Shown: piece after piece, positions 1-61,403 of the stretch | How positions within the stretch are numbered: the first letter of the stretch is position 1 | Layout of the letters: each line of letters starts with the position of its first letter | Origin: Minisyncoccota bacterium | GTDB lineage: Bacteria; Patescibacteriota; Minisyncoccia; Phycocordibacterales; SBAW01 | Assembly: GCA_035510635.1 (NCBI GenBank) | Contig: DATKGU010000006.1 | Location: 1-61,403, forward strand | DNA: 61,403 bases | Reading direction: 5' to 3' | The notes under the pieces: model-generated | What the model was told of the DNA's origin: nothing | The model's database searches: none | The model's input: the letters and a program-made list of their open reading frames with translations, nothing else | Position numbers and translations under genes: made by a program

Positions 1-3000
1 GCCAGCGCCAGGCGACCAAATGCCTGTGTTGTATCCGCTCGTTGCACCAAAGTTAAGAGAAGGAAGGCTTTGAGCACCTGCGGGGAGTGATAGGTTTCCA
101 GTAGTAGTAGCTCCACCCGAGATAGTGAGCCCGCCTGCTTGGGTGCCGTTGCCGATGGTGGAGGAGGCGGTGAGGATGATGCCGAGCGTAGTGGTTGGAG
201 TGAGATAGCCGTTTACTATGTTCCAATTATTGCCAAATGTATCAAAAGCTGAAGGCGAAAGATTTTGCCAGGTGCCCGCGAAGTTGCTTGAGGCGTTGGT
301 GAAATTGTTGATGCCGCTGAACGTGTTGGCATCGGTGAGGAGTGTGGATGATGCGGCGGTGATGGTGTGTGAATCTCCTAAGTTAAACAGCGTACCGTTG
401 ATAGTGATAGATGAGTTTTGAAGCGCACTGTTTGGGAGGTTGAGTGAGGATGATGCAATGCCATACAAGAGGCCGTTGGTGCCCGCTCCAACAAAAGCGT
501 TGAGCACGGAGGCCACCTGCAGGTTGGTGGAGCTGGCCGTGCCCTGCACATCGAGCTTGGCTTGCGGATTGGCGGTACCGATGCCGATGTTGCCGGTTGA
601 GAGCGTCGAACCCGTGCCGTTTACAGTGGTCCCATAGATAAGGTTGCCGATGTCGAGCTGGTTGTTGGCCGTGGCGCTGGGCAGGCTAATGTCGTAGCCC
701 AACGAAATATTGTTGGAGCCCGAAGTAAGATTGGAGTGCGAGCCAAAAGCGTAGCCGCCAAGGAGCACGTTGTCGGCGCCAGTGGTGATATTGTTGCCGT
801 TGTTGTATCCGACAATTACATTGTATGCCGCGTTGACATTGCTCGTGTTGCCCGCGCCCTGCCCCACCTGCACCGAGTGCGTGGTGGACGAGGCGTAGAG
901 CACGGTGTTGCCGTCAATTTGATACCCGCCCGTGGTGCCCGAGGTGTTGATAAAGCCGGTTGCCGAAATTGCAGCAGCGCCTAGTGTGCCGGTGATTGTC
1001 GGGCTCGCTGAGAAGACTGCTACTCCACCCGTGCCTGTCTCATCCGTGAGCGCTGTTGAGAGGTTGGCTGAGGTGAAGGAGCCGAGCGAAGCGGCGTTGC
1101 CGACCGAGGTGACCACACCGGTGAGGTTAGCGTTGGTGGTGACCGTCGCTGCATTGCCGGAGATACTCATTGCTATAGCCGATGAGGTTGCTTGAGAGAA
1201 CGGTATACCCGTTGAGCCTGTCATTACGAGGCCGTTGTTCCCCATACCCCAGGTAGTGGTCGTGCCAAAAGCGCTCGTCAATGTAAGGTCGCCTGTAAGT
1301 GCTCCACCCCCTTGAAGGGGATAGGTAGTGTTTACGTTCCTCGTTGGATTAAGAGGTGTGTAGCCGAAGATAGAGGATGAGGCAGAGGTTTGAAACACTC
1401 CATTAGAACCTACATATAGATTGCCAGCGGTCATACCACTGTTTGTGGTAGTGCCAAACGCCGTACTCAAAGTAGTACCCGTTAGCAAGAGAGGATAGGT
1501 TGGAGTAGAAAGTGCCGCTTGTTTATTGTTGAAAGTGTCAAACGCGGTAGAACCGAGACACCCCGCAACTCCCGATGAGGCTGTGGTGCAGCCTATAGAA
1601 CCTGTGGTTGTAATCGTTCCTCCCGTGAGGGGTGCTGAGGCAGTGATAGAAGTAACTCCATTATTGATTGAAGATGTGGCAACCCACGCTGGGATTCCTC
1701 CGCTCATAGAAAGAACGTAGCCACCTGTTCCTGCGGCAATCGCGCCAAAAGTATTCGTCCCACTAAAGTATGGAAGTCCTCCCGTGAGCCCTGTATAGAG
1801 AGAAGAAGTGGCTACCGCAAGAGTACCTGAAGTTGTAAACCCTCCCCCCGTCATAGAGTAGTTTGTGTTTACTTGAGTAACCGTTCCCGTACCAGCAGCA
1901 GTGCATCCTTGAGCGTTGCCATTAACATCTATACCGAGTGTGTAGTTACCAGCAGAGCATTTAGTCGGGGCAGAGGCTAGCGCTGTAGCGGTGCCAGCGT
2001 TCCCCGTAATACTGGCGTTCATTGAAGTGGTGGAGACAGCGTAAGTAAGCCCACCGTTACCTGCTATGAGACCTCCGAGTGTACCTATTTTAATAGGATT
2101 GTTGAAGTAGTCTGTACCAGAGAAGGTATTAAAGTCGCCCAAGAGAGAGGAGCTGGCGGCAGTTATTGTAATGTTCGCAGACCCGTCAAAAGCAACACTG
2201 TTAATTGTTTTGGTTGCCGCTAACTTTGTTGCTGTACCTGCGTTACCCGAAATGGAACCTGTAATTAAGTTATTGAAAATATCCGTCCCCGACCATGTGT
2301 TTGTGTCACCTAGGAGGGTAGAGGAGGCAGCTCCTGAGAGAGAAGTTAAATACCCTGCATTGTTCGTCCATTGAGAGATGTTCGGTGAGAGGAAAGAGGA
2401 AGTAGTGAGGTTGAGAGAGGAGGTTGCTACGGTTGAGATGACGTTGGAGGAGATGGAGAGTGGATAGGTGGCCGAGGTAATGCGATCGCTGTAGGCGGTG
2501 TTCCAGTTGGCGGCAGAGGCGATATAGCTGTCGCCTATCGCGGTGCCGTTCCAGATACCGGAGGTAATAGTGCCTACGCTTGCAAGGTTGGAGAGCGCGG
2601 TGATTGAGTTGACCGAAGTCGTTGCGGCGAGGTCGGTGATAAAGCGAGGATCGAAGAGACCGTTGAAGGTGCCGGTGTACACACCGTTGGTGACCGTGGC
2701 CGCATTGCCGCTGACGCTACCCGTGATGGTGTTGTTGAACGTATCGTTGCCACTAAACGTGTTGTTGTCGGCAAGGAGCGTCGTCGAGGCAACCGTGATG
2801 GAACCGCCGAGGGAGACTGCAGTGCCGTTAATCGTGAGCGATGAGTTTTGGAGTGCCGCGTTGGGGAGATTGAGCGAGGAGGAAGCAATTTGATACAGCG
2901 TGCCGGAGTTTGCACCGATAAATCCTGCGAGTGTTCCCACTTGAACGCCGCCGCTGAAATTAAGTTTCGTGCTCGTGGCATTAAGCGGAAACGGATAGGC

Positions 3001-6000
3001 GAAGGTGTCAGCGCCTGCCGGTGAGTAATCAACACCGGCTACTGCAGCCACAAGTGCGCCGCCGGTGGTGGTTTTAAGTAAGTTGCCCGAGGCGATGTTT
3101 GATATAGCAAAAGAGGTAGTCGTGGCATTGGTAGTAGTTGCATTCACACCGGTGAAGTTTTGGAAGGTTGATGATGCAGTGGCGAGGAGGTTAGGTACCG
3201 TGAGCGTGCCGGTGAAGGTCGGCGATGTTGCAAAGCTTGTCGTGTTACCTACCGAGGTGACCACACCGGTCAAGTTGGCGTTGGTGGTGACGGTCGCTGC
3301 ATTGCCGCTGACGCTACCCGTGATGAGATTGCTAAAGGTGTTGTTGCCCGAGAACGTGTTGCTGTCACCGAGGAGTGTGGTGGAAGCAATAACAATGTTA
3401 GCGGTACCGTTGAAGGAGACACCGTTGATGGTGCGTGGGTTTTGGAGAGCGGTAGCAGTGTTGGCATTACCACCGATGTTAAGGGTGGAGGTGGAGGCGC
3501 CGATGAATACTCCACTGTTGTTGGTGTACACAAGGAGGTTGTTGCCAAGACCAGTGTTAGTAGTGGTGCCAAACGCGGTTGAGATGGTGAGGTTGCCGGT
3601 GCTTGCGGATGTTTGCAATGGATACGTCGCCGCAAGCGACACAACGCCGGTGTTGGTAATAACGCCGGTGCTGGGAACATAGCCGATGCCTGCACCACCA
3701 GAGAGAGATGTCGAAGATATTTTATTATTAAACGTGTTGTAGTCGGTTGAGGAAAGATAGCCGTTTGATGCGAGACCCGCTTGAGAGATGGCAAACGCAC
3801 CCGTGGAGCTGTTGTATGCGAGCGGCGCAACTGCCGAGAGCGATGAGGTGCCAAAGAGGCTTAAGCTCGAGGTGGACACCGTGAGCGCGCCGTTGACATT
3901 AACCAAGCCGGCACCAAGGAGCGACGTAAAGTAGCTGCCGGCACCGAGGCCAAAGGTTGAGGCAAAAAGCGATGTCGATGTTGCATTGGTGGTGGTGGCA
4001 TTGAGTGCCGTGAAGTTTTGGAGTGTTGTCGAACCACTGACCATGAGGGAGGCTCCCAATGTGGTGGACCCGAGCGCGGCAAACCCGCCGCGGCTAAAGA
4101 TGCCGCCCGCGCCGACATCAAGACCGCCGCCTGCAAAAATATTTTGCCCGACATTGAGCGAGTCGGACACATCGACGCTGTTGGCCGCAAGGGATCCGAT
4201 GTTGGCGGCCGGTGTTGAGAGGCCGTTGATATCAACAACGTCGAGACCGTGGCTATCGTCGGCAACATACGCATACTTGCCTGCTACAAAAATACTGTTG
4301 GGCGTGCCGGCCGATGCAATACTGCCCACCAAGCTAGGAGCCGTTGGCGTGCTCATGTCGAGCACCAATGTATTGCCGCTGTGGTCAGCCACATAGAGGT
4401 TGGTGCCCGCTGCCTGCACACCATTGTAATAGGCGCTGTGGCTCGGCGGATATTGGCCAACCAATGCAGGGCTTGCGGGATTGGACACACTGAGGGTATA
4501 AAGGCCGGTCACCTGGTCGGCAACATACAGATATTTGCCGCTCACATACATGGCTGCCGGACCCCCCACCACGGAGCTGTTGTTGTATGTGCCAACGATA
4601 GCGGGAGCTGCCGGGTTGGATACATCAACAACATATATAGCCGGGAGTTGATCTCCTACGTACAGATATTTACCGGAGATGGCCAACGCAATCGGAAGCG
4701 AGTTGGTGCCACCCGGAGGCAAGAGGCTCCCCGCGAGCGTGGGCGCGGCTGGGTTGCTTACATCGATGATGCGCACCGCGTGGTTGTTGAAGTCGTTTAT
4801 ATAAAGATATCTGCCCGAAAGAGCGAGCGATTGCGTCGTGCCGCTTAATGCATAAGTGCCAACCGCATTTGGCGCGGCAGGATTGCTCACATCAAATATC
4901 ACGAGGCCGAAGTTTTGGTCGGCAACGTAGGCGTACTTGCCTGCCACCACCACGGCATCTGCTGCGGGGCTCGCGATGTAGGAACTGTTGGAGCCAACTG
5001 TAGTTGGCACGGCCGGATTAGTAATGTCGATGACGCGCAAGCCGCCTTGATAATCGGCCACATAGGCGTAGTGACCCGACACGTACGTGCCATATGCATG
5101 AGCCGAGCCAATCTCAGAGACGGTGGCGGCAATACTTGGGTTGCCGGCGGCGACATGCGTGATGTCGCCGCCGGCTATTGCCAAGTGCGAAGCCGGTGTG
5201 GAGGAGCCAAGCCCGACATTGCCGCCCGCTGTGGCAACCAATGTATTGCCGCCCACGTTAAGCGCGCCGGTTGCCGTGAGGTTGCCGGCAAAAAATCCGT
5301 TGCCGTTTACGCCGAGCTTGGCCGCAGGCGATGTGCTGCCGAGGCCAAAGTTCCCCGCCGAGGTAAACACCGAGTTTAACGCGCCCGTACTATTATATAT
5401 ATCGATGACATTGGCGGTCTGACCCGATGCCGCCACAAGTGCGAGGGTGGTACTCGCGGTGTTGCTCGAGAGCACGGTGAGTTTTGCATATGGCGTGGTG
5501 GTGGCGCCCACGGCAACCATGTCGGTAGTGGTCGCAAGCGATACGGTGCCGATATTGTTGGTGGTCCAGCCGCCTCCTGTCGAGGCGTTGGCTATAGCAA
5601 GCGCGCCGCATACCACGTTTCCTTGCGAGTCGGTTTGAAGCGCCTGATTGCCGGTGCACGATGGCGAGCCGCTCAAGGTAAGCGTTGAGGAGAAGCGCCC
5701 GGTGCCGGTGACATCAAGCGTTTTACCGGGAGTTGAATTGCCAATACCTACAGTACCGTTTTGGAGCACCGTGAGTGCGTTGCTGCCGACCGCAAGGCCG
5801 CCCGCAAAGGTGGAGGTTGCGGTGCTTGAGGTGGCGTTGAGGTAATTAAAGAAACCGGTTGCCGCAGAAATTTGAGAGCTCGAGGCGTTGGCAAAACTTG
5901 CAAACGCGGTAAAGGCGCTCGCGGCATTAAACGTGTTGGTGCCGCTAAACACATTGTTGGTGGTCGTGCCAAAGGCAGTTGAGATGGTGAGGTTGCCGGT

Positions 6001-9000
6001 AGAGGCGCTCGTTTGCAGAGGATAGGTTGCCGTAAGTGAAATTACGCCTGTGTTGGTGATGATGCCGGTTGAAGGCACGTAGTTGATACCGTTGCCACCC
6101 GAGAGCGAGCTGGAAGATAGTTTATTATTAAACGTTGCATAATCGGCCAAAGAGAGTTTGCCGTTTGAAGTGAGTGATGCAAACGGCAGGTTAAAGGTTT
6201 GCGTGTTGCCGCTTGCGGTAATGGTAAAGTCGGTGCCGTTGGTGGAGGTTGCAAGCAATTGCGTGCCGCCGTTTTGTGTCTGCCCTGCCGGACCGATCGA
6301 CGTGATGCCGATGCCGTTTGTGGTGAGTGTGGTGCCGTCAAACGTGAGGCCTGAGCCAACAGTGAGCGGCCTCACGGAGCCGTTTGCATTGGTGGCAAGT
6401 ATGCCGCTCACGATGTTGCTGATAGCAAAGCTCGTGGTTGTTGCATTGGTAGTCGTAGCATTTACGCCCGTAAAGTTTTGCAATGTGGTGGAAGCGGTTG
6501 CGAGGATAGTGCTTGCCGTAAAACCGCCGTTAAATGCAATTTGTGATGAAGTAGCGTTGGCAATAAACGGATATGCAAACGTATCAAAGTTGGATGCCGA
6601 GAGCCCCTGCCACGTGCCGGCAAAGTTGGATGAGGCGTTGGTAAAGTTGTTGACACCACTAAAGGTATTGGTGTCGGTAAGGAGCGTTGTGGATGACATC
6701 GGAATTATTTTGTTGTCACCGAGATTAAACGTGGTGCCGTTTACCGTGATGCTTGAGTTCACTAGTTTGTTGTTGGCAATACTGCCCGCGAGCATCGTGT
6801 TGGTCACCGTGCCGGTATCGGTTGTATAGACGCCATTGGTGACCGTGCCTGCGTTGCCCGTAATGCTGGCATTGAGTGATGAGGTGGAAACCTGATATAG
6901 TTTCCCGCTATTTCCTGCAATGAGACCCGAATAATTATTTATCGAAGCAAGATTTGGCAGTGTGGTGATGCCGGCAATCGACGAGCTTGCCGAGAGGCGG
7001 TTGTCAAACAAATTGCCAAAGGTGGTGGTGTAGACACCGTTGGTCACCGTGCCTGCGTTGCCAGAGACACTGCCCGTGATGAGATTGGTAAAGATGTTGT
7101 TACCGGAGAAGGTGTTTGAGTCAGTGAGCACGGTGGAACTTGCAGCCGTAATCGTTTTATTGTCACCTAAGTTAAACGTGGTGCCGTTGATGGTGAGAGA
7201 TGAGTTTTGGAGAGCGGCGTTTGGCAAGTTGAGCGAAGACGATGCAATGCCATACAACGTGCCATTGTTGCCTCCGATAAATCCTGTGAGCGCCCCAACC
7301 TGCACGCCGCCGCTTAAATTAAGTTTTGTGCTGGTCGCATTGTTGGGGAACGGATAACCAATTTCGTCCGAAATATTTAATTTTGCATTGAGCGCATTTT
7401 GCAAATCGGTTTGGCTTGCAAGCGTGCCACTGATGTTGCCCCAGGTGGCGCTGTTTATACCCAAGCTCGAGGTTGATATAAGGTTATACCCTCCCGTTCC
7501 ATTGCCGAGCAAAAGTTGGCCGTAGCTCGGCGCGGTGCTGGTGCCGGTGCCGCCGCTTCCGATACCGAGCGCTTGCGAGAGTGTGAGCGCGCCGTTGTTT
7601 GCAAAGCTCGAGGTTGCGGTTGCGCCAAACGATGCGCTCTGATACGCCGCGAGGTTGGTGCTGGTGGCGTTGGTAAATACGCCGGTCGACGGCGTGTTGG
7701 CGCCTATCGGCGAGTTGTCGATCGAACCGCCGTTGATAGTGAGATTGTGGGCAACATACGCATTGGCAATAGGAGTGCCGTTCCACACGCCGGCAATAAT
7801 GGTACCAAACGACGATGAGCCGCTAATGGTGAGTGTGCTTGCCGAGACGGTTGGCGCGGTAAGCGTAGTGCCGTCAAATGTAAAGTTGTTGCTCGCCGTA
7901 ACCGCGTCGGCCGTGGCGTTGGTGTAATACACCTGATTGGCAACGTACGAGCTCGGTACATCGGTGAGCCCGAGGAAGGTGCTCGAGCCGCCACCGCCGC
8001 CGGTGCCGCAGTCGGAGCCCGTGCCCGAGATAATACCGTTGGCACCAACATGGAGACACTGTACCGAGCCGGTAACGCTCGCGAGTTTAAGAGAGCCGTT
8101 GACCGTAATGCCGCCATTTACCTGGAGCGCACCGGTTGTCGTTGCGCCGCCGGCAATCGTGAGGCCGCCTGTTTGTGTGCCATTGCCAATCGTTGATGAT
8201 GCCTGTGAGACAAAGCCCGCACCAAAAGTTTGGAGTGATGAGTAGAGGTTGGCTGTGGTAGTACCAAAATTAGTCGAGAGTGTCACCGCTCCGGTTGAGC
8301 CCGAAACTTGCAGAGGATATGTTGCCGCGAGCGAGGTCACTGCGCTGGTGAGGTAACCACCGGGAGCTTGATAGTCGGTGCCGGCAACTGCAGGTACAAC
8401 CGAACCGTTTGCATTTGTTTTAAGCAATGTCGAAGTGATGTTTGAAATCGCGAGGTTGGTGGTGGTGGCTTGTGCAAGCGTGGTGTTGCCGCTCACCTGC
8501 AGTGTGCCGGTTGCGGTAATATTTGCCGTAGTAAGATTGTTGGAGATATATGCACTGCCGTTGACCGAGAGTGCTTGCGTAGGATTTGTGGTATCAACAC
8601 CAAAATTGCCGTTGGTAATGTAGGTGCCGCCGTTGCCGTTAGGGCTGATTGAGATGCCGCCGTTAGTTAAGCTCGGTACGCTGATAGTGCTGCCGCTGAT
8701 TTGGATGTTGCCTGCAAGCGTACCGCTTGGGAAGAGCACCGCCGAGCTGTCGCTGGTGTTAAAACTTTTGCCACCAGTTAGAGTTACACCCGATTTAATC
8801 AAAAGTGCGCCGGTGCCCGATGGATTGATCTCGATATTTGCGGTGCCGGTTGTCTGCATGACCAAGTTTTCGTTGACATCAGAGGAGACAACGACATCGT
8901 TTGATGCATCGGTATGGAGCACCTCTTGGCCGTTAACATAGAGCGAGCCGGGGCCAACATAAATGTCTTTCCACGTGTTGGCGGCAGAGCCAAGCGAGTA

Positions 9001-11715
9001 CGTGTTGGCAACAGAGGGAATAATGCTGCCACTAATACCGATGTTGCCGGCAAATGTTGAAGTGCCGGTGCCGGTCACCGAGAGATTTTGGAGCGAGGTA
9101 GCGCCGTTAAAGGTGTTGGCATTGCTAAAGATATTTGCAGTGTAGGTTTTGGGGATCGTGCTTGATGCGTCGATAAATGCGTTTACAAGCGCGTTGTTGT
9201 AATAAAGATTGGTGATGCCTTGTTTCAAACCATCGGTAGTGGTTGCATACCAGTCCGAAAGATTTAATTTTGCATTGAGCGCATTTTGCAAATCGGTTTG
9301 GTTGCTGAGTGTGCCAACAATATTTCCCCACGAAGGATTGCCGGAAGCTGCAATGCCGAGGCTCGAAGTTGAAACAAGACTGTATCCTCCCGCTGCGTTG
9401 CCGAGCAAAAGTTGGCCATATACCGGCGCGGTGCTTGTGCCAGTGCCACCGTTTACAACACCTATGGTGCCAAGACCAATGACTCCCGTGCCGCCGTTGT
9501 ATGTAATGCCGTTAGCTCCGCTCAAACTACTCGAGGATATTTTATTTTCAAACGTTGCGTAGTCGGCAGGTGTTAAAAGGCCGCGCGCACCAAGCGAAGC
9601 ACTGGGGAGATTGTATGTAATAAGATTGCCGCTCGCGGTGATAGAAAAATCGTTGCCGAGAGTTGATGACGCAAGTGTTACGCTCGGGCCGCTTTGCAAT
9701 TGGCTTGCCGGACCAATCGAGGTAAATGTGCCACCACCGCCACCGATGATGCCCAAGCTCGATGTTGCAAGCAAGTTGTAGCCGCCGGTGCTATTACCAA
9801 CCAAGAGCTGGCCGTAGCTCGGCGCGGTGCCGGTGCCGGTGCCGCCGTTTGCAATGCCTATGGTACCGAGGCCAATGGCACCGGTTGCCCCGTTGTAGGT
9901 AACACCATTAGTGCCGCTCAAGCTGCTTGAAGATATTTTATTGTTAAAGGTAGTGAAGTCGGTTGAGGAAAGATAGCCGTTTGATGCGAGACCCGATTGT
10001 AAAATGCTAAATGCGCCGGTAGTTGAGTTGTATGCAAGAGGCGCAGTCGCCGAGAGTGAGCTCGGAGCCAAGAGGCCGAGTGATGTTGTCGAGACGGTGA
10101 GGACGCCTGCGTTGTTGGAGAGGCCGGTGCCAAGAAGCGATGTAAAGTAGTTGCCGGCTCCAAGACCAAACGTGGAGGCATAGAGCACACTGGTGGTTGC
10201 ATTAGTGGCAGTAACTTGTTGCAGCGTCGTTCCGCCTGTTGCCAAAAGATTAACCAACGTGGTCTGCCCTGCATCATTTACGGCAAAGAGCGTCGTCGAA
10301 GCGCTGTTGGCAATCTCAAATGCGTTTTCGTTGCCGAGGCCTACGCCCCACACGGTGAGTTTTGCATACGGCGTGGTGGTACCAATGCCAACCTGCTCAT
10401 TATTGGTGGTGAGGTGCACCACGGTGCCGGTGTCGGTCCAACCGCCCGCAGCCGATGCAGTAAAGCTCTGATAGCTCGAGCAATCGTTGGAGTACTCAAG
10501 CTGGCCGGCTATCTCGGCAAAACAACCGTTTGAGGAACCGTCGTTGGAGGCAATGCTGATAACGCCGCCGTTGCCGAGTGAGAGTGTTTGGGTCGGGTTT
10601 GCGGTGCCGACACCGAGGCGATTGTTAACGGCGTCCCATACAAACTCGGTCGAGCTCGCATCAAACGCACCGCCGGTATTAAACTGGATGGCGCCCGTAC
10701 TGCCCGCGGCATTGCCGCCGCTCGTAATGCACACGCCCGCAACGCTAAAACATCCCGAAGCTAAGTCGATGCCGTTGAGACCCGAGATACTTCCGCCCGA
10801 TATGTTTGCACCCGTTATGCTGCCACCGGTGATGACAACGTTCGAAAGACGGTCGATGATTTGCGAGAGCGCGATGTTGTTGGTGTTACCGCCGCTCGAG
10901 TACACCGGCCCCGGCGCGCTGTTGATGTTGCTAAAAATAACCTGGCGCAAATTGTTGGAGAGCTCGTTGAGCTGCGTAGTGAGAGCATCTTGAGTGACGT
11001 AGCTGCTCAAGTTTGCAATCGGAGCGGGTGCCGACTGCGGCAAAGTTTGAGTAGATGCAGGCGCTTGTTGTTGAGGAAAAGTCTGGTTGAGGCTTCCGAG
11101 CCGACCCGAGGACTTTTCAGAGACAACTGGTGCCGGAGTCGAAGTTGTCACAGCAGAAACAGGTGTCGGCGAGACAGGTTGCGCCGGAGACACTGCAACA
11201 GTTTGCGATGAGTGATTGCCAAACAAAAACGCCAACACGCTTGCAAAAAAATTATTTGAGGAGGGAACCGCCAAATTCGGCGTTTGAGGAGGAGCCGCAA
11301 AAAACGGTGACTGCACCGACGCAAGCACTGCGGCACCTTGTGACGAACCGCCAGTCTCAAGCGGACTCTCAAAAGGTGTCGCAATCCCTCCTGCGTACAC
11401 AAGCGACGCAAACAAAAATGTTCCACCAAGCACAAACGCAACACTCTTACCGGCAGCCGAATGCAAAAAACTTGCCGTGCGCAACCCTTTAGTTTTTCTA
11501 TATACCTCTTGCTCTTTTTGGCGCTCCTCGGCCAATTCTTGTGCACGGGCCATACGCGCCGAAGCGCGGGATTTTTCAAAAGCGGCAATAGATGACTCTT
11601 TTACAAACCAGGCATTATTGATTCGCTCACCCTCAAGTTTGCCTTCGCGGCAGAGTTTGCCAACATAGTCCGGAGCGCACGCAAGGCGCTTTGCCGCCTT
11701 GCGTGCAGAAAGCAT
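1..11715 (-). CDS. Giant membrane-anchored surface protein; the C-terminus lies beyond the left window edge (at least 3,905 codons). Layout: HTH_17-like N-terminus, one TM helix, P/S/T/Q-rich linker, tail-fibre-like Gly/Thr/Ser/Asn repeat modules, LVIVD-repeat beta-propeller, then more repeats.
   Basis: Hand translation of the minus strand from ATG 11715 (AGGAG just upstream) gives MLSARKAAKRLACAPDYVGKLCREGKLEGERINNAWFVKESSIAAFEKSR. A TM segment SVAFVLGGTFLFASLVYAGGIA follows. I then read more than 1,400 codons down to about 7490 without a stop, and also about 5160-3660. The LVIVD block (GKYAYVADDSHGLDVVDI, about 4228-4285) is in the same phase, with the first codon base at positions divisible by 3. 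The track lists no minus-strand ORF in that phase anywhere in 1-11715. That is only possible if the ORF opened at 11715 never meets a stop before position 1. An alternative in-frame GTG start exists at 11757. Confidence 0.85.
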   Translation of the reverse strand, partial: MLSARKAAKRLACAPDYVGKLCREGKLEGERINNAWFVKESSIAAFEKSRASARMARAQELAEERQKEQEVYRKTKGLRTASFLHSAAGKSVAFVLGGTFLFASLVYAGGIATPFESPLETGGSSQGAAVLASVQSPFFAAPPQTPNLAVPSSNNFFASVLAFLFGNHSSQTVAVSPAQPVSPTPVSAVTTSTPAPVVSEKSSGRLGSLNQTFPQQQAPASTQTLPQSAPAPIANLSSYVTQDALTTQLNELSNNLRQVIFSNINSAPGPVYSSGGNTNNIALSQIIDRLSNVVITGGSITGANISGGSISGLNGIDLASGCFSVAGVCITSGGNAAGSTGAIQFNTGGAFDASSTEFVWDAVNNRLGVGTANPTQTLSLGNGGVISIASNDGSSNGCFAEIAGQLEYSNDCSSYQSFTASAAGGWTDTGTVVHLTTNNEQVGIGTTTPYAKLTVWGVGLGNENAFEIANSASTTLFAVNDAGQTTLVNLLATGGTTLQQVTATNATTSVLYASTFGLGAGNYFTSLLGTGLSNNAGVLTVSTTSLGLLAPSSLSATAPLAYNSTTGAFSILQSGLASNGYLSSTDFTTFNNKISSSSLSGTNGVTYNGATGAIGLGTIGIANGGTGTGTAPSYGQLLVGNSTGGYNLLATSSLGIIGGGGGTFTSIGPASQLQSGPSVTLASSTLGNDFSITASGNLITYNLPSASLGARGLLTPADYATFENKISSSSLSGANGITYNGGTGVIGLGTIGVVNGGTGTSTAPVYGQLLLGNAAGGYSLVSTSSLGIAASGNPSWGNIVGTLSNQTDLQNALNAKLNLSDWYATTTDGLKQGITNLYYNNALVNAFIDASSTIPKTYTANIFSNANTFNGATSLQNLSVTGTGTSTFAGNIGISGSIIPSVANTYSLGSAANTWKDIYVGPGSLYVNGQEVLHTDASNDVVVSSDVNENLVMQTTGTANIEINPSGTGALLIKSGVTLTGGKSFNTSDSSAVLFPSGTLAGNIQISGSTISVPSLTNGGISISPNGNGGTYITNGNFGVDTTNPTQALSVNGSAYISNNLTTANITATGTLQVSGNTTLAQATTTNLAISNITSTLLKTNANGSVVPAVAGTDYQAPGGYLTSAVTSLAATYPLQVSGSTGAVTLSTNFGTTTANLYSSLQTFGAGFVSQASSTIGNGTQTGGLTIAGGATTTGALQVNGGITVNGSLKLASVTGSVQCLHVGANGIISGTGSDCGTGGGGGSSTFLGLTDVPSSYVANQVYYTNATADAVTASNNFTFDGTTLTAPTVSASTLTISGSSSFGTIIAGVWNGTPIANAYVAHNLTINGGSIDNSPIGANTPSTGVFTNATSTNLAAYQSASFGATATSSFANNGALTLSQALGIGSGGTGTSTAPSYGQLLLGNGTGGYNLISTSSLGINSATWGNISGTLASQTDLQNALNAKLNISDEIGYPFPNNATSTKLNLSGGVQVGALTGFIGGNNGTLYGIASSSLNLPNAALQNSSLTINGTTFNLGDNKTITAASSTVLTDSNTFSGNNIFTNLITGSVSGNAGTVTNGVYTTTFGNLFDNRLSASSSIAGITTLPNLASINNYSGLIAGNSGKLYQVSTSSLNASITGNAGTVTNGVYTTDTGTVTNTMLAGSIANNKLVNSSITVNGTTFNLGDNKIIPMSSTTLLTDTNTFSGVNNFTNASSNFAGTWQGLSASNFDTFAYPFIANATSSQIAFNGGFTASTILATASTTLQNFTGVNATTTNATTTSFAISNIVSGILATNANGSVRPLTVGSGLTFDGTTLTTNGIGITSIGPAGQTQNGGTQLLATSTNGTDFTITASGNTQTFNLPFASLTSNGKLSLADYATFNNKLSSSSLSGGNGINYVPSTGIITNTGVISLTATYPLQTSASTGNLTISTAFGTTTNNVFSGTNTFNAASAFTAFASFANASSSQISAATGFFNYLNATSSTATSTFAGGLAVGSNALTVLQNGTVGIGNSTPGKTLDVTGTGRFSSTLTLSGSPSCTGNQALQTDSQGNVVCGALAIANASTGGGWTTNNIGTVSLATTTDMVAVGATTTPYAKLTVLSSNTASTTLALVAASGQTANVIDIYNSTGALNSVFTSAGNFGLGSTSPAAKLGVNGNGFFAGNLTATGALNVGGNTLVATAGGNVGLGSSTPASHLAIAGGDITHVAAGNPSIAATVSEIGSAHAYGTYVSGHYAYVADYQGGLRVIDITNPAVPTTVGSNSSYIASPAADAVVVAGKYAYVADQNFGLVIFDVSNPAAPNAVGTYALSGTTQSLALSGRYLYINDFNNHAVRIIDVSNPAAPTLAGSLLPPGGTNSLPIALAISGKYLYVGDQLPAIYVVDVSNPAAPAIVGTYNNSSVVGGPAAMYVSGKYLYVADQVTGLYTLSVSNPASPALVGQYPPSHSAYYNGVQAAGTNLYVADHSGNTLVLDMSTPTAPSLVGSIASAGTPNSIFVAGKYAYVADDSHGLDVVDINGLSTPAANIGSLAANSVDVSDSLNVGQNIFAGGGLDVGAGGIFSRGGFAALGSTTLGASLMVSGSTTLQNFTALNATTTNATSTSLFASTFGLGAGSYFTSLLGAGLVNVNGALTVSTSSLSLFGTSSLSAVAPLAYNSSTGAFAISQAGLASNGYLSSTDYNTFNNKISSTSLSGGAGIGYVPSTGVITNTGVVSLAATYPLQTSASTGNLTISTAFGTTTNTGLGNNLLVYTNNSGVFIGASTSTLNIGGNANTATALQNPRTINGVSFNGTANIVIASTTLLGDSNTFSGNNTFSNLITGSVSGNAATVTTNANLTGVVTSVGNTTSFATSPTFTGTLTVPNLLATASSTFQNFTGVNATTTNATTTSFAISNIASGNLLKTTTGGALVAAVAGVDYSPAGADTFAYPFPLNATSTKLNFSGGVQVGTLAGFIGANSGTLYQIASSSLNLPNAALQNSSLTINGTAVSLGGSITVASTTLLADNNTFSGNDTFNNTITGSVSGNAATVTNGVYTGTFNGLFDPRFITDLAATTSVNSITALSNLASVGTITSGIWNGTAIGDSYIASAANWNTAYSDRITSATYPLSISSNVISTVATSSLNLTTSSFLSPNISQWTNNAGYLTSLSGAASSTLLGDTNTWSGTDIFNNLITGSISGNAGTATKLAATKTINSVAFDGSANITITAASSSLLGDFNTFSGTDYFNNPIKIGTLGGLIAGNGGLTYAVSTTSMNASITGNAGTATALASAPTKCSAGNYTLGIDVNGNAQGCTAAGTGTVTQVNTNYSMTGGGFTTSGTLAVATSSLYTGLTGGLPYFSGTNTFGAIAAGTGGYVLSMSGGIPAWVATSSINNGVTSITASAPLTGGTITTTGSIGCTTASSGVAGCLGSTAFDTFNNKQAALSTPTYPLLLTGTTLSTAFGTTTNSGMTAGNLYVGSNGVFQTSASSSIFGYTPLNPTRNVNTTYPLQGGGALTGDLTLTSAFGTTTTWGMGNNGLVMTGSTGIPFSQATSSAIAMSISGNAATVTTNANLTGVVTSVGNAASLGSFTSANLSTALTDETGTGGVAVFSASPTITGTLGAAAISATGFINTSGTTGGYQIDGNTVLYASSTTHSVQVGQGAGNTSNVNAAYNVIVGYNNGNNITTGADNVLLGGYAFGSHSNLTSGSNNISLGYDISLPSATANNQLDIGNLIYGTTVNGTGSTLSTGNIGIGTANPQAKLDVQGTASSTNLQVASVLNAFVGAGTNGLLYGIASSSLNLPNSALQNSSITINGTLFNLGDSHTITAASSTLLTDANTFSGINNFTNASSNFAGTWQNLSPSAFDTFGNNWNIVNGYLTPTTTLGIILTASSTIGNGTQAGGLTISGGATTTGNLSLPAGAQSLPSLNFGATSGYNTGIWSPGAG

Positions 11716-12190
11716 ATGCTCCTCTTGTATTCCTGTTATTTTTTTAGGCGAAATCACTTTTATTTATACGGAGAGTTCGGCTTTACTAGTATTTATTTTA
11801 ATACGAACTTCACTCTATGTATGCAAAAAACAAAACAAAAACTGTGGATAGCGTGAATAAAAAAATTAAATATAAAATTTATACAAAAGGTTTATTGCAT
11901 TGGTATACAAGCCTATAATGCTTACACAAAAAAATAAAAAATACGCAGATCAAATCAACTTGTCACCGTTTTTATTAAATAATTTTGTTTAAATTTATCT
12001 AAAAATTCGCAATAAATTGTTCAAACGAGAAACGTTACAAATAAAAGAGTAATCGCCAAGGCAATACGATATATCGCCTATTCTTAACGATATCTCGGCT
12101 AACAGAGGTACTGTTAAAACCTAAAAAGTCATCTTGTTTACATAAAAATTTTGCCCTAAATTTTTCCGGTAAAAACAAGTAACCGAGAAC

Positions 12191-12225
12191 AATAAAAATA
12201 CCCGTTTCTAATTTCTAGAACGGGC
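12191..12225 (-). terminator. Rho-independent terminator downstream of the 255-aa HTH/TM gene
   Basis: The minus strand reads CCCGTTCTAGAAATTAGAAACGGG followed by TATTTTTATTGTT. The stem is CCCGTT/AACGGG, extendable with one bulge. Confidence 0.55.
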
Positions 12226-12269
12226 TTGTAAAGCAAAATTTGACGGAAAAATAAAATGACGTCGAATGA

Positions 12270-13037
12270 TTATTTAATGCTGTATCCAACGCTTGCGCTC
12301 TGTCCCCCATCAACCGTAAGCGTAAAAAATAGATGCGCGGACAACAAACCGGCGAGTGCAAAAACAATTGCGCCGAGCACCAGCACCTCTCCGAGGCGCA
12401 CCCAAACAGGCATAGTACTCTTTTGTTTAGTTGGCACGAGCTTCATGATCGGAGCAATAGCCACAGGCTGATGCATTACCGGTCTAATACCTTCAAGCTT
12501 CACCGGTATCGGCTGCGGCTCAATTCGTTTGATAGCAACCGTATGTTCCTCTGCGCGTTCTTCTTTTTTATATTCTTCCTTACGTCCCTCTTTTATTTTT
12601 TGTACGTGCGGTATGAGCGGTCCTTCGTCGGCAATGTAACGCAAACCAGTTGCCTCGCGCGCTTCGCGTGCCGTGCGGTAAATAGGAACATCAAAACTTT
12701 TTTCTAATTCTATTTTTGTCTCTGGTTCTTCTTCTTGCTCGTCAACAACTATCGGCATCGCAATTTCTTCGGGTTCAGGCGTCTCTTCGACTACTGGGGC
12801 CTCTTCAACTACCACCACGTCTTCAACAATCTGGCGAGGGTGTGCCGGCGCTTCTTTACCGAGATAGGTTGCAAGAGATTCGGCATCCACATACCACGCA
12901 CGGCCAATTTTGCGGCCCTCCACTTTTTTAGCACGTATAAGCTGGCCGATATAGTCAGCATGATAATTATGGTCCTTCCCTGCACGACGAGTCGATATAT
13001 ACCGCTTGCCCGATATTTCTAGCTCATCCATATGCAC
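12270..13037 (-). CDS. Hypothetical protein: HTH_17-like N-terminus, acidic linker, C-terminal TM anchor
   Basis: 255-aa ORF. YISTRRAGKDHNYHADYIGQLIRAKKVEGRKIGRAWYVDAESLATYL fits the excisionase/MerR-type HTH pattern and aligns with the N-terminus of the giant protein. The middle is E/P/V-rich. A hydrophobic segment VWVRLGEVLVLGAIVFALAGLLSAHLFF lies 17 aa from the C-terminus. Confidence 0.7.
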   Translation of the reverse strand: MHMDELEISGKRYISTRRAGKDHNYHADYIGQLIRAKKVEGRKIGRAWYVDAESLATYLGKEAPAHPRQIVEDVVVVEEAPVVEETPEPEEIAMPIVVDEQEEEPETKIELEKSFDVPIYRTAREAREATGLRYIADEGPLIPHVQKIKEGRKEEYKKEERAEEHTVAIKRIEPQPIPVKLEGIRPVMHQPVAIAPIMKLVPTKQKSTMPVWVRLGEVLVLGAIVFALAGLLSAHLFFTLTVDGGQSASVGYSIK

Positions 13038-13046
13038 CTAGTATAC

Positions 13047-14441
13047 CTACGCGAGAATTTTTTGTATAGCCGAGCGCAGTGCGCCGGGATTTGCCGAGCC
13101 TTTACTCTCCTTCATACCGTGCCCTATTAAAAACTGCATAGCGGCCTCCTTGCCTGCTTTGTAGTCGGCAACAACCGTAGGGTTTGCATCGATTACTTTT
13201 TGTGCAACGACTGCCATGGAACTCTCATCGTTTTGCTGTATGAGCCCTTTTTCTTTGGCAATTTGTTCTGGATCTTCTCCGCGTAATACGTAAGGGAGTA
13301 TATCTTTTGTTGCACGAGAAGAAAGCTTACCTTCCCCGTTCATACGAACAAGAGTTGCAAACAAAGAGGCGATATTACTTTCAGTATAGAGCTTTTCTCC
13401 CGCTATATCATTGGCAATATAATTTGCGGCGAGTAAAACTAATTTTGGTTCTTTTAAAAACTTTGCCGCTGCATCAAAAAAATCTCCAACTAGTGTGTCC
13501 CGGACAAACATCTCGGCGTCCTCAGATTTGAGACCTAAGGCTATATACCGTGCACGCTTTTCCCACGGAAGTTTCCCCGAGATTTCTTGCTTTAAATGTT
13601 CTGCCGAGAACTCAGATATCTCCGAGAGCAAAAGTTTTGGCAAATCAGGGTCGGGAAAATAGCGATAATCTGCTGACCCTTCCTTTTTACGCTGACTAAA
13701 CGTGACTTGTTTTGTCTCGTCCCATCCGCGCGTTTCTTGTACTATCGTGCCACCGTCGCCCAACACCTTGGCTTGCCGAGCAAGCTCATAGGCGATAGCG
13801 CGCTCAACCGAGCGGAAGGAGTTGAGATTTTTAACTTCTACTTTGGTGCCGAGTTTTTCACTCTTACTAACCGAGATGTTAGCCTCCACGCGCATCTCGC
13901 CCTTTTCCATGTTGGCCTCCCCTGCCCCGAGATAGCGTAGGAGCAATTGGAGCTCGCGTGCAAAACGCCCCGCTGTTTCTGCATCGTGTATAACCGGCTC
14001 GGTAACCAGCTCCATGAGCGGCACGCCGCCGCGGTTGTAATCAACCAAACTTTTGTCTCCCTCGTGTTGCGAGCGCGCGGTATCCTCCTCAAGATGTATG
14101 CGCGTTATCTCAACGCCCTCGAGCGTGCCGCCCTCAACAAGTGGCCGCTTGTATTGGCTAATTTGATAGCCCTTGGGAATGTCCGGATAAAAATAACTCT
14201 TCCTATCAAACTCGGTGTAGTCGGCAAGCGTGCTGCCGAGCGCAGTGCCCACCAGGAGCACTTTGTGCACCGCCTCGCGGTTGATAACCGGGAGCGTGCC
14301 GGGGTGCGCCATGCACACCGGACAAATATTTTTGTTGGGTTCGCGCTCGTCCGCATCGTTCGCGCACGCGCAAAACATTTTTGTATGCGTCTTAAGCTCG
14401 GCATGAATCTCAAGACCTATGGTGGCTCGGTAATCGCTCAT
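13047..14441 (-). CDS. gatB: Asp-tRNA(Asn)/Glu-tRNA(Gln) amidotransferase subunit B
   Basis: 464 aa. IGLEIHAELKTHTKMFCAC and NICPVCMAHPGTLPVIN are classical GatB N-terminal motifs. A GatB/YqeY-type C-terminal tail is present. Confidence 0.97.
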   Translation of the reverse strand: MSDYRATIGLEIHAELKTHTKMFCACANDADEREPNKNICPVCMAHPGTLPVINREAVHKVLLVGTALGSTLADYTEFDRKSYFYPDIPKGYQISQYKRPLVEGGTLEGVEITRIHLEEDTARSQHEGDKSLVDYNRGGVPLMELVTEPVIHDAETAGRFARELQLLLRYLGAGEANMEKGEMRVEANISVSKSEKLGTKVEVKNLNSFRSVERAIAYELARQAKVLGDGGTIVQETRGWDETKQVTFSQRKKEGSADYRYFPDPDLPKLLLSEISEFSAEHLKQEISGKLPWEKRARYIALGLKSEDAEMFVRDTLVGDFFDAAAKFLKEPKLVLLAANYIANDIAGEKLYTESNIASLFATLVRMNGEGKLSSRATKDILPYVLRGEDPEQIAKEKGLIQQNDESSMAVVAQKVIDANPTVVADYKAGKEAAMQFLIGHGMKESKGSANPGALRSAIQKILA

Positions 14442-14445
14442 ATGC

Positions 14446-15414
14446 TTATTGTAAATGCTTCAGTAACACCTGCCGCAGGTTATCTACCAACGTATCGTCC
14501 AAGACCGAGACAAACACCGCCTCTTTGCCCTCGGCCGACATTTTAGCTATCAGGGCCGATATTTCCTTTATATCTCGGGTATCAGATTTTGTAAAAACGA
14601 TTAATTCGGGCTTCTCTACAAGGGCACCGCTCTCAAAACTTTCGAGCTCGGCTCTCACTGCTTTATAATCAGCCATGGGGTCATCTGCCTCAAGCGAGAT
14701 ACAGTGCACTATAAGGCTTGTGCGCGCGATATGCCGAAGGAACTTAAATCCGAGACCCTTCCCTTCCGAGGCGCCCTCGATAAGACCGGGGATATCCGCC
14801 AATACAAAACCGTATAATGCGCCGAGATTTGGGTCAAGCGTGGTAAACGCGTAGGAGGCAACCTTGCCCGCCGCACCTGTCACCGCATTTAAAAGTGATG
14901 TTTTGCCGGCGTTTGGCAAGCCCACCAAGCCTGCGTCGGCAATGAGCCTGAGCTCTATCTTGAGTTCGGCCTCCTCGCCCTTGCCGCCTGGTGTAAATTC
15001 CTCAGGTGTACGATTGGTCGACGACTTAAACACGGTGTTGCCTGCGCCGCCGCGCCCGCCGTGCAAAATCATTTTTGTATCTCCTTCGTGCAAAAGCTCG
15101 TATATCTCGCCCGTGTTGGTGTTGCGCACCACAGAGCCCACGGGCAAGTTGATGGTAAGGTCGTTTCCTCGCTTGCCGTGCATGTTTTGATTTTCGCCCG
15201 GGGCACCCGCGCCGGCCTCAAACTTTTTTTCTCCTCGATAGCGCGCAAGCAGGTTGATGTCGCGCACGGCGGTAACATAAACGTCGCCGCCATCGCCGCC
15301 ATTGCCCCCCGAAGGGCCGGAATATTCTTTGCCTTTTTCGTGCAGCCAGCGCACAACGCCGTCGCCGCCGTTGCCCGCGCGTGCATTAACTGTTAGTTCA
15401 TCAACGAGAGCCAC
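14446..15414 (-). CDS. obg: GTPase Obg/CgtA
   Basis: Obg-fold glycine-rich motifs ARAGNGGDGVVRW and GGNGGDGGDV; G1 GLPNAGKTSLLN; G3 DIPGLIEGA. The longest ORF (to 15561) would run through the upstream gene. GTG at 15414 gives (M)ALVDELTVNARAG, the usual Obg N-terminus, 4 nt after the upstream stop. Confidence 0.92.
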   Translation of the reverse strand: MALVDELTVNARAGNGGDGVVRWLHEKGKEYSGPSGGNGGDGGDVYVTAVRDINLLARYRGEKKFEAGAGAPGENQNMHGKRGNDLTINLPVGSVVRNTNTGEIYELLHEGDTKMILHGGRGGAGNTVFKSSTNRTPEEFTPGGKGEEAELKIELRLIADAGLVGLPNAGKTSLLNAVTGAAGKVASYAFTTLDPNLGALYGFVLADIPGLIEGASEGKGLGFKFLRHIARTSLIVHCISLEADDPMADYKAVRAELESFESGALVEKPELIVFTKSDTRDIKEISALIAKMSAEGKEAVFVSVLDDTLVDNLRQVLLKHLQ

Positions 15415-15418
15415 AGTA

Positions 15419-15760
15419 TTATTCAGACTTAAACGCCAGGTGCACCAGCCACCCGACCAGTGCAAGAATAAACGAACCTTCAAGCGCCGGGATAAAACCA
15501 TACACGTGGAAGCCTGCAATGAAGGTCGCCAAAAACCAAAAGAGGAACGCGTTGAGTACAAAGGAAAAGAGCCCGAGGGTGAGGATGTTAATAGGCAGCG
15601 TCAGGAGATGCAACACGGGTTTTACGGTAAGGCCGAGTATGCCCCAGATAACAGCCACCACGAGCGCCGTATAAAAACTCTCCACCAAAATCCCCGGCAC
15701 ATACTGCGAAACGAGGAGCAGAGTTATCGCGATAGTAATAACGTAGACAAGGGCCTTCAT
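15419..15760 (-). CDS. Small membrane protein, phage-holin-family-4 / DUF360 type
   Basis: 113 aa with four hydrophobic segments. LTLPINILTLGLFSFVLNAFLFW and GFHVYGF resemble the DUF360 pattern. Confidence 0.65.
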   Translation of the reverse strand: MKALVYVITIAITLLLVSQYVPGILVESFYTALVVAVIWGILGLTVKPVLHLLTLPINILTLGLFSFVLNAFLFWFLATFIAGFHVYGFIPALEGSFILALVGWLVHLAFKSE

Positions 15761-15777
15761 CCCTCTATCCTAATCGA

Positions 15778-16530
15778 TTACATGTATTGGAGCAATGTGT
15801 TGTAGGGACCCGAAAATAGGCTAAAACCCCACGTGACCAAGAGCCCCATATCGCCGAGGAGCATGAGGACGCCGAGCGCAATCAATATAATGCCGCCAAC
15901 CAAAGAGAGGTCATTTACAAAGGTTGCGTATTTTTTTATAAACTCTCCCGCCTCGTTGAGCAAAAGAGCGACGCCAATAAATGGTATGCCGAGCCCCAGC
16001 GAAAATACCGTAAGCAAAAGCGCTCCCTGCGTGCTCGTTGCCGAGGTACTCGCAAAAAGCAATAGGCTGCCGAGAACCGGGCCAATGCAAGGGCTCCACC
16101 CAAGCGCAAAAAGTGCGCCAATAAGCGCCGAGCTGTGCGGCTTGCCGATAGTCAAAAAGTGCGGGATGGCCATGCGCTTATCGCTCCCAAGTATTGGTAT
16201 GCGTAATACGCCGAGCATGGTGAGACCAAAAATAATAATAATGGCACCGGCAATCCGCCCCAATGTGTCGCGCCATGGCCCGAGCAAACTACCCGCCTCG
16301 GCTGCAAACGTGCCGAGCAAAATAAACACCAGCGAGAAACCCAGCACAAATGCAATAGCATTAATAAGCACGCGCCGCCGCGCGCGGCCGGTAGATACCG
16401 CGCCTTCAGGTACGCCGGCTATAAACGCCAAATATCCGGGCACGATAGGCAATGTGCACGGCGCCAAAAACATTAAAAGACCGGCAAGAAAAGCAGCGGG
16501 AAAAAGAGCAAACGGATCGAGCGGCGTCAT
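15778..16530 (-). CDS. ccdA: CcdA/DsbD-family thiol-disulfide transporter (cytochrome c biogenesis CcdA-like)
   Basis: Polytopic membrane protein with FLAPCTLPIVPGYL and GWSPCIGPVLG Cys motifs. Start trimmed to ATG 16530 (MTPLDPF), 4 nt after the NUDIX stop; the longest ORF extends to 16578. Confidence 0.8.
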   Translation of the reverse strand: MTPLDPFALFPAAFLAGLLMFLAPCTLPIVPGYLAFIAGVPEGAVSTGRARRRVLINAIAFVLGFSLVFILLGTFAAEAGSLLGPWRDTLGRIAGAIIIIFGLTMLGVLRIPILGSDKRMAIPHFLTIGKPHSSALIGALFALGWSPCIGPVLGSLLLFASTSATSTQGALLLTVFSLGLGIPFIGVALLLNEAGEFIKKYATFVNDLSLVGGIILIALGVLMLLGDMGLLVTWGFSLFSGPYNTLLQYM

Positions 16531-16534
16531 ATCT

Positions 16535-16993
16535 CTATTGTATCTCAGCTGCTTCGATTTTGCCTCGCACGCGTGCAAAAAACTCTTTGTCTTTAGGATG
16601 CGTCAAGAGTTCAAGGGCTTCATCTGGTGTGACCCAGCGCACATCGGTCGTCTCGACATTGTCGGGCTTTGGCGAGGCATGAGTGCTAAACAAAAAGAGT
16701 GTGCGCGGGCGCAACCCCAACTCCTTTTGCTCACCCACGCCGTCTTTTGCTATCGAGTAACGTTCGTAGGTACCAAGCTCGGAGAGCAGTGTGAGCTCGG
16801 CAATACCCGCCTCTTCGGCAATCTCGCGCCGCGCCGCCGCGAGCGCACTCTCGCCCGGCTCGATCCCGCCTTTGGGGAAAGACCACGAGTTGTTGTGCTG
16901 ATGCACGAGCAACACCTTACCCTCGGAGTTTAAAATAATTCCTCCTGCAGATGCGCGCGGCAGCATATTGCTACAGTGTACCCCAAGAGTCAA
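16535..16993 (-). CDS. NUDIX hydrolase
   Basis: Nudix box GGIEPGESALAAARREIAEEAGI. Confidence 0.9.
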   Translation of the reverse strand: MTLGVHCSNMLPRASAGGIILNSEGKVLLVHQHNNSWSFPKGGIEPGESALAAARREIAEEAGIAELTLLSELGTYERYSIAKDGVGEQKELGLRPRTLFLFSTHASPKPDNVETTDVRWVTPDEALELLTHPKDKEFFARVRGKIEAAEIQ

Positions 16994-17017
16994 AATAACG
17001 TTATATAATCGGGGTGT

Positions 17018-18058
17018 ATGAAGCGCACCGCCGCTGGTTTTACACTCATGGAGATATTGCTGGTCATAACCATCATCGGCATTCTTGCCGTTATCGTTAT
17101 GACAGGTTTGAGCACGGCACGCTCCAAGGCGCGCGACGCCGAGCGCCTAACCGACCTCCAAACTATCGCGAGCGCACTTGAGTTTTATTACGACAGTACT
17201 GGGCACTACCCTGTCGCCACAGGAGAAGTAACCGAGTGTGAACATGCCGGCAATTGGATACCAGACGGCACCAATTACAACTGGAGCACTCAATACATTG
17301 CAACACTACCGCGCGACCCGGCCGAAAACTGCACCGACAGCAATCCCCAGACATACGCATATCAAAGCGACGGCAACACGTACCAGCTCACCACTACGCT
17401 CGAAAACCCTTCGCCTCCTTCAACGACAAATCAAACGTTCGTGTACAATGGCTCGTCATTCCAGCCGGTCCCAGCAGACACAACTCCCATCGGGGTCTCG
17501 TTAAACTCGTCGGTATCAAACCCCACAAACCAATCACCCATACCGATTGTTGTCACCTTCTCGCGGGCAGTTGTCGACTTTAGCGAGGCAAGCCTCTCCC
17601 TCGTCCATGGCATTGTGAGCGGCTTTTCGGAAGTACTCGCATCGGTCTTCGATGTGTTTATCACTCCGACCGACAACAACACCGTGGTGGTGAGTATCAA
17701 CGGCGGCGCGGTGCATGACCAAAACGGCGTCGGCAATGCGGCGGCGCAATTTACCATCACCTACGACTCACTCTTGCCGCATGCGGCGCTCTCGCCCGAC
17801 CCTCTGCCTTCGAGCGTTTCGGGACCATTCACGGTGAGCGTTAATTTTACCGTTGCTGTAATCGACTTTTCGGCGACCAGTATCTCCATTGCCAACGGGA
17901 GCGTGACCAGCTTTACCGAACAAGATGGTTCCGACTACACCTTTACGGTAACGCCCACTACCCACGGCACCGTGTCGGTATCAATCCCCGGCGGTATAAC
18001 ACACAGTGCAGCCGGCAACGGCAACGTCGCCTCCAACGTTATCTCCACCACGTATTAA
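17018..18058 (+). CDS. Type IV pilin-like protein with two C-terminal Ig-like repeats
   Basis: Prepilin-type N-terminus MKRTAAGFTLMEILLVITIIGILAVIV (G/FTLxE cleavage-methylation motif plus a hydrophobic helix). Two roughly 80-aa repeats each end in a GN-containing strand (HDQNGVGNAAA and HSAAGNGNVAS). Confidence 0.85.
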   Translation: MKRTAAGFTLMEILLVITIIGILAVIVMTGLSTARSKARDAERLTDLQTIASALEFYYDSTGHYPVATGEVTECEHAGNWIPDGTNYNWSTQYIATLPRDPAENCTDSNPQTYAYQSDGNTYQLTTTLENPSPPSTTNQTFVYNGSSFQPVPADTTPIGVSLNSSVSNPTNQSPIPIVVTFSRAVVDFSEASLSLVHGIVSGFSEVLASVFDVFITPTDNNTVVVSINGGAVHDQNGVGNAAAQFTITYDSLLPHAALSPDPLPSSVSGPFTVSVNFTVAVIDFSATSISIANGSVTSFTEQDGSDYTFTVTPTTHGTVSVSIPGGITHSAAGNGNVASNVISTTY

Positions 18059-18072
18059 AAACGCAGGCGGTG

Positions 18073-20574
18073 TTATTTTTTAGCAGCCATTAAACGCTGG
18101 TGCTCTTCGGTATTTTTTAGGCCGCAGTTTTTCCACTTTTTGCCGCTTCCGCACGGACACGGGTCGTTGCGGTGTATCTCTCCCACGGGTGCACTCCCTT
18201 GCGGCGGCATCGTGAGATTAATAACCGGCGCTGGTGCGGCCGTTATTGTTGTATTTGAAATTCCTTCTTTGGTGAGCCGGCCGAGCTGGTCAAACACACG
18301 CTCGGTGAGGAGTGCCTCCATTTCTTTATATATATGAGTGCCCTCTTTGCGGTACTCCACCAAGGGGTCCCTTTGGCCATAGGCGCGCAAGTTTACCGAG
18401 CCGCGCAAATACTCCATCGCCTCAAGATGATCAACCCAGAGCATGTCGAGTGTTTGGAGGATAATCGTGCGTGCAATCGCAAGTAGCGCATCGCGGCCGA
18501 GCTCTTCTTGTTTTTTACCGAGTATCGAAAGTGCCTCCTCGTTGCCGAGCGCAAGTTCCATCAATACGGAGTCCACCTCTTCGTCGGAACCAACCAGCAC
18601 CGCACGGCGCTTGGCGTAAATAGCACGGCGCTGTTTGTCGAGCACATTGTCGTACTCAAGCACGTGTTTGCGCGAGTCAAAGTTAAATCCCTCAATTTTT
18701 GTTTGTGCGCTCTCGAGCGCGCGCGTGACCATCGAGTTTTCTATCGCCTCATCCTCGGGGATGCCAAAGCGGCCCATCAAGCCTTTGATAGTGTCGGAAG
18801 CAAACACGCGCATCAAATTATCTTCGAGTGACACAAAAAAGCGCGTCTCGCCTGGGTCGCCTTGGCGGCCGCTTCTGCCGCGGAGTTGGTTGTCGATGCG
18901 GCGCGCCTCGTGCCGCTCGGTACCGAGCACATACAAGCCACCGAGCGCTTTGACCTCTTCATGCTCCTGGGCGCTCGCAAGCGCGCCGCCGAGTTTGATG
19001 TCGACGCCGCGGCCCGCCATGTTGGTTGCCACCGTTACTTTGCCCTTTTTCCCTGCTGCCGACACAATCTCACCTTCGTGCTCGTGATTTTTAGCATTCA
19101 AAATTTCATGCGGGACGCCCTCGCGTTTGAGATAGGCCGAGAGCAGCTCGTTTTTTTCGATCGAGACCGTGCCGATAAGCACCGGCTGGCCTTTTTCGTG
19201 CAGTGCTTTAACCGAGCGCGCGATTGCGGCAAACTTGCCTTTCTCGGTTTGGAAGATAAGGTCGTTTTCGTCTTTGCGCACTACCTTGCGATTGGTGGGT
19301 ATCTCCACCACCTCGAGCCCGTACACTTTGTAAAACTCCTCGGCCGATGTTTTGGCGGTGCCGGTCATGCCCGAGAGTTTTTCGTACAGGCGAAAGTAAT
19401 TTTGATACGTAATCGAGGCATAGGTGCGGCTCTCTTTTTGCACCACCACGCCCTCTTTTGCCTCAATGGCCTGATGGAGCCCCTCGCTCCAGCGGCGCCC
19501 CGGTTGCATGCGGCCGGTAAACTCGTCAACAATGACAATGTCGCTCCCGCGCACCACATACTCTTTGTCTTTGTGGAAAAGCGCCTTGGCGCGCACGGCT
19601 GTTTCGAGATGGTGCACGTATTTAATGCCCTTTTCGGTATACATGTTTTCGATACCGAGCAACTTTTCGGCCTTTTCGATGCCTGCGTCGGTAAGCTGGA
19701 TGGCTTTTTGTTTTTCGTCGACGGTGTAATGCTCCTCCTGCGTAAGTTGTGCGGCAATGCCGGCAAACGTGCGATACAAATCCTCCGAGTCGGAGGAGGG
19801 CGCCGATATAATAAGCGGCGTGCGCGCTTCGTCTATCAATATGGAGTCAATTTCGTCGACGATGGCATAAAAGTGGCCCCGCTGGCGCAACTCATCGCGT
19901 TTGTATGAGATGTTGTCGCGCAAATAATCAAAGCCAAACTCCGAGTTGGTGCCGTAGGTAATGTCGGCTTGATACGCCTCGGGCCGCGTGCACGGCCTCA
20001 AAAAGTCATAAAACACTCTAAAGCTCCCTTCTTCGTCGCGCATGGCGTCTTCCTCTTTTTCAATGTGGGAAGAATCATATATATATGAGTTGTCAGTATT
20101 GATGATGCCCACCGACATGCCGAGCCCTTCATACACTTGCCCCATCCACGCGGCGTCGCGGCGTGCAAGATAGTCGTTGACGGTAATAATATGCACGCCC
20201 TTTCCAACCAGTGCATTGAGATACGCCGGCAAGGTTGCAACGAGCGTTTTACCCTCGCCGGTTTTCATCTCTGCGATGCCGCGATTGTTAAGCACGATGC
20301 CTCCCACCAATTGCACGTCGAAGGGGCGCAGTTTAACCGTGCGCCGAGCCGACTCCCGCACGGCCGCAAAGGCGTCGGGCAAGATGTCATCCAACGACTC
20401 GCCGGCCGTGAGGCGCGCTCGGAGCGCAAACGTTACCTCGCGCAGTTGCTCATCGTTTAGGGCGCGGTACTTGTCCTCAAGCGCTTGTATGGCCTCCACT
20501 AAGGGTTTGGTGCTTTTGAGGAGTTTGTCCGACGGGTCACCGAAGAAGGTTTTTAAACTAATCATGAGAGTCAT
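18073..20574 (-). CDS. secA: Preprotein translocase ATPase SecA
   Basis: Walker A MKTGEGKTLV, DEAD-like DEIDSILIDEARTPLIIS, and C-terminal zinc finger CPCGSGKKWKNCG. The M at 20586 in the track is a TTG. The first ATG is 20574 (MTLMISLK); ATG 20565 is also possible. Confidence 0.97.
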   Translation of the reverse strand: MTLMISLKTFFGDPSDKLLKSTKPLVEAIQALEDKYRALNDEQLREVTFALRARLTAGESLDDILPDAFAAVRESARRTVKLRPFDVQLVGGIVLNNRGIAEMKTGEGKTLVATLPAYLNALVGKGVHIITVNDYLARRDAAWMGQVYEGLGMSVGIINTDNSYIYDSSHIEKEEDAMRDEEGSFRVFYDFLRPCTRPEAYQADITYGTNSEFGFDYLRDNISYKRDELRQRGHFYAIVDEIDSILIDEARTPLIISAPSSDSEDLYRTFAGIAAQLTQEEHYTVDEKQKAIQLTDAGIEKAEKLLGIENMYTEKGIKYVHHLETAVRAKALFHKDKEYVVRGSDIVIVDEFTGRMQPGRRWSEGLHQAIEAKEGVVVQKESRTYASITYQNYFRLYEKLSGMTGTAKTSAEEFYKVYGLEVVEIPTNRKVVRKDENDLIFQTEKGKFAAIARSVKALHEKGQPVLIGTVSIEKNELLSAYLKREGVPHEILNAKNHEHEGEIVSAAGKKGKVTVATNMAGRGVDIKLGGALASAQEHEEVKALGGLYVLGTERHEARRIDNQLRGRSGRQGDPGETRFFVSLEDNLMRVFASDTIKGLMGRFGIPEDEAIENSMVTRALESAQTKIEGFNFDSRKHVLEYDNVLDKQRRAIYAKRRAVLVGSDEEVDSVLMELALGNEEALSILGKKQEELGRDALLAIARTIILQTLDMLWVDHLEAMEYLRGSVNLRAYGQRDPLVEYRKEGTHIYKEMEALLTERVFDQLGRLTKEGISNTTITAAPAPVINLTMPPQGSAPVGEIHRNDPCPCGSGKKWKNCGLKNTEEHQRLMAAKK

Positions 20575-20583
20575 ACAATACCA

Positions 20584-20624
20584 CAAACGAAAAAGAAAAT
20601 CGTCCCGCGTACGGGACGATTTTC
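20584..20624 (-). terminator. Strong intrinsic terminator/attenuator hairpin immediately upstream of the secA start
   Basis: The minus strand reads GAAAATCGTCCCG-TACG-CGGGACGATTTTC (13-bp perfect stem) followed by TTTTTCGTTTG. The T-tract ends about 10 nt before ATG 20574. Confidence 0.6.
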
Positions 20625-20637
20625 TATCGAGAGGATT

Positions 20638-20662
20638 CTGTTTTGATACAAGGTCAAAACAG
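20638..20662 (-). promoter_or_regulatory. Perfect 9-bp hairpin in the secA leader
   Basis: CTGTTTTGA-(7 nt)-TCAAAACAG, located between the 15-codon uORF stop (20670) and the terminator hairpin. Confidence 0.4.
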
Positions 20663-20914
20663 TAGAGCCTTAGCGGCGCTTTTTAGCAGCCTTCTTTGCT
20701 TTCTTTTTCTTTGCCATAATATATTTCAGCTTGCGCCGAATATTGGGTTGCGCATCGATCGACCACTCACGACGTTTCCCTAGGAGAGCGCGGCGTGAGC
20801 AAACTCGATGCTCTACCATAAGTATCAAGCAACTGACCTATATACACAATGAAAAAAAATTTGTATCTGTGGATAACTCTTAGAGTGAAATTTAAAAATA
20901 TTTTTCAAAAAAAT

Positions 20915-21934
20915 TTATAGCACACGCACTTCTTCTTCAATTTCGATATGTAATTTTTCTTGTACTTCTTTTTTTATTTTTTGCGCGAGCGTATATACAT
21001 CACTCGCCGGCGTATTTTTTTTTGCCACAATCACCAGCGGCTGTTTTTCGTACAGGCGTGCGCCTCCCACCGTTGCACCTTTAAGGTTAAGTGCGTGGTC
21101 GAGTAGCCACGCCAGCGGCACTTTAACACCCGTGGTTTCGGGCATATCAAAAAGAGGCATATCAGGATAATGCGCTTTAAGTACTTCTGCCTCCGCAAGG
21201 GGCACTATAGGGTTTTTAAAGAAGGAACCGGCTGTGCCCTCAACGGTTAAATCGGGAAATTTGGCTTTGCGTATGTCGAGCACAGCGGCACGTATGGCTG
21301 TAATGTCAGGTTGCGCCTCTGCAAAGCGCGCCGCCAGGTCTTTATATAAAACATTGGGCTTTGGCGTGTGTGAAAGTGTAAATGCGGCGCGGAGCACCAC
21401 GTGCTGGCCTTTGTCGTGTTTAAAAAAACTTTCGCGATAGCCAAACGCACACTCGGCATTACTCATTTTTTTAATCTCGCCGAGAGTTGTGTCGAGCACC
21501 TCAACCCACAAAAGCGTTTGCGAGAGCGCCGCGCCATACGCGCCGATGTTTTGCACCACCGCACCCCCCACCGTGCCGGGGATACCGGAGAGATTTTCGA
21601 GCCCCCAACAATTTTGCTCTACCACTTGTTCAACAATTTTGTCCCACGACTCGCCCCCTCTAGCAATAAGTATTTTTTTGTTTGCATCGTGCCCCTCGTC
21701 CTCAAACTCAAGCCCTCGCAATTCAACTTTTATCACCAAACCGTCCCAGCCTGCGTCAGAGACAAGTATATTGGAACCCCCGCCCAACATCAGCACCGGT
21801 TGATGTTGATCTCGAGCAAAGTCGAGGGACTTTTTTAACTCTTCGATTGAAGTAACCCGTACAAAGTAACGCGCCAAACCTCCTATCCCAAAAGTAGTGT
21901 AAGGCGCAAGCAAAACATGTTCGTCAATCTGCAT
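20915..21934 (-). CDS. murB: UDP-N-acetylenolpyruvoylglucosamine reductase
   Basis: 339 aa. FAD-binding N-terminus YTTFGIGGLARYF and LGGGSNILV, followed by a MurB C-terminal domain. Confidence 0.95.
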   Translation of the reverse strand: MQIDEHVLLAPYTTFGIGGLARYFVRVTSIEELKKSLDFARDQHQPVLMLGGGSNILVSDAGWDGLVIKVELRGLEFEDEGHDANKKILIARGGESWDKIVEQVVEQNCWGLENLSGIPGTVGGAVVQNIGAYGAALSQTLLWVEVLDTTLGEIKKMSNAECAFGYRESFFKHDKGQHVVLRAAFTLSHTPKPNVLYKDLAARFAEAQPDITAIRAAVLDIRKAKFPDLTVEGTAGSFFKNPIVPLAEAEVLKAHYPDMPLFDMPETTGVKVPLAWLLDHALNLKGATVGGARLYEKQPLVIVAKKNTPASDVYTLAQKIKKEVQEKLHIEIEEEVRVL

Positions 21935-21943
21935 AACGCAGTA

Positions 21944-24196
21944 CTACGGCTTGAGTGTGCCGGCGTTGAGTTGGGTGACAAACGATTGTATCTGGGTTGA
22001 GAGGCTGGGGTTGGCGGCGCTCAGTTTGTCGAGTGTTGCGACCGCAGCCGCTTTATTGCCATCGGCAAAGTAGCGGAGTATTGCTCCGGCAACCGCCGAT
22101 TGTATGTCGGTGGGGTCTTTGGCAACACGCGCGGCGTATACATCGGCAACGCGGCCATATTGCTTGGTGGTGTACCACGCCTGCAGCAAGCGCTGGTCGT
22201 CGTACTCCACGGTGCCAAAGCGCGCTTGCAACAAAGCATCTGCCTGCGCGTTATCGCCATTGTAATAGAGCCCGGTTGCGTAAAAGATGAGCGCATCATT
22301 GTACGAAGGGTCTTCGTTGTAGGCTGCTGCGAGCGGCACGAGCGCGTCTTTTGTATCACCCTCGGCAAGGTATGTCGCGCCGAGTTCAAACATTATTTGT
22401 TGTTTTTGAGGCGAGTCGACTAAGCCGGCATTGAGATGCGCAAGCGCGTCGGGGTACTGCGCAAACTGGTCAAGAAACACGCCGTAAAAGAGCTCGAGGC
22501 GCGCGTCGCCCGGGCGCTGTGTCATGAGCGCGTCGGCGCTGGTGCGGGTGAGCGCATAGGCCTGCTCTTTGGCTGTCGGGCTTACCGACGTATCGGGCGC
22601 GATGTTGTTTGACGCAAATTGGAAGAGCTGCTCAACCGTTTCTTGATAACCTAAACCTTTGCCGTAGTTGAGCGCTTTTTGGAACGAGGCAAGATTCTCC
22701 GAAGGGTCCTTGGCCGCGCCGGTTGTTTGGTTGACCGTCGTGAGCGCATCAATAAGCGTTGAAGCGCGCGCAATACCGGAGCCGTTGAGCATCCAGCCTC
22801 CCCACACCAAGACCACCAGCACGATGGGCGCCGCCACTGCCACGGCACGGTCATCGAGCGGCCGCGACATAAACATCCATCCTGGCAATTTTTTACTCGA
22901 GAGGCCGTGCGCAAACGCGAGAATAAACGCAAAGTACGCGTAGCTTATGAGATTGTCGAACACGAGCAAATTGTTAAACGCATACGCGGCAAGGAGGCCG
23001 AGCAACACCGCTTGCTCGGGCGCCTCGAGCTCGCTCTTTACCACCGCCCACGCGGCAAGCACAAAGAGCGTTATATATAAGAGGAACGCCGGCAGGCCGC
23101 CGTCGATGGCCCAGTCGATAAACTGATTGTGTGCCCTGTCAAACCACTGCTCTTGGTCGTACATGGAGGGCACATAATATTTGTTGAAGACAAAGCTAAA
23201 GTTTTCTTGCCCCCAGCCGAGCACTATTGTCTTGGGGCTTTGCTTAAAACCCTCCCACGCCTCGCCCCAGATGGTAAGGCGCGATGCAGTGGTGCGGTCG
23301 ACAAGCGAGATGGATGCAAAGCGCGAGAGCGTATCAGAGTGCTGTACAAACGGCGTATTTTTTGCGCCGATAAATACTACAACTAGTACAACTACAGCTC
23401 CAAGGCCCCACATCGAGTAGGTGCGCAGGCGCTTCCACTCGGCATCGCGTGCTTTCCACACTATATAGAGCGCCGCGATAATCAAACCGCCGAGCGCTCC
23501 CAAAAGCGTGCCGCGCGTCTCGGTGTAATAGAGGCCAATAACCTGGAGCACTATAGCGATGCCGTAAAATATCCACGCGCCGCGGTTTTTGCGCTCGCGG
23601 ATGAGCAAAAAGAGCGCAATAAAAAGGTTAAAGAGCATAAACACGGCGAGGTAGGTGGCGTTGCCAAAGGTGGTGTCCGCGCGCGCGCCGCTTTGCGAGC
23701 TCGGTGCAAATCCAAAGAGGTGGAATATCTGCAGCACCGCATACACGCCTTGGAGCATACTTGCCGCAATCGATACTTGAAAGAACTTTTCCCACCACTT
23801 CTCCGCGGTGAGCATAGCGCCGGAGATTACAAACAGTACAAAGAGGTGAAGGAGCGTGATGTAGCCGTCCATGCGCTCAAAGTTGCTCCAAAAGCTTTTT
23901 GACGGGTCAACGGAGAAGATAGTGGCAACGGCCATCCACAGCACCATGGCGCCAAAAGTCCAGCACAAGCTTGATGAACGCGGGCGGTACTTAGGCTCGC
24001 GTATGGCGAGCAGCACATAGAGCGCAAGCAATATCTCTACGAGGATGCGAAATGCAAAGTTTTTGCCCGTAATGTACGGGAAAAAGAGGTTGGGGATGAT
24101 GCCTCCGAGCGAGCCATCGGCCACAATAAACGAGATAAAAGGAACAAGACACAAACCGATAATAAGCGCCCAGCGCAAAACTCGCGTATAAGTCAT
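21944..24196 (-). CDS. O-antigen-ligase/Wzy_C-family polytopic membrane protein with a C-terminal TPR-like domain
   Basis: 750 aa with about 12 hydrophobic segments and a Wzy_C-like loop YYTETRGTLLGALGGLII. The C-terminal ~270 aa are soluble and helical-repeat-like (LELFYGVFLDQFAQYPDALAHLNAGL, LGATYLAEGDTKDALVPLAAAY). Confidence 0.8.
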   Translation of the reverse strand: MTYTRVLRWALIIGLCLVPFISFIVADGSLGGIIPNLFFPYITGKNFAFRILVEILLALYVLLAIREPKYRPRSSSLCWTFGAMVLWMAVATIFSVDPSKSFWSNFERMDGYITLLHLFVLFVISGAMLTAEKWWEKFFQVSIAASMLQGVYAVLQIFHLFGFAPSSQSGARADTTFGNATYLAVFMLFNLFIALFLLIRERKNRGAWIFYGIAIVLQVIGLYYTETRGTLLGALGGLIIAALYIVWKARDAEWKRLRTYSMWGLGAVVVLVVVFIGAKNTPFVQHSDTLSRFASISLVDRTTASRLTIWGEAWEGFKQSPKTIVLGWGQENFSFVFNKYYVPSMYDQEQWFDRAHNQFIDWAIDGGLPAFLLYITLFVLAAWAVVKSELEAPEQAVLLGLLAAYAFNNLLVFDNLISYAYFAFILAFAHGLSSKKLPGWMFMSRPLDDRAVAVAAPIVLVVLVWGGWMLNGSGIARASTLIDALTTVNQTTGAAKDPSENLASFQKALNYGKGLGYQETVEQLFQFASNNIAPDTSVSPTAKEQAYALTRTSADALMTQRPGDARLELFYGVFLDQFAQYPDALAHLNAGLVDSPQKQQIMFELGATYLAEGDTKDALVPLAAAYNEDPSYNDALIFYATGLYYNGDNAQADALLQARFGTVEYDDQRLLQAWYTTKQYGRVADVYAARVAKDPTDIQSAVAGAILRYFADGNKAAAVATLDKLSAANPSLSTQIQSFVTQLNAGTLKP

Positions 24197-24214
24197 AGGA
24201 AAAACTATACCACA

Positions 24215-25702
24215 CTACTGGGCATCCTTATGAGACTTAACCTCAATAATCGTCGACCCCGTTATGCCATTTATTTCTTTCTTAAGGGAGGCTCGCAGGT
24301 CATTATATTTTGAAATCTGACGGCACAACATCAGATACTCGCGCAATAGTGGCTCACTCCCGGGACTCAAAAGATTGTCAATCATAAGATCTTCGGGTTG
24401 CCCATGTTCTATCTGCCTTTTTCGTTCCTCAATTCTCCAAAGTTCTCCATGAAGGTACGCAAGCTTGTCGTATAGTGGTTGAATTTCGGGATAATGATTG
24501 AGGAGCGTTTCAACCCCGGGGCGGTACTGACTCCTCTCAAGCCGGACGTGTGCAAGCTTCTCGGGATCGTGCAAAAAATTCCGTTCTTTGGTCGCAAGAA
24601 TTGACTCATTATCAATGAACGCGGCATCCCCCACCGGCACCTGACGCACAAAGTTATCCTGCACAGAGCTTTTTGGAGAAGTTATTTTTGAATCGACGGC
24701 GGCAAGGATCGCTTCATCAGACACGTAGTACACGCATCGGCGGTATGGGTTTCCGTCTTCCCATTCCTCGCACGCCGTTCCCAAAATACCGCACCGACAG
24801 TGCTCCTTGTCCCAAAGAAGAACGGCGTTTGGGTTGTACGAAGGGAGCCACGCCGGCTCGCTTTGCTGTGCCAATATGACGCTCGGAGCATTGAGCACTC
24901 CCGCGATGTGGGTAGGCCCTGTGTCGACACCGATATACAGGGCGGCATGCTCGATAAGGCCCGCTTCTTCGAGAAGGGAGCACTGTACTGCAAGAAAGAT
25001 ATTCGAATCATCAGCTTTCAATACATTTGCACTTTTAATGTCGGCCTCCCCTCCTGTAATGACGATGCCGTACGTAGGATAGTGGCGGCGTAGTTTCTCG
25101 ATGAGGACTCTCCATCGGCGCAACGGCAGCGTTTTCCGAGTCGACATATGAGGAAACGGGTGGATGAGAATGTATGGCTGTTTTTCGAACGGAAATGGAG
25201 AGGACAGCGACGAGTGGAGTACCAGCTGCGGCGGCGTGCCTATGGGTTCCGTCGGCAGATGTACTGCAGACAACGCTTGGCGAATGCTGTCGATGTAGCT
25301 AACATGTTTGTCGTGGTCGATAACCACCGTATAGGGCGACCATCGCGACCCGTCGCGGTAGCCTACTATCGTGTCACCACGAATCCAAAAGAGCACGCAA
25401 AGCACCTTGATAACGCGAGGATGCGCATCGCACGAAGGAAGCATGGCAACAAGCGACCGTCGCGCAAAGAGGGGTAGCACGGCCAAGAGCGCCTTAACAG
25501 GCGTCTGCGGCATGAAGACAACCGTAACTTGCGGATACGCACGAACCAAGTCAGCAAGCAGCGGTCCGTTGCGGCGCACTACATAGTAAATGTGGAGCTC
25601 CGGCGTCAAGCGTACGAGCTCGGCAAAGAGCGAGGAGACCATCACTGCATCTCCAATATGGCCGCCGGTCGGAAGCCAGATGAGCTCTTTGTTAGTTCTC
25701 AT
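24215..25702 (-). CDS. Glycosyltransferase family 9 (heptosyltransferase-like) with a Cys-rich insert and a ~155-aa C-terminal extension
   Basis: GT9 motifs LIWLPTGGHIGDAVM and YIGVDTGPTHIAGVLNAPSVIL. Start trimmed to the internal Met (MRTNKELIW) at 25702, because the longest ORF (TTG 25927) overlaps the divergent flippase gene. Confidence 0.8.
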   Translation of the reverse strand: MRTNKELIWLPTGGHIGDAVMVSSLFAELVRLTPELHIYYVVRRNGPLLADLVRAYPQVTVVFMPQTPVKALLAVLPLFARRSLVAMLPSCDAHPRVIKVLCVLFWIRGDTIVGYRDGSRWSPYTVVIDHDKHVSYIDSIRQALSAVHLPTEPIGTPPQLVLHSSLSSPFPFEKQPYILIHPFPHMSTRKTLPLRRWRVLIEKLRRHYPTYGIVITGGEADIKSANVLKADDSNIFLAVQCSLLEEAGLIEHAALYIGVDTGPTHIAGVLNAPSVILAQQSEPAWLPSYNPNAVLLWDKEHCRCGILGTACEEWEDGNPYRRCVYYVSDEAILAAVDSKITSPKSSVQDNFVRQVPVGDAAFIDNESILATKERNFLHDPEKLAHVRLERSQYRPGVETLLNHYPEIQPLYDKLAYLHGELWRIEERKRQIEHGQPEDLMIDNLLSPGSEPLLREYLMLCRQISKYNDLRASLKKEINGITGSTIIEVKSHKDAQ

Positions 25703-25732
25703 TGGTATGCATAATAGCGTACTATAGATATT

Positions 25733-27022
25733 ATGGTAGAGCGACTCAAACATAGGGCGGTGAGCCTTCTGCGCTGGAGCGAGCAATATGTCAAGACCGA
25801 CATGGTGTATCTCGCCAGCGTATTTTTTTGGGGCAACATCACCGTCGTCACAACCTCGGTGCTCGCCCTCTTGCTTTCGATTGCCTATGCAAACCTTCTG
25901 CCAAAAGATGTCTATGGTACGTATCAATATCTCATAGCGCTCTCGGGGCTGGTCTCAGCTTTCATGCTTACCGGCATGGGCAACGCCGTCGTACAGGCTG
26001 TGGCACGCGGTTATGAGGGCACACTCAAAGCAGGCTTTCGCGCGCAACTGAAGTGGGCTTTGGTACCCGCGTTGGTGAGCGTTGGCATCGCTGTTTATTA
26101 CTTTATCCACGGCAATATCGAAATTGGTCTAGGGCTTCTTATCATAGCGGCATGCGCGCCGCTCGCGCAAGCCTATGGCACATATGGCAGCCTGCTCGAA
26201 GGCAAGCGGGATTTTCGGCGTCTTTTTTATTTTAGTTTTATCGTCAGCACCGCACCATACGTCGCCCTACTCATCGTGTTGTGGTGGGTCAAAATTCCTG
26301 TAGTACTCCTCCTCGTGAACCTAGGTGCCGGCGCACTTGCCGCTATATATGCCTACCGCAAGACACTCGCGCTCTACAAGCCCAATGACCGTGTAGACCC
26401 CAAGGCCATACCATACGGCCGGAATCTCTCGATCCTTGGCGCATGGGGCAGCATATTAACCCAGCTCGACTCAATTATGGTCTTCCATTTTTTGGGACCT
26501 GTGCCGCTTGCGGTGTACAGCTTTGCGACGCTTATACCCGAGCGGCTCGGCGGCATGTTCGGCTTTGTCGGTAGCGCATCACTGCCGAAATTTGCCACGC
26601 AGCCTCTGTCATATATACAGACGCACATCTCGTCAAAGATACTGCGTGTAGTGCTTGCCGGAGTTGCCGCCACACTCTTGTACGCGCTCTGTGCGCCGCT
26701 TTTCTTTAAGCTTCTCTTCCCCCGTTATATCGACGCTCTCCAGTATACGGAGCTCTATGCCCCGATTATCGTGCTCCTTGCCGTGACCGGCATTACCAAC
26801 TCGGTCTTTTATGCCAAGCGGCTTGTCCGCGAAATTTACCTGTACAGCATTGCGCAGCCATTGCTTCTCGTTGCACTCCAATTGCCGCTTATCTTGCGCT
26901 GGGGCATAGGAGGGATGGTCGTTGCGCGGCTCATTACCGACATCATCGCGGTATCCATCATGCTGTTTTTTATTTTTAGGCCGCTCAGCCGCCCCGAATC
27001 AGACGATGTTATCTCGATGTAG
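25733..27022 (+). CDS. Wzx-type polysaccharide/oligosaccharide flippase (MOP superfamily)
   Basis: 429 aa with about 12 TM segments. The N-terminal pattern SLLRWSEQYVKTDMVYLASVFFWGNI...LLPKDVYGTYQYL is typical of polysaccharide-biosynthesis flippases. Confidence 0.8.
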   Translation: MVERLKHRAVSLLRWSEQYVKTDMVYLASVFFWGNITVVTTSVLALLLSIAYANLLPKDVYGTYQYLIALSGLVSAFMLTGMGNAVVQAVARGYEGTLKAGFRAQLKWALVPALVSVGIAVYYFIHGNIEIGLGLLIIAACAPLAQAYGTYGSLLEGKRDFRRLFYFSFIVSTAPYVALLIVLWWVKIPVVLLLVNLGAGALAAIYAYRKTLALYKPNDRVDPKAIPYGRNLSILGAWGSILTQLDSIMVFHFLGPVPLAVYSFATLIPERLGGMFGFVGSASLPKFATQPLSYIQTHISSKILRVVLAGVAATLLYALCAPLFFKLLFPRYIDALQYTELYAPIIVLLAVTGITNSVFYAKRLVREIYLYSIAQPLLLVALQLPLILRWGIGGMVVARLITDIIAVSIMLFFIFRPLSRPESDDVISM

Positions 27023-28127
27023 TTTCGTTTTCATCCGCCCAGCCACCGAAGTTCGGTATCGAGCGGCTTTGTGACGAAAGCGCAAACCTCACCGAAGCGA
27101 GCATTGCCTCGTCGGTGATGTCGCAAAGACAGCGATAACATAGATGCCCGTCATCTTCCACAATGCACGGCTCACCTGAGTAGCAAGTACAACGACGCGA
27201 ATTGACCACAACGCGTGCGTTGGGGTTGTAGAGCGGACGCCAACGCCAATCGGCGTTATTGCTGATGATGATGCTCTTTTGCCCAAGCACGCATGCAAGA
27301 TGCGTAATGCCCGTGTCGACGCCGATGTAAAACGCGGCATTATCGATAATGCCCGCAACCTCAAGCATCGGTATTGACGAGCCTACATATGCAAACGCGT
27401 TCGGGACGGCGCGTACTATATCCTCCGCAAGAGTACGGTCTTTTTCGGCCCCGGTGATAATAATAGACAGCCCGGGATGTTCGCGTACGATTGCGGTGAG
27501 CAGAGACTTCCATCTGCGTGTTGAGAACGTGCGCAAGAATGACGAAGCAAACGGATGCACGACAATATACTCTCCTTTTTTAAAAGGAAAACTCTTTGGC
27601 ATGCTCTTACGGAGCAGTACATGGAGAGGGCGGCTATCGATGCGCGCCGCTTCGGCAGCACTAAATCCGAGATGCAGCAAAAGCGCACGATATTGTTGAA
27701 GAATCGGAATATCGGAAACGAGCGGGAGCACAAACCCGAGCGGAAGCCATCCTTTCCCTTCATTTGACGAAAGGTCGCCAAAACCCATTGTGCTATTTCC
27801 ACAAAGTCCAAAAATGAAGAAGAACATTTTCAGATGCAGCGAGTACCGCTCGGCAACGCCAAGCGCCACGAGCGTGCGCGGCTCGCGCAAGAGCTTAAGG
27901 AAAAAAGGGATTGATGCAAATCCCGAAGGAATCTGCCGCACTTCTATCTGCTGATACGCGTGCGCCAAGTCTGCAATAATTGAGGCATTGTGCCGCGTAA
28001 TCATGCAAAACGACGCGTGCGGATCAAGCCTCAGAATGTCATCAAAAAACGCAATCGCCATGAGCGAATCGCCGATAGGACCGAACATGGGGGCAAGAAT
28101 CGAGTGCGACTTCATCGGAAAAATCAT
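27009..28127 (-). CDS. Glycosyltransferase family 9 (heptosyltransferase-like)
   Basis: MFGPIGDSLMAIAF and YIGVDTGITHLACVLGQKSIIIS. The ATG overlaps the upstream stop (ATGA at 28124-28127). Confidence 0.8.
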   Translation of the reverse strand: MIFPMKSHSILAPMFGPIGDSLMAIAFFDDILRLDPHASFCMITRHNASIIADLAHAYQQIEVRQIPSGFASIPFFLKLLREPRTLVALGVAERYSLHLKMFFFIFGLCGNSTMGFGDLSSNEGKGWLPLGFVLPLVSDIPILQQYRALLLHLGFSAAEAARIDSRPLHVLLRKSMPKSFPFKKGEYIVVHPFASSFLRTFSTRRWKSLLTAIVREHPGLSIIITGAEKDRTLAEDIVRAVPNAFAYVGSSIPMLEVAGIIDNAAFYIGVDTGITHLACVLGQKSIIISNNADWRWRPLYNPNARVVVNSRRCTCYSGEPCIVEDDGHLCYRCLCDITDEAMLASVRFALSSQSRSIPNFGGWADENETTSR

Positions 28128-29122
28128 TTTTTAAAAATAAAGTCTTCCCCACCCCGCGGAGATACTCCGACGGACAAATCTCCTTTTGCTTCCTGGAGTT
28201 CGCCCTCGTCGTCCATGCGAAATGAACGATACCCCATGCCTCGCAACCTTTCTGCGGCGCCCATCGATAGCTCCCACTTATTTTCTTTGCCCCAAATTTC
28301 CATGGCAATGACCGGTGCGTTCGAAGCAAAAAACCTTTCGCCTCCCTTGATAATCTGCTCCTCTGCGCCCTCAGCATCTATTTTGAGGACCGTGGGCTTT
28401 GCGTGTGCCGCGACATAGGCATCAAGGGTCATGGTAGGTACGGTAATTTTCTTTGTTGTGCTATGGCCCTGACCCGCAAACCCTTCGGCAACAGCGGCAT
28501 TAATGGTACTGACCATGGTTGAGTCTGTGGTGTAAAAACTAACAGAGCCTTCCCTTTCGGAGAGCGCGGCGATGTTTATGATAAGGCGCTCATGTGCGCG
28601 CACGTTCTTTTTAATACCATCTGCCAGCTTTTGCATGGGTTCGAAGGCGTGCACTTCTTTGCATAACTCAGCAGCTAAAAACGTGTAAAAGCCGCGGTTT
28701 GCTCCAATATCGTAAAACACATCATCCTCCTTGAGATTTGTTATAAGGAACTTTGTCAGTTTCAATTCAGCTCCGCGTCCGCCATACATGTACAGTATCA
28801 GCGCGTCATAATCATTGAGAGGAAACCATACCGTACGCCCCCAAAAAAGCTTGATCGGGCTAGAGAGCCAACGGGACATGCCGGCTTTGGCATACAGCAA
28901 ATATGGAATGTAAATACCGGGAGCTTTAAAGAGCCGCTCAATTTTTTTGAACACACCTCCCCCCTCGATGTATTCAAAACGCCGAGCACGGCGAAGCCGA
29001 TGTTGATATGACCGACTAGAAAGCGCCTCTATCATGTTTGTGCGTTTATCTTTTTGCATGCAGGTGTAGTATACCGCTCGATAAGAGTCTGGCCAAAGCA
29101 GCCTCAAATATGCCTTGCTCAA
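28124..29122 (-). CDS. FkbM-family SAM-dependent methyltransferase
   Basis: FYDIGANRGFYTFLAAELCKEVHAFEP and ALSEREGSVSFY. The track start 29122 is a TTG; ATG 29059 (MQKDKRT) is an alternative start. Confidence 0.8.
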   Translation of the reverse strand: MSKAYLRLLWPDSYRAVYYTCMQKDKRTNMIEALSSRSYQHRLRRARRFEYIEGGGVFKKIERLFKAPGIYIPYLLYAKAGMSRWLSSPIKLFWGRTVWFPLNDYDALILYMYGGRGAELKLTKFLITNLKEDDVFYDIGANRGFYTFLAAELCKEVHAFEPMQKLADGIKKNVRAHERLIINIAALSEREGSVSFYTTDSTMVSTINAAVAEGFAGQGHSTTKKITVPTMTLDAYVAAHAKPTVLKIDAEGAEEQIIKGGERFFASNAPVIAMEIWGKENKWELSMGAAERLRGMGYRSFRMDDEGELQEAKGDLSVGVSPRGGEDFIFKK

Positions 29123-29148
29123 GGTTCAATAAATTGTAGAATGCTTGG

Positions 29149-30363
29149 ATGAGATGCACGCTTTGCGGAAAGGAGAAATTATTGCAATTTCTTTCTCTGG
29201 GACATCAGCCTCCGAGTGACGCTTTTCTCAAGAAAGAGGATCTGGAAAAACCGGAGGTAACCTATCCGCTTGATCTTTTTTTCTGCAGTGCCTGTTCGCT
29301 TGTACAGCTTGGATATGCCGTCGACCCTGATATTCTTTTTCGAAAATACGTTTATAACACCGGTTCCAATAATAGCCTCAAGGCAAACTTTAAAGCGCTT
29401 GTTGGCAATATCATCAGCACATACCAGCTCAAAGCTGGAGATTTTGTCGTGGATATCGGCTCAAACGATGGCACGCTACTTGAAAATTATCTTCCCTACA
29501 ATATTGCGGTGCTAGGCATTGATCCGTCGAGCGCCACGTCGCTCGCACTCCAAAAGGGGATCCCCACTCTTGTCGATTACTTCGGTGCCGAAACAGCTAC
29601 AAAAGTCCGGCAGGAACGCGGCTCGGCAAAGATCATTACCGCAACAAATGTATTTGCGCATGTCAGGGAACTCGATTCGTTTATGCGCGGCATCAAAGAA
29701 CTTCTCGACGAAAAAGGCATCTTTATTTCGGAAAGCGGATATGTTGTCGACATGGTCGAGGGTATGCAATACGACTCTATCTACCACGAACACTTGCGCT
29801 ATTACAGTGTTATTTCTCTCAGCACTTTATTCGCACGCTACAATATGGAGATTATTGAGGTGGAACGCATTGCAAGCCATGGCGGCTCAATTCGGGTGTA
29901 TGCAGCGCACAAAGGCACGCGGCCCATTTCAAAAAATGTCACGGCGTTCTGTGAGCGCGAAAGAACGGACGGTTTTAATGCACTTCCGCGTTATCAACAA
30001 TTTGCCGCAGAAGTAGTTGCTACCAAATTTGCTCTACTCGATATTATGTATAGCTTTAAAAAAAGAGGAGCGCGTATCGCCGGCATAGGAGCACCCGCCA
30101 AAGGCAATACGCTTCTTAATTATTGCAGACTTGATACAACAATGATTGAATGCCTTACTGAAAAAAGCCCCTTGAAAATCGGTCTATACTCCCCCGGCAT
30201 GCATATCCCGGTTGTTGACGAACAATATCTCTTTGACGAGCAACCTGAAGCGGCGCTTTTGCTTTCTTGGAACTTGGCCGACGAACTTATGCCAAAAATA
30301 CGGCAAGCCGGATATAAAGGAACCTTCATCATTCCCAACCCCATCCCTAAATGTGTTAAATAA
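29149..30363 (+). CDS. NDP-sugar C-methyltransferase-type class I SAM methyltransferase
   Basis: N-terminal 4-Cys zinc-binding module (RCTLCGK ... FFCSACSLVQLG), SAM motif VVDIGSNDGTLL, and a C-terminal domain like the TylCIII-type C-methyltransferase architecture. Confidence 0.75.
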   Translation: MRCTLCGKEKLLQFLSLGHQPPSDAFLKKEDLEKPEVTYPLDLFFCSACSLVQLGYAVDPDILFRKYVYNTGSNNSLKANFKALVGNIISTYQLKAGDFVVDIGSNDGTLLENYLPYNIAVLGIDPSSATSLALQKGIPTLVDYFGAETATKVRQERGSAKIITATNVFAHVRELDSFMRGIKELLDEKGIFISESGYVVDMVEGMQYDSIYHEHLRYYSVISLSTLFARYNMEIIEVERIASHGGSIRVYAAHKGTRPISKNVTAFCERERTDGFNALPRYQQFAAEVVATKFALLDIMYSFKKRGARIAGIGAPAKGNTLLNYCRLDTTMIECLTEKSPLKIGLYSPGMHIPVVDEQYLFDEQPEAALLLSWNLADELMPKIRQAGYKGTFIIPNPIPKCVK

Positions 30364-30364
30364 T

Positions 30365-31156
30365 ATGCATCTTCCCAAACCATATTTAGGAATGGGCACC
30401 TGGGGCATGGGGGGCACCTATGAGCGCGACCCGAACAATAGTGATGCCTCTGTTGAGGCACTGCGTGTAGGACTCTCGCTTGGACTCAAAATAATTGATG
30501 TTGCCGAACTGTATGGAGCCGGATTGAGCGAAGAAATTGTCGGCCGCGCAATTAAAGGACAGCGCGGAGATGTGTATGTTATGAGCAAAGTGTGGAAGAC
30601 CAACCTGCATTATGACGACGTGCTTCGCGCGGCCGAGGGCAGCCTCAAGCGGCTCGACACTGACCACATTGACCTGTACCTTGTCCATTGGCCTAATCAC
30701 GAGATACCACTTTCGGAAACTATGCGCGCCATGGAAAGATTGGCGGATGACAAAATAATTAGCGCAATAGGCGTGAGCAATTTTCCCTCACAACTTATGG
30801 AAGAGGCGCAAAGCTATCTCACGCACACAAAAATAATTGCTAATGAATTCGAGTACAATCTGCTGACGCGCGAGGCCGAGAACGATATCATTCCCTACTG
30901 CCGCGCACACGACATAGACATTATTGCTTATCGTCCCCTCGCCAAGGGCGCACTTGCGAAGCAAACACATACGATACTCGCAGACCTCGCAAAAAAATAC
31001 GCAAAGACTCCAAACCAAATAGCTCTCAACTGGATACTTTCGCAAGACATGGTTGCCATTCCAAAATCCGGCAACCCGCTGCACATTAAAGAAAATGCGG
31101 GCTGTCTCGGCTGGGAACTCGCCAAAGAAGATATCGAGCGCTTACGCCATGCTTGA
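30365..31156 (+). CDS. Aldo/keto reductase
   Basis: LGMGTWGMGG, DLYLVHWP, IGVSNF. Start trimmed to ATG 30365 (MHLPKPYLG), 1 nt after the upstream stop. Confidence 0.85.
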   Translation: MHLPKPYLGMGTWGMGGTYERDPNNSDASVEALRVGLSLGLKIIDVAELYGAGLSEEIVGRAIKGQRGDVYVMSKVWKTNLHYDDVLRAAEGSLKRLDTDHIDLYLVHWPNHEIPLSETMRAMERLADDKIISAIGVSNFPSQLMEEAQSYLTHTKIIANEFEYNLLTREAENDIIPYCRAHDIDIIAYRPLAKGALAKQTHTILADLAKKYAKTPNQIALNWILSQDMVAIPKSGNPLHIKENAGCLGWELAKEDIERLRHA

Positions 31157-31191
31157 ACGCCCATATAAAGTAGCGTAGTATTGGCCTCTAT

Positions 31192-32331
31192 ATGGCAGAA
31201 AAAAAGAGAGCCCTCATAACGGGAATCACCGGCCAAGACGGCTCATATCTTGCCGAGCTTCTGCTTAAAAAGGGGTACCATGTGTTTGGTATCCAGCGCC
31301 GCGCGAGCCTGCCAAGTACCGCGCGAGTAGACCATCTCTACGAGGACACCGAGGAACCTCGTTTTGATATGCTCTACGGAGACTTGGCCGATAGCTCCAA
31401 TCTTTTTCGTATCATCAATAAAGTAAAGCCTCACGAGATATACAACCTTGGCGCGCAAAGTCATGTCGGCGTGAGCTTTGACAATGCCGAGTACACCGCC
31501 AACATCGACGCTCTGGGCCCTCTTCGGCTCCTCGAAATAATCCGCAATGTCGATTTCCCTATCCGTTTTTATCAGGCGTGCTCATCTGAGATGTTTGGCA
31601 AAATTCTCGAGATGCCGCAAAAAGAGACTACCCCTTTCAATCCACAATCGCCTTATGGGGCGTCAAAGGTTTTTGCTTTCAATGTTACTAAACTATATCG
31701 CACCGGATATGGACTCTTCGCGTCCAACGGCATCCTTTTCAACCACGAGTCGCCGCGCCGCGGAGTTAACTTTGTTACGCGCAAAATAACGCTCGGCCTC
31801 GCGCGCGTGAAGCTCGGGCTCCAGCCGCTTGTCCGCTTGGGCAATCTCGATGCAAAACGCGACTGGGGTTACTCCAAAGACTATGTGGAGGCTATCTGGC
31901 GCATCCTGCAACACCACGAGCCAGACGATTTTCTCATTGCAACCGGTGAGACCCATACAGTGCGTGAGTTTGTTGAAGAAGTTGCAAAAAATCTCGACAT
32001 GCCGCTGGTCTGGAAAGGAAAAGGCGTGGGAGAGCGGGGCGTCAACAAAAAAACGGGGCATACAATCGTGGAGGTCGACCCGCGATACTTTCGACCTAAT
32101 GAGGTTGATGTTTTACTTGGAGATTCTTCAAAAGCACGGCGGTTGCTTGGATGGAAACCAAAGGTTACGTTTAAACAGCTTGCTGCCATTATGGCAAAAG
32201 AGGATCTTGAGTATGCCAAACGTGAGGCGATTTTGCACAATCCAATAGCAAACCAGCGAAAATTTATGAGTTACGGTCTCCAAAATGGAAAAAATACTTC
32301 ACAACGGAAAAATCGTCGCAATAAAAATTGA
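31192..32331 (+). CDS. gmd: GDP-mannose 4,6-dehydratase
   Basis: [35 protein letters not shown]. Carries a basic C-terminal tail. Confidence 0.93.
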
Positions 32332-32686
32332 GTCGATGGCAATCGGTTCCAAACCGATAACACCGCCCGAAGAAGCACTCCAAGTGCTGACACTCAAACA
32401 CCCGAAGGGACAGCTTATTGCTCCCCATAGCCATGTTCCGCGGCGGCGGGAAACGGGAGTACTTCAAGAATGCCTTGTGGTTGTCCGCGGCAAACTTCGT
32501 GTATCATTTTTTGACGAAACGACCAATATGGCATTCACGCACATCGATATAGCTCAAGGCGAAGCTTGCATTACCCTCTCTGGCCCTCATAGTGTAGAGT
32601 TTTTAGAAGATTCCGAAGTTATTGAAATCAAAAACGGCCCCTATATCGACGATAAACAAACAATTGCTACACTGCCGTCAAAATAG
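32285..32686 (+). CDS. WbuC-like cupin-fold protein (putative sugar-nucleotide tailoring enzyme)
   Basis: 133 aa. The cupin core [33 protein letters not shown] resembles WbuC-family proteins of O-antigen clusters. It overlaps the gmd 3' end by 47 nt; an alternative start is the Met at 32336. Confidence 0.5.
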
Positions 32687-33484
32687 AAAAGTCGGTGTGT
32701 TGATTTGTTCAGATGTGGCTAAACGTTTTTTAGGAATGAAGTAACGGATAAGTTGCCGTATGGGACTGGGTACTAGGTGCCGCCATTTGCTAAAGAGGCC
32801 GGGATAACGGCGCCGGAGCGCCGCCGCCTCGATTGCCCACTCCTGCCCGGAGTTAACGCTGACGCTGTCGCTATTAAATACATGCTTCCACGTAATGCCG
32901 GTATACCACGCGAGGAGCGCCTTTCCCGACGTCAGCCGCAGCGTAAAATCGCCTTCCCAAAACCGGCTTGCGGTATCGGCCAGCCCAAACACGGGTATCG
33001 AGCTTCGACGCAATAGCATTCCCTGCTCGGCAATTTGAAATGGATGATATGGCAGTGTTTTCCACATCATAAAATCTTCTTCGCGGTGATACTCTTTTCC
33101 ATCATGCTGTATGCCGTTGCTCCCCAGCGCGTCTATCTCCGGATGCGCAAGCATAAACGCTTTGCATTTTTGTATCTCCTCAAAATAGTAGGTGTCATCA
33201 TCATTCATAATTTTCAGGAGCCCGCCGCGCGCCCTCAGCATCCCTTTATTTATCGCATGACTCTGTCCTTTATCGGGTTCCGAAACATACTGGTCTATAT
33301 CGCCGCGCTCGCATAACTCCTGCAAATAGAAGGGGGTGCCATCGGTACTGGCGCCATCAATGACAACAATCTCCTCATCTTTTTGTTTGTGGGCAATAAG
33401 GATCGAAAGAGCTTCCTGTAAATACGGCAATTTATTGCGCGTAACCATGATGTACGAAAGATTAATGGTGTGAGAATTTGGCAT
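32678..33484 (-). CDS. Glycosyltransferase family 2
   Basis: SYIMVTRNKLPYL, VVIDGASTDGT, and the DDD motif MNDDD. Confidence 0.85.
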   Translation of the reverse strand: MPNSHTINLSYIMVTRNKLPYLQEALSILIAHKQKDEEIVVIDGASTDGTPFYLQELCERGDIDQYVSEPDKGQSHAINKGMLRARGGLLKIMNDDDTYYFEEIQKCKAFMLAHPEIDALGSNGIQHDGKEYHREEDFMMWKTLPYHPFQIAEQGMLLRRSSIPVFGLADTASRFWEGDFTLRLTSGKALLAWYTGITWKHVFNSDSVSVNSGQEWAIEAAALRRRYPGLFSKWRHLVPSPIRQLIRYFIPKKRLATSEQINTPTFLF

Positions 33485-33526
33485 TGCAAATAGTATACGT
33501 CACTAATTCATATAGTCAGCAAAAAT

Positions 33527-34405
33527 CTACAACGCCCAGCGCACATACCATGCGGCGCAATAGAGGAAGCCGAGCGGGTCCCGCGCACGTACGGCGAGCT
33601 TCATGCCGGAGAGCGCGGCCGACCTGCCAAGATGCCGGTGCTCGGGCTTGTCGTAAAAGCGCGCGTGCGCGGGCAATATCCGCCGGTAAGCGCGGACAAA
33701 AGACGCCGGGTCGCGCCCTGCCGCAACACGACTTAAATGTTCCTCTTTATGAGAATAATCTGTCAAAACAATTTGTGCCGGCATATACCGCATACGGATG
33801 CCGTCACGCCCCATGAGTATCCACATCTCGCCCTCAAACCCGTTGATGTCGGCGGCAAAGAGATACATGGGGAAAAGCGTCCATTTAAAAACCGCCCAAT
33901 TTGCTGCCCCGCTGTACATTCGCCAGCCTTTGCCGGTCATAAGAGTCTCATAGGTGGGCTCATAGTACTGCTCGCCTTCGATAAATTGATACCCGCCGGG
34001 AACATCCCCGTCGGGGAGGTGCATAATGGTATTAAAGCAGAGTATCTGTACATCGGGCGGCACTTCGGCAACGCCGCGCGCGATAGCCTCAAACGCGCCG
34101 GGTAAAAACATATCATCGTCGTCGAGCGGCACCGCCCACTCGCCTTCTGCGAGATTTTTGAATGCTTCGTTGCGCGACGCATTTACGCCGAGGCTTTTTT
34201 CGTGATGCACCACTTTGATGCGGGGGTCGGTAAGCGACTCAAGGTACGCGCGGGTATCATCGGTCGAACCGTCATTGATAACCACGACGCGATACGCGCC
34301 GTACGCTTGAGCCAGCACGCTTTGCAAAGCGCGCTCAAGCAGCGAGCGGCGGTTTTTGGTCGGGATAACGATAACGAGACCTTTAAAATCTTTTGCGGAA
34401 GTCAT
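33527..34405 (-). CDS. Glycosyltransferase family 2
   Basis: VIVIPTKNRRSLLERAL, VVINDGSTDDT, PLDDDD. Start trimmed to ATG 34405 (MTSAKDF), forming an ATGA overlap with the upstream stop. Confidence 0.85.
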   Translation of the reverse strand: MTSAKDFKGLVIVIPTKNRRSLLERALQSVLAQAYGAYRVVVINDGSTDDTRAYLESLTDPRIKVVHHEKSLGVNASRNEAFKNLAEGEWAVPLDDDDMFLPGAFEAIARGVAEVPPDVQILCFNTIMHLPDGDVPGGYQFIEGEQYYEPTYETLMTGKGWRMYSGAANWAVFKWTLFPMYLFAADINGFEGEMWILMGRDGIRMRYMPAQIVLTDYSHKEEHLSRVAAGRDPASFVRAYRRILPAHARFYDKPEHRHLGRSAALSGMKLAVRARDPLGFLYCAAWYVRWAL

Positions 34406-35181
34406 AGGAATAGTTGGGAAGGTCGAGTAAATTCGGCGCCATACTCGCACGCTTTTGCTATGAGCTTGATGAGCAGCTCTTTTTTTTCTTTAGTGAAATA
34501 ATGCAGATGTACGACCACAACAAAGACTCCGTCTTTTTGATGCGCATATGTTAATCCTTCAAAAACATCTTTATCTTCGAGCCGGTACGAACATGCTTCT
34601 TTGTGCTTGCCAAAATCAAGCACGCGAGGGTATGCGGGCACCACTCCCCGCAGCGAGTGCACGAGCTTAAAGCCAAGCATTCGTACAAATATCGCCGCAT
34701 ACTGCCAGCGCCACAGCCAGTTGCGCAATCCCGCGCCACGCCCGCGGATAATGTCCATGCCGGCGGCCTCTATGGCACGAACTCCCGCGCTCCCTATCCA
34801 ATCGTGCGGTGGCACAAAAACCGTCACCTTCTGCCCGAACGCCTTTTCAAGTTCTTCCTTGCCCCGTTTTGCTTCACCAATCGGGACAGCGCGGGCATAT
34901 TCGAATATTCCGCGCTTCGTCTCGTGCGTCGTGCCATGCTGGAGGATTTCGATAAGCGGCTGACGCTGTACATACTCGACAAGCTCCCGGTTTGCGCTTA
35001 TTGGCAATTCTTCGTCTTTGTGAGGAGAGTCGGCGGTATATACGTCGCTCTGCGGAGTGACAAACGGAATGGCCGAAAATCCGACGGGGATGCCCTGCGC
35101 AAATATATCCGCATACCACCGCTCAATATCCGCGGGTGTAGAAAAATAATTGAGGTCGTCGTCGCGCAGTATAAATTTCAT
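34402..35181 (-). CDS. Polysaccharide-deacetylase-like protein (DUF2334-type), tentative
   Basis: MKFILRDDDLNYF, LQHGTTHE, VFVPPHDW resemble the Asp/His metal-site pattern of deacetylase-like folds. The ATG at 35181 forms an ATGA overlap with the upstream stop. Confidence 0.4.
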   Translation of the reverse strand: MKFILRDDDLNYFSTPADIERWYADIFAQGIPVGFSAIPFVTPQSDVYTADSPHKDEELPISANRELVEYVQRQPLIEILQHGTTHETKRGIFEYARAVPIGEAKRGKEELEKAFGQKVTVFVPPHDWIGSAGVRAIEAAGMDIIRGRGAGLRNWLWRWQYAAIFVRMLGFKLVHSLRGVVPAYPRVLDFGKHKEACSYRLEDKDVFEGLTYAHQKDGVFVVVVHLHYFTKEKKELLIKLIAKACEYGAEFTRPSQLFL

Positions 35182-36341
35182 ATTTTTTTCTCGCGGCGGA
35201 GAATTTCCTGATAAATCTCCCACACCGCCTCGCCAAATGGTTTTTTATGCTCTACAGCCGCGCGCGCCGCTTTGCCCATGCGCGCCACCTCGTCGCGATG
35301 TTCATAAAGATACCTGATTTTTTCGGCCAATGCTTGTGCGCTGCGTATTGGCACGACAAAACCCGTTTTGCCGTCCTCAACAATCCCCGCGGCGTTCTCG
35401 GTGGTGATGACCGGCAGGCCGCACGCCATCGCCTCAAGCGTTACTCGGCCAAAACCTTCGGTGAGCGAAGGAAACACGCACACCGACGCATCCTTAAAAT
35501 ATTTTTCCGGCGTATGGCTGTTCCCCACCCATGTAATACTGGAGTCCTTCGCAATCATCGCATCGTAGCGATGCTTGAGTTCCTCGGGCATGTCGCCGTA
35601 GCCGCCAACGAGCACCAGCTCGGCATGCGGCAGCCGCAAGGCGCTCCATGCGTCCAACAAATAGTGCAGGCCTTTGAGCGGCGTCGTATACGCGGCATAC
35701 ACGACCCTAAAAATATCGTCTTGCGTCGACGCATGCGCGGGAGCAAAACGCGTGATGTCGATATCGGGATGAGCGACAAAAATACGGTCAGCGGGATATC
35801 CTTGCTCAACATAGGTGCGCTTAACAAAATCCGAGATGGCAATTAAATAATCGAACGCGCCAAGATGCGGACTGCGCTTATCGAACTTTGTAAATATTCC
35901 TTCGTGCTTGATACCGAGCGATTGCAACTCCGCTTTTTCCATCTCAGCATTCGAGTGGATATGCGCGGTAACGGTAAGGTCTATCGCAATCGATTTGTTG
36001 GTGTGTGCTTTTTGCAATGTACGCGAAAGAAAGTAACCGCCATGAAAAAGCACCGCATCGGCCCGCGCGAGTTTGGAGGCCGCAAAATAGTCAAATATCG
36101 CTTCGAGCTTGTATCGTGCTATCGCAGTGTCGAACACCCGTTCGTACGCGCGCAATGGATACCACATCCACGCTGGGATAGCCGAGACGGTAGGGTTAAA
36201 ATAAAAGTTCCGATGCAAAAGGCAGACAACCTGCGCGAGCTCCTTGTGCTCGGCAAAAATATCGATGACCGGCTCGATATCGGCCGTCTTTAAATTTTTT
36301 TGTTCGCCAAGATTAGCAAATGTGATGATAGAAACTGACAT
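35178..36341 (-). CDS. Glycosyltransferase, GT4 type (GT-B fold)
   Basis: C-terminal motif PSLTEGFGRVTLEAMACGLPVITT...GFVVP. Start trimmed to ATG 36341 (MSVSIITF). Confidence 0.85.
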   Translation of the reverse strand: MSVSIITFANLGEQKNLKTADIEPVIDIFAEHKELAQVVCLLHRNFYFNPTVSAIPAWMWYPLRAYERVFDTAIARYKLEAIFDYFAASKLARADAVLFHGGYFLSRTLQKAHTNKSIAIDLTVTAHIHSNAEMEKAELQSLGIKHEGIFTKFDKRSPHLGAFDYLIAISDFVKRTYVEQGYPADRIFVAHPDIDITRFAPAHASTQDDIFRVVYAAYTTPLKGLHYLLDAWSALRLPHAELVLVGGYGDMPEELKHRYDAMIAKDSSITWVGNSHTPEKYFKDASVCVFPSLTEGFGRVTLEAMACGLPVITTENAAGIVEDGKTGFVVPIRSAQALAEKIRYLYEHRDEVARMGKAARAAVEHKKPFGEAVWEIYQEILRREKKI

Positions 36342-36354
36342 AGAAATACTTGCA

Positions 36355-37476
36355 TTAGAGCACAGCCTCTGCAAAGAGGCTCTCATACGCTTTTACCGAA
36401 CGTTCTATCGAATATTTTTGCACAGATTCTTTTGCGGCAGCACCCATAGTCACTGTATCTGATGCAACGGCTTTTTCCAATGTATCTGCCACAGCTTTGG
36501 GGGTGTACTCGGAAATAAAATAGCCATTCACACCCTCTTGTATGAGCACGTCCGGCCCTGCGGTCTTCGTAGTCACCACGGGGATTCCACAGGCCAGCGC
36601 CTCTGCATGTGCAATGCCAAATCCTTCAATAAGGGATGCGGATACGAAAAAATCGCATATTTTATAGAACTTCCAAATATCCTGCCGAGTTCCAAAAAAC
36701 ACAGCGGCATCAGCAATGCCCAGCTCGTTTGCATATGCCTCAAGCATACTCTGCAGACCGCCCCCCCCGACTATCGCAAGCTTGTAATCCGGATGGGTGC
36801 GATAAAAGAGTGCAAAACCGTCAAGAAGCAACGTATGATTCTTCTGCGGCACGAGACGCGCAACACTGAGGATGATTCGGTCTGAAGACTTAAATCCTAA
36901 ATCTCGCTTTAGCACATCGGAGGCGGGTAATTGTTCGAGTTCTGTTTGAATTTTTTTAATATCGACACCATTGTGTATAATGGCGAATTTTTTATACGGT
37001 ATTCTCTCTTGCTTGGAGGTGAATATGGCAACCGTTTTTGAAACCGCCATGATGCGATACGACCATAGAGCAAGTATGCGGTCTACACGCCGCTGCGCCC
37101 AAGTTTTTTCAGTATAGGTGTTGTGTTCGCAAGCTATGACGTGGAAGCCGCAGAACAATTTTAGGATACGGAACACCGTGTTCGAAAAAAATAGGCTCGA
37201 CACCACAATGTCGGGCTTCAGTTGCCGCAAAAGTTGGTACAGCTGCCACCAGCTCCGGACATCTCGCACACTCATGAAGTTTAGCCGGTGTATCTCAATA
37301 TCAGGCGGTAGCTCAGCATAAAAATCTTGCTGGTCGGAAAACTGAAAGAGTGTGATTAACACGATCTCAAATGTATCTCTGTCAAAATATCGGAGTTGCT
37401 CTACAAATAAACGCTGAACGCCGCCCACTAAAAAATCATTCATTCCAAATACGACTTTAATTTTTTTATTTTTCAT
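36355..37476 (-). CDS. Glycosyltransferase, GT4 type
   Basis: SLIEGFGIAHAEALACGIPVVTT. Start trimmed to ATG 37476 (MKNKKIKVVFGMN), 1 nt after the upstream stop. Confidence 0.85.
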   Translation of the reverse strand: MKNKKIKVVFGMNDFLVGGVQRLFVEQLRYFDRDTFEIVLITLFQFSDQQDFYAELPPDIEIHRLNFMSVRDVRSWWQLYQLLRQLKPDIVVSSLFFSNTVFRILKLFCGFHVIACEHNTYTEKTWAQRRVDRILALWSYRIMAVSKTVAIFTSKQERIPYKKFAIIHNGVDIKKIQTELEQLPASDVLKRDLGFKSSDRIILSVARLVPQKNHTLLLDGFALFYRTHPDYKLAIVGGGGLQSMLEAYANELGIADAAVFFGTRQDIWKFYKICDFFVSASLIEGFGIAHAEALACGIPVVTTKTAGPDVLIQEGVNGYFISEYTPKAVADTLEKAVASDTVTMGAAAKESVQKYSIERSVKAYESLFAEAVL

Positions 37477-37477
37477 A

Positions 37478-38119
37478 TCAGGCAGTGTCTGCTCGGCGCA
37501 TCGAAAAGACAAAGCCGAGCGGGTAGCGCTCGCGCGCGGCTGGGCGCAGTTTGAGAAACAGATGGTCGAGGCCCGTGTATAGCGGATAAAGAACAACCCG
37601 TACAATCCGCGGCACTGAAAGGACAAGGTTGTTAAAGTTTGCAAGAAACGGGCCTCCGCCGATTGCTTTTATTTTTATGTCCGTAAACCCGGCATCGGCA
37701 AACATGCGTATAAGCGCCTCTTTTGTGTATCTAAAATAATCGTGCGGGTCGGGATGATACTGAATAAGAAACGGCACAAAGCCCACAAGCTCCCCTCCCG
37801 GCCGCACCACCCGCTTTATTTCGCCTATGAAAAAACGGTGGTTGTACACATGCTCAAGTACGTTTGCGCAGAGCGCAGTGTCAAAACTGTTGTCTGCAAA
37901 CGGCAGCGCATCTTTTTCAAAATCGATGCCGGAAAAAGAGCCGTCAACCGGCGTCACAGATGTCGCGCGCGTCATGTCAAAGTATTCAAAATAATCCGGC
38001 TCATGCCCTCCGCCTATATCTACCACAACTCCCTCAAGCGCATGCTTTTTAAACTCGAGGTTCATTGATATCCTGAGCAGGCTCTGTCCGGCGTATATCT
38101 TTTTAACAATAAAAAACAT
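37478..38119 (-). CDS. Class I SAM-dependent methyltransferase (Methyltransf_11-like)
   Basis: VVDIGGGHEP, CANVLEHV, RVVRPGGELVGFVP. Confidence 0.8.
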   Translation of the reverse strand: MFFIVKKIYAGQSLLRISMNLEFKKHALEGVVVDIGGGHEPDYFEYFDMTRATSVTPVDGSFSGIDFEKDALPFADNSFDTALCANVLEHVYNHRFFIGEIKRVVRPGGELVGFVPFLIQYHPDPHDYFRYTKEALIRMFADAGFTDIKIKAIGGGPFLANFNNLVLSVPRIVRVVLYPLYTGLDHLFLKLRPAARERYPLGFVFSMRRADTA

Positions 38120-38128
38120 GAGAGAGTT

Positions 38129-39196
38129 TCATACTATCGATGCATAGAGAGCCGCAACACGGGAAAAATATTCGTCCTCGCTTGCATATGGATTAAATTT
38201 TAGTACCCCGCGCTCATGCGTATTTTTGAGCCAATGGACAAGCGCCTCGGCATACTGCTCTTTTGCGGAGCCTGCAATGACGGCACCCGCCTCCCGCGCA
38301 ATGCCGACATCGGTTGAGAGCACCGGCACGCCCGCCGCGAGCGCCTCGACGATAACCATACCATATCCCTCGTACGCCGAGGTTACCAGCAATACATCGG
38401 CACTCGCGTAATAAGGGAGCACATCGCCTGCCTGCCCCGCAAACTCGACCCATTGAGCAACGCCGCATTGGCGCGCTTGATTCTTGAGTTGCTCCATGAG
38501 GTTCCCGCCGCCGACAAATGTGAGGCCAGCATCGAATCCTGCGCCGCGTGCGGCAACGAGCGCGTCGAGGGCAAGCCGGGGATTTTTTTCCTCTTCCAAG
38601 CGGCCAACCCACAGGAGTGCCGTGTTAAAACGCGGGTGCCGCGTATGTACGAGCGATGCAAAGCGCGCCGTATCGACGTAAATGGGCAGGACGTCCAAAG
38701 GCACTTTGACATGGTACCGCTCCCGCACGGCAGTACATATCCGCTCGGACACCGCATATCCGCCTGCGGCATGGCGCAAAACATATCCCGCGATCATCAG
38801 GCGCACCCGATTGAGAAGCGAGTGGCGGCCGAATGATGGAGCAAGAAAATCGGTATGCATCTCAACCATGAGCGGTACGCCAAAATAACGGGCGATGAAA
38901 AGCGCGGCAAGACCCGTCTCAAACGGGTCTTGCGCCGACACGGCGTCGGGGCGCGGCAAGCGCCGCGCGATGCAAAACGCATTCCATCCATACAACAGCC
39001 GCGAGCGGGAGTTGGTTGGATAAGCATGCACGGCGGGCGCCAATGTTTGCGCCGTGGCAATTTTGTGCGAGCGGGTCGAAAAAACAATAGAGTCCAGCGC
39101 CTGGGTGTAAGCCGAGCCGAAGCGCGTGATGCGCCGGCGCACCGCACTCTCCGGCGTAAAAATCATCCTATCGGTACCTATAAGCATTAAGCGCAT
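38129..39196 (-). CDS. Glycosyltransferase, GT4 type
   Basis: SAYEGYGMVIVEALAAGVPVLSTDVGIAREAG. Start trimmed to ATG 39196 (MRLMLIGTD); ATG 39187 is also possible. Confidence 0.85.
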   Translation of the reverse strand: MRLMLIGTDRMIFTPESAVRRRITRFGSAYTQALDSIVFSTRSHKIATAQTLAPAVHAYPTNSRSRLLYGWNAFCIARRLPRPDAVSAQDPFETGLAALFIARYFGVPLMVEMHTDFLAPSFGRHSLLNRVRLMIAGYVLRHAAGGYAVSERICTAVRERYHVKVPLDVLPIYVDTARFASLVHTRHPRFNTALLWVGRLEEEKNPRLALDALVAARGAGFDAGLTFVGGGNLMEQLKNQARQCGVAQWVEFAGQAGDVLPYYASADVLLVTSAYEGYGMVIVEALAAGVPVLSTDVGIAREAGAVIAGSAKEQYAEALVHWLKNTHERGVLKFNPYASEDEYFSRVAALYASIV

Positions 39197-40272
39197 ATAT
39201 GTTTGAGTGCTTCGGCTAACGCATACATCGCCACGGCGGTGGAAAATTGCTGCGCCTTGTGCTGCGCTGCGCGTGTCCGCTCGTGCCATTTTTCGGGATC
39301 ACTTTTTATGCTTGCTATCGCCTCTTTAAATGCTTTTGCATCGTTTGGAGCGAGCAACACTCCTTCCTTATCATCATCGATAAGTTCGGGGATGCTTCCT
39401 ATGCGCGTCGTTATCACGGGCACTCCCACCATCATGGCCTCCACTATTTGAAATGAAAAGCTCTCAAAAGAGGTGTTGAGCACAAATGCGTCGGCAACTT
39501 TACACCATCCCAACATTTTTTTGCGGGACAGCGCTCCGGTAAAAAGTACTCTTCCCTGCACGCCAAGTTTTTTGGCCTGTTGCTCCAGCGGCATACGCTC
39601 CGGCCCGTCACCGACAATCACGAGATTCCAATCAGGCAGTGTCGGCAGTAGTCCGATAAGCATGGAAAATCCTTTCCAAGGGACCAAACGTCCTGCGGAC
39701 ACCATTATATGTCCTGCCAGAACATGCTTTGGCGTTTCGATTGAAGGCGGCAGGTCAACTCCCAAATATAGGCATCGTACCCGGTCAGATTTTATTCCCC
39801 AGTGACTAACCACCCCCTCAAAATAGCGGCTCGGCACCAGCACCATGGTTGCCGAACGCACGACAAAGCGCTGTACGCGGCGCAGGAACTCGACTCTCCA
39901 AGAGTATGTTCGAAGTTGAAACTCATCAAGAGAGTCCTCAATGCCGAACCGCTGCTTCCCCTGCTCCCACGCATAATCTCCCGGGATGCGCACGACGAGC
40001 GGTCTGCCCGTGAGCGCAGCGGCAAAAACGGCCGGCAAACCCACCGAGACCGTATCCATGGCAATAATGGTATCGGCTCGAAATGCGCGCATAAAAAGAA
40101 GCATAAAATATTTGAGGTGACGGATACCTCGCGGCAAATGGCGGACTCTGCTAAACGGGACCATATCGACTGAAACGCCAAACGTTGGCAAAGTCTCCTT
40201 CATACACGCCGCGTCTGTTGCGGGGCCACCCACATCCGGCGGATACAAAGGAGTGGCAATAAGGATGCGCAT
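39187..40272 (-). CDS. Glycosyltransferase, GT4 type
   Basis: MRILIATPLYPPDVGGPA N-terminus; SFESFSFQIVEAMMVGVPVITT. Confidence 0.85.
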   Translation of the reverse strand: MRILIATPLYPPDVGGPATDAACMKETLPTFGVSVDMVPFSRVRHLPRGIRHLKYFMLLFMRAFRADTIIAMDTVSVGLPAVFAAALTGRPLVVRIPGDYAWEQGKQRFGIEDSLDEFQLRTYSWRVEFLRRVQRFVVRSATMVLVPSRYFEGVVSHWGIKSDRVRCLYLGVDLPPSIETPKHVLAGHIMVSAGRLVPWKGFSMLIGLLPTLPDWNLVIVGDGPERMPLEQQAKKLGVQGRVLFTGALSRKKMLGWCKVADAFVLNTSFESFSFQIVEAMMVGVPVITTRIGSIPELIDDDKEGVLLAPNDAKAFKEAIASIKSDPEKWHERTRAAQHKAQQFSTAVAMYALAEALKHICA

Positions 40273-40283
40273 AGCAGTGATTG

Positions 40284-41318
40284 TTATGAAATTTCTTGTA
40301 TGAGTTTCTCGACAAGCGCATCCAAACTATTTTTTTTGAGAACTCCCGACAGCTCTGCCGAAAGACGCACTCGATCTTGGGGAGAAACCGAAAGCAAGTG
40401 TTCGAGCTTGTCGGCAAGCTCTTTGTCATTGTTGTACTCATAGCTAAATATCTCCGGCACCATCTGTGCAAAATCGAGACTTGCCGTGAGCACTAAACAC
40501 CCGCACGCTACCGCCTTAAATATCGTTTTGTCAAACATGCCGCTTTTACTACAGTTGACAAATATATCGTGCGAGCGGTACTGGCGAAACGTTTCCGTAT
40601 TGGGAACTGCGCCTACAAACGCAACGCGCGCGACGATGCCAAGCTTCTCGGCCCGCGCTTTAAGCTCTGCGGGATAAGATGAAAGAGGGTCGGCCGGCCC
40701 GCCCGCCACCGTAGCAGAAAAATTGATTCCGCGCTTCTCGAGAATGCCAAGCGCATCAAGAAAGAGCTCCGGGCGTTTGGAAGGATCGAGCCGTGCAAGA
40801 AAGAGTACGGAGTGCGGCGTGCGCGGAACGGCTACATCCATCCGGCTCGACTCTATGTCGATGCCGACAGGCATTAAGCGCGTTTTTTTATACTTAGCTG
40901 TATGGGAAAACTTTGATGTGCAGAAAACTTTGTTACACCACCAGGCGGCAAAGTCCGTGAGAAAGGTGCCGTAGTAGTGGTTGTACCACATGTATACATG
41001 TTTGCCCCACAGCTTCCAGAATGGGCCCCCAAGAAGCACATATTCCTGATTCATGTGCACGAACACGGTATCATACCGCCCGCGCAAAGAAATAATCAGC
41101 CTATAAAAACGCAGGATATAGACGAGCCGCGGCTTCCTGCCCGTCTCTTTACCCAAAGAATGCACCCGCACATTGGCCGGCAGGTTGTGTACTCCTTCCT
41201 CGAGACATATAACCTCGATTGACTCCACATGCCGGGAAAGTTCTTCTATCCAGTTATGAAAAAACCCAAGCGTCGAATCGGGGCGGTCTACCTTCTGAGT
41301 GCATATGAGAAGGCGCAT
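40284..41318 (-). CDS. Glycosyltransferase, GT4-like
   Basis: MRLLICTQKVDRPDSTLGFFHNWIEEL N-terminus, then a GT-B C-terminal half (LFLARLDPSKRPELFLDAL...FKAVACGCLVL). Start trimmed to ATG 41318, because the longest ORF overlaps the divergent gene. Confidence 0.75.
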   Translation of the reverse strand: MRLLICTQKVDRPDSTLGFFHNWIEELSRHVESIEVICLEEGVHNLPANVRVHSLGKETGRKPRLVYILRFYRLIISLRGRYDTVFVHMNQEYVLLGGPFWKLWGKHVYMWYNHYYGTFLTDFAAWWCNKVFCTSKFSHTAKYKKTRLMPVGIDIESSRMDVAVPRTPHSVLFLARLDPSKRPELFLDALGILEKRGINFSATVAGGPADPLSSYPAELKARAEKLGIVARVAFVGAVPNTETFRQYRSHDIFVNCSKSGMFDKTIFKAVACGCLVLTASLDFAQMVPEIFSYEYNNDKELADKLEHLLSVSPQDRVRLSAELSGVLKKNSLDALVEKLIQEIS

Positions 41319-41343
41319 CCGAGTATGATACACTACTTTTGCG

Positions 41344-42495
41344 ATGAAAATAATCCTCGCAACGCCGATGTATCCCCCAGAAATGGACGGCGTGGCTGCG
41401 TATAGTAAAGAGCTTGCCGAGCGTTTGCGCAATGCGCACGACATCACCATCGTGGCATATGCCAGTACCTCGGAAAACATTGCAGGTGTAAAGCTCCTCA
41501 CCGTGAGCAAGCGCCGCCCGCTTGGGGTGCGCCTGCCTAAATTTTTTTGGACACTTATGCGCGCGTCGCGCGGCGCTGATGTCATCTACGTACAAAACGC
41601 AGTGGCCGCGGGCTTACCCGCCGTTATCGTCGGCACACTTTTACATATACCGGTGGTGCTCAAATTTGTCGGAGACGAGTCGTGGGAGCGCGCCGCGCAA
41701 TTGCGCCAAACCACAAAACATTTGGAAGAGTTTTTGGCATCAAACGACGGCTCTTTTAAAATCCGCACGCTCCGGCGCGTGCAACGATTTACACTCCGCC
41801 ATGCAAGCATGGTTACCACACCCTCGGCTTATTTGGCCGACACGCTGGCACATTTTTACGGCGTGCCGCGGGAGCGTCTTGTGGTCAACTACAACGCCGC
41901 CGAGAAACCCGAAGTAACACCGTTTGAAAAAGCCGCGGTGCCGCATCAGCTGGCGGCTACCGCGCGCCTCGTGGAGTGGAAAGGCATCGACGGCATCATA
42001 CGCGCCGTGGCACTCCTCGTTAAAAAATTCCCTGATATAAAACTCTTCATTGCCGGCGACGGTCCCGAAGAAGCGCAGCTTAAAGCGTTAGCGAAAGAAT
42101 TGCAGGTCGCAAACCATGTAACATTTCTCGGCCGCGTATCGCGCGCCGAAACCTGGCACGTCCGCAAAACATCAGAGGTGTATGTGCTCAACTCCACTTA
42201 TGAGGGCTTGCCGCACACCGCACTCACCAGCTTTGCCGCTGGCATCCCGATAATTGCCACCAACATCCCTGGCACCGACGAGGCCGTGTACGACGAAAAG
42301 AGCGGGCTCCTTGTGCCCGCAGGCGACGACACCGCACTCGCACGAGCCATTGAGCGTTTGTTTGAAGACGCACCGCTGCGTGCACAGCTTATTGCAGGCG
42401 GCAAAAAAATATTGGAAGAAAAGTTTTCTTGGAGCGCACACATTGCAACGCTTCTCTCCCTATGCGAGTCGGTTCGCTTTAAACCACGCCACTAG
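41344..42495 (+). CDS. Glycosyltransferase, GT4 type
   Basis: MKIILATPMYPPEMDGVAAY; STYEGLPHTALTSFAAGIPIIATN. Confidence 0.85.
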   Translation: MKIILATPMYPPEMDGVAAYSKELAERLRNAHDITIVAYASTSENIAGVKLLTVSKRRPLGVRLPKFFWTLMRASRGADVIYVQNAVAAGLPAVIVGTLLHIPVVLKFVGDESWERAAQLRQTTKHLEEFLASNDGSFKIRTLRRVQRFTLRHASMVTTPSAYLADTLAHFYGVPRERLVVNYNAAEKPEVTPFEKAAVPHQLAATARLVEWKGIDGIIRAVALLVKKFPDIKLFIAGDGPEEAQLKALAKELQVANHVTFLGRVSRAETWHVRKTSEVYVLNSTYEGLPHTALTSFAAGIPIIATNIPGTDEAVYDEKSGLLVPAGDDTALARAIERLFEDAPLRAQLIAGGKKILEEKFSWSAHIATLLSLCESVRFKPRH

Positions 42496-43416
42496 TTTAG
42501 TAACACCCTCTTCGAGTGACACCTCGGGTTGCCACCCAAGAAGCTCTTTTGCTTTCGTGATGTCGGCATATGTTTCTTCAACACTCGCCTTGTGGCTCTC
42601 GCGCACTTGTATATTTGCTTTAGTTCCAATCGTTTTTTCGAACACCGCCAAAAGCTCGATAAGTGAGACAGGATGATTGTTTCCTACATTTATGATTTCG
42701 TATCCGAGCGGCTTTTCAAGTGCGGCAATTGTGGCGCGCACGGTGTCTCCCACATAGGTGTAGTCGCGTTTGCGCGTACCAGCACCCGAGAGCTCTATTT
42801 CCTCGCCGCGTAACATAGCACTTACCCATTTGTACGGCACCATATTAGGACGATTGTTTTCGCCGTAGGCGTTAAAGTAGCGCAAGCAGGTAATGTTGAG
42901 ACCAAAGTTGTGATGATAGGCGTGCGCAAATATTTCAACCGCGCGCTTGGTCGCGCCGTAAGGAGATATTGCGCGGTCGGCTGGCGCGTCCTCACGCCAC
43001 GGCGCAGCGGTGGAGTTGCCATATACCGATGATGACGAAACGTACACAATATTTTGCACGCCGGTTTGTTTTGCTGCTTCAAATATATTAAGCGAGCCGG
43101 TGATGTTGTTGTCGATGTATGGATACGGATTTTCGACCGCAGCGCGCGTGTCGGCCTTGGCCGCCAAGTGTGCCACAAGCTCCGGGCGCACTCGCTCAAA
43201 AAGCTTTTGCATAGCATCCTTGTCGCAAATGTCCGCCCGCACCAGCTCAAAGTTGGGGTCATGCAAAAACGGTACTACCTGCGCCTCTTTAAACTTGAGC
43301 GCGTACGTGTCGTCAAAATTATCGACGCCCACAACGCGATAGCCGCGCTTAAGAAGCTCAGTGGCAAGGTTAGAGCCGACAAAGCCGGCTGCGCCGGTGA
43401 CCAGTACGGTTTTCAT
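42460..43416 (-). CDS. NAD-dependent epimerase/dehydratase (UDP-glucuronate 4-epimerase-like SDR)
   Basis: VLVTGAAGFVGSNL and the catalytic YGATK. Start trimmed to ATG 43416 (MKTVLVTG). Confidence 0.85.
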   Translation of the reverse strand: MKTVLVTGAAGFVGSNLATELLKRGYRVVGVDNFDDTYALKFKEAQVVPFLHDPNFELVRADICDKDAMQKLFERVRPELVAHLAAKADTRAAVENPYPYIDNNITGSLNIFEAAKQTGVQNIVYVSSSSVYGNSTAAPWREDAPADRAISPYGATKRAVEIFAHAYHHNFGLNITCLRYFNAYGENNRPNMVPYKWVSAMLRGEEIELSGAGTRKRDYTYVGDTVRATIAALEKPLGYEIINVGNNHPVSLIELLAVFEKTIGTKANIQVRESHKASVEETYADITKAKELLGWQPEVSLEEGVTKLVAWFKANRLA

Positions 43417-43441
43417 AGGGTTATAGTAAGATACGTTTATC

Positions 43442-44569
43442 ATGCAGGCAAACCGGCAGACACATGCAAGCAAGGAGGCGTGGGAGGAGTATTGCGCGAG
43501 CGAGCTTAAAGGCGCGCGCCCAATTTTGGAACAACTTGGCTTCACACTCGACACCACGCAGGTGCACACCGGCGGCGAGCGCTACTTAATGAGCGGCCAC
43601 AAGCTGGTGCTAACCGGCCGCCGCACCAGTGATAACAAACGCGTCGTGATAAAAGTGAGCAGTTATGCAAGCGGCTCCAAAGAGATAGAGGAGGAGCACA
43701 AAGCGCGCGAGGTGCTCAAAAAAATCAACTTTGCATACCGCACCTTTTTTATCCCTGAAGAACTTTTGTTTATAAAAAAAGACGGCTACACCATCGATGT
43801 CACCGCGTACATCGAGCAGGAGCGGCCGTTTATTATGCACGAGCTCGAAGAGCAGTTTTTTCTTGCTCTGCGCGCGTTTGAAACGCAGGAGGGTGTGCAC
43901 GCCACTACTTACGCGCATGCGGCCACGATACGCGAAGCATTTGGCACGATGGGCGCGCGCGAATATATCCAAACATTTAGGATGAACATGGAGGCGTGCG
44001 TGGCCAATGACCGCGACAACAAAGAGCTTGCGGAGACTTTTGCCGAGGCACTCGCGTTTATGGAAGAGCATCGCACTATTATCGAGCGGTACTCCGGTTT
44101 TTTGACGCACAACGATTTTGTCCCGCACAACTTGCGTGTCTCCGGCAAAGAGGTGTACTTGCTCGATTACTCGGCCATACTCTTTGGCAACAAGTATGAG
44201 AGCTGGGCGCGGTTCCTCAACTTTATGATCCATCACAACCGGCCGCTTGAGCTCGCACTCGCCAACTATGTGCGTACCAATCGCGGTGAAGAAGAGTACC
44301 TAAGCTTGCGGCTTATGCGGCTCCATATCATCGGCATACTGCTCAACTTTTATACCGGCGCGCTTGGTAAAACCGAGGGCGACTTGCACACACTCACACG
44401 GGTGCGCGTAGGTTTTTGGACTAATGTCATGCAACACATACTAAAAGACGAGACTGTGCCGGAGAAAATAATTGATGCCTACATAGCCGACACAGAACGC
44501 TTGCGCTCCACCGAAGAAAAAGCGCGCCAAAAAGAAATTTTAGGATTGGAGAAGAAGGTCTCGGTGTAA
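43442..44569 (+). CDS. Phosphotransferase of the APH/choline-kinase (protein-kinase-like) fold
   Basis: Catalytic-loop pattern LTHNDFVPHNLRV followed by YLLDYS (HxDxxxxN ... D). Confidence 0.7.
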   Translation: MQANRQTHASKEAWEEYCASELKGARPILEQLGFTLDTTQVHTGGERYLMSGHKLVLTGRRTSDNKRVVIKVSSYASGSKEIEEEHKAREVLKKINFAYRTFFIPEELLFIKKDGYTIDVTAYIEQERPFIMHELEEQFFLALRAFETQEGVHATTYAHAATIREAFGTMGAREYIQTFRMNMEACVANDRDNKELAETFAEALAFMEEHRTIIERYSGFLTHNDFVPHNLRVSGKEVYLLDYSAILFGNKYESWARFLNFMIHHNRPLELALANYVRTNRGEEEYLSLRLMRLHIIGILLNFYTGALGKTEGDLHTLTRVRVGFWTNVMQHILKDETVPEKIIDAYIADTERLRSTEEKARQKEILGLEKKVSV

Positions 44570-45343
44570 CAGCGGCAAAATTTTTTCAAACAATTCTTTA
44601 TTTGCAGTTGCAACAATGGTCTGAGAAACAGGCGTGATAGCCACCGGCGCGCCTTGCATGTTGTATACCTCGCCTCCCGCCGCGCGCACGAGTCCAATAG
44701 CTCCCGCCATATCTTGCGAACTAAATGTGCCATATACCACTATATCTACCCGCCCGGCCGCCAAAAATGCCATCTCAAGTGCAGACGCTGCAAAGTCTTT
44801 GCTTTTGCTTAATGACTCAAGAAATGAGCGCTTTACCGCCAAACCCCAATTCCACAAAGGCTCTTTGCGGCCAATATGTAAGAGACCTGTTGCTTTTGAC
44901 AGCTCGGTAATGCTCGATGTTTTAATAGGCCGACCATTTAAAAACGCTCCTGTGTGTACGTCAAAGCTGTACAACTCATCCATAATCGGGCTGTAGATGG
45001 CTCCGACAATTGGTACCCCATTTTCTAGCAACGTGGCGCAGGAGGAAAATAACGGCAACCCGCGTGAAAAGTTTGAGGTGCCATCGATTGGGTCGAGTGT
45101 CCACACAAAGCCTACAGCGTCTGCTTGTTTGGCGCTTGCATCCTCTTCCGAATATATGCGGTGGTCTGGAAACGCCTGCAAAATCTGCTCATGCATCATC
45201 TGGTCTATCTCTATATCCGCGTTCGTAAGCAAATTGCGCGGGTCGTCTTCTTTAAAGGTAATATCGAGCAACTCCGGACGCACCTTTTTCAAGTGCTCGC
45301 CCGCTTTGCGCACCAGCTCAACTGCAAAATCGTGATAGGTCAT
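44540..45343 (-). CDS. Inositol monophosphatase family protein
   Basis: YSEED and WTLDPIDGTSNF metal-binding motifs. Confidence 0.88.
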   Translation of the reverse strand: MTYHDFAVELVRKAGEHLKKVRPELLDITFKEDDPRNLLTNADIEIDQMMHEQILQAFPDHRIYSEEDASAKQADAVGFVWTLDPIDGTSNFSRGLPLFSSCATLLENGVPIVGAIYSPIMDELYSFDVHTGAFLNGRPIKTSSITELSKATGLLHIGRKEPLWNWGLAVKRSFLESLSKSKDFAASALEMAFLAAGRVDIVVYGTFSSQDMAGAIGLVRAAGGEVYNMQGAPVAITPVSQTIVATANKELFEKILPLLHRDLLLQS

Positions 45344-46248
45344 AGTATTTTTTTACCAGCGTCTTTGCCATAGACACCCTCGAGCAATTTTATATACCGA
45401 TTATACTCGCGCAAAAGTTCGGCATTTTTGTACTCAAAACCGCGCATGGCTTGTATCGTTGCATGATCGTCGGGAAACGCGCTGGCGTACATCTCACTGA
45501 GTTCTGCCCAATCTTTGATAAAACAACTGCGCCCCGCGCCACGGCGGTTGTAGACGCCAGCTGCGTCATCTTTGAGATGCAGGTCCATGTGTGCGGGGCC
45601 GATGCGCGGGTCTTTGCCGATGGCTTCGCGCACCACCTCCCAATCGGCGCCATGTTTCTCTACCAATTCAAAAAACATATTTGAAAAAACTATTTTGACA
45701 AAAAGATACGCGTTGCTGCCGTATTTTATAAGTTCGGCGTTTTCGGCAGATGTTATAAGCTCGTAGGGCGCTTTAGGCAAAAGCTCCATCACCACCTTGG
45801 CCGCCGCACGATGTGCCTCATCATCCACTGGCATGCCAACGATGTTGCGCTCGGGGCTCGAGGCATCTTTGGCGGCGGTTGTCTCAAGCAAAAACTCTGG
45901 GCTGTGGAGCACTATGCGGTCGGGATATTGCGCTTGGATAGACGCGGTAAGCCCTGGCGGCAAAGTTGATTTAATCACCACAATAGCGCCTGGCCGCGCA
46001 AGCGCGGGAGTGCTGCGCACGTTGCTGTCGTCGTAGCGCACCGCCGGATGGCCGTCGTCGCGCATGGTTCCTGTGGGCACCGTGGCGGCATTAACGGCAA
46101 TAAACACCATGTCGCACTCTCGTATCTTTTCTTTATTGCCAACATACTCCGGCTGCAAGCCATAGCGCACAACCACGAACCCGCGCTTTTCAAAATCGTC
46201 GGCATAACTTTTGCCGATAAACCCTTGTCCGATAAATCCTATAGTCAT
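45340..46248 (-). CDS. UDP-glucose/GDP-mannose dehydrogenase family protein, short form
   Basis: Rossmann N-terminus IGFIGQGFIG, SPEFLLETTAAKD, AELIKYGSNAYLFVKIVFSN, and the Cys motif GAGRSCFIKD. It appears to lack the usual C-terminal UDP-binding domain. ATG 46248 forms an ATGA overlap with the upstream stop. Confidence 0.7.
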   Translation of the reverse strand: MTIGFIGQGFIGKSYADDFEKRGFVVVRYGLQPEYVGNKEKIRECDMVFIAVNAATVPTGTMRDDGHPAVRYDDSNVRSTPALARPGAIVVIKSTLPPGLTASIQAQYPDRIVLHSPEFLLETTAAKDASSPERNIVGMPVDDEAHRAAAKVVMELLPKAPYELITSAENAELIKYGSNAYLFVKIVFSNMFFELVEKHGADWEVVREAIGKDPRIGPAHMDLHLKDDAAGVYNRRGAGRSCFIKDWAELSEMYASAFPDDHATIQAMRGFEYKNAELLREYNRYIKLLEGVYGKDAGKKIL

Positions 46249-46808
46249 GAATTTTGTAGTGTTTGTACCCACGCACGCGCCCACTCATCTTTGCTGAGAA
46301 GCGGCAATGCAAGCACACCTCGTGCATTGGAGTGTAGCGCCTCTATAACCGCTTTAGCAAGCTCGGTGCGGGGCACCACACTGGCGCCCGCCTCGCGCGC
46401 GATGCAGACATCGGGCGCCACTACGGGCACACCCGCGGCAAGCGCCTCGACAATACTCGCTCCCCAACTCTCGTGTTTGGAAGTTGAGAGGACAACATCG
46501 GCAATTGGAAGATAAACAGCAGGATCTTGCCAACCGGAAAACTCAACTGCCAACCTTTTTGTCGCAGACTTCAGCGCCACTTCAAGACTGCCGTTGCCGA
46601 GCATAATTAATTTTGTGTCGGGAACACTTTTGAAAACTTCTTTATATACTGCAATAGCAAGCAGCGGATCTTTTTCGTCCTCAAATCTGCCTAACCAAAG
46701 TATAGTTTTTGTATCATGCGGCGTTCGTGTCCGGGGCCAAACTTTTTGTCGCCCGTTATCATTAACACTCTCATAGAGGAATGTTGCCCATGTCGAAATA
46801 GTATCCAA
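46245..46808 (-). CDS. Truncated GT4-type glycosyltransferase (C-terminal Rossmann half only); possibly a gene remnant
   Basis: 187 aa. ILWLGRFEDEKDPLLAI...STSKHESWGASIVEALAAGVPVVAPDVCIAREAG is collinear with the C-terminal half of the 38129..39196 product. No N-terminal GT-B half is encoded upstream, where a terminator sits instead. Confidence 0.6.
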   Translation of the reverse strand: MDTISTWATFLYESVNDNGRQKVWPRTRTPHDTKTILWLGRFEDEKDPLLAIAVYKEVFKSVPDTKLIMLGNGSLEVALKSATKRLAVEFSGWQDPAVYLPIADVVLSTSKHESWGASIVEALAAGVPVVAPDVCIAREAGASVVPRTELAKAVIEALHSNARGVLALPLLSKDEWARAWVQTLQNS

Positions 46809-46852
46809 TTAACTCACCCTCTACAACCGCCGCGTGCCTCATAAAGTAACCA

Positions 46853-46884
46853 ATAAAAAAGGCCCGCGAGTTTCCCCGCGAGCC
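46853..46884 (-). terminator. Rho-independent terminator after the 93-aa membrane protein gene
   Basis: The minus strand reads GGCTCGCGGG-GAAA-CTCGCGGGCC (10-bp stem including two G-U pairs, GAAA tetraloop) followed by TTTTTTATTGG. Confidence 0.75.
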
Positions 46885-46892
46885 TCAAGATT

Positions 46893-47174
46893 TTACGATT
46901 TTGACCAGTATCGGTTATAGATGTATCTGGCGAACTCGCCCATTACAACGACAATCACTGCTGCCATTACAAGAGTAATTGCCACTACGCCAACTCCCCA
47001 AGTGATATTTCCCCAAATATCCAAAGAAGGACGGCTCCACAATTTTGGTGAGCACAACGCAAGCACAATTATGAATATTCCTGCCCCGACAAGGTGTCCC
47101 AGATTCTTAGCGAACATCTCGTTTTGCCAGTGTTTCTCCTTAGGCGTGCGTTGGAACGAGTCGCTGGTTTCCAT
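46893..47174 (-). CDS. Small membrane protein (two TM segments), hypothetical
   Basis: 93 aa with hydrophobic segments LVGAGIFIIVLALC and GVGVVAITLVMAAVIVVVMG. A terminator follows. Confidence 0.55.
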   Translation of the reverse strand: METSDSFQRTPKEKHWQNEMFAKNLGHLVGAGIFIIVLALCSPKLWSRPSLDIWGNITWGVGVVAITLVMAAVIVVVMGEFARYIYNRYWSKS

Positions 47175-47243
47175 GGTTGTTCTCCCTGAAGAACGATTTA
47201 ATCAAGATAATTTATATCATATTTATTATTGATATGTCAACTT

Positions 47244-48431
47244 TTACTCGCCGAGGGTTTTGGCGAAGACTTTTTGGCGCATTTGTTTGGCTATTTGTTC
47301 CCAATTAAATTTTTGCTCCACCATTTTACTCGCGTTGGCTATTACTTTTTTTGTTTGCTCGGGATTATTTAAAATATCTTTTACCGCCTCGGCAATTTGT
47401 GCCGGATTATCTTTGTCTACCGCCCACGCGGTTGGTTCTTGCCCCGGATTTTTTTTACTATCAAAAATAAAATCAGCGAGGCCTCCCTCTTGCGTGGCAA
47501 CGACCGGCAAGCCTGCCGCCATCGCGGAGAGAAACGCGATACCCAACCCTTCCGTGCGGCTTGGCGTGACAAAAATATCGGCAATCGCGCGATACTTGGC
47601 TGTCATGTCGCGCTCTACTTTGCCGACAAACACCACGCGCTCGCTAAGCTGTAATTTTTTTACCAATTGCTCGAGCATCGGCCGCTCCTCGCCATCGCCT
47701 ACTACAAGCAACTTTATATTCTGCGGCAAAAGCGCAAGTGCTTGTATCACCACATCGATTGCTTTTTGATGTACCAAGCGTGAGACACTAATAAGCAACA
47801 CATCGCCTTCTTTTTTACCAACTTGCGCACGCAATACATCAAGCTCTTGATATGAATATTCTTTTTGCGGCGGAAGCGATGCGCCGTTGGGTATCACTTC
47901 AATAGCGCCGCGATAGCCGCGCTTCTTTGCCCACGTGGCCAAATAAGTGGAGATAGTTTGCACGACACTCGCTTTGCGAAAGCCGAGGTCGAGAAGCGTT
48001 GTGAACGGGCGGATATACCACCGATCAAAAACTTTTTCGTACGAGTCACCATCTTGGAGCGTTAGTGCATATGGAGTACGGAGCCCAAGAGTGCGCGCGA
48101 GCATAAGCGGGAAGAGCATGTACGTCATCATCGCCCACAGCGCATCAAAGTGTTTGCTTTTGTTGAGTTTCCTTGCGCGCAATGCAGCCAAAAGCGGAAA
48201 CAATATTTTAGAAAGATACGCGCCGTCTCCGCCAGCTGGCGGACCCACACGATGTACGTGCACGTTGCCTATCTGCTCTTCGATAGCTGCTTCTTTGTTA
48301 AACCGCAGCGTCACCATATGAAACTCGATGTCGCTTGGCTCTAGGCGGTCGGTTATCTCTTTAATTGCAACCTCCGCGCCGCCAACGTGCGCGGGATAAT
48401 ACGCGAGCGAAAAAATAAGAATTTTTTTCAT
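47244..48431 (-). CDS. Glycosyltransferase, GT4 type
   Basis: MKKILIFSLAYYPAHVGGAEVA; PSRTEGLGIAFLSAMAAGLPVVAT. Start trimmed to ATG 48431. Confidence 0.85.
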   Translation of the reverse strand: MKKILIFSLAYYPAHVGGAEVAIKEITDRLEPSDIEFHMVTLRFNKEAAIEEQIGNVHVHRVGPPAGGDGAYLSKILFPLLAALRARKLNKSKHFDALWAMMTYMLFPLMLARTLGLRTPYALTLQDGDSYEKVFDRWYIRPFTTLLDLGFRKASVVQTISTYLATWAKKRGYRGAIEVIPNGASLPPQKEYSYQELDVLRAQVGKKEGDVLLISVSRLVHQKAIDVVIQALALLPQNIKLLVVGDGEERPMLEQLVKKLQLSERVVFVGKVERDMTAKYRAIADIFVTPSRTEGLGIAFLSAMAAGLPVVATQEGGLADFIFDSKKNPGQEPTAWAVDKDNPAQIAEAVKDILNNPEQTKKVIANASKMVEQKFNWEQIAKQMRQKVFAKTLGE

Positions 48432-48435
48432 GTCG

Positions 48436-49320
48436 TTAACGCGCCGAGGCAATGTAGTCGGTCAGCTCGTGCTCTTGATGCCAGCCGAGCGCCTCTATCT
48501 TGTGCGTGTCGGTATCAACGGCCGCCGACGGGCGGCTGGTGGTACGCGCGGGCAACATCTCAATGCTCCCGCCAAACAATTTGGCCACTTCTAAAATGGG
48601 GTAACTTTCTTTTGCGGCAATGCTGTACTCGTCGCGCTCGCCTTTTTCTCCCACCAAGAGGAGCCCGTTTACCGTGTCGTCAACGTGCGTATAGATACGC
48701 TCTTGCGTGCCGGGTGCGCGCACCGGCAGCGGCTCGCCTGCCATTTTTTTGCGGCGGAAGATTTCTATCACAGTGCCATACTCGCCCGCTTGTTCGCGCG
48801 GACCATACACGTTGTAAAAATATGCGACCGAATACGGCAGGTTGTACCAATGGCTGTAGTTGCGCACGAGCTCGGTGTTGGATGCTTTGGCCCACGTGTA
48901 CGGCGAGAGATCGCGGCCTGCGACGCCGTCGGGGCGCGGCGTCGCCATTTTAGTAGACGAGCCCGCGTACACGAGCTTGCACTCCTTTGCTTTATTTTCT
49001 TTTATATTCTTTTGTCGCCAATACTCAAGCACACCAAAGGTGCCGTCCATGTTTAAATCCCACACCAAGGCCGGCTCCTCGATGCTCTTTGCCACGCGCG
49101 AGTACTCGCCCAAGTGATAGATAAGGTCGGGCGTTTCGGGGATAAGTTTTGCAATATCTTTGGTGTGGCCCTCGCGATACTCGACACCGGCCACGTGATT
49201 GTCACGCGAGCCGGTAAAATAATTGTCGAGCGAGATAACCTTGTGGCCGTCTTTAACGAGGCGCTCGCACAGATGCGAGCCAATAAACCCCGCTCCGCCG
49301 GTGACTACGATTGTTTTCAT
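48436..49320 (-). CDS. NAD-dependent epimerase/dehydratase (UDP-glucuronate decarboxylase-like SDR)
   Basis: IVVTGGAGFIGSHLCERL and SLDNYFTGSRDNH are typical of UXS-type enzymes. Confidence 0.8.
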   Translation of the reverse strand: MKTIVVTGGAGFIGSHLCERLVKDGHKVISLDNYFTGSRDNHVAGVEYREGHTKDIAKLIPETPDLIYHLGEYSRVAKSIEEPALVWDLNMDGTFGVLEYWRQKNIKENKAKECKLVYAGSSTKMATPRPDGVAGRDLSPYTWAKASNTELVRNYSHWYNLPYSVAYFYNVYGPREQAGEYGTVIEIFRRKKMAGEPLPVRAPGTQERIYTHVDDTVNGLLLVGEKGERDEYSIAAKESYPILEVAKLFGGSIEMLPARTTSRPSAAVDTDTHKIEALGWHQEHELTDYIASAR

Positions 49321-49330
49321 ACGATACGGT

Positions 49331-50155
49331 TTATTCTAACTCAAACTCTGCCGCCTCACTATCGGTTTCGGATGTTCGTTTGCGGAGCATGGGCCGCGCA
49401 TATAAGACGGCCGCAATGCTGAGTGTTATGACAGAAAGGAACCCGAGCGCATACCAATAGAGCGGCGGCACGTCGGCAAGCAATGGCGATGCGCCGAGCG
49501 TTGATGCTATTCCACTTACTGCTTTGGATGTTTTTGTTGCAGTAGATTTTTTTGTCGAAATTTTTGTGGAGGCCGCAGGCGCCGCCGCGTCTGACGCGGC
49601 GGGTTTTACTATTTTCGCGCTCGGCGCGTCACTGCCGGGGTTGGGCGCGCCCGGTATCCAACTCACGCCGTTTAGATGGAGTGAGTTGCCATCGCCTGCC
49701 GCACCCATGGCGGCGGCGTAGGTGGCAGAGTCGACAGCCACGAGTGTCTTGTCTTTAAGCGCAAAACTCCCGCCTGTGTTGAGCAAACTAAAAGGGCTTT
49801 TAAATAGTGCGCCTGCCTGCGCAGGCAGGCCCGTGTACGCGGGATAGTCGGCTAAAAACTTTTGTGCATCGGCGGTAATGATCGCCGACTCTCCTGCTAC
49901 CAAAGTACTCGTGCCTTGTACGAGCGTGAGGTTGTGATTAACGCCCGACTCAAATAATTTATAGCCCGCGAGGTCGACACTGCTCGACCCCTTGTTGGTT
50001 ATCTCTATCCATTCGCGGCCGGTGTCCGCGCCGGGCGCGTCGTACATGATCTCCGTAAACCGCACTTGTGCGAGCGCACTCGTGGGTAGCACACATATAA
50101 AGAAGAGTGCCGCGGCAGAGATTAAATTACGACTGTTCGTTGTCCAAACTTTCAT
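49331..50155 (-). CDS. Secreted lamin-tail-domain (LTD) protein with a C-terminal TM anchor
   Basis: Signal peptide ISAAALFFICVLPTSALA. LTD motif VRFTEIMYDAPGADTGREWIEITNKGSSSVDLAGYKL. C-terminal hydrophobic segment LYWYALGFLSVITLSIAAVLYA followed by basic residues. Confidence 0.8.
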   Translation of the reverse strand: MKVWTTNSRNLISAAALFFICVLPTSALAQVRFTEIMYDAPGADTGREWIEITNKGSSSVDLAGYKLFESGVNHNLTLVQGTSTLVAGESAIITADAQKFLADYPAYTGLPAQAGALFKSPFSLLNTGGSFALKDKTLVAVDSATYAAAMGAAGDGNSLHLNGVSWIPGAPNPGSDAPSAKIVKPAASDAAAPAASTKISTKKSTATKTSKAVSGIASTLGASPLLADVPPLYWYALGFLSVITLSIAAVLYARPMLRKRTSETDSEAAEFELE

Positions 50156-51947
50156 CGACGGCTAGCATAGAGCGCAGCTCGTCTTCTGGCAACTTGGGCG
50201 CAGCCTCGGCCTTTGGAGCAACGGCATGGAGCGTGGCTTTGAGGTCCACGGCATGTACCGGTTTGCTTTGAGTATTGCCCGAGGGTTTTGACTCCTCCTT
50301 CTTGCCAAGCGCCTGCGCAAGGGCCTCTTTAAGGCTCTGGGAGCCCTCTAGAGGCGGTTTTTGGGGCAACGGAACACTTATTATGCCGCTGCTTCGAGCT
50401 GCGGCTTTAGGTACTATAGGCTTGCTTTGGGTATGCGATGAGGGCGCGGCTTTTTGGTACTCGGGGACTATTCTGGCCACTTCTTTTTTAACCTCCTCGG
50501 CCTTCTCAGACAGAGGCATCGGTGTGTGCGAAGTGGGCGTGTGAGTTGGACGGAAGAAAGCAGAAACAGCAGGCTTCCCCGACGCTTGGGTCGGGGTCCC
50601 GACCCCTTCGGGGCGTCGGGATTTAGGTTTTGGTTTTTCTTCTACTAACGGATTATCGTCTTGCACCTGCTGAATGACACGCTCAACTTCGGCACGCGAC
50701 GCGCTAAACTGCGCGCGCGAGCTTGCAATAACCTCATCGACAAAACTTTGCGGAGGAGGATCAAACGGCGGCAATGTCGCGGCGCTAAACGGCGGCGAGC
50801 CGACGCCGTCTATCATGAGCGAGAGATATATTTGCGCGAAACCCAAGTTGACCAAATCGGTCGCCATAAACACGGGTTGGAATATTGTTTCCAAAACTTC
50901 GGCGTCAAACGGCCCCACGCGGAAGGAAATGGTCGTGCCCACGTTGCCAAACACCGCATCGCGCACCTCCTCCTCCATCTGCTCTATATATTGATGCGCG
51001 ATAATCAAATTGAGTTTGTATTTGCGCGCCTCGGAGAGAATGTCGGCAAAGCTCTCGTTGGCAAAGTTTTGAAACTCGTCGACGTAAAAATAAAATTGCG
51101 GGAGCGTGGCGAGCGTCGCGGCGGAGATATCGGCGCGCGACATCGCCGCCAAATAAATTTTGGTTACGAGCATCGAGCCCAAAAGCTGCGCGTTGACCTC
51201 GCCCACACGGCCTTTAGAGAGATTGATGATTAAAATCTTTTTGTTGTCCATCATCTCGCGCAAATCGAAAGACGACTTGGCCTGCCCCACAATGTTGCGG
51301 ATGAGCGGGTTGGAGGTAAACTGCCCCACCTTGTTTTGGATGGCGGGTGTCGCCTCTTGCGTATAGCGGTCGGAGTAGCTGGCAAACTCGCCGTTCCAAA
51401 AATCTTTAACGATCGGGTCTTTAACATTGTCGACCACTTTTTTGCGGTAACTTTTGTTGACCAACATGCGGTTAACATCGAGCATCGTGGCACCCGGATA
51501 CTCCAGCAGTGCAAGCAACGTGTTGGAGAGGATGTACTCCATGCGGGCGCTAAAGGCGTCGACCCAGATTTTTTTAAACGCGGTAATGAGGCCGGAGACC
51601 ACGAGATGCCGCTTGTCGTAGCCGACATCCTCCATCACGTTAAAGCCTATCGGGTGCTCCATGTCGAACGGCGCAAAATACACCACGTCTTTTTTGCGGT
51701 GCTCGGGGATGTACTCAAGCAAGCGCTCGGCGGTTTGGCCATGTGGGTCGATAAAAGCAACCGCCTCGCCGTTGCGTATGTCTTGTATCGCCAAGTTCTC
51801 GAGCAGTGTTGACTTGCCCATGCCGGTCTTGCCGATGATGTACATGTGCTTGCCGCGGTCCTTTTTTTTAATGCCAAAAGGCACCTCCTCGCCGCGCGAG
51901 TTGGTGGTGGCAAAATACGTAATTTTATTTGGGTCTTCCTGCATCAA
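50127..51947 (-). CDS. TraD/VirD4/TrwB-like (type IV secretion coupling-protein-type) P-loop ATPase with a disordered C-terminal tail
   Basis: Walker A IIGKTGMGKSTLL and Walker B-like FYFYVDEFQNF. Motifs IAHQY and GNVGTTISFRVG are typical of this family. No N-terminal TM. The last ~170 aa are P/K/A/S-rich. Confidence 0.7.
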   Translation of the reverse strand: MMQEDPNKITYFATTNSRGEEVPFGIKKKDRGKHMYIIGKTGMGKSTLLENLAIQDIRNGEAVAFIDPHGQTAERLLEYIPEHRKKDVVYFAPFDMEHPIGFNVMEDVGYDKRHLVVSGLITAFKKIWVDAFSARMEYILSNTLLALLEYPGATMLDVNRMLVNKSYRKKVVDNVKDPIVKDFWNGEFASYSDRYTQEATPAIQNKVGQFTSNPLIRNIVGQAKSSFDLREMMDNKKILIINLSKGRVGEVNAQLLGSMLVTKIYLAAMSRADISAATLATLPQFYFYVDEFQNFANESFADILSEARKYKLNLIIAHQYIEQMEEEVRDAVFGNVGTTISFRVGPFDAEVLETIFQPVFMATDLVNLGFAQIYLSLMIDGVGSPPFSAATLPPFDPPPQSFVDEVIASSRAQFSASRAEVERVIQQVQDDNPLVEEKPKPKSRRPEGVGTPTQASGKPAVSAFFRPTHTPTSHTPMPLSEKAEEVKKEVARIVPEYQKAAPSSHTQSKPIVPKAAARSSGIISVPLPQKPPLEGSQSLKEALAQALGKKEESKPSGNTQSKPVHAVDLKATLHAVAPKAEAAPKLPEDELRSMLAVDESLDNEQS

Positions 51948-51989
51948 GCTAATTATAGCATCACAGGCAGCACGCTTTGTTCAAAAATA

Positions 51990-52229
51990 TTATTGCTCGG
52001 AGCGGTCTTGCTCTATAAACACGGTGGTGTTTTCGACAAAGAGATTGCGGCGCGGCTCTTTTGCCTCCCCGCCGCGGCCGAGCGCCTCGCCACGCAGCAA
52101 AAAGCCGAGCACCATGATGGCAATCCCTGCAACGACTGCAAAAAAGGTGTGCCAGCTGTTGGGCACGCCCAAATACGGCTGTACAAGTACAAATAACCCG
52201 AGCAAAATAACACCCATTTCTTTAGACAT
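51990..52229 (-). CDS. Small membrane protein, hypothetical
   Basis: 79 aa with two hydrophobic segments (VILLGLFVLVQPYLG, FFAVVAGIAIMVLGFLL). Confidence 0.5.
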   Translation of the reverse strand: MSKEMGVILLGLFVLVQPYLGVPNSWHTFFAVVAGIAIMVLGFLLRGEALGRGGEAKEPRRNLFVENTTVFIEQDRSEQ

Positions 52230-52238
52230 GCTCTTATA

Positions 52239-52940
52239 TTACTCGCCTTCTACTATTACGACAAACTCACCTCTTTGTTTATCTTCGTTGGTTACAAAGT
52301 AGGCCAGCACCTCGTGTGCCGAGCCAACGACCGACTCCTCAAACATCTTGGTGAGTTCGCGGAAGACGCCTATACGCCTTTGTGGCGCAATGCCTGCAAG
52401 AGCCTCCAGTGCTTTCATAATCCTATGTGGCGACTCATAAAAGATGCTCGCGCGCTCGCTTGCGACAATTTCTTTAAACATCGTCTCTCTTCCCTTTTTT
52501 TGCGGCAAAAATCCATAAAACGTAAACGACGGCGCACGCAAGCCTGCAATAGAAATTGCCGTGGCCAAAGCGCTCGCTCCGGGGATGGCTTCTATTTTTA
52601 TATCAGGCAAACGCTCGCGCACTATCGAAACCAGCTCGAGCCCTGGGTCACTTACACCCGGTGTGCCTGCGTCGGAGACAAGCGCAATATGGTTGCCTTC
52701 CTCAAGTAGCGAAATTATTTTTTCAAAACCTTTTGCGCCCGAGTTGGCATGGAATGAGACGGTCGGCGTATGGATGTCGTAATGCGCGAGCAACTTTTTA
52801 GTGACGCGGGTGTCCTCGCAAGCCACAATGCTTGCCTCCTTGAGCGTGCGCAAAGCGCGCAAAGTAATATCCTCAAGATTGCCGATGGGCGTTGCCACCA
52901 TCGAGAGCTTACCTTGTGAGGTGTCGATAGGTTGTGCCAT
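52239..52940 (-). CDS. rsmI: 16S rRNA (cytidine1402-2'-O)-methyltransferase RsmI
   Basis: LSMVATPIGNLEDITLRALRTLKEASIVACEDTR and SDAGTPGVSDPG. Start trimmed to ATG 52940 (MAQPIDT). Confidence 0.9.
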   Translation of the reverse strand: MAQPIDTSQGKLSMVATPIGNLEDITLRALRTLKEASIVACEDTRVTKKLLAHYDIHTPTVSFHANSGAKGFEKIISLLEEGNHIALVSDAGTPGVSDPGLELVSIVRERLPDIKIEAIPGASALATAISIAGLRAPSFTFYGFLPQKKGRETMFKEIVASERASIFYESPHRIMKALEALAGIAPQRRIGVFRELTKMFEESVVGSAHEVLAYFVTNEDKQRGEFVVIVEGE

Positions 52941-52993
52941 ATAAAAATAAAATACCACACTTTGCATATTTAGTAAAATAGTGCTACATTTTG

Positions 52994-53929
52994 ATGTGGA
53001 AACGTTTTAACGAGTTCTTACTACAAATACAGAAAGGTGCTGCGATGAAGGTACGAGAACTCTCTCACTCCATACAACCTCTTGTCCGGCAGGAGTTTGT
53101 CGTTCCAAACAGCCATATTACATTTACTGCGGCCTGTTTTGAAGGCGATGGTTGGTCGTTAAAACCTCTGCAAGAGATGGGAGACGAAAAAAAACATCCG
53201 GAGTTTGCCGCTCAAGTCGGCAGCGCTCTTGCAGGACTTGACGTGAGACATGCCTACGCGCCTAATCCAACCGCGTTTAATGCGAAAATTATCAAGCCTG
53301 GCAACCTTCAGAACATTATTCCTCTTCCTGGGGGAGTGTTCCTTTGCAGGAACCGAAGCTTCCCCGCAGACGGCACTGTCTTGTCGGTGTCAGGTGATGC
53401 TGGCGTGTTTAGCGCCGGCGGATGTGGCATTGTAGTGATGAGTTATGGTCGAGAGCTCGCGTTTGCCCATGCGGGGAGGGATTGCATCCTCGACCGCACA
53501 TGGATTGAGACGCGCGGTCGTGAGCGTGGTCGTGATCGCATCAGCGTAGTTGATACTATGCTCGACTTCCTCGACGTGCCCGTCGCCCATATGGACAGAG
53601 TTCGTGCATGGCCGCTCTTTTTCATCAAACCCCGAGACTTTATTCATAGGGTTGACGATAAAAACGAAAAGCATCGCTCTTTTAATTACGGTGCAGTGTA
53701 CATGTTGCCCATGCATTATGGTAATTGGGGAGGTCTTGTGACAAACAAGGGCGGACCGAGTGAACAAATTGCGATCAACCTCCCAGGTATTGTATTTGCC
53801 CAACTTCGCAAACGCGGCGTGCCGGAAGCAAATATCAACATGGAACATAGTTTCGTTGACGACGAGCTACCGCACACCCGCAACGGCGACGGCCGTGGTC
53901 GCTATCTCGTAGCGATTGTTCGCCAATAA
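52994..53929 (+). CDS. Divergent laccase-domain / PgeF(YfiH)-like (DUF152) protein, tentative
   Basis: FSAGGCGIVVM...AFAHAGRDC parallels the ADC.P....HAGWRG core. The C-terminal HTRNGDGRGRYLVAI parallels SYRR..-TGR...I. The track start 52991 is a TTG directly followed by ATG 52994. Confidence 0.4.
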   Translation: MWKRFNEFLLQIQKGAAMKVRELSHSIQPLVRQEFVVPNSHITFTAACFEGDGWSLKPLQEMGDEKKHPEFAAQVGSALAGLDVRHAYAPNPTAFNAKIIKPGNLQNIIPLPGGVFLCRNRSFPADGTVLSVSGDAGVFSAGGCGIVVMSYGRELAFAHAGRDCILDRTWIETRGRERGRDRISVVDTMLDFLDVPVAHMDRVRAWPLFFIKPRDFIHRVDDKNEKHRSFNYGAVYMLPMHYGNWGGLVTNKGGPSEQIAINLPGIVFAQLRKRGVPEANINMEHSFVDDELPHTRNGDGRGRYLVAIVRQ

Positions 53930-53934
53930 CCTCA

Positions 53935-53966
53935 AGCCAGCCCCACCCCGGGCTGGCTTTTTTCTT
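53935..53966 (+). terminator. Rho-independent terminator
   Basis: AGCCAGCCC-CACCCC-GGGCTGGCT (9-bp stem) followed by TTTTTTCTTTCTT. Confidence 0.8.
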
Positions 53967-53990
53967 TCTTAGTTTTGTTATAGTAGAGCG

Positions 53991-55397
53991 ATGGATATCA
54001 CAAAGGCTCATTTTATAGGCATCGCCGGCAAGGGCATGAGTGCTGTTGCTTTGCTTTTGCGCGAGGAGGGAGTGGAGATAACCGGCTCCGATGAGGGCTT
54101 TTATCCGCCCGTTTCCGACTACTTGGCAAAAGCCGGCATCCCCTTTGCCAACGGCTACAAAAAAGAAAATATCCCAGATGATGCCGATGTGATTGTTATC
54201 GGCAAAACAGCCAAGCTCGTGCCGGAAAGCAACGAGGAGGTTGCCGCGGCATTTGAGAGCGGCAAAAAAGTTTTGTCGTTCCCCGACGTGCTGCACGAGC
54301 TCACCTTGCGCACCGACAACATCGTGGTGGCGGGCAGCTACGGCAAGTCGACCTCGACCGCGCTCCTCGCGTGGTGCCTTTTGCACACCGGCAAAGACCC
54401 GAGCTATTTTATCGGTGAGATTACTAAAGGGTTTGATGCGCACGCACACAAAGGCAAAGGCGACGTGTTTGTGCTCGAAGGCGACGAATATCCGTCGGCC
54501 AATTGGGACGAAAGCTCAAAGTTTTTGCATTACAATCCGCATACCGTACTCCTCACCTCGGCAACGCACGACCATGTCAACGTGTATCCAACGCACGAAA
54601 GTTATTTGGCACCGTTTAAAAAATTACTGTCTGTTATCCCTCCCAATGGTCTGCTGGTAGTAAACGCCAGCGAGCCGCACGCGCTCGCGCTCTCAACTCG
54701 TTACAACGGCAAAACCGTAACCTATGGCACCGAAGAAAGTGACTGGCACGCGGAGCGCATTGTGTACGGCATGCCAACCACGTTTGATTTGATGCACAAC
54801 GGTACAAAAATAATTTCTCTCACCACACCACTCCTTGGCGCACACAATATCGAAAACATTGTCGGCATAAGCGCAGTATTGCTCGAAAAAGATTTACTCA
54901 CACCCGAGGAGCTCACTGCCGCCGTCGCACGCTTTGAGGGAGTTAAGCGCCGCATGGAGCATCTCTCACCACGCTCGAGTGTTGCAATATACGAAGGTTT
55001 TGGCTCCAGTTACGAAAAGGCAAAAGCCGCCGTGGCTGCGATGAAACTGCACTTCCCCGCGCGAAGGCTCATTGTCGTGTTTGAGCCGCACACGTTTACC
55101 TGGCGCAACAGAGCGTCGTTGCATCAATACGACGATGTCTTTGCGGGGGCCGACAACGTGTTTATCTTTAGTCCGCCACATGACGGCAAAGAAACTCAAC
55201 TAAGCGCCGAGGAGATAGCAAGCCGCGTGAGCGAGCATGGCATACCGGCAGTTGCCGTGGATACGCCCGAGGCAATGCTCGACATACTTGATAAACAACT
55301 TGGAGCAAATGACGATGTCCTTCTCTCCTCCTCCGGAGCGATGGGCGGCCTCATTGAAGGCATCCCAACATTAGTAGAGCAAAAGTTCCCCAACTGA
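53991..55397 (+). CDS. mpl: Mur ligase of the Mpl/MurC family (UDP-N-acetylmuramate:L-Ala-gamma-D-Glu-meso-DAP ligase-like)
   Basis: HFIGIAGKGMSAVALLL...GSDEGFYPPVSDYL (the GSD..YPP.S signature is Mpl-like). P-loop VAGSYGKSTSTAL. Mur ligase C-terminal domain present. Confidence 0.75.
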   Translation: MDITKAHFIGIAGKGMSAVALLLREEGVEITGSDEGFYPPVSDYLAKAGIPFANGYKKENIPDDADVIVIGKTAKLVPESNEEVAAAFESGKKVLSFPDVLHELTLRTDNIVVAGSYGKSTSTALLAWCLLHTGKDPSYFIGEITKGFDAHAHKGKGDVFVLEGDEYPSANWDESSKFLHYNPHTVLLTSATHDHVNVYPTHESYLAPFKKLLSVIPPNGLLVVNASEPHALALSTRYNGKTVTYGTEESDWHAERIVYGMPTTFDLMHNGTKIISLTTPLLGAHNIENIVGISAVLLEKDLLTPEELTAAVARFEGVKRRMEHLSPRSSVAIYEGFGSSYEKAKAAVAAMKLHFPARRLIVVFEPHTFTWRNRASLHQYDDVFAGADNVFIFSPPHDGKETQLSAEEIASRVSEHGIPAVAVDTPEAMLDILDKQLGANDDVLLSSSGAMGGLIEGIPTLVEQKFPN

Positions 55398-55398
55398 T

Positions 55399-56157
55399 AT
55401 GAAAATTTTTTCGAGTGAGCTGGGGCACAACTATGGCTCGTATACCTTTGGCTACGCCAACTATTGCGAGCGCGAAGCAGGCGACTCGCTCGCGCACATA
55501 TACGAGCTCGGCTATCTGCCCTACTCCGGCTCACCAGACGTGCAAAACATTTTTTATATGGCGCGCAGCGCGCGTGTTGTGTTGCCGCAGTTTGCGCTCA
55601 CCAGCGAGAACAGGCGCATATCAAAAAAGTTTGACGGAGTGTTTGATAAAAAGCGCATCCCGCTCAACGAGTTTGATATCGAGGACGAGGCCTTTCTCTT
55701 TTTTTGCGTCGAGTATTTTAAAAACAAACATGGTATAGGCGCGGCACCGCGCGAGCGCATACACTATTGGCTCACCTGCGGCGTTGTCACCACTATCGTG
55801 GAGTATCGCAAAGCCGGCGTGCCAGTGGCCTATGTGTTTGAGGCGGAGGACGCCAGCATGACACACTACTGGTTTTCGTTTTATGACCTCTCACTTGTAC
55901 AGCAATCGCTCGGCATGTGGCTCATGCTCGACTGCATCACGGACGCCGCGGCGCGCGGTGTCGAGCATTATTACCTCGGCACAGTGTACGGTGCCAAAGC
56001 CTTGTACAAAACAAATTTTGAGCCCCTCCTGTGGTGGGACGGCAGCGCGTGGCAGAGCGACATCACCACGCTTAAGCAAAACGCCCGTACAGACGACGGG
56101 CGCATTACTCCACTTATGGATGCGTGGAAAAGAGACCTGAAAAAATTTAGCGAGTAA
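55399..56157 (+). CDS. Arginyltransferase/Bpt-family (ATE_C-like) aminoacyl-tRNA-dependent transferase
   Basis: ARSARVVLPQFALTSENRRISKKF, YWFSFYD, SLGMWLMLDCI and HYYLGTVYGAKALYKTNFEP match the ATE/Bpt pattern (RV..F..S...RR; YffYDP; SLG; YYLGY....YK..F.P). The start lies 1 nt after the mpl stop. Confidence 0.6.
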   Translation: MKIFSSELGHNYGSYTFGYANYCEREAGDSLAHIYELGYLPYSGSPDVQNIFYMARSARVVLPQFALTSENRRISKKFDGVFDKKRIPLNEFDIEDEAFLFFCVEYFKNKHGIGAAPRERIHYWLTCGVVTTIVEYRKAGVPVAYVFEAEDASMTHYWFSFYDLSLVQQSLGMWLMLDCITDAAARGVEHYYLGTVYGAKALYKTNFEPLLWWDGSAWQSDITTLKQNARTDDGRITPLMDAWKRDLKKFSE

Positions 56158-56766
56158 CTACGGCGTCAATATGTTGCCGGAGGTTGGCGGAATGAGCGGC
56201 TGGTTAACCACATACACAATGCCGTTGCTTGCTTTGTAGGCCGCGAGCGCGTACGAGCTGTTAACTTGCACCGAGCCGGAGGCACTTACTTTAAAGTTGA
56301 GTTCGTCGCCCGAGAGTGCCTTAACCGAACCGCTGTTTTGCACGTCCACATCAAGCTCTTTGCCAGAGACAATGCTGTACTGGATAAGACGCTTTTTTTG
56401 CGCTGCGGTCATGTTAACAATCGTGCCTGGCTTGAGCAATGCGTACCCTGCATCGGTTGAGACAAAAATCGTGTACGGCCCTTTGCCGGTAATCGATGAG
56501 CCTACGCCTGTGCTACCCAAATAACTTTCGTACTCACTTGCGCCGCTAAGCCCCGCAACAATAGCACTCACTGTCTGGCTGCTGTGGCTACTCACAGCCA
56601 CAGGAGATGCCTGTGTACCCGAGGTGTCAGGTGTGGTCGAGGCAGTCGTTGCCGACGTAACAGGAGCGGCCGGTGTGGACGATGACATCCACCACCACAC
56701 ACCGCCAATAATAATGAGTACTACGACAATGCCAATAACCCAGCCCCACGTGTTATTTTCGTTCAT
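56158..56766 (-). CDS. Membrane-anchored fasciclin (FAS1) domain protein
   Basis: N-terminal TM WGWVIGIVVVLIIIGGVWWW, an S/T-rich linker, and a FAS1 pattern TIFVSTDAGYALL...SNGIVYVVNQPLIPP. Confidence 0.85.
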   Translation of the reverse strand: MNENNTWGWVIGIVVVLIIIGGVWWWMSSSTPAAPVTSATTASTTPDTSGTQASPVAVSSHSSQTVSAIVAGLSGASEYESYLGSTGVGSSITGKGPYTIFVSTDAGYALLKPGTIVNMTAAQKKRLIQYSIVSGKELDVDVQNSGSVKALSGDELNFKVSASGSVQVNSSYALAAYKASNGIVYVVNQPLIPPTSGNILTP

Positions 56767-56857
56767 AACAAATAAAAATATGAGTAATATATGTAAACCT
56801 CGTGAAGCACCATACTACAGCGCTCCATATGAATTTTGTCTGAAGGCTTAATACAGT

Positions 56858-56942
56858 TGGTGGGCATGGGGAGACTCGAACTCCCAAGGATTACTCCAGC
56901 CGCTTCTGAGACGACAGCGTATACCAATTCCGCCACATGCCC
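56858..56942 (-). tRNA. tRNA-Leu (anticodon CAG), class II with long variable arm, CCA encoded
   Basis: The minus strand reads GGGCATG TG GCG-GAATTGGTATA-CGC T GTCGT-CTCAGAA-GCGGC TGGAGTAATCCTT GGGAG-TTCGAGT-CTCCC CATGCCC A CCA. The acceptor stem is perfect 7 bp, with T33 and A37 flanking CAG. Confidence 0.93.
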
Positions 56943-56945
56943 TTA

Positions 56946-57557
56946 TTACGACAGAACCACTATATACCATCTCCACAAAGTAGTCCCGCGAGTCGCAGGC
57001 AAGGTTCCTTTCTTTACAATTTTCCAACCCTTCTCTTTTAACATACTCCGTACCTGTTTCTCACTGAGTAGAGTAAAGTGTCGCGGGTCTTTTTTTGAGA
57101 CTGGATTCGGCCTGTCGTCAGGAAGACTAAAATAGCCTATTGCTCCCCTTTTCATAATAGAACTGATGTTTGTAAGCATCACGTCCCAATCTTTTTCAGG
57201 AATATGTTGAAGGGTTGCTGCAGCCCAAAATCCCTCGTATTTCTTTTTGGGAAGGCTTTTTTGCTCTAATAAATTACCTTGATAAAATTTTAGCTGAGGA
57301 TAATGAGATTTTGCTATTGCGAGCATCTTTTTTGAAATATCCAACCCTTCATATGAAACTTTCCTGCCAATTCCTAAAAAAAGAGGCACATCTCGCCCGT
57401 GTCCACATCCAATATCAAGAACCGTTGCCTTTCCTTTCAAATGAACAACAAATTTCCGAAACTCTTTTTCAGAGTAAAAAGAATGGGTCTTGGAATTTGC
57501 CCACGAAGAAGCGTGTGTATCGTAATGCTTCTGATTAACCCTTTGCACCTTGTCCAT
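56946..57557 (-). CDS. Class I SAM-dependent methyltransferase
   Basis: VLDIGCGHGRDV, GLDISKKML, ATLQHIP. Confidence 0.85.
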   Translation of the reverse strand: MDKVQRVNQKHYDTHASSWANSKTHSFYSEKEFRKFVVHLKGKATVLDIGCGHGRDVPLFLGIGRKVSYEGLDISKKMLAIAKSHYPQLKFYQGNLLEQKSLPKKKYEGFWAAATLQHIPEKDWDVMLTNISSIMKRGAIGYFSLPDDRPNPVSKKDPRHFTLLSEKQVRSMLKEKGWKIVKKGTLPATRGTTLWRWYIVVLS

Positions 57558-57585
57558 AAAATTAGTATATCAGCTTAACTATTTG

Positions 57586-57895
57586 GTGGTCACAAGTCGA
57601 TTTTGCTCGCACAGGTGGTCAGGCGTTCTAAATTTGCCGTCGCAAATTTAGCCGCACGACCCTGCCTCGCAGTTCTGCTTACTAGCAGAAAATCACTCCG
57701 GCTCGCACTTTGTGGTCACAAGTCGATTTTGCTCGTCAGCAAAATCGCTCGCGACCCCGGCTCGGTATTTTGCAAGTGCAAAATATACCTGCGCCCCGCA
57801 CAGCGCAGAAAATCCCGCTCAAGCGGGATTTCTCTGTCGTCTGTGCGCGCTCTAGGGATCTAACGCGTCTCGGTCGCCCTAGAGCCGTCCTTTAT
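57586..57895. repeat. Non-coding array of six perfect or near-perfect short hairpins with GC-rich spacers, including a 24-nt perfect direct repeat (57586-57609 and 57712-57735)
   Basis: Plus-strand hairpins: AAATTTGC-CGTC-GCAAATTT (57631-57650), TTCTGC-TTACTA-GCAGAA, GATTTTGCT-CGTC-AGCAAAATC, TATTTTGC-AAGT-GCAAAATA, GAAA(A)TCCCGC-TCAA-GCGGGATTTC, and GCTCTAGGG-(19 nt)-CCCTAGAGC. The spacers share a (C)CGGCTCGC-like motif. Confidence 0.8.
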
Positions 57896-58246
57896 TTAGG
57901 CCATTAATTTAATCTTTGCTGAGTTCGCTATTTTCTTGCTTACCGCTCCCACAAAAAGCCGGTACGCTAACCTGTCTTCTTTGGCATAATTAAAAGGCAC
58001 ACCTATGTGTGTTTTGCAGTGAGGACAAACAAGTTGAGTGACACTTTTCAAGTTTTCATTCTGCAAGTTGGAATATGTTTTGGAGCCATAGATGCGGTCT
58101 AGATATGTCCGTTTGAGCATACCGGGGCCATCTTTCTGGTAATAGAAAAGATGTGCGCCACATTTAGCACAGGAAATGTCGAGCAGACGCGAGTATCCGC
58201 CACGCACCCTTTTGTATTTATCACTCTTAAAAATCGACTTTGCCAT
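57896..58246 (-). CDS. RGG / 4-Cys zinc-ribbon protein, uncharacterised (paralog 1)
   Basis: MAKSIFKSDKYKRVRGGYSRLLDISCAKCGAHLFYYQKDGPGMLKRTYLDRI...LVCPHCKTHIGVP...LAYRLF. The track start 58255 is a TTG; ATG 58246 is used. Paralogous to 60524..60859. Confidence 0.7.
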   Translation of the reverse strand: MAKSIFKSDKYKRVRGGYSRLLDISCAKCGAHLFYYQKDGPGMLKRTYLDRIYGSKTYSNLQNENLKSVTQLVCPHCKTHIGVPFNYAKEDRLAYRLFVGAVSKKIANSAKIKLMA

Positions 58247-58266
58247 ACAAGACAATATAACATTTT

Positions 58267-58297
58267 ACAAAAGAAAAGACCCCGGGTTGGCGGGGCC
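58267..58297 (-). terminator. Rho-independent terminator between the kinase gene and zinc-ribbon paralog 1
   Basis: The minus strand reads GGCCCCG-CCAACC-CGGGGTC followed by TTTTCTTTTGT. Confidence 0.6.
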
Positions 58298-58321
58298 GAG
58301 CAATGGGCGTGTTTTTGCAAC

Positions 58322-58885
58322 TTAGCCAATTGCTTGAAGGTACTGTTCGTAGATTTTCTGAACGACCATATCAACTTCTCCAGTCGGATTGGCGATACGA
58401 TAGTCAAAGAGAGTATCGTACTCGCCGCGGGCGAGTTTCTCCAATTCAGCCAAACCGGCAGTCACGCGCGATTGAGTTGGATCGCGCTTGTCCGCCGCAA
58501 GCCTTAGTCGGAGAGTTTCCGGGTCGGTCTCAACATAGACTTTGAAGAGTCGACCTTGGAAGTGTTGCTCCATCACATCGAGCCGGTCGATGGGCCAGTC
58601 GAGGAGCGGAAATTTCTCCGCCTCGAAGGCTTGCTCAATGGGTTCTCGTGGCGTCGCATAGCGGATGTCGTATAGCTGGTTCACAACGAGGATTTTTTCA
58701 TCGCGCACCAACTTGTCCAATTTCCTTCCGCTCACCGACACTTTGTCCGTCTCTCCCCTTCGCAGTTTTCTTGTGATATAGGGGGAGATGTAGACGAACC
58801 GATCATCCAGTTGCCGGAGCCGCTGGATGATGGTGGTCTTGCCAACGCCCGAGGGTCCGAGCAAAAGCAGGAATTTAGTCTGCAT
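58322..58885 (-). CDS. Guanylate-kinase-like P-loop nucleotide kinase
   Basis: LLGPSGVGKTTII followed by SPYITRKLRRGETDKVSVS (compare the Gmk pattern S.TTR.PR.GE.DG.DY.F). Its start overlaps the 3' end of the upstream fusion gene by 11 nt. Confidence 0.75.
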   Translation of the reverse strand: MQTKFLLLLGPSGVGKTTIIQRLRQLDDRFVYISPYITRKLRRGETDKVSVSGRKLDKLVRDEKILVVNQLYDIRYATPREPIEQAFEAEKFPLLDWPIDRLDVMEQHFQGRLFKVYVETDPETLRLRLAADKRDPTQSRVTAGLAELEKLARGEYDTLFDYRIANPTGEVDMVVQKIYEQYLQAIG

Positions 58886-60524
58886 CTGCGCTTCTCCATT
58901 GGTTGAGCGTTTCCTTCAGTTCGATGACGGCATCGAGTATTTTTTGCCGCCATTCAGTTTCCGCTGGATCGTAGGGGTACAAGACACCCCGTGAGGAGTT
59001 TACGAACACGCCTCGGCCGGTAGAGTCGAGCAGTTGTCGGAAGTGGTCGAGGCTGCCGCCCTGCACGCCATATCCGGCGAACAGGATAGGCATGTCGTCA
59101 GGAATGACTTGGCGTACGCCGCTCAAGTCTGCATCGGCGATTGAAGAGAGGACAGGAATAAGGTTGGAGCCTCTGTTCCATCTCTCTGCAACCAGTTGGA
59201 GCATGTACTGCCAGAGCATCCTTCCATCCGAAAGGACAATGTTCTGTACAATATCTGCTCCGGGGTTACTGGTTTTTACAAGCACGACGCCCGCTTTGTC
59301 GCCAAGCGACTCGAACGGCTTGAGCACATCGTCACCCATGTAAGGATTGACGACGAGCCCGTCCGCTCGGATCTCCTCGAAGATATTGCGGAGGTAAGCG
59401 TCCATCGTGTTATCGATGTCGCCGACTTTCGCGTCGACGAACACCATCACCTCTGGGTAATGCTCCTGCACGTAAGCAACGACCTTCACAAGAAGCTCGT
59501 GGCCTTTCGGAAAAACATCGAAGAACGCCTTCTGCACTTTGTAAGCGCAAATATGCGGCCCAGTGATGTCGATGACCTCGCGCAGAAAGCGAGACACCTT
59601 CACTTCGTCGGACGCATGCGGTCCTATAATGGACAGCGGCATCTTGGCGAGATCGGGGTCGAGTCCGACGCACGCCAAAGTGTTTTTGCTAACCATCGCG
59701 TCCCGCAAAAGCGCAAGCGCTCTTCTGGGAGGCCGCTTTTCGGCGGAAGGGATCAGGCCAATGTGGCCCAAATGTTCTTGCTTAGCGTAGAGATGAGGAC
59801 TCGTATATTCCGTAGGAGGAATCACAACCGGGGTATAGCCTTCCACTGAGTAGCCGTTCTCGTCGAAGACTCTCGCCTTGTTTACGTTGTTAGTGGCGAG
59901 ATTGATTTTCATCGTCGGCGGTATTCCAAAGAACTTTAGAATACCAATGACTCCGCCATAGGTCCGCATGTCGATAATGCCGTCAGGAGCGACTGCGTGG
60001 GCAGCCTCGACGGTATTGATCTTCAGTAGTGTCTGGAGACGAAGCGTTGCGAGCTTGAACGGCAGTCCCAAGCCTCGGCCGTCTTGCCGAGGAATGTTGA
60101 CAACCATGCCTTCACCAGCATCGCCGATGGTTTCAAGCGCCAAAGCGAGTTGCTCTCGGCACTCGCAGGTGCGGTCGCCGAACATTTGCCCTGTCTCGCA
60201 GCCGGAATCTACTCGGATGAGGAGCAAATTGGACTTCTTGAAGACGGGCATCATATCGCCGTTGATCTCGGCATTGACGATGACTGAGTATTTTACCCAG
60301 CTATCATCGATACTGAAATCGAACTGGTAGAAGTCTCCGTAATCGGTGCGGATGAGTCCCACACCGCGCCGCGTCACGATGAACCACCGTGTCGCGCCAT
60401 TTTCAGCAACGGCAATTTGTCTGCCCTTAGGAATCATCGAATCTTTTGCTTGGTCGATGAACCTGGCAACATCCTCGGCACTTCTGCCGGTGCGATTGCC
60501 TATTTCCTCGAAGTTGAGTTCCAT
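58875..60524 (-). CDS. Fusion protein: GTP cyclohydrolase II-like domain (N) plus type-2 orotidine-5'-phosphate decarboxylase-like domain (C)
   Basis: N half: DYGDFYQFDF, RVDSGCETGQMFGDRTCECREQL, PRQDGRGLGL, NTVEAA, DMRTYG, LATNNVNK, YAKQEHLGH. This is collinear with RibA. C half: ACVGLDPDL, YKVQKAFFD, DAKVGDIDNT, VNPYMG, LVKTSNPG. This is collinear with type-2 PyrF. Both lie in a single uninterrupted frame of 549 aa. Confidence 0.85.
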   Translation of the reverse strand: MELNFEEIGNRTGRSAEDVARFIDQAKDSMIPKGRQIAVAENGATRWFIVTRRGVGLIRTDYGDFYQFDFSIDDSWVKYSVIVNAEINGDMMPVFKKSNLLLIRVDSGCETGQMFGDRTCECREQLALALETIGDAGEGMVVNIPRQDGRGLGLPFKLATLRLQTLLKINTVEAAHAVAPDGIIDMRTYGGVIGILKFFGIPPTMKINLATNNVNKARVFDENGYSVEGYTPVVIPPTEYTSPHLYAKQEHLGHIGLIPSAEKRPPRRALALLRDAMVSKNTLACVGLDPDLAKMPLSIIGPHASDEVKVSRFLREVIDITGPHICAYKVQKAFFDVFPKGHELLVKVVAYVQEHYPEVMVFVDAKVGDIDNTMDAYLRNIFEEIRADGLVVNPYMGDDVLKPFESLGDKAGVVLVKTSNPGADIVQNIVLSDGRMLWQYMLQLVAERWNRGSNLIPVLSSIADADLSGVRQVIPDDMPILFAGYGVQGGSLDHFRQLLDSTGRGVFVNSSRGVLYPYDPAETEWRQKILDAVIELKETLNQWRSADAD

Positions 60525-60859
60525 TATTCTGCTCCTTCCGATTTCTTGGAGTAGTAGGTGCCTTTCCGTAGTCGAAACGCGAGACGCTCGTCAAAGTGCC
60601 GCGTAGGCGTACCGATGAGCGCTTGGCAGCTTGAGCATACGAGGTTTTGCATGTGCCTCGGTTCGGTAATCGCCGGATCGTGTTGTAACCGCTCAAGCGA
60701 GGGTGGCGAAAAGATCCGGTTGAGATAGCAGCGCAAAAGCTGTCCGTGGCCATCCTTTTGATATGTCAGCACCAGGGTATTGCAGGCGGCGCAGAAGATA
60801 TCGATTATTCTTGCCTTACCGCCACGCACCCGCAGGTAATGGTCTCGTTTTATATCCAC
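60524..60859 (-). CDS. RGG / 4-Cys zinc-ribbon protein, uncharacterised (paralog 2)
   Basis: (M)DIKRDHYLRVRGGKARIIDIFCAACNTLVLTYQKDGHGQLLRCYLNRI...LVCSSCQALIGTP...LAFRLR. GTG 60859 is preceded by AAGGAGGAG at a 3-nt spacing. The track start 60880 is a TTG lying inside that SD context. Its TAA stop shares one base with the ATG of the fusion gene (TAATG). Confidence 0.7.
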   Translation of the reverse strand: MDIKRDHYLRVRGGKARIIDIFCAACNTLVLTYQKDGHGQLLRCYLNRIFSPPSLERLQHDPAITEPRHMQNLVCSSCQALIGTPTRHFDERLAFRLRKGTYYSKKSEGAE

Positions 60860-60862
60860 GTT

Positions 60863-60871
60863 CTCCTCCTT
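60863..60871 (-). promoter_or_regulatory. Shine-Dalgarno sequence AAGGAGGAG for zinc-ribbon paralog 2
   Basis: The minus strand reads CGCAAGGAGGAGAACGTG. Confidence 0.6.
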
Positions 60872-61176
60872 GCGTATCAAAGGACTGGGTTAAGCTGAGT
60901 GCAGAATACAATAAAAATGGCGAAATAGCAATCAGGGCGAAAAATATTTTATCAAAATGATTTTTGATTTTTTATGGCTCCAGGGATCGAACGCAGAAAA
61001 TGGCTTTAACAAACGATGCGCCATGGTCGCACTAAAATGGACATCTTGACGATGCTAAAAAACGGCTCTGTTAACGCACCTCGGTCGGTCTCACTAACGT
61101 GTGGGTTTGTATGATGATATACGAGCCTATTTTACACGAAACGGAGGCCTCTAGGGTAGTCACTCGGGGGTAGTTT

Positions 61177-61223
61177 ACCCCTACATTCACCCCTACATTC
61201 AACCTATGCCGGAATGTAGGGGT
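61177..61223. repeat. 12-mer ACCCCTACATTC as two tandem direct copies plus one perfect inverted copy 11 nt downstream
   Basis: 61177-61188 and 61189-61200 are identical. 61212-61223 (GAATGTAGGGGT) is the exact reverse complement. Extra GGGGTAG/GGGTAG motifs occur at 61154-61173. Confidence 0.85.
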
Positions 61224-61403
61224 AGCTAGTCTCAATATTGGCTTCAACGCAGGGCTTTTGCGACCTGTCTCTAAAAAATCTCAAACCCTACTTCACTCCG
61301 TACCACCCCCGTGGTGGTACTCCGTGAATCGTCGCGGGTTCGCGTCTGGTGCCTCGGCCTTCTTCTTCCGTCCCGCAGTTTCTTTTTTATCGTTGGTGGG
61401 GGG

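Follow-up and report, generated by a model that had tools for sequence, protein, structure and literature searches.

A partial 11.7-kb gene of a Patescibacteria bacterium encodes a candidate giant, membrane-anchored surface fiber

INTRODUCTION

What does an 11.7-kb frame encode when it runs without a stop off the end of a contig from an ultra-small bacterium? The question arises at the left end of the window, by which we mean the whole 61,403-nucleotide stretch of DNA analyzed here (contig DATKGU010000006.1, assembly GCA_035510635.1), whose host belongs to the Minisyncoccia/Paceibacterota part of the Patescibacteria (CPR). Much of bacterial diversity belongs to the Patescibacteria, which apparently live attached to other cells, and little is known about how they recognize and hold their hosts beyond type IV pili. 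A first-pass annotation, made from the letters of the DNA, read the frame as a giant adhesin or host-contact fiber of an episymbiotic small-genome bacterium, and the lineage agrees with that guess about the host.

RESULTS

The open frame is a genuine but incomplete gene

On the minus strand, the frame opening at ATG 11715 reads through 3,905 codons to base 1 with zero stops, as had been expected, and leaves the window with its 3' end missing (1..11715, minus strand). The other five frames of this interval hold 93 to 317 stops each, and the longest open run among them is 228 codons. None of the 50 ORFs listed in 1..11715 uses the phase of the giant, as the first-pass annotation had observed; its two examples, 3065..3682 and 6158..6829 (both plus strand), are in the list, although it had put the number of short ORFs at roughly 35. 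The giant is missing from this ORF track, which covers ORFs of at least 60 aa, because the lister leaves out those that run off either end. An independent metagenomic contig that is 99% identical (L012) prolongs the frame by 990 nt, again stop-free, to at least 4,235 codons, bearing out the claim that the frame crosses the left edge with at least 3,905. Complete positional orthologs in four other genomes measure 4,387, 4,660, 5,279, and 5,777 aa, and the full protein probably has 4,400 to 5,800 residues. The 11.7-kb frame is a true, partial gene.

Internal repeats, found by tiling (an untiled self-BLAST returns the identity match alone), are at most 75% identical at the protein level; at the DNA level most are 62 to 85% identical, and the closest pair, at 91%, spans just 64 nt. 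Because the repeats are so diverged, their collapse during assembly appears unlikely over most of the gene. Near the left end, L012 has a frame-shifting 7-nt deletion, and 969 nt of the window (170..1138, minus strand) are swapped in frame for an unrelated 222 nt, as seen with blastn and blastp. Since L012 differs there in both respects, the assembly could combine more than one strain at its left end. Beyond the window, the L012 extension and the corresponding part of the ortholog P0013 lack collinearity, so the missing C terminus is not reconstructible from relatives.

The giant gene holds a fixed chromosomal position

The giant is the largest gene of its neighborhood, in a locus with the conserved order SecA, DsbD, holin, Obg, GatB, a small HTH/TM paralog, and the giant gene; MurB is a further neighbor, and a large glycan biosynthesis cluster lies nearby. 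The small paralog (12270..13037, minus strand; 255 aa, probable ATG at 13031) has the HTH head as well, joined by an acidic linker to a TM helix at its C terminus. It is 38% identical to the head of the giant (tblastn, E = 1e-7), and a sequence search for it found no record. The succession of GatB, HTH/TM paralog, and head-family gene recurs in identical order in six other genomes (L010 and L013 to L017), whose SecA and GatB are 65 to 92% and 60 to 76% identical, respectively, to those of the window, and the paralog is kept in place in every one of these loci. A giant head-family gene occupies the position in all five of L013 to L017, four of them complete and one cut by a contig end; L010 has a 291-aa short form there and a giant four genes further on. 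The giant gene is thus conserved in its chromosomal place, right after GatB and the small paralog. Its closest positional ortholog, P0013, is 60 to 90% identical within collinear blocks. An Rfam scan of the window gave a sole match, tRNA-Leu, and none near the giant gene.

A winged-helix head is linked to a single membrane anchor

The HTH-like head proposed in the first-pass annotation is located at aa 1 to 50 (11566..11715, minus strand), where AlphaFold2, Foldseek, and Pfam point to a winged helix of the Xis/MerR/HTH_17 type. The AlphaFold2 model reaches a pLDDT of 96 to 97 across aa 1 to 70, and its strand-helix-helix-hairpin wing topology is that of excisionase/MerR-type winged helices and superposes on solved members. 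Foldseek aligns it with the Xis of Pukovnik (4j2n) at a target TM-score of 0.70 and an rmsd of 1.4 Å, and with TraN (4p0z), BldC (6ama), pSK1 Par, and RacA (5i44). These fold matches have target TM-scores of 0.6 to 0.7 and rmsd values of 1.4 to 2.5 Å, with E-values of merely 0.03 to 0.3 because the domain is small, and the best PDB ones are mostly dsDNA-binding winged helices. Pfam HTH_17 (PF12728) scores 17.2 to 22.9 bits in the giant, under its 27-bit gathering threshold. The same family matches six of eight family heads at E ≤ 0.01 and reaches 31.2 bits in the relative P0018. A PDB sequence search with the head profile returned nothing meaningful. The head has a net charge of +5 (11 K/R versus 6 D/E), which is no more than suggestive, and, as modeled, it would most likely bind DNA, but the partner of a membrane-anchored cytoplasmic HTH domain can also be a protein, as MreB is for RodZ.

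A long charged alpha-helix (aa 40 to 87 in the AlphaFold2 model; 11455..11598, minus strand) is predicted to link head and membrane, and R50, R54, R57, L61, R65, and E68 within it are invariant in the family alignment. It leads to a predicted TM helix at aa 91 to 112 (11380..11445, minus strand; AlphaFold2 helix 92 to 110), the sole place in 3,905 aa where a 19-residue window has a Kyte-Doolittle mean of at least 1.6. The existence and uniqueness of this helix had been foreseen, and only its bounds, earlier given as about 11383 to 11445, needed adjustment. From its K/R-rich N-terminal flank we infer an N-in/C-out topology, with the head cytoplasmic and the remainder outside. On the predicted outer side follow 'LA..QSPFF' and a short hydrophobic 'F..LAFLFG' (11215..11340, minus strand), both conserved in the family alignment, in which S136, F138, F139, and A162 are invariant; most family giants have an SPFF-type motif after the TM helix. 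In keeping with this topology, all six pairs of closely spaced Cys are on the C-terminal side of the TM helix, and the locus contains a DsbD gene. In L010, likewise, the giant LVIVD protein begins with a classical signal peptide, the head being encoded by its own 89-aa gene immediately before it.

Head and anchor define a large family

The family, with the giant as reference, is characterized by a head of the form 'MLSAR..A.RL.C..DY..KLCR.GKL', then a charged helix, a TM helix no more than about 120 aa away, and the SPFF motif. A profile search for head plus TM helix found 5,576 clusters at E ≤ 1e-3, 1,112 at E ≤ 1e-10, and 72 at E ≤ 1e-30. Of the 152 best matches, 120 show a TM helix within 120 aa after the head, 18 reach a length of 2,000 aa or more, and 62 contain more than one head. 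A homolog search with the N-terminal 457 aa yielded only 12 relatives and did not return the giant itself, and over the 180-aa head-TM region the giant is 32 to 57% identical to P0001 to P0007. Short members of 291 to 322 aa keep the head and the TM helix with hardly any ectodomain. By these sequence criteria, the head and TM helix define a large, uncharacterized, and unnamed family, many of whose members are giants.

The giant had been called uncharacterized, and the annotations of its relatives, uninformative or automated, agree: 'hypothetical protein', 'immunoglobulin-like domain-containing protein', or, in the case of P0095, the pipeline-assigned 'trimeric autotransporter adhesin'. We rejected the last label, as neither the giant nor its complete relatives have a YadA anchor, head, or stalk in Pfam, and the anchor of the giant is an N-terminal TM helix rather than a C-terminal YadA-type beta-barrel.

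The ectodomain is a mosaic of modules with a beta-propeller

C-terminal of the TM helix, the giant is a T/S/G/N/A-rich mosaic of diverged modules of about 95 to 117 aa. A P/S/T/Q-rich low-complexity linker (aa 168 to 250; 10966..11214, minus strand), read from the translation, corresponds to the stalk of the first-pass annotation, whose quoted repeat motifs are likewise present in the translation. The first 'GAIQFN...RLGVGT.P...L' module (R3 family; 10345..10695, minus strand) emerged from an HMM iterated on the giant itself; more R3 copies lie at aa 1971 to 2246 and 3680 to 3725, and the module is common to P0004 and P0006 to P0010. The R1 and R2 families have 6 and 11 copies in the giant. 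In a tile-wise BLAST against P0013, an R1/R2 expansion of about 1,200 aa (aa 2566 to 3800; 316..4020, minus strand) has no counterpart at this position in that ortholog.

Similarity to phage tail-fiber families takes the form of local matches of about 50 to 70 aa (E = 5e-10 to 4e-5) covering about 5% of the chain, which were seen with 400-aa tiles; a whole-protein scan of PHROGs gives one weak match. The segment at aa 869 to 941 (8893..9111, minus strand) matches phrog_15695 (tail fiber, E = 3.8e-5) and phrog_1171 (tail spike, E = 7e-4). The repeat motif '..NTATALQNPRTINGVSFNGTANI..' at aa 2746 to 2799 (3319..3480, minus strand) matches phrog_20242 (E = 3.3e-8), phrog_6722 (6e-7), and phrog_1833 (2e-6), all annotated as tail fiber protein. 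A second such motif, '..SGNAGTATKLAATKTINSVAFDGSANI..', at aa 3133 to 3185 (2161..2319, minus strand), matches phrog_454 (E = 4.7e-10), phrog_6722 (3e-9), and phrog_1833 (7e-8).

The LVIVD propeller named in the first-pass annotation is at aa ~2190 to 2505 (4201..5148, minus strand), where Pfam LVIVD (PF08309) scores 203 bits against a cutoff of 20.2 (E = 2.1e-61) over at least six stretches. A count of Y-x-Y-V-x-D motifs between aa 2216 and 2486 gives seven blades. The earlier order of head, TM helix, linker, tail-fiber-like modules, and LVIVD is upheld by Pfam, PHROGs, structure prediction, and homologs. About 90% of the visible giant has neither a Pfam family match nor a PDB sequence match; PDB sequence searches with the whole protein and an R2-repeat profile found nothing meaningful, and an NCBIfam search gave zero matches. 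Pfam finds no Gp34_trimer, Peptidase_S74, or trimerization domain in the visible 3,905 aa, from which the C terminus is missing. Peptidase_S74 is present in the positional orthologs P0016 and P0038, and Gp34_trimer (E = 4e-21) together with C1q in the family member P0018; relatives and positional orthologs also carry F5_F8_type_C_2 and Ig-like domains and, at the C terminus, a Bact_surface_Ig-like domain. An AlphaFold2 monomer of aa 850 to 1075, built on a 6-sequence alignment, has a pLDDT of 44, too low to be informative. N-x-S/T sequons are not above composition expectation (99 observed versus 99 ± 8 expected).

A DnaA-box-like site precedes the giant and its relatives

A Shine-Dalgarno sequence, GAGGAG (11719..11724, minus strand), is read 3 nt before the ATG, and the 554 nt upstream of the giant have 29% GC and many stops in its frame. 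A putative sigma-70-type promoter, TTGCAT-N17-TATTAA (11798..11826, minus strand), has hexamers picked by eye at a site that a consensus scan did not call; it lies within a block of about 115 nt that is about 90% identical to the orthologous locus L013 in an intergenic alignment. The DnaA-box-like motif (C)TATCCACA(G) (11843..11850, minus strand) sits 128 nt upstream of the ATG. In sense orientation, TATCCACA precedes nine head-family genes, spread over eight loci, by 28 to 200 nt (Poisson P ~3e-18), and TTATACACA takes its place upstream of a head-family gene in a tenth locus. A conserved TATCCACA box also lies upstream of secA. We rejected the upstream region as an oriC: it has a single box with no dnaA gene nearby, and L010 has the same box twice, 4 kb apart, which also contradicts such a reading.

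DISCUSSION

We favor, with a probability of roughly 60%, the reading that the giant is a membrane-anchored surface fiber or adhesin, probably trimeric, of a Patescibacteria (CPR) bacterium. Beyond the first-pass annotation go the head-TM-fiber family with its short and split variants, the positional orthology, the phage tail-fiber trimerization or chaperone domains of orthologs, and the upstream DnaA-box-like site. A role in adhesion or host contact is suggested by the domain content and by analogy with giant membrane proteins of CPR bacteria (PMC8080830, PMC10633639). The ectodomain would be exported via Sec and stay anchored by the TM helix, with the head in the cytoplasm. The shaft would assemble in the manner of a phage tail fiber, probably as a trimer, and by the proportions of the T4 long tail fiber could be of the order of 200 nm long. 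Such a fiber would expose its distal modules and the LVIVD propeller so that they can bind another cell or surface, and strains would come to differ in fiber length and specificity as modules are gained, lost, or swapped. In the least supported step, the cytoplasmic head may tie the fiber to control of its own promoter with the TATCCACA box.

The closest parallels come from other CPR bacteria. The ten longest proteins of Vampirococcus lugosii (1,392 to 4,163 aa) are giant membrane proteins thought to mediate host attachment (PMC8080830), and several surface-associated proteins of the Saccharibacterium Southlakia epibionticum, predicted adhesins, are essential (PMC10633639, PMC11665869). These and our giant are encoded by ultra-small bacteria with reduced genomes and share great length and membrane association, interaction-type domains, and a presumed role in recognizing and attaching to another cell. 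Compared by description, however, the CPR giants have WD40, TPR, PKD, VCBS, and dockerin-type domains, and none combines a winged-helix head, a TM anchor, and phage-fiber modules.

Phage long tail fibers and spikes resemble the giant in their '..GNAxTATKL..TINGxxFDGSANI..'-type motifs matching PHROG families and in their modular, cassette-like evolution, and fibers of the T4 gp34/gp37 and endosialidase types share Gp34_trimer, C1q, and Peptidase_S74 domains with its relatives. Unlike them, the giant is chromosomal, lies in a housekeeping context, has an N-terminal TM anchor and an LVIVD propeller, is 3 to 5 times longer than a fiber subunit, and shows no S74 or Gp34_trimer in its visible part. 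The multi-thousand-residue SiiE, MpIBP, Embp, Mobiluncus 7,651-aa adhesin, and Apilactobacillus Giant1-5 are likewise repetitive, extracellular, and presumed adhesive, and each, like the giant, is the largest gene of a small genome. They differ in having Ig-like, BIg, or FIVAR repeats and T1SS secretion or sortase anchoring, whereas the giant is built from other repeat types and held by a signal-anchor that follows an HTH head at the N terminus.

The head shares with Xis/MerR winged helices the strand, two helices, and beta-hairpin wing, and with RacA and MerR the long helix that follows. Xis, BldC, TraN, and RacA are soluble DNA-binding proteins, whereas the head here is fused through its helix to a TM anchor and an ectodomain. 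ToxR, CadC, TcpP, and RodZ share the topology of the giant, in which one TM helix separates a cytoplasmic HTH at the N terminus from a C-terminal domain outside the cytoplasm. ToxR and CadC carry OmpR-type winged helices and small sensor domains, and RodZ carries an Xre-type HTH that binds MreB. To our knowledge, none of these membrane-tethered HTH proteins bears a fiber of several thousand residues, and we detected no homology of the giant to ToxR, CadC, TcpP, or RodZ.

The most serious competing reading, though an unlikely one, is that the giant is a structural component of the envelope or coat, S-layer-like or a spacer, and not a specific host-contact adhesin. Anchored glycoprotein-like fibers would form a fibrous surface layer that sets the distance between cells without specific recognition. 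Such a role suits a core syntenic gene found in every related genome examined, with housekeeping neighbors and a large glycan biosynthesis cluster near it, a T/S/N/G-rich composition, and LVIVD repeats, which Pfam places in bacterial and archaeal cell-surface proteins. However, modules turn over fast even among 99%-identical strains and close orthologs, which is more typical of tail fibers and adhesins, and F5_F8_type_C_2, C1q, and Ig-like domains, which are lectin-like or serve binding, occur in orthologs.

Less probable again is a transmembrane signaling device, with the fiber as sensor and the tethered winged-helix head as a transcription factor, ToxR/CadC-like or proteolytically released, whose target would be the TATCCACA box conserved ahead of secA and of the gene for the giant. 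In favor of this, the head finds its best fold matches among proteins that bind dsDNA, a giant gene can be directly preceded by a separate gene for a soluble 89-aa head, tandem heads are present in 62 of 152 family members, the 8-mer precedes all of the examined family genes, and the promoter/leader block of the giant is conserved. Yet TTATNCACA is the classical DnaA box, so DnaA itself would be the simplest binder; we identified no protease or cleavage site and no link between head and motif; making a sensor that exceeds 4,000 aa would come at great cost; and the 291- to 322-aa members retain the head and the TM helix but next to no ectodomain. A related idea, which we hold to be somewhat more doubtful still, is that the head is a tethered DNA-binding domain for the TATCCACA box, and that the fiber has a second role, either sensing contact or tension or serving as a tether in co-translational 'transertion'. 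If true, the state of the fiber would be coupled to transcription of the fiber and of its export motor, a new class of one-component signaling in ultra-small bacteria.

We consider it very improbable that the giant is an assembly artifact in which several repeat-containing genes were fused, or a decaying pseudogene that is no longer intact. The different in-frame cassette and frame-shifting deletion of L012, the single in-frame TAA that interrupts the giant gene of the relative L007, and public assemblies that end at or within such genes would fit this account. However, an unbroken frame of 3,905 codons would not persist in a pseudogene or random chimera, the DNA repeats are too diverged for collapse, P0013 is collinear across most blocks, and the four complete orthologs (4.4 to 5.8 kaa) sit on contigs of 56 to 651 kb. 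An alternative genetic code for L007 was rejected, as its in-frame stop is TAA and not TGA. Least probable of all is a prophage- or phage-derived tail-fiber gene, as the PHROG matches of the giant, Gp34_trimer and Peptidase_S74 in its relatives, and the Xis-like head might suggest, but the housekeeping neighbors (GatB, Obg, SecA, MurB, and DsbD) keep their order across genomes, no other phage structural genes accompany it, and the N-terminal TM anchor and family-wide head-TM architecture are unlike virion fibers.

For the favored surface fiber, a position conserved across the lineage and yet fast-changing modules are what would be expected of a determinant of host range. The anchor of its family is unusual in joining a DNA-binding-type domain inside the cell to a fiber outside, and the family comprises more than 1,000 clusters. 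ORF tracks that omit end-truncated ORFs conceal giant genes of this kind, and metagenome assemblies tend to break within them; a search with the GatB of the window matched only short contigs that end before the giant gene.

A giant reading frame with a variable left end
Translation of the minus-strand frame from ATG 11715 to base 1 of the window gives 3,905 codons and no stop codon. The remaining five frames of 1-11715 contain 93 to 317 stops, and their longest open run is 228 codons. A GAGGAG precedes ATG 11715 at the right spacing, and the 554 nt upstream of the gene are non-coding with a GC content of 29%. The first-pass annotation had claimed this stop-free frame and noted its absence from the ORF track. 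Both points hold, and the absence arises because the ORF lister drops frames that run off an end. Both of the short shadow ORFs that it had given as examples are present, but 1-11715 holds 50 such ORFs of at least 60 aa rather than about 35.

When metagenome contigs were scanned for exact matches to the first 36 bases of the window, a single contig was returned, L012 (3,080 bp), which is 99% identical to window positions 1-169 and 1139-2844. Past the window edge, L012 adds 990 nt in which the giant frame is still open, and the composite of the two sequences spans at least 4,235 codons; the frame thus continues to the left, as had been anticipated, but its stop codon is not reached. Window positions 170-1138 (323 aa) are replaced in L012 by an unrelated 74-aa segment that remains in frame, and L012 lacks 7 nt at window positions 2459-2465, which shifts the frame further upstream in that contig. 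The left end is therefore strain-variable: the two sequences differ either through noise in the assembly or because strains swap cassettes, possibly with phase-off variants among them. Cassette boundaries may coincide with a conserved junction motif, “ASSTIGNGTQ(A/T)GGLTI(S/A)GGATTTG.”

Repeat collapse during assembly had been raised as a risk. The internal repeats of the giant protein are at most 75% identical, and the corresponding DNA repeats are mostly 62 to 85% identical, with the closest pair reaching 91% over only 64 nt. The repeats are old, and given this divergence their collapse is of little concern over most of the gene.

The giant gene occupies a conserved locus
The giant gene is real, conserved, and very long. 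It lies near GatB, Obg, SecA, MurB, a type IV pilin-like protein, and a large glycan-biosynthesis cluster. Its closest relative, P0013, is annotated as “hypothetical protein, partial [Minisyncoccia bacterium]” and resides in a locus (L013) with the same order as the window: SecA, DsbD, holin, Obg, GatB, a 232-aa protein, and the giant. The SecA, Obg, and GatB proteins of the two loci are 92%, 85%, and 76% identical, respectively. The same gene order recurs with four further family members on contigs of 56 to 651 kb, where the giants are complete at 4,387, 4,660, 5,279, and 5,777 aa and are followed, directly or after two or three other genes, by GAPDH-RpiB-Rpe-transketolase. This shared order identifies the window gene as the positional orthologue of a giant gene conserved in this Patescibacteria lineage, and its full length probably falls within the range of the complete orthologues.

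Housekeeping proteins among these loci are 60 to 92% identical. When the giant is divided into 40 tiles of one hundred residues, only 8 to 24 align over at least 60 aa, at 47 to 71% identity, and the window giant carries approximately 1,200 extra module residues relative to P0013 (aa 2566-3800, numbered from ATG 11715). The gene has thus kept its place while its modules turn over quickly. Between GatB and the giant, positions 12270-13037 (-) encode a paralogue with the same helix-turn-helix (HTH) head, an acidic linker, a C-terminal transmembrane (TM) helix, and almost no ectodomain, which occupies the same position in six other genomes; the public collection holds no exact protein record of this product.

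Anatomy of the giant protein
The protein has a winged-helix head on the N-terminal side of one TM helix, and its C-terminal part is a mosaic of repeats with tail-fibre-like segments and an LVIVD propeller. The HTH-like head that had been proposed (aa 1-50) scores 17 to 23 bits against Pfam HTH_17, below the 27-bit cut-off. AlphaFold2, using an 8-sequence alignment, models aa 1-70 at a pLDDT of 96 to 97 as a strand, two helices, and a wing formed by a beta-hairpin, after which a long helix (40-87) leads into helix 92-110. The first Foldseek match of the head in the PDB is mycobacteriophage Pukovnik Xis (target TM-score 0.70, rmsd 1.4 A), followed by TraN, BldC, pSK1 Par, RacA, and MerR-family regulators, and most matches are winged helices that bind double-stranded DNA. 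Two cysteines in the head (C13 and C22) are invariant.

No hydrophobic segment other than the TM helix (aa 91-112), which the first-pass annotation had noted, occurs in the 3,905 residues, and the K/R-rich N-terminal flank of this helix points to an N-in, C-out topology. Two juxtamembrane motifs come next, “QSPFF,” which is conserved, and “F..LAFLFG,” which is short and hydrophobic, and then a P/S/T/Q-rich linker. The ectodomain is composed of 14% T, 13% G, 13% S, 11% A, and 10% N. All 12 of its cysteines fall into six close pairs 7 to 18 residues apart (aa 322/329, 398/412, 1220/1236, 2020/2036, 3253/3271, and 3376/3386), a pattern compatible with local disulfide loops; the locus also has a conserved DsbD-type gene.

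Three module families recur along the chain: R1 (~116 aa, 6 copies), R2 (~95 aa, 11 copies), and R3 (“GAIQFN...RLGVGT.P..L,” 5 copies). A PHROGs scan of 400-aa tiles gave local, significant matches to tail fiber families at aa 2746-2799 (E down to 3e-8), 3133-3185 (E down to 5e-10), and 869-941 (E 4e-5), in agreement with the tail-fibre-like modules of the first-pass annotation. The expected LVIVD propeller lies at aa ~2190-2505 and has seven blades, and approximately 90% of the chain has no Pfam family match.

A large family defined by the head and TM helix
We compared a profile built from the first ~180 residues with 1.84 billion representative proteins. It matched 5,576 clusters at E <= 1e-3, of which 1,112 reach E <= 1e-10 and 72 reach E <= 1e-30. 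In 120 of the best 152 matches a TM segment lies within 120 aa past the head, and 62 have tandem heads (two or more). By length, 29 reach 1,000 aa or more, 18 reach 2,000 aa or more, and 13 reach 3,000 aa or more; the longest has 5,777 aa. Named members come from Minisyncoccia/Paceibacterota MAGs and are annotated as hypothetical. The family giants contain LVIVD, C-terminal Bact_surface_Ig-like, Peptidase_S74, Gp34_trimer (E = 4e-21), and C1q domains. Endosialidase-type fibres have Peptidase_S74 as their intramolecular chaperone. None of the trimer-forming phage-fibre domains of these relatives is present in the visible part of the window protein, and it is their presence in the relatives that leads us to propose a trimeric shaft.

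Short members of 291 to 322 aa retain the head and TM helix together with a single R3 module and, at the C terminus, a “C...C.TK.QLQ.LL” motif, which is also found near the C termini of the proteins P0023 and P0040. In the syntenic locus L010, such a short member (291 aa) occupies the position of the giant. Four genes on lies an 89-aa stand-alone head gene (10884-11153), followed after 3 nt by a giant LVIVD protein (11157-17456; 2,217 aa as called) that begins with a classical signal peptide. Upstream of this pair the locus encodes, besides the short member, three small proteins that are either secreted or membrane-bound. The split form supports export of the fibre part and a functional tie between head and fibre.

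The homologous giant of a Patescibacteria MAG (L007) has a lone in-frame TAA at 8819-8821 that divides one frame into 2,884 and 2,268 codons and could be a nonsense polymorphism, an error, or a read-through site. A Kaiserbacteria MAG (L003) has consecutive giant frames at 1115-14326 and 13761-21122 (4,404 and >2,454 codons), the first with an HTH_17-like head.

A conserved element upstream of head-family genes
An intergenic block of ~115 nt (window ~11745-11860, -) is ~90% identical to L013, a conservation equal to or above that of the adjoining protein-coding genes, and has no Rfam family match. It contains a promoter-like TTGCAT-N17-TATTAA, read by eye, and ~20 nt upstream of it the 8-mer TATCCACA. 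This 8-mer lies in sense orientation 28 to 200 nt upstream of nine head-family genes at eight loci, and a tenth locus has TTATACACA in its place. Nine of its 16 exact copies in the 345 kb examined fall within ~2 kb of target sequence (Poisson P ~3e-18). It fits the classical DnaA box, TTATNCACA. All HTH-head genes examined have such a DnaA-box-like motif upstream in sense orientation. The motifs, including the murB-secA copies, are located at window 11843-11850 and 20868-20875 (both -), L003 1157, L007 114, L010 6528 and 10763, L013 5808, L014 9845 and 1789, L015 9848, L016 9973 and 978, and L017 5283. In the window (20587-20914), L014, and L016, the spacer separating murB from secA has another conserved copy, which suggests that the giant gene and secA may be co-regulated, with the head itself or DnaA as the regulator. 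The 8-mer could be bound by either of these or by a different factor.

Another part of the block is a “CGAACTC...AAAACAAAAG”-type leader element, found again in L015 to L017. Farther upstream, a 21-nt direct repeat (ATCGCC-N9-CGATAT) is present in two tandem copies at window 12052-12093 and could be an operator-like site; its core, GAGATATCG, is also found in L013.

A proposed anchored fibre
The first-pass annotation interpreted the frame as a giant adhesin or host-contact fibre, and our results support this reading in outline. We propose that the head is cytoplasmic and that the ectodomain is exported, stays anchored, and forms a phage-fibre-like, probably trimeric, filament. The T4 long tail fibre extends about 0.05 nm per residue, and by these proportions the fibre would be roughly 200 nm long, a length on the scale of the cell itself. 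It would bind another cell or surface, with its length and specificity diversified through module swapping. Candidate roles of the head are DNA binding for regulation, tethering, and binding of a cytoplasmic protein.

Giant surface proteins of CPR bacteria are an already known kind, and the general idea of host attachment by such proteins is supported in other CPR bacteria, although the head-TM family is not among the proteins described (PMC8080830, PMC10633639, PMC11665869). The novelty lies in the anchor, which consists of a winged-helix head, a helix, and a TM helix and in which the head is sometimes duplicated or encoded by a separate gene. Also new are how large the unnamed family is, how strictly its synteny is kept, and the upstream box associated with it.

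Other features of the window
The glycan-biosynthesis cluster adjoining the locus (~21900-48500) includes a Wzy_C/TPR protein, GT9 and GT4 glycosyltransferases, FkbM-type and C-methyltransferases, and a GDP-mannose 4,6-dehydratase. The S/T/N-rich fibre might be glycosylated by these enzymes; the giant has no more sequons than expected from its composition. A TrwB/VirD4-like type IV secretion coupling protein is encoded at 50127-51947 (-) and is of interest because the head fold also matches TraN, a DNA-binding protein of a type IV secretion system. Finally, a single 549-aa ORF at 58875-60524 (-) appears to fuse a GTP cyclohydrolase II-like domain with an OMP-decarboxylase/HUMPS-family domain.

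Follow-up and report, generated by a model that had tools for sequence, protein, structure and literature searches.

GTP cyclohydrolase II (RibA; e.g., E. coli 2BZ0 and M. tuberculosis RibA2 4I14) binds zinc through a Cys triad (Cys54/65/67), contacts the alpha-phosphate through Arg128 and requires Tyr105 for ring opening and deformylation; Tyr105 is reported to hydrogen-bond the zinc-activated water (Ren et al. 2005). RibA chemistry gives a monophosphate product and can release GMP, and the enzyme is intrinsically very slow and changes conformation on GTP binding. A GCH II-fold enzyme working in pyrimidine rather than riboflavin metabolism has a precedent in URC uracil catabolism, where yeast URC1 and the bacterial PRK07198-type proteins are GCH II homologues. 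Fusion of OMP decarboxylase to a neighbouring pathway activity is likewise not without parallel and is seen in the bifunctional UMP synthase (PyrE-PyrF), and the fold of guanylate kinase (Gmk) is shared by the PhnN ribose-1,5-bisphosphokinases. Here, we analysed a stretch of 61,403 nucleotides (the window; contig DATKGU010000006.1 of assembly GCA_035510635.1, a Minisyncoccota bacterium), in which a first-pass annotation had pointed to a fusion of GTP cyclohydrolase II and OMP decarboxylase in a coupled operon with a zinc-ribbon gene and a guanylate-kinase-like gene. The observation was confirmed: all four reading frames exist, the fusion is genuine and is translationally coupled to an upstream zinc protein and a downstream Gmk-like kinase, and it belongs to a four-part module for which literature searches returned no description. 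Source annotations of the proteins say only "orotidine-5'-phosphate decarboxylase", "RibA" or "hypothetical". The features of the locus are collected in the table below.

Table. Features of the module in the window (numbering of the whole stretch).
Coordinates	Strand	Feature	Details
60863..60871	-	Shine-Dalgarno sequence	AAGGAGGAG, 3 nt before GTG 60859, ahead of the first gene
60524..60859	-	ZN-A	Zinc protein, 111 aa; two CxxC pairs and the motif YQKDGxGxLxRxYLxRI
60524..60528	-	Stop/start overlap	TAATG, between ZN-A and the fusion gene
58875..60524	-	Fusion gene	549 aa
59748..60524	-	GCH-like domain of the fusion	Residues 1-259; Cys triad C109/C120/C122; Arg187 corresponds to RibA R128; Leu161 in place of RibA Tyr105; about 50 N-terminal residues without RibA counterpart
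59718..59747	-	Pro/Arg-rich linker	SAEKRPPRRA, residues 260-269
58875..59717	-	Type-2 OMP decarboxylase (PyrF) domain	Residues 270-549 plus the stop codon; motifs VGLDP, DAKVGDIDNT, KTSNPG and GYGVQGG
58875..58885	-	Gene overlap	11 nt, between the fusion gene and the kinase gene
58322..58885	-	Gmk-fold P-loop NMP kinase paralogue	187 aa
58268..58297	-	Terminator-like hairpin	GGCCCCGCCAACCCGGGGTC followed by TTTTCTTTTG, between the kinase gene and ZN-B; may be a partial terminator
57896..58246	-	ZN-B	Second zinc-protein paralogue, 116 aa from the ATG; 40% identical to ZN-A

The sequence-level details given in the first-pass annotation (the stop/start overlap, the overlap with the kinase gene, the Shine-Dalgarno sequence and the hairpin with its T-tract) all hold, whereas other points needed correction. 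The start of ZN-A is most likely the GTG, inferred from the Shine-Dalgarno sequence and from homologues (our P0121-P0126), in agreement with the end coordinate annotated earlier. ZN-B, which had been missed, lies just beyond the hairpin and belongs to the unit; a downstream second ZN copy is present in 24 of 78 species loci. The GCH II domain had been described as full-length RibA but is not an orthodox one, and the Gmk-like protein falls far below the curated cut-off of its family (see below). That the junction might be an assembly or sequencing artefact had been named beforehand as a test, and this possibility was excluded: the identical four-gene unit is found in an independent Logan assembly of SRR8676595, and about 30 clusters of the same fusion, down to 36% identity, exist. 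In agreement with the earlier annotation, Pfam searches of all large ORFs detected no other pyr or rib gene in the window.

The GCH-like domain matches Pfam GTP_cyclohydro2 (PF00925; 75 bits, E 6e-21, residues 59-232), yet every RibA equivalog model scores far below its cut-off (TIGR00505 80.9 vs 205.85; NF001591 88.9 vs 148). Alignment to E. coli RibA 2bz0 and comparison of about 80 family sequences from bacteria and archaea revealed a nearly invariant signature of 29 sites. C109, C120, C122 and R187 are invariant, and the positions aligned to RibA R49, R94, K101, D126, R128, N150/151 and K154 are kept, whereas H51D, E53G, D58Q, S62D, R64T, N100F, R103A, Y105L and Y182H are fixed changes. The residue at the Tyr105 position is Leu, Met, Gln or His in the family members. 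Position 55 is Glu in most members but variable in distant ones, and no new general base was identified. A canonical-type RibA with H51, R103 and Y105 sits next to the module in an archaeon (locus L004), so the two are not redundant. The match to the PRK07198 model is negligible (NF005536, 17.5 bits vs a cut-off of 403), none of the URC partner genes (URC4, urea amidolyase, UPRT) appears in the neighbourhoods, and the context is biosynthetic or kinase-linked rather than catabolic.

Of the three enzymes, only the decarboxylase looks orthodox. It matches Pfam OMPdecase at residues 285-522 (E 7e-18) and scores above the cut-off of the pyrF_sub2 model (TIGR02127, 164.4 vs 110.6 bits). PDB matches are to Leishmania, Toxoplasma and Mycobacterium ODCases, the closest solved relatives being the UMPS-type enzymes of the first two, and the motifs are kept in at least 50 of 53 family members. 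Unlike in UMP synthase, its partner is a RibA-like enzyme and/or a Gmk-fold kinase, not orotate phosphoribosyltransferase. The kinase matches PF00625 (47 bits) but scores far below cut-off for both Gmk (TIGR03263, 55.7 vs 160.45) and PhnN (TIGR02322, 44.1 vs 156). In a comparison with yeast Guk1, the P-loop Lys (K14), R38, R41, E44, Y78 and the lid Arg (R146) are kept, whereas the guanine-recognition residues are lost: S34 becomes P in 44 of 46 sequences, E69 becomes V/A/I/T, D100 becomes P in 44 of 46, and Y50 becomes K; the replacements at S34, E69 and D100 hold in 44-46 of 46 members.

The zinc protein has no Pfam or NCBIfam family, the Pfam hits all being below cut-off, and is a new family that is distantly beta-tent-like by prediction. 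The two CxxC pairs are invariant. An AF2 model (pLDDT 84) gave as its best Foldseek hits Mis18/Yippee, the cereblon CULT domain and the RIG-I C-terminal domain, MsrB being a further beta-tent protein among the top Foldseek and Pfam matches, but these are weak (E 0.03-0.5, none below 1e-3; TM-scores 0.34-0.50). The protein resembles these domains in size (about 110 aa), the CxxC pairs and a predicted beta-rich architecture, but lacks the Trp cage of CULT and has its own invariant motif. Contrary to the suggestion in the first-pass annotation, it is not evidently nucleic-acid binding, and it occurs almost only with this module.

The module is not rare. The unit ZN–GCH–OMPDC–kinase(–ZN) recurs in 78 species loci, mostly in Patescibacteria (CPR) and DPANN archaea, where the unfused form is common. 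The order GCH-OMPDC-kinase is seen in 43 of the 78 loci, and ZN lies directly upstream of GCH in 50 and somewhere in the locus in 67. Every adjacent pair is fused somewhere: ZN-GCH (in P0085, P0090 and P0094), GCH-OMPDC, OMPDC-Gmk (many at about 469 aa), GCH-OMPDC-Gmk (P0030) and, in archaea, Gmk-ZN. The GCH-OMPDC fusion falls in at least four separate clades of an unbootstrapped neighbour-joining tree. The natural fusions cover all four junctions, which is strong evidence for a physical complex and provides ready-made constructs for biochemical and structural work.

The genomic context in relatives points to pyrimidines. In three loci (L044, L046 and L085), the module follows carB-pyrE-pyrD-pyrB-pyrC. 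Eight loci carry GCH and ZN followed by a true cytidylate kinase (PF02224, 148 bits), with or without a THEP1 NTPase, such that PyrF plus the Gmk-like kinase are replaced. A ThyA-like gene is adjacent in four loci, and DHODH is nearby in five further loci. However, most loci, including the one in the window, show no other pyr genes nearby, and Saccharibacteria are reported to lack de novo nucleotide synthesis, which leaves the source of OMP for an orphan PyrF unexplained. No riboflavin genes (ribD, ribB, ribH, ribE) occur in the window and none recur in the 78 loci.

Our tentatively favoured explanation is that the locus represents one copy of a conserved four-component module of pyrimidine-nucleotide metabolism. 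We regard it as demonstrated by sequence comparison that the four parts form one functional unit, because every adjacent pair is fused in some lineage, that the PyrF part has the features of an orthodox type-2 OMP decarboxylase and in some relatives is the pyrF of a complete carB-pyrE-pyrD-pyrB-pyrC cluster, that the kinase is not a guanylate kinase, and that the GCH-like part is a fixed paralogue of RibA and not RibA itself. The activities are inferred. In this view, PyrF makes UMP from OMP. The kinase, having lost its guanine pocket and being replaced together with PyrF by a genuine cytidylate kinase in a sister variant, probably phosphorylates a pyrimidine NMP (UMP and/or CMP) to the diphosphate, although it also resembles PhnN. 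The RibA-like enzyme, which keeps the zinc centre and the residues aligned to conserved RibA basic and polar positions (presumed phosphate and Mg ligands) but has a rebuilt set of active-site positions, would take a nucleoside triphosphate other than GTP, cleave off the beta/gamma phosphates and perform zinc-dependent hydrolysis on an amidine carbon of the base, releasing a nucleoside monophosphate into the same kinase. A rebuilt base pocket is here an inference from changes at conserved positions and not from base contacts read in a structure. The zinc protein would act as a partner, scaffold or ligand-binding subunit docking on the GCH-like enzyme and the kinase. The specific reaction that we prefer, (d)CTP to (d)UMP plus NH3 plus PPi or 2 Pi, would give a second route to UMP or dUMP converging with PyrF, but this is a guess and, taken alone, unlikely to be right in detail. 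It would be functionally analogous to that of the bifunctional dCTP deaminase-dUTPase (DCD-DUT), in which a pyrimidine triphosphate is converted to the deaminated monophosphate and which has an unrelated fold and no zinc, and this resemblance is hypothetical. The presence of a dCTP-deaminase/dUTPase-family gene 6 kb from the module in one archaeon weakens the idea that the module replaces that function.

The interpretation in the first-pass annotation, three nucleotide-acting enzymes in a dedicated pathway for an unusual nucleotide, is partly supported. A dedicated, co-expressed multi-enzyme unit acting on nucleotides is supported, but the activities are not GCH II, ODCase and Gmk as named, since two of the three are fixed paralogues that have lost family-defining residues. 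Among the options then listed (a salvage shunt in an auxotrophic symbiont, a signal or cofactor, a natural product, or defence), the neighbourhood in relatives favours core pyrimidine nucleotide metabolism in reduced symbionts, and a natural-product or defence role is less likely for the core family.

One intriguing possibility, which is not excluded but remains less likely than not, is that the RibA-derived enzyme and its zinc-protein partner catalyse a nucleotide transformation not yet assigned to any enzyme family, for example as a zinc-dependent (d)CTP to (d)UMP deaminating pyrophosphatase or another pyrimidine-NTP "cyclohydrolase". With PyrF and a guanine-blind Gmk-fold UMP/CMP kinase, it would form a metabolon that is the standard way in which ultra-small CPR bacteria and DPANN archaea balance or complete their pyrimidine nucleotide pools. 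These organisms make up a large part of microbial diversity, and how they obtain and balance nucleotides is an open question. The module is present in many of their genomes, where annotation as "RibA", "PyrF" and "guanylate kinase" falsely suggests fragments of riboflavin, pyrimidine and guanine pathways and hides a dedicated system. If the RibA-like enzyme acts on a pyrimidine triphosphate, it would add a new reaction class to the GCH II fold, and the module could identify a missing UMP/CMP kinase and a missing C-to-U conversion step in these organisms.

Alternatively, the GCH-like/ZN pair may be a purine-sensing regulatory subunit that still binds GTP but no longer completes ring opening because Tyr105 is lost, and that through the ZN adaptor tunes the attached PyrF and pyrimidine NMP kinase to the purine supply, doing for simple monomeric NMP kinases what GTP activation does for the bacterial UMP kinase PyrH. 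The invariant loss of Tyr105 with retention of the aligned phosphate-side and zinc-site positions, the slow and conformationally responsive nature of RibA, the constant partnering of GCH and ZN with a presumed or true pyrimidine NMP kinase (Gmk-like or Cmk), and the fusion of ZN to either partner, as expected of an adaptor, are consistent with this. We consider it unlikely, as about ten further active-site positions are changed and then frozen across bacteria and archaea, which looks like a new specificity rather than retained GTP binding, as pseudo-enzymes rarely keep a complete metal centre over such distances, and as there is no direct evidence of allostery.

A similarly doubtful reading, and the one closest to the "unusual nucleotide" of the first-pass annotation, is that the enzyme still uses GTP but stops at the formamidopyrimidine nucleotide, a GTP-cyclohydrolase-III-like outcome, or at GMP, and that the module makes or recycles a purine-derived nucleotide that the kinase re-phosphorylates. 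In Streptomyces GCH II paralogues, Tyr-to-Met at the Tyr105 position reportedly switches the product to the formamidopyrimidine (Spoonamore et al. 2008), and the residue here is Leu or Met; GCH II-family paralogues with other roles exist, e.g., the BrbF formamidase, and a monophosphate product suits a kinase. However, this explains neither the tight and repeated fusion to PyrF nor the pyr-operon context and the replacement of the kinase by cytidylate kinase, no downstream riboflavin, F420 or pterin genes are conserved nearby, and the kinase has lost its guanine-binding residues.

That ordinary ribA, pyrF and gmk happen to be clustered and fused as sole copies in otherwise normal pathways is very unlikely. 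The Pfam matches, the pyr operons of three relatives and the automated annotations are compatible with it, but the equivalog scores, the loss of Tyr105 and of the guanine-binding residues in essentially all members, the coexisting canonical-type RibA in L004 and the absence of conserved rib genes near the module argue against it, and a module-specific, seemingly obligatory zinc protein has no role in any of the three standard pathways. Equally improbable is a conflict system that makes a toxic or chain-terminating nucleotide analogue or depletes a nucleotide. In its favour are the island-like contexts of distant members only (loci L074 and L010), a distant GCH-like member in Pedobacter being flanked by an NB-ARC/TPR STAND NTPase, a P-loop kinase, a second RibA-like gene and an IS element and L010 having a large TPR protein, PIN genes and transposases nearby, and a weak hit of the kinase to the viperin-associated kinase VakA (E 5e-5), whereas PADLOC models gave no hit for the fusion or ZN-A and only a marginal one for ZN-B (E 0.005), no copy was found in 2.9 million viral contigs, the module in CPR and DPANN sits among housekeeping genes such as SecY, PolB, RecR, CysS and DnaX, or inside the pyr operon, in genomes under 1 Mb, and the active site is frozen across two domains of life, unlike fast-evolving defence genes.

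The four reading frames described in the first-pass annotation are present on the minus strand, and its observation of a coupled unit built around a fusion gene holds. The TAATG stop/start overlap, the 11-nt overlap between fusion and kinase and the G+C-rich hairpin with a T-tract are all there. A Pfam search finds GTP_cyclohydro2 (residues 59-232) and OMPdecase (285-522) in the fusion and Guanylate_kin in the next protein. The annotation had missed a paralogue of the zinc protein (ZN), with 40% identity to the first, that lies directly after the hairpin. We annotated all large ORFs of the window and found no other pyr or rib gene, as had been stated. The window holds SecA, Obg, GatB and MurB, together with a glycan-synthesis cluster that is unusually large for a small genome.

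Coordinates of features in the window and in related loci
Sequence	Position	Strand	Feature
Window	60863-60871		Shine-Dalgarno sequence AAGGAGGAG
Window	60524-60880	minus	First zinc protein (ZN-A) as listed mechanically; start most likely at GTG 60859, 3 nt after AAGGAGGAG, giving 111 aa as in its closest homologues
Window	58875-60524	minus	Fusion of GCH-like and OMPDC domains, 549 aa
Window	58322-58885	minus	Gmk-like kinase, 187 aa
Window	58268-58297		Hairpin with T-tract
Window	57896-58246		Second zinc protein (ZN-B)
Window	56858-57557	minus	SAM-dependent methyltransferase (203 aa) and tRNA-Leu(CAG), immediately downstream of ZN-B
Window	49331-51947	minus	TrwB/TraG-type type IV coupling protein (606 aa) next to a lamin-tail-domain protein
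Window	21944-49320		Glycan-assembly cluster of about 27 kb
Window	1-11763	minus	Single open frame of at least 3921 codons, running off the start of the window
L004 (archaeal contig Ga0307374_10000001)	10703-11458		Canonical-type GCH II, 251 aa
L074 (Pedobacter sp. MC2016-05)	5899-11212		Distant GCH-like member and the genes that follow it
L080	8096-8989	minus	Second OMP-decarboxylase-like paralogue next to the module

The first-pass annotation had raised the possibility that the junction joins two ordinary genes artificially, and this was rejected on several grounds. An independent Logan assembly of run SRR8676595 carries the identical protein in the same four-gene arrangement, and about 30 clusters of GCH::OMPDC fusions, 36-88% identical, exist in public data. 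On an unbootstrapped neighbour-joining tree of the GCH-like domain, fused forms fall in at least four separate clades, namely the window's clade, which is nested among relatives that instead have GCH plus an OMPDC-kinase fusion, two archaeal clades, and a triple fusion.

To establish the distribution of the unit, the family-specific motif DSGCETGQ was used to scan one genome per species. This returned 78 loci, overwhelmingly from Patescibacteria (Saccharibacteria, Paceibacterota, Nomurabacteria, Uhrbacteria, Magasanikbacteria, Peribacteria and others) and DPANN archaea (Micrarchaeota, Nanoarchaeota), with a few others. ORFs were called in all loci and mapped with iterated profiles of the four window proteins. 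GCH-like, OMPDC and Gmk-like genes lie in that order in 43 of 78 loci, and many of the others are cut by contig ends. A ZN gene lies directly upstream of GCH in 50 loci and somewhere in the locus in 67, and two or more ZN copies occur in 24 loci.

Every junction of the order ZN-GCH-OMPDC-kinase-ZN is found as a fusion protein somewhere. ZN-GCH fusions are seen in the proteins P0085, P0090 and P0094 and at locus L059, GCH-OMPDC fusions in this window and others, and OMPDC-kinase fusions in many proteins of about 469 aa, including one labelled Babeliales. The protein P0030 is a GCH-OMPDC-kinase fusion, and kinase-ZN fusions occur in archaea. This is about as strong as comparative evidence gets that the four proteins work together, probably as a complex.

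Of the component enzymes, only the PyrF domain is orthodox. It passes the curated equivalog cut-off (TIGR02127, 164 vs 110.6 bits), aligns over its full length with solved type-2 ODCases, and keeps the DxKxxD, GLDP, TSN and GxGxQGG motifs, as do at least 50 of 53 family members. At locus L080, the second OMP-decarboxylase-like paralogue has an altered catalytic motif (VDCKKDENIPT instead of DxKxGDIxNT).

The GCH-like domain, in contrast, fails every RibA equivalog cut-off. Aligned to E. coli RibA, about 80 family members from both domains of life share an almost invariant 29-site signature, in which the zinc ligands (Cys54/65/67), Arg128, R49, R94, K101, D126, N150/151 and K154 are kept, whereas H51D, E53G, D58Q, S62D, R64T, H89P, N100F, R103A, Y105L, N118A and Y182H are changed and fixed. 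Tyr105 reportedly hydrogen-bonds the zinc-activated water that attacks guanine C8 (Ren et al., 2005), and its replacement with Met is reported to switch the product to the formamidopyrimidine (Spoonamore et al., 2008). According to a recent review, the covalent Arg128 adduct is now disputed, RibA also hydrolyses the pyrophosphate, and 7-10% of turnovers release GMP. We considered Glu110 (RibA Leu55) as a new general base replacing Tyr105, but dropped this idea because the position varies in distant members. A URC1-type enzyme was likewise rejected, as the domain scores only 17.5 bits against the family model. In one archaeon (L004), a canonical-type RibA with H51, R103 and Y105 lies tail-to-tail with the module on the other strand, and the two are therefore not redundant. 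Riboflavin synthase, CTP-dependent riboflavin kinase, a DCD/dUTPase-family gene, DHODH and a phosphoribosyltransferase all lie within 8 kb at this locus.

The Gmk-like kinase scores 55.7 bits against a cut-off of 160. In 46 members, the P-loop Lys, R38, R41, E44, Y78 and the lid Arg are kept, but the guanine-binding residues of yeast Guk1 are replaced, S34 by Pro, E69 by a hydrophobic residue and D100 by Pro. An identification of the GCH-like and kinase parts as orthodox RibA and Gmk is thus rejected on both curated cut-offs and residue tests.

The zinc protein has no Pfam or NCBIfam family. A profile search of 1.84 billion representatives finds only 579 clusters, and the only fusion partners that Pfam recognised among ten long members sampled are the GCH-like and Gmk-like domains. 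A single-sequence AlphaFold model was uninformative (pLDDT 51), whereas a model built on an alignment of 20 sequences is confident (pLDDT 84). The best PDB matches of this model in a Foldseek search are Mis18/Yippee, bacterial cereblon (CULT) and RIG-I/DRH C-terminal domains, but only at E 0.03-0.5 and TM 0.34-0.50, and we therefore tentatively call the predicted fold distantly beta-tent-like and no more. A search for ZN subtypes corresponding to a GCH partner and a kinase partner gave no clean partition by motif.

The remaining ORFs of all loci were clustered and representatives were searched against Pfam. The recurrent neighbours are all pyrimidine-related. Three Patescibacteria loci (L044, L046, L085) have carB-pyrE-pyrD-pyrB-(pyrC) immediately followed by ZN-GCH-OMPDC-kinase-ZN, and dihydroorotate dehydrogenase is near the module in three Peribacteria and two archaeal loci. 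A short (about 208 aa) ThyA-like gene product, matching only the C-terminal half of the ThyA model at E 2e-11, is encoded directly beside the module in four loci (L026, L028, L037, L048). In eight loci (L049, L052, L054, L057, L058, L084, L087, L088), GCH-like and ZN, in either order, are followed not by PyrF plus the Gmk-like kinase, both of which are absent, but by a genuine cytidylate kinase (PF02224, 148 bits), often with a THEP1-type NTPase, and with TrmB-family regulators and a ThiF-like protein nearby. The invariant core is thus GCH-like, ZN and a pyrimidine NMP kinase, although this specificity is inferred for the Gmk-like protein. No riboflavin genes recur. In the Peribacteria loci L073, L081 and L082, the GCH-like gene is separated from OMPDC and ZN, which lie on the opposite strand, by a conserved protein of about 380 aa with no Pfam match.

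What the analysis itself establishes, from sequence and comparison, is a conserved four-component unit with a real PyrF, a non-guanylate NMP kinase, a non-RibA zinc enzyme that keeps the conserved RibA phosphate-side residues, a dedicated zinc protein, and pyrimidine-pathway context. The reactions catalysed by the GCH-like enzyme and the kinase, and the way in which they are connected, are inferred. GCH II chemistry yields a nucleoside monophosphate, and so does PyrF, and the simplest logic for the fusions is that both feed the adjacent NMP kinase. The zinc-water of GCH II attacks an amidine carbon (C8 of guanine). The equivalent carbon in a pyrimidine is C4 of cytosine, such that (d)CTP to (d)UMP plus NH3 plus PPi or 2 Pi is a chemically natural candidate that would also fit the cytidylate-kinase variant and the ThyA-like neighbour. 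A URC1-like opening of the uracil ring is an alternative. The pyrimidine-module reading, including action of the GCH-like enzyme on a non-guanine NTP, is tentative and falls somewhat short of being as likely as not, and the specific CTP reaction is doubtful on its own. Neither the source of OMP in genomes that, like most Saccharibacteria, are said to lack de novo pyrimidine synthesis, nor the second ZN copy is explained by this reading. A Tn-seq table of Southlakia epibionticum yielded no essentiality data, as that genome has no annotated GCH II or OMP-decarboxylase gene. The interpretation in the first-pass annotation, which saw GCH II, ODCase and guanylate-kinase-like activities in a dedicated pathway for an unusual nucleotide, is partly supported.

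Two other explanations are unlikely, and equally so: that the GCH-like protein and ZN form a GTP-sensing regulatory pair, or that the module makes an unusual GTP-derived nucleotide. That the genes are ordinary ribA, pyrF and gmk is very unlikely, given the cut-offs and residue tests. A conflict system is just as improbable, as PADLOC gave no significant hit and none of 2.9 million viral contigs carries the family. One caveat concerns distant members. The 36%-identical member in the Pedobacter isolate (L074) is followed by an 868-aa NB-ARC/TPR STAND NTPase, a P-loop kinase (AAA_18), an unknown 220-aa protein and a second RibA-like GCH II, all just after an ISL3 transposase, and this looks like an undescribed conflict island built around GCH II-fold enzymes. 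Locus L010 also lies in a mobile-looking region.

All folds are known and the PyrF step is ordinary. However, the module as such, the fixed RibA and Gmk paralogues, and the zinc-protein family are not described in anything we could search, including literature on the fusion, on GCH II in CPR and on the URC1 mechanism, and databases label them misleadingly. We regard the unit as a pyrimidine-nucleotide operon with repurposed enzymes, with a fair chance of hiding a new reaction.

Elsewhere in the window, the glycan-assembly cluster contains at least ten GT4, GT2 and GT9 glycosyltransferases, a Wzy-type ligase, a Wzx-type flippase, GDP-mannose dehydratase, epimerases, UDP-glucose dehydrogenase and sugar methyltransferases. 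The coupling protein and its lamin-tail-domain neighbour fit the Patescibacteria T4SS. Besides the methyltransferase downstream of ZN-B, a class-I methyltransferase also lies near the triple-fusion locus L006, but this is not conserved across loci. The long open frame at the start of the window explains the strong positive GC skew of the first 10 kb. Its C-terminal 1588 residues match no Pfam family, and it is probably a giant surface protein of the kind common in CPR genomes.
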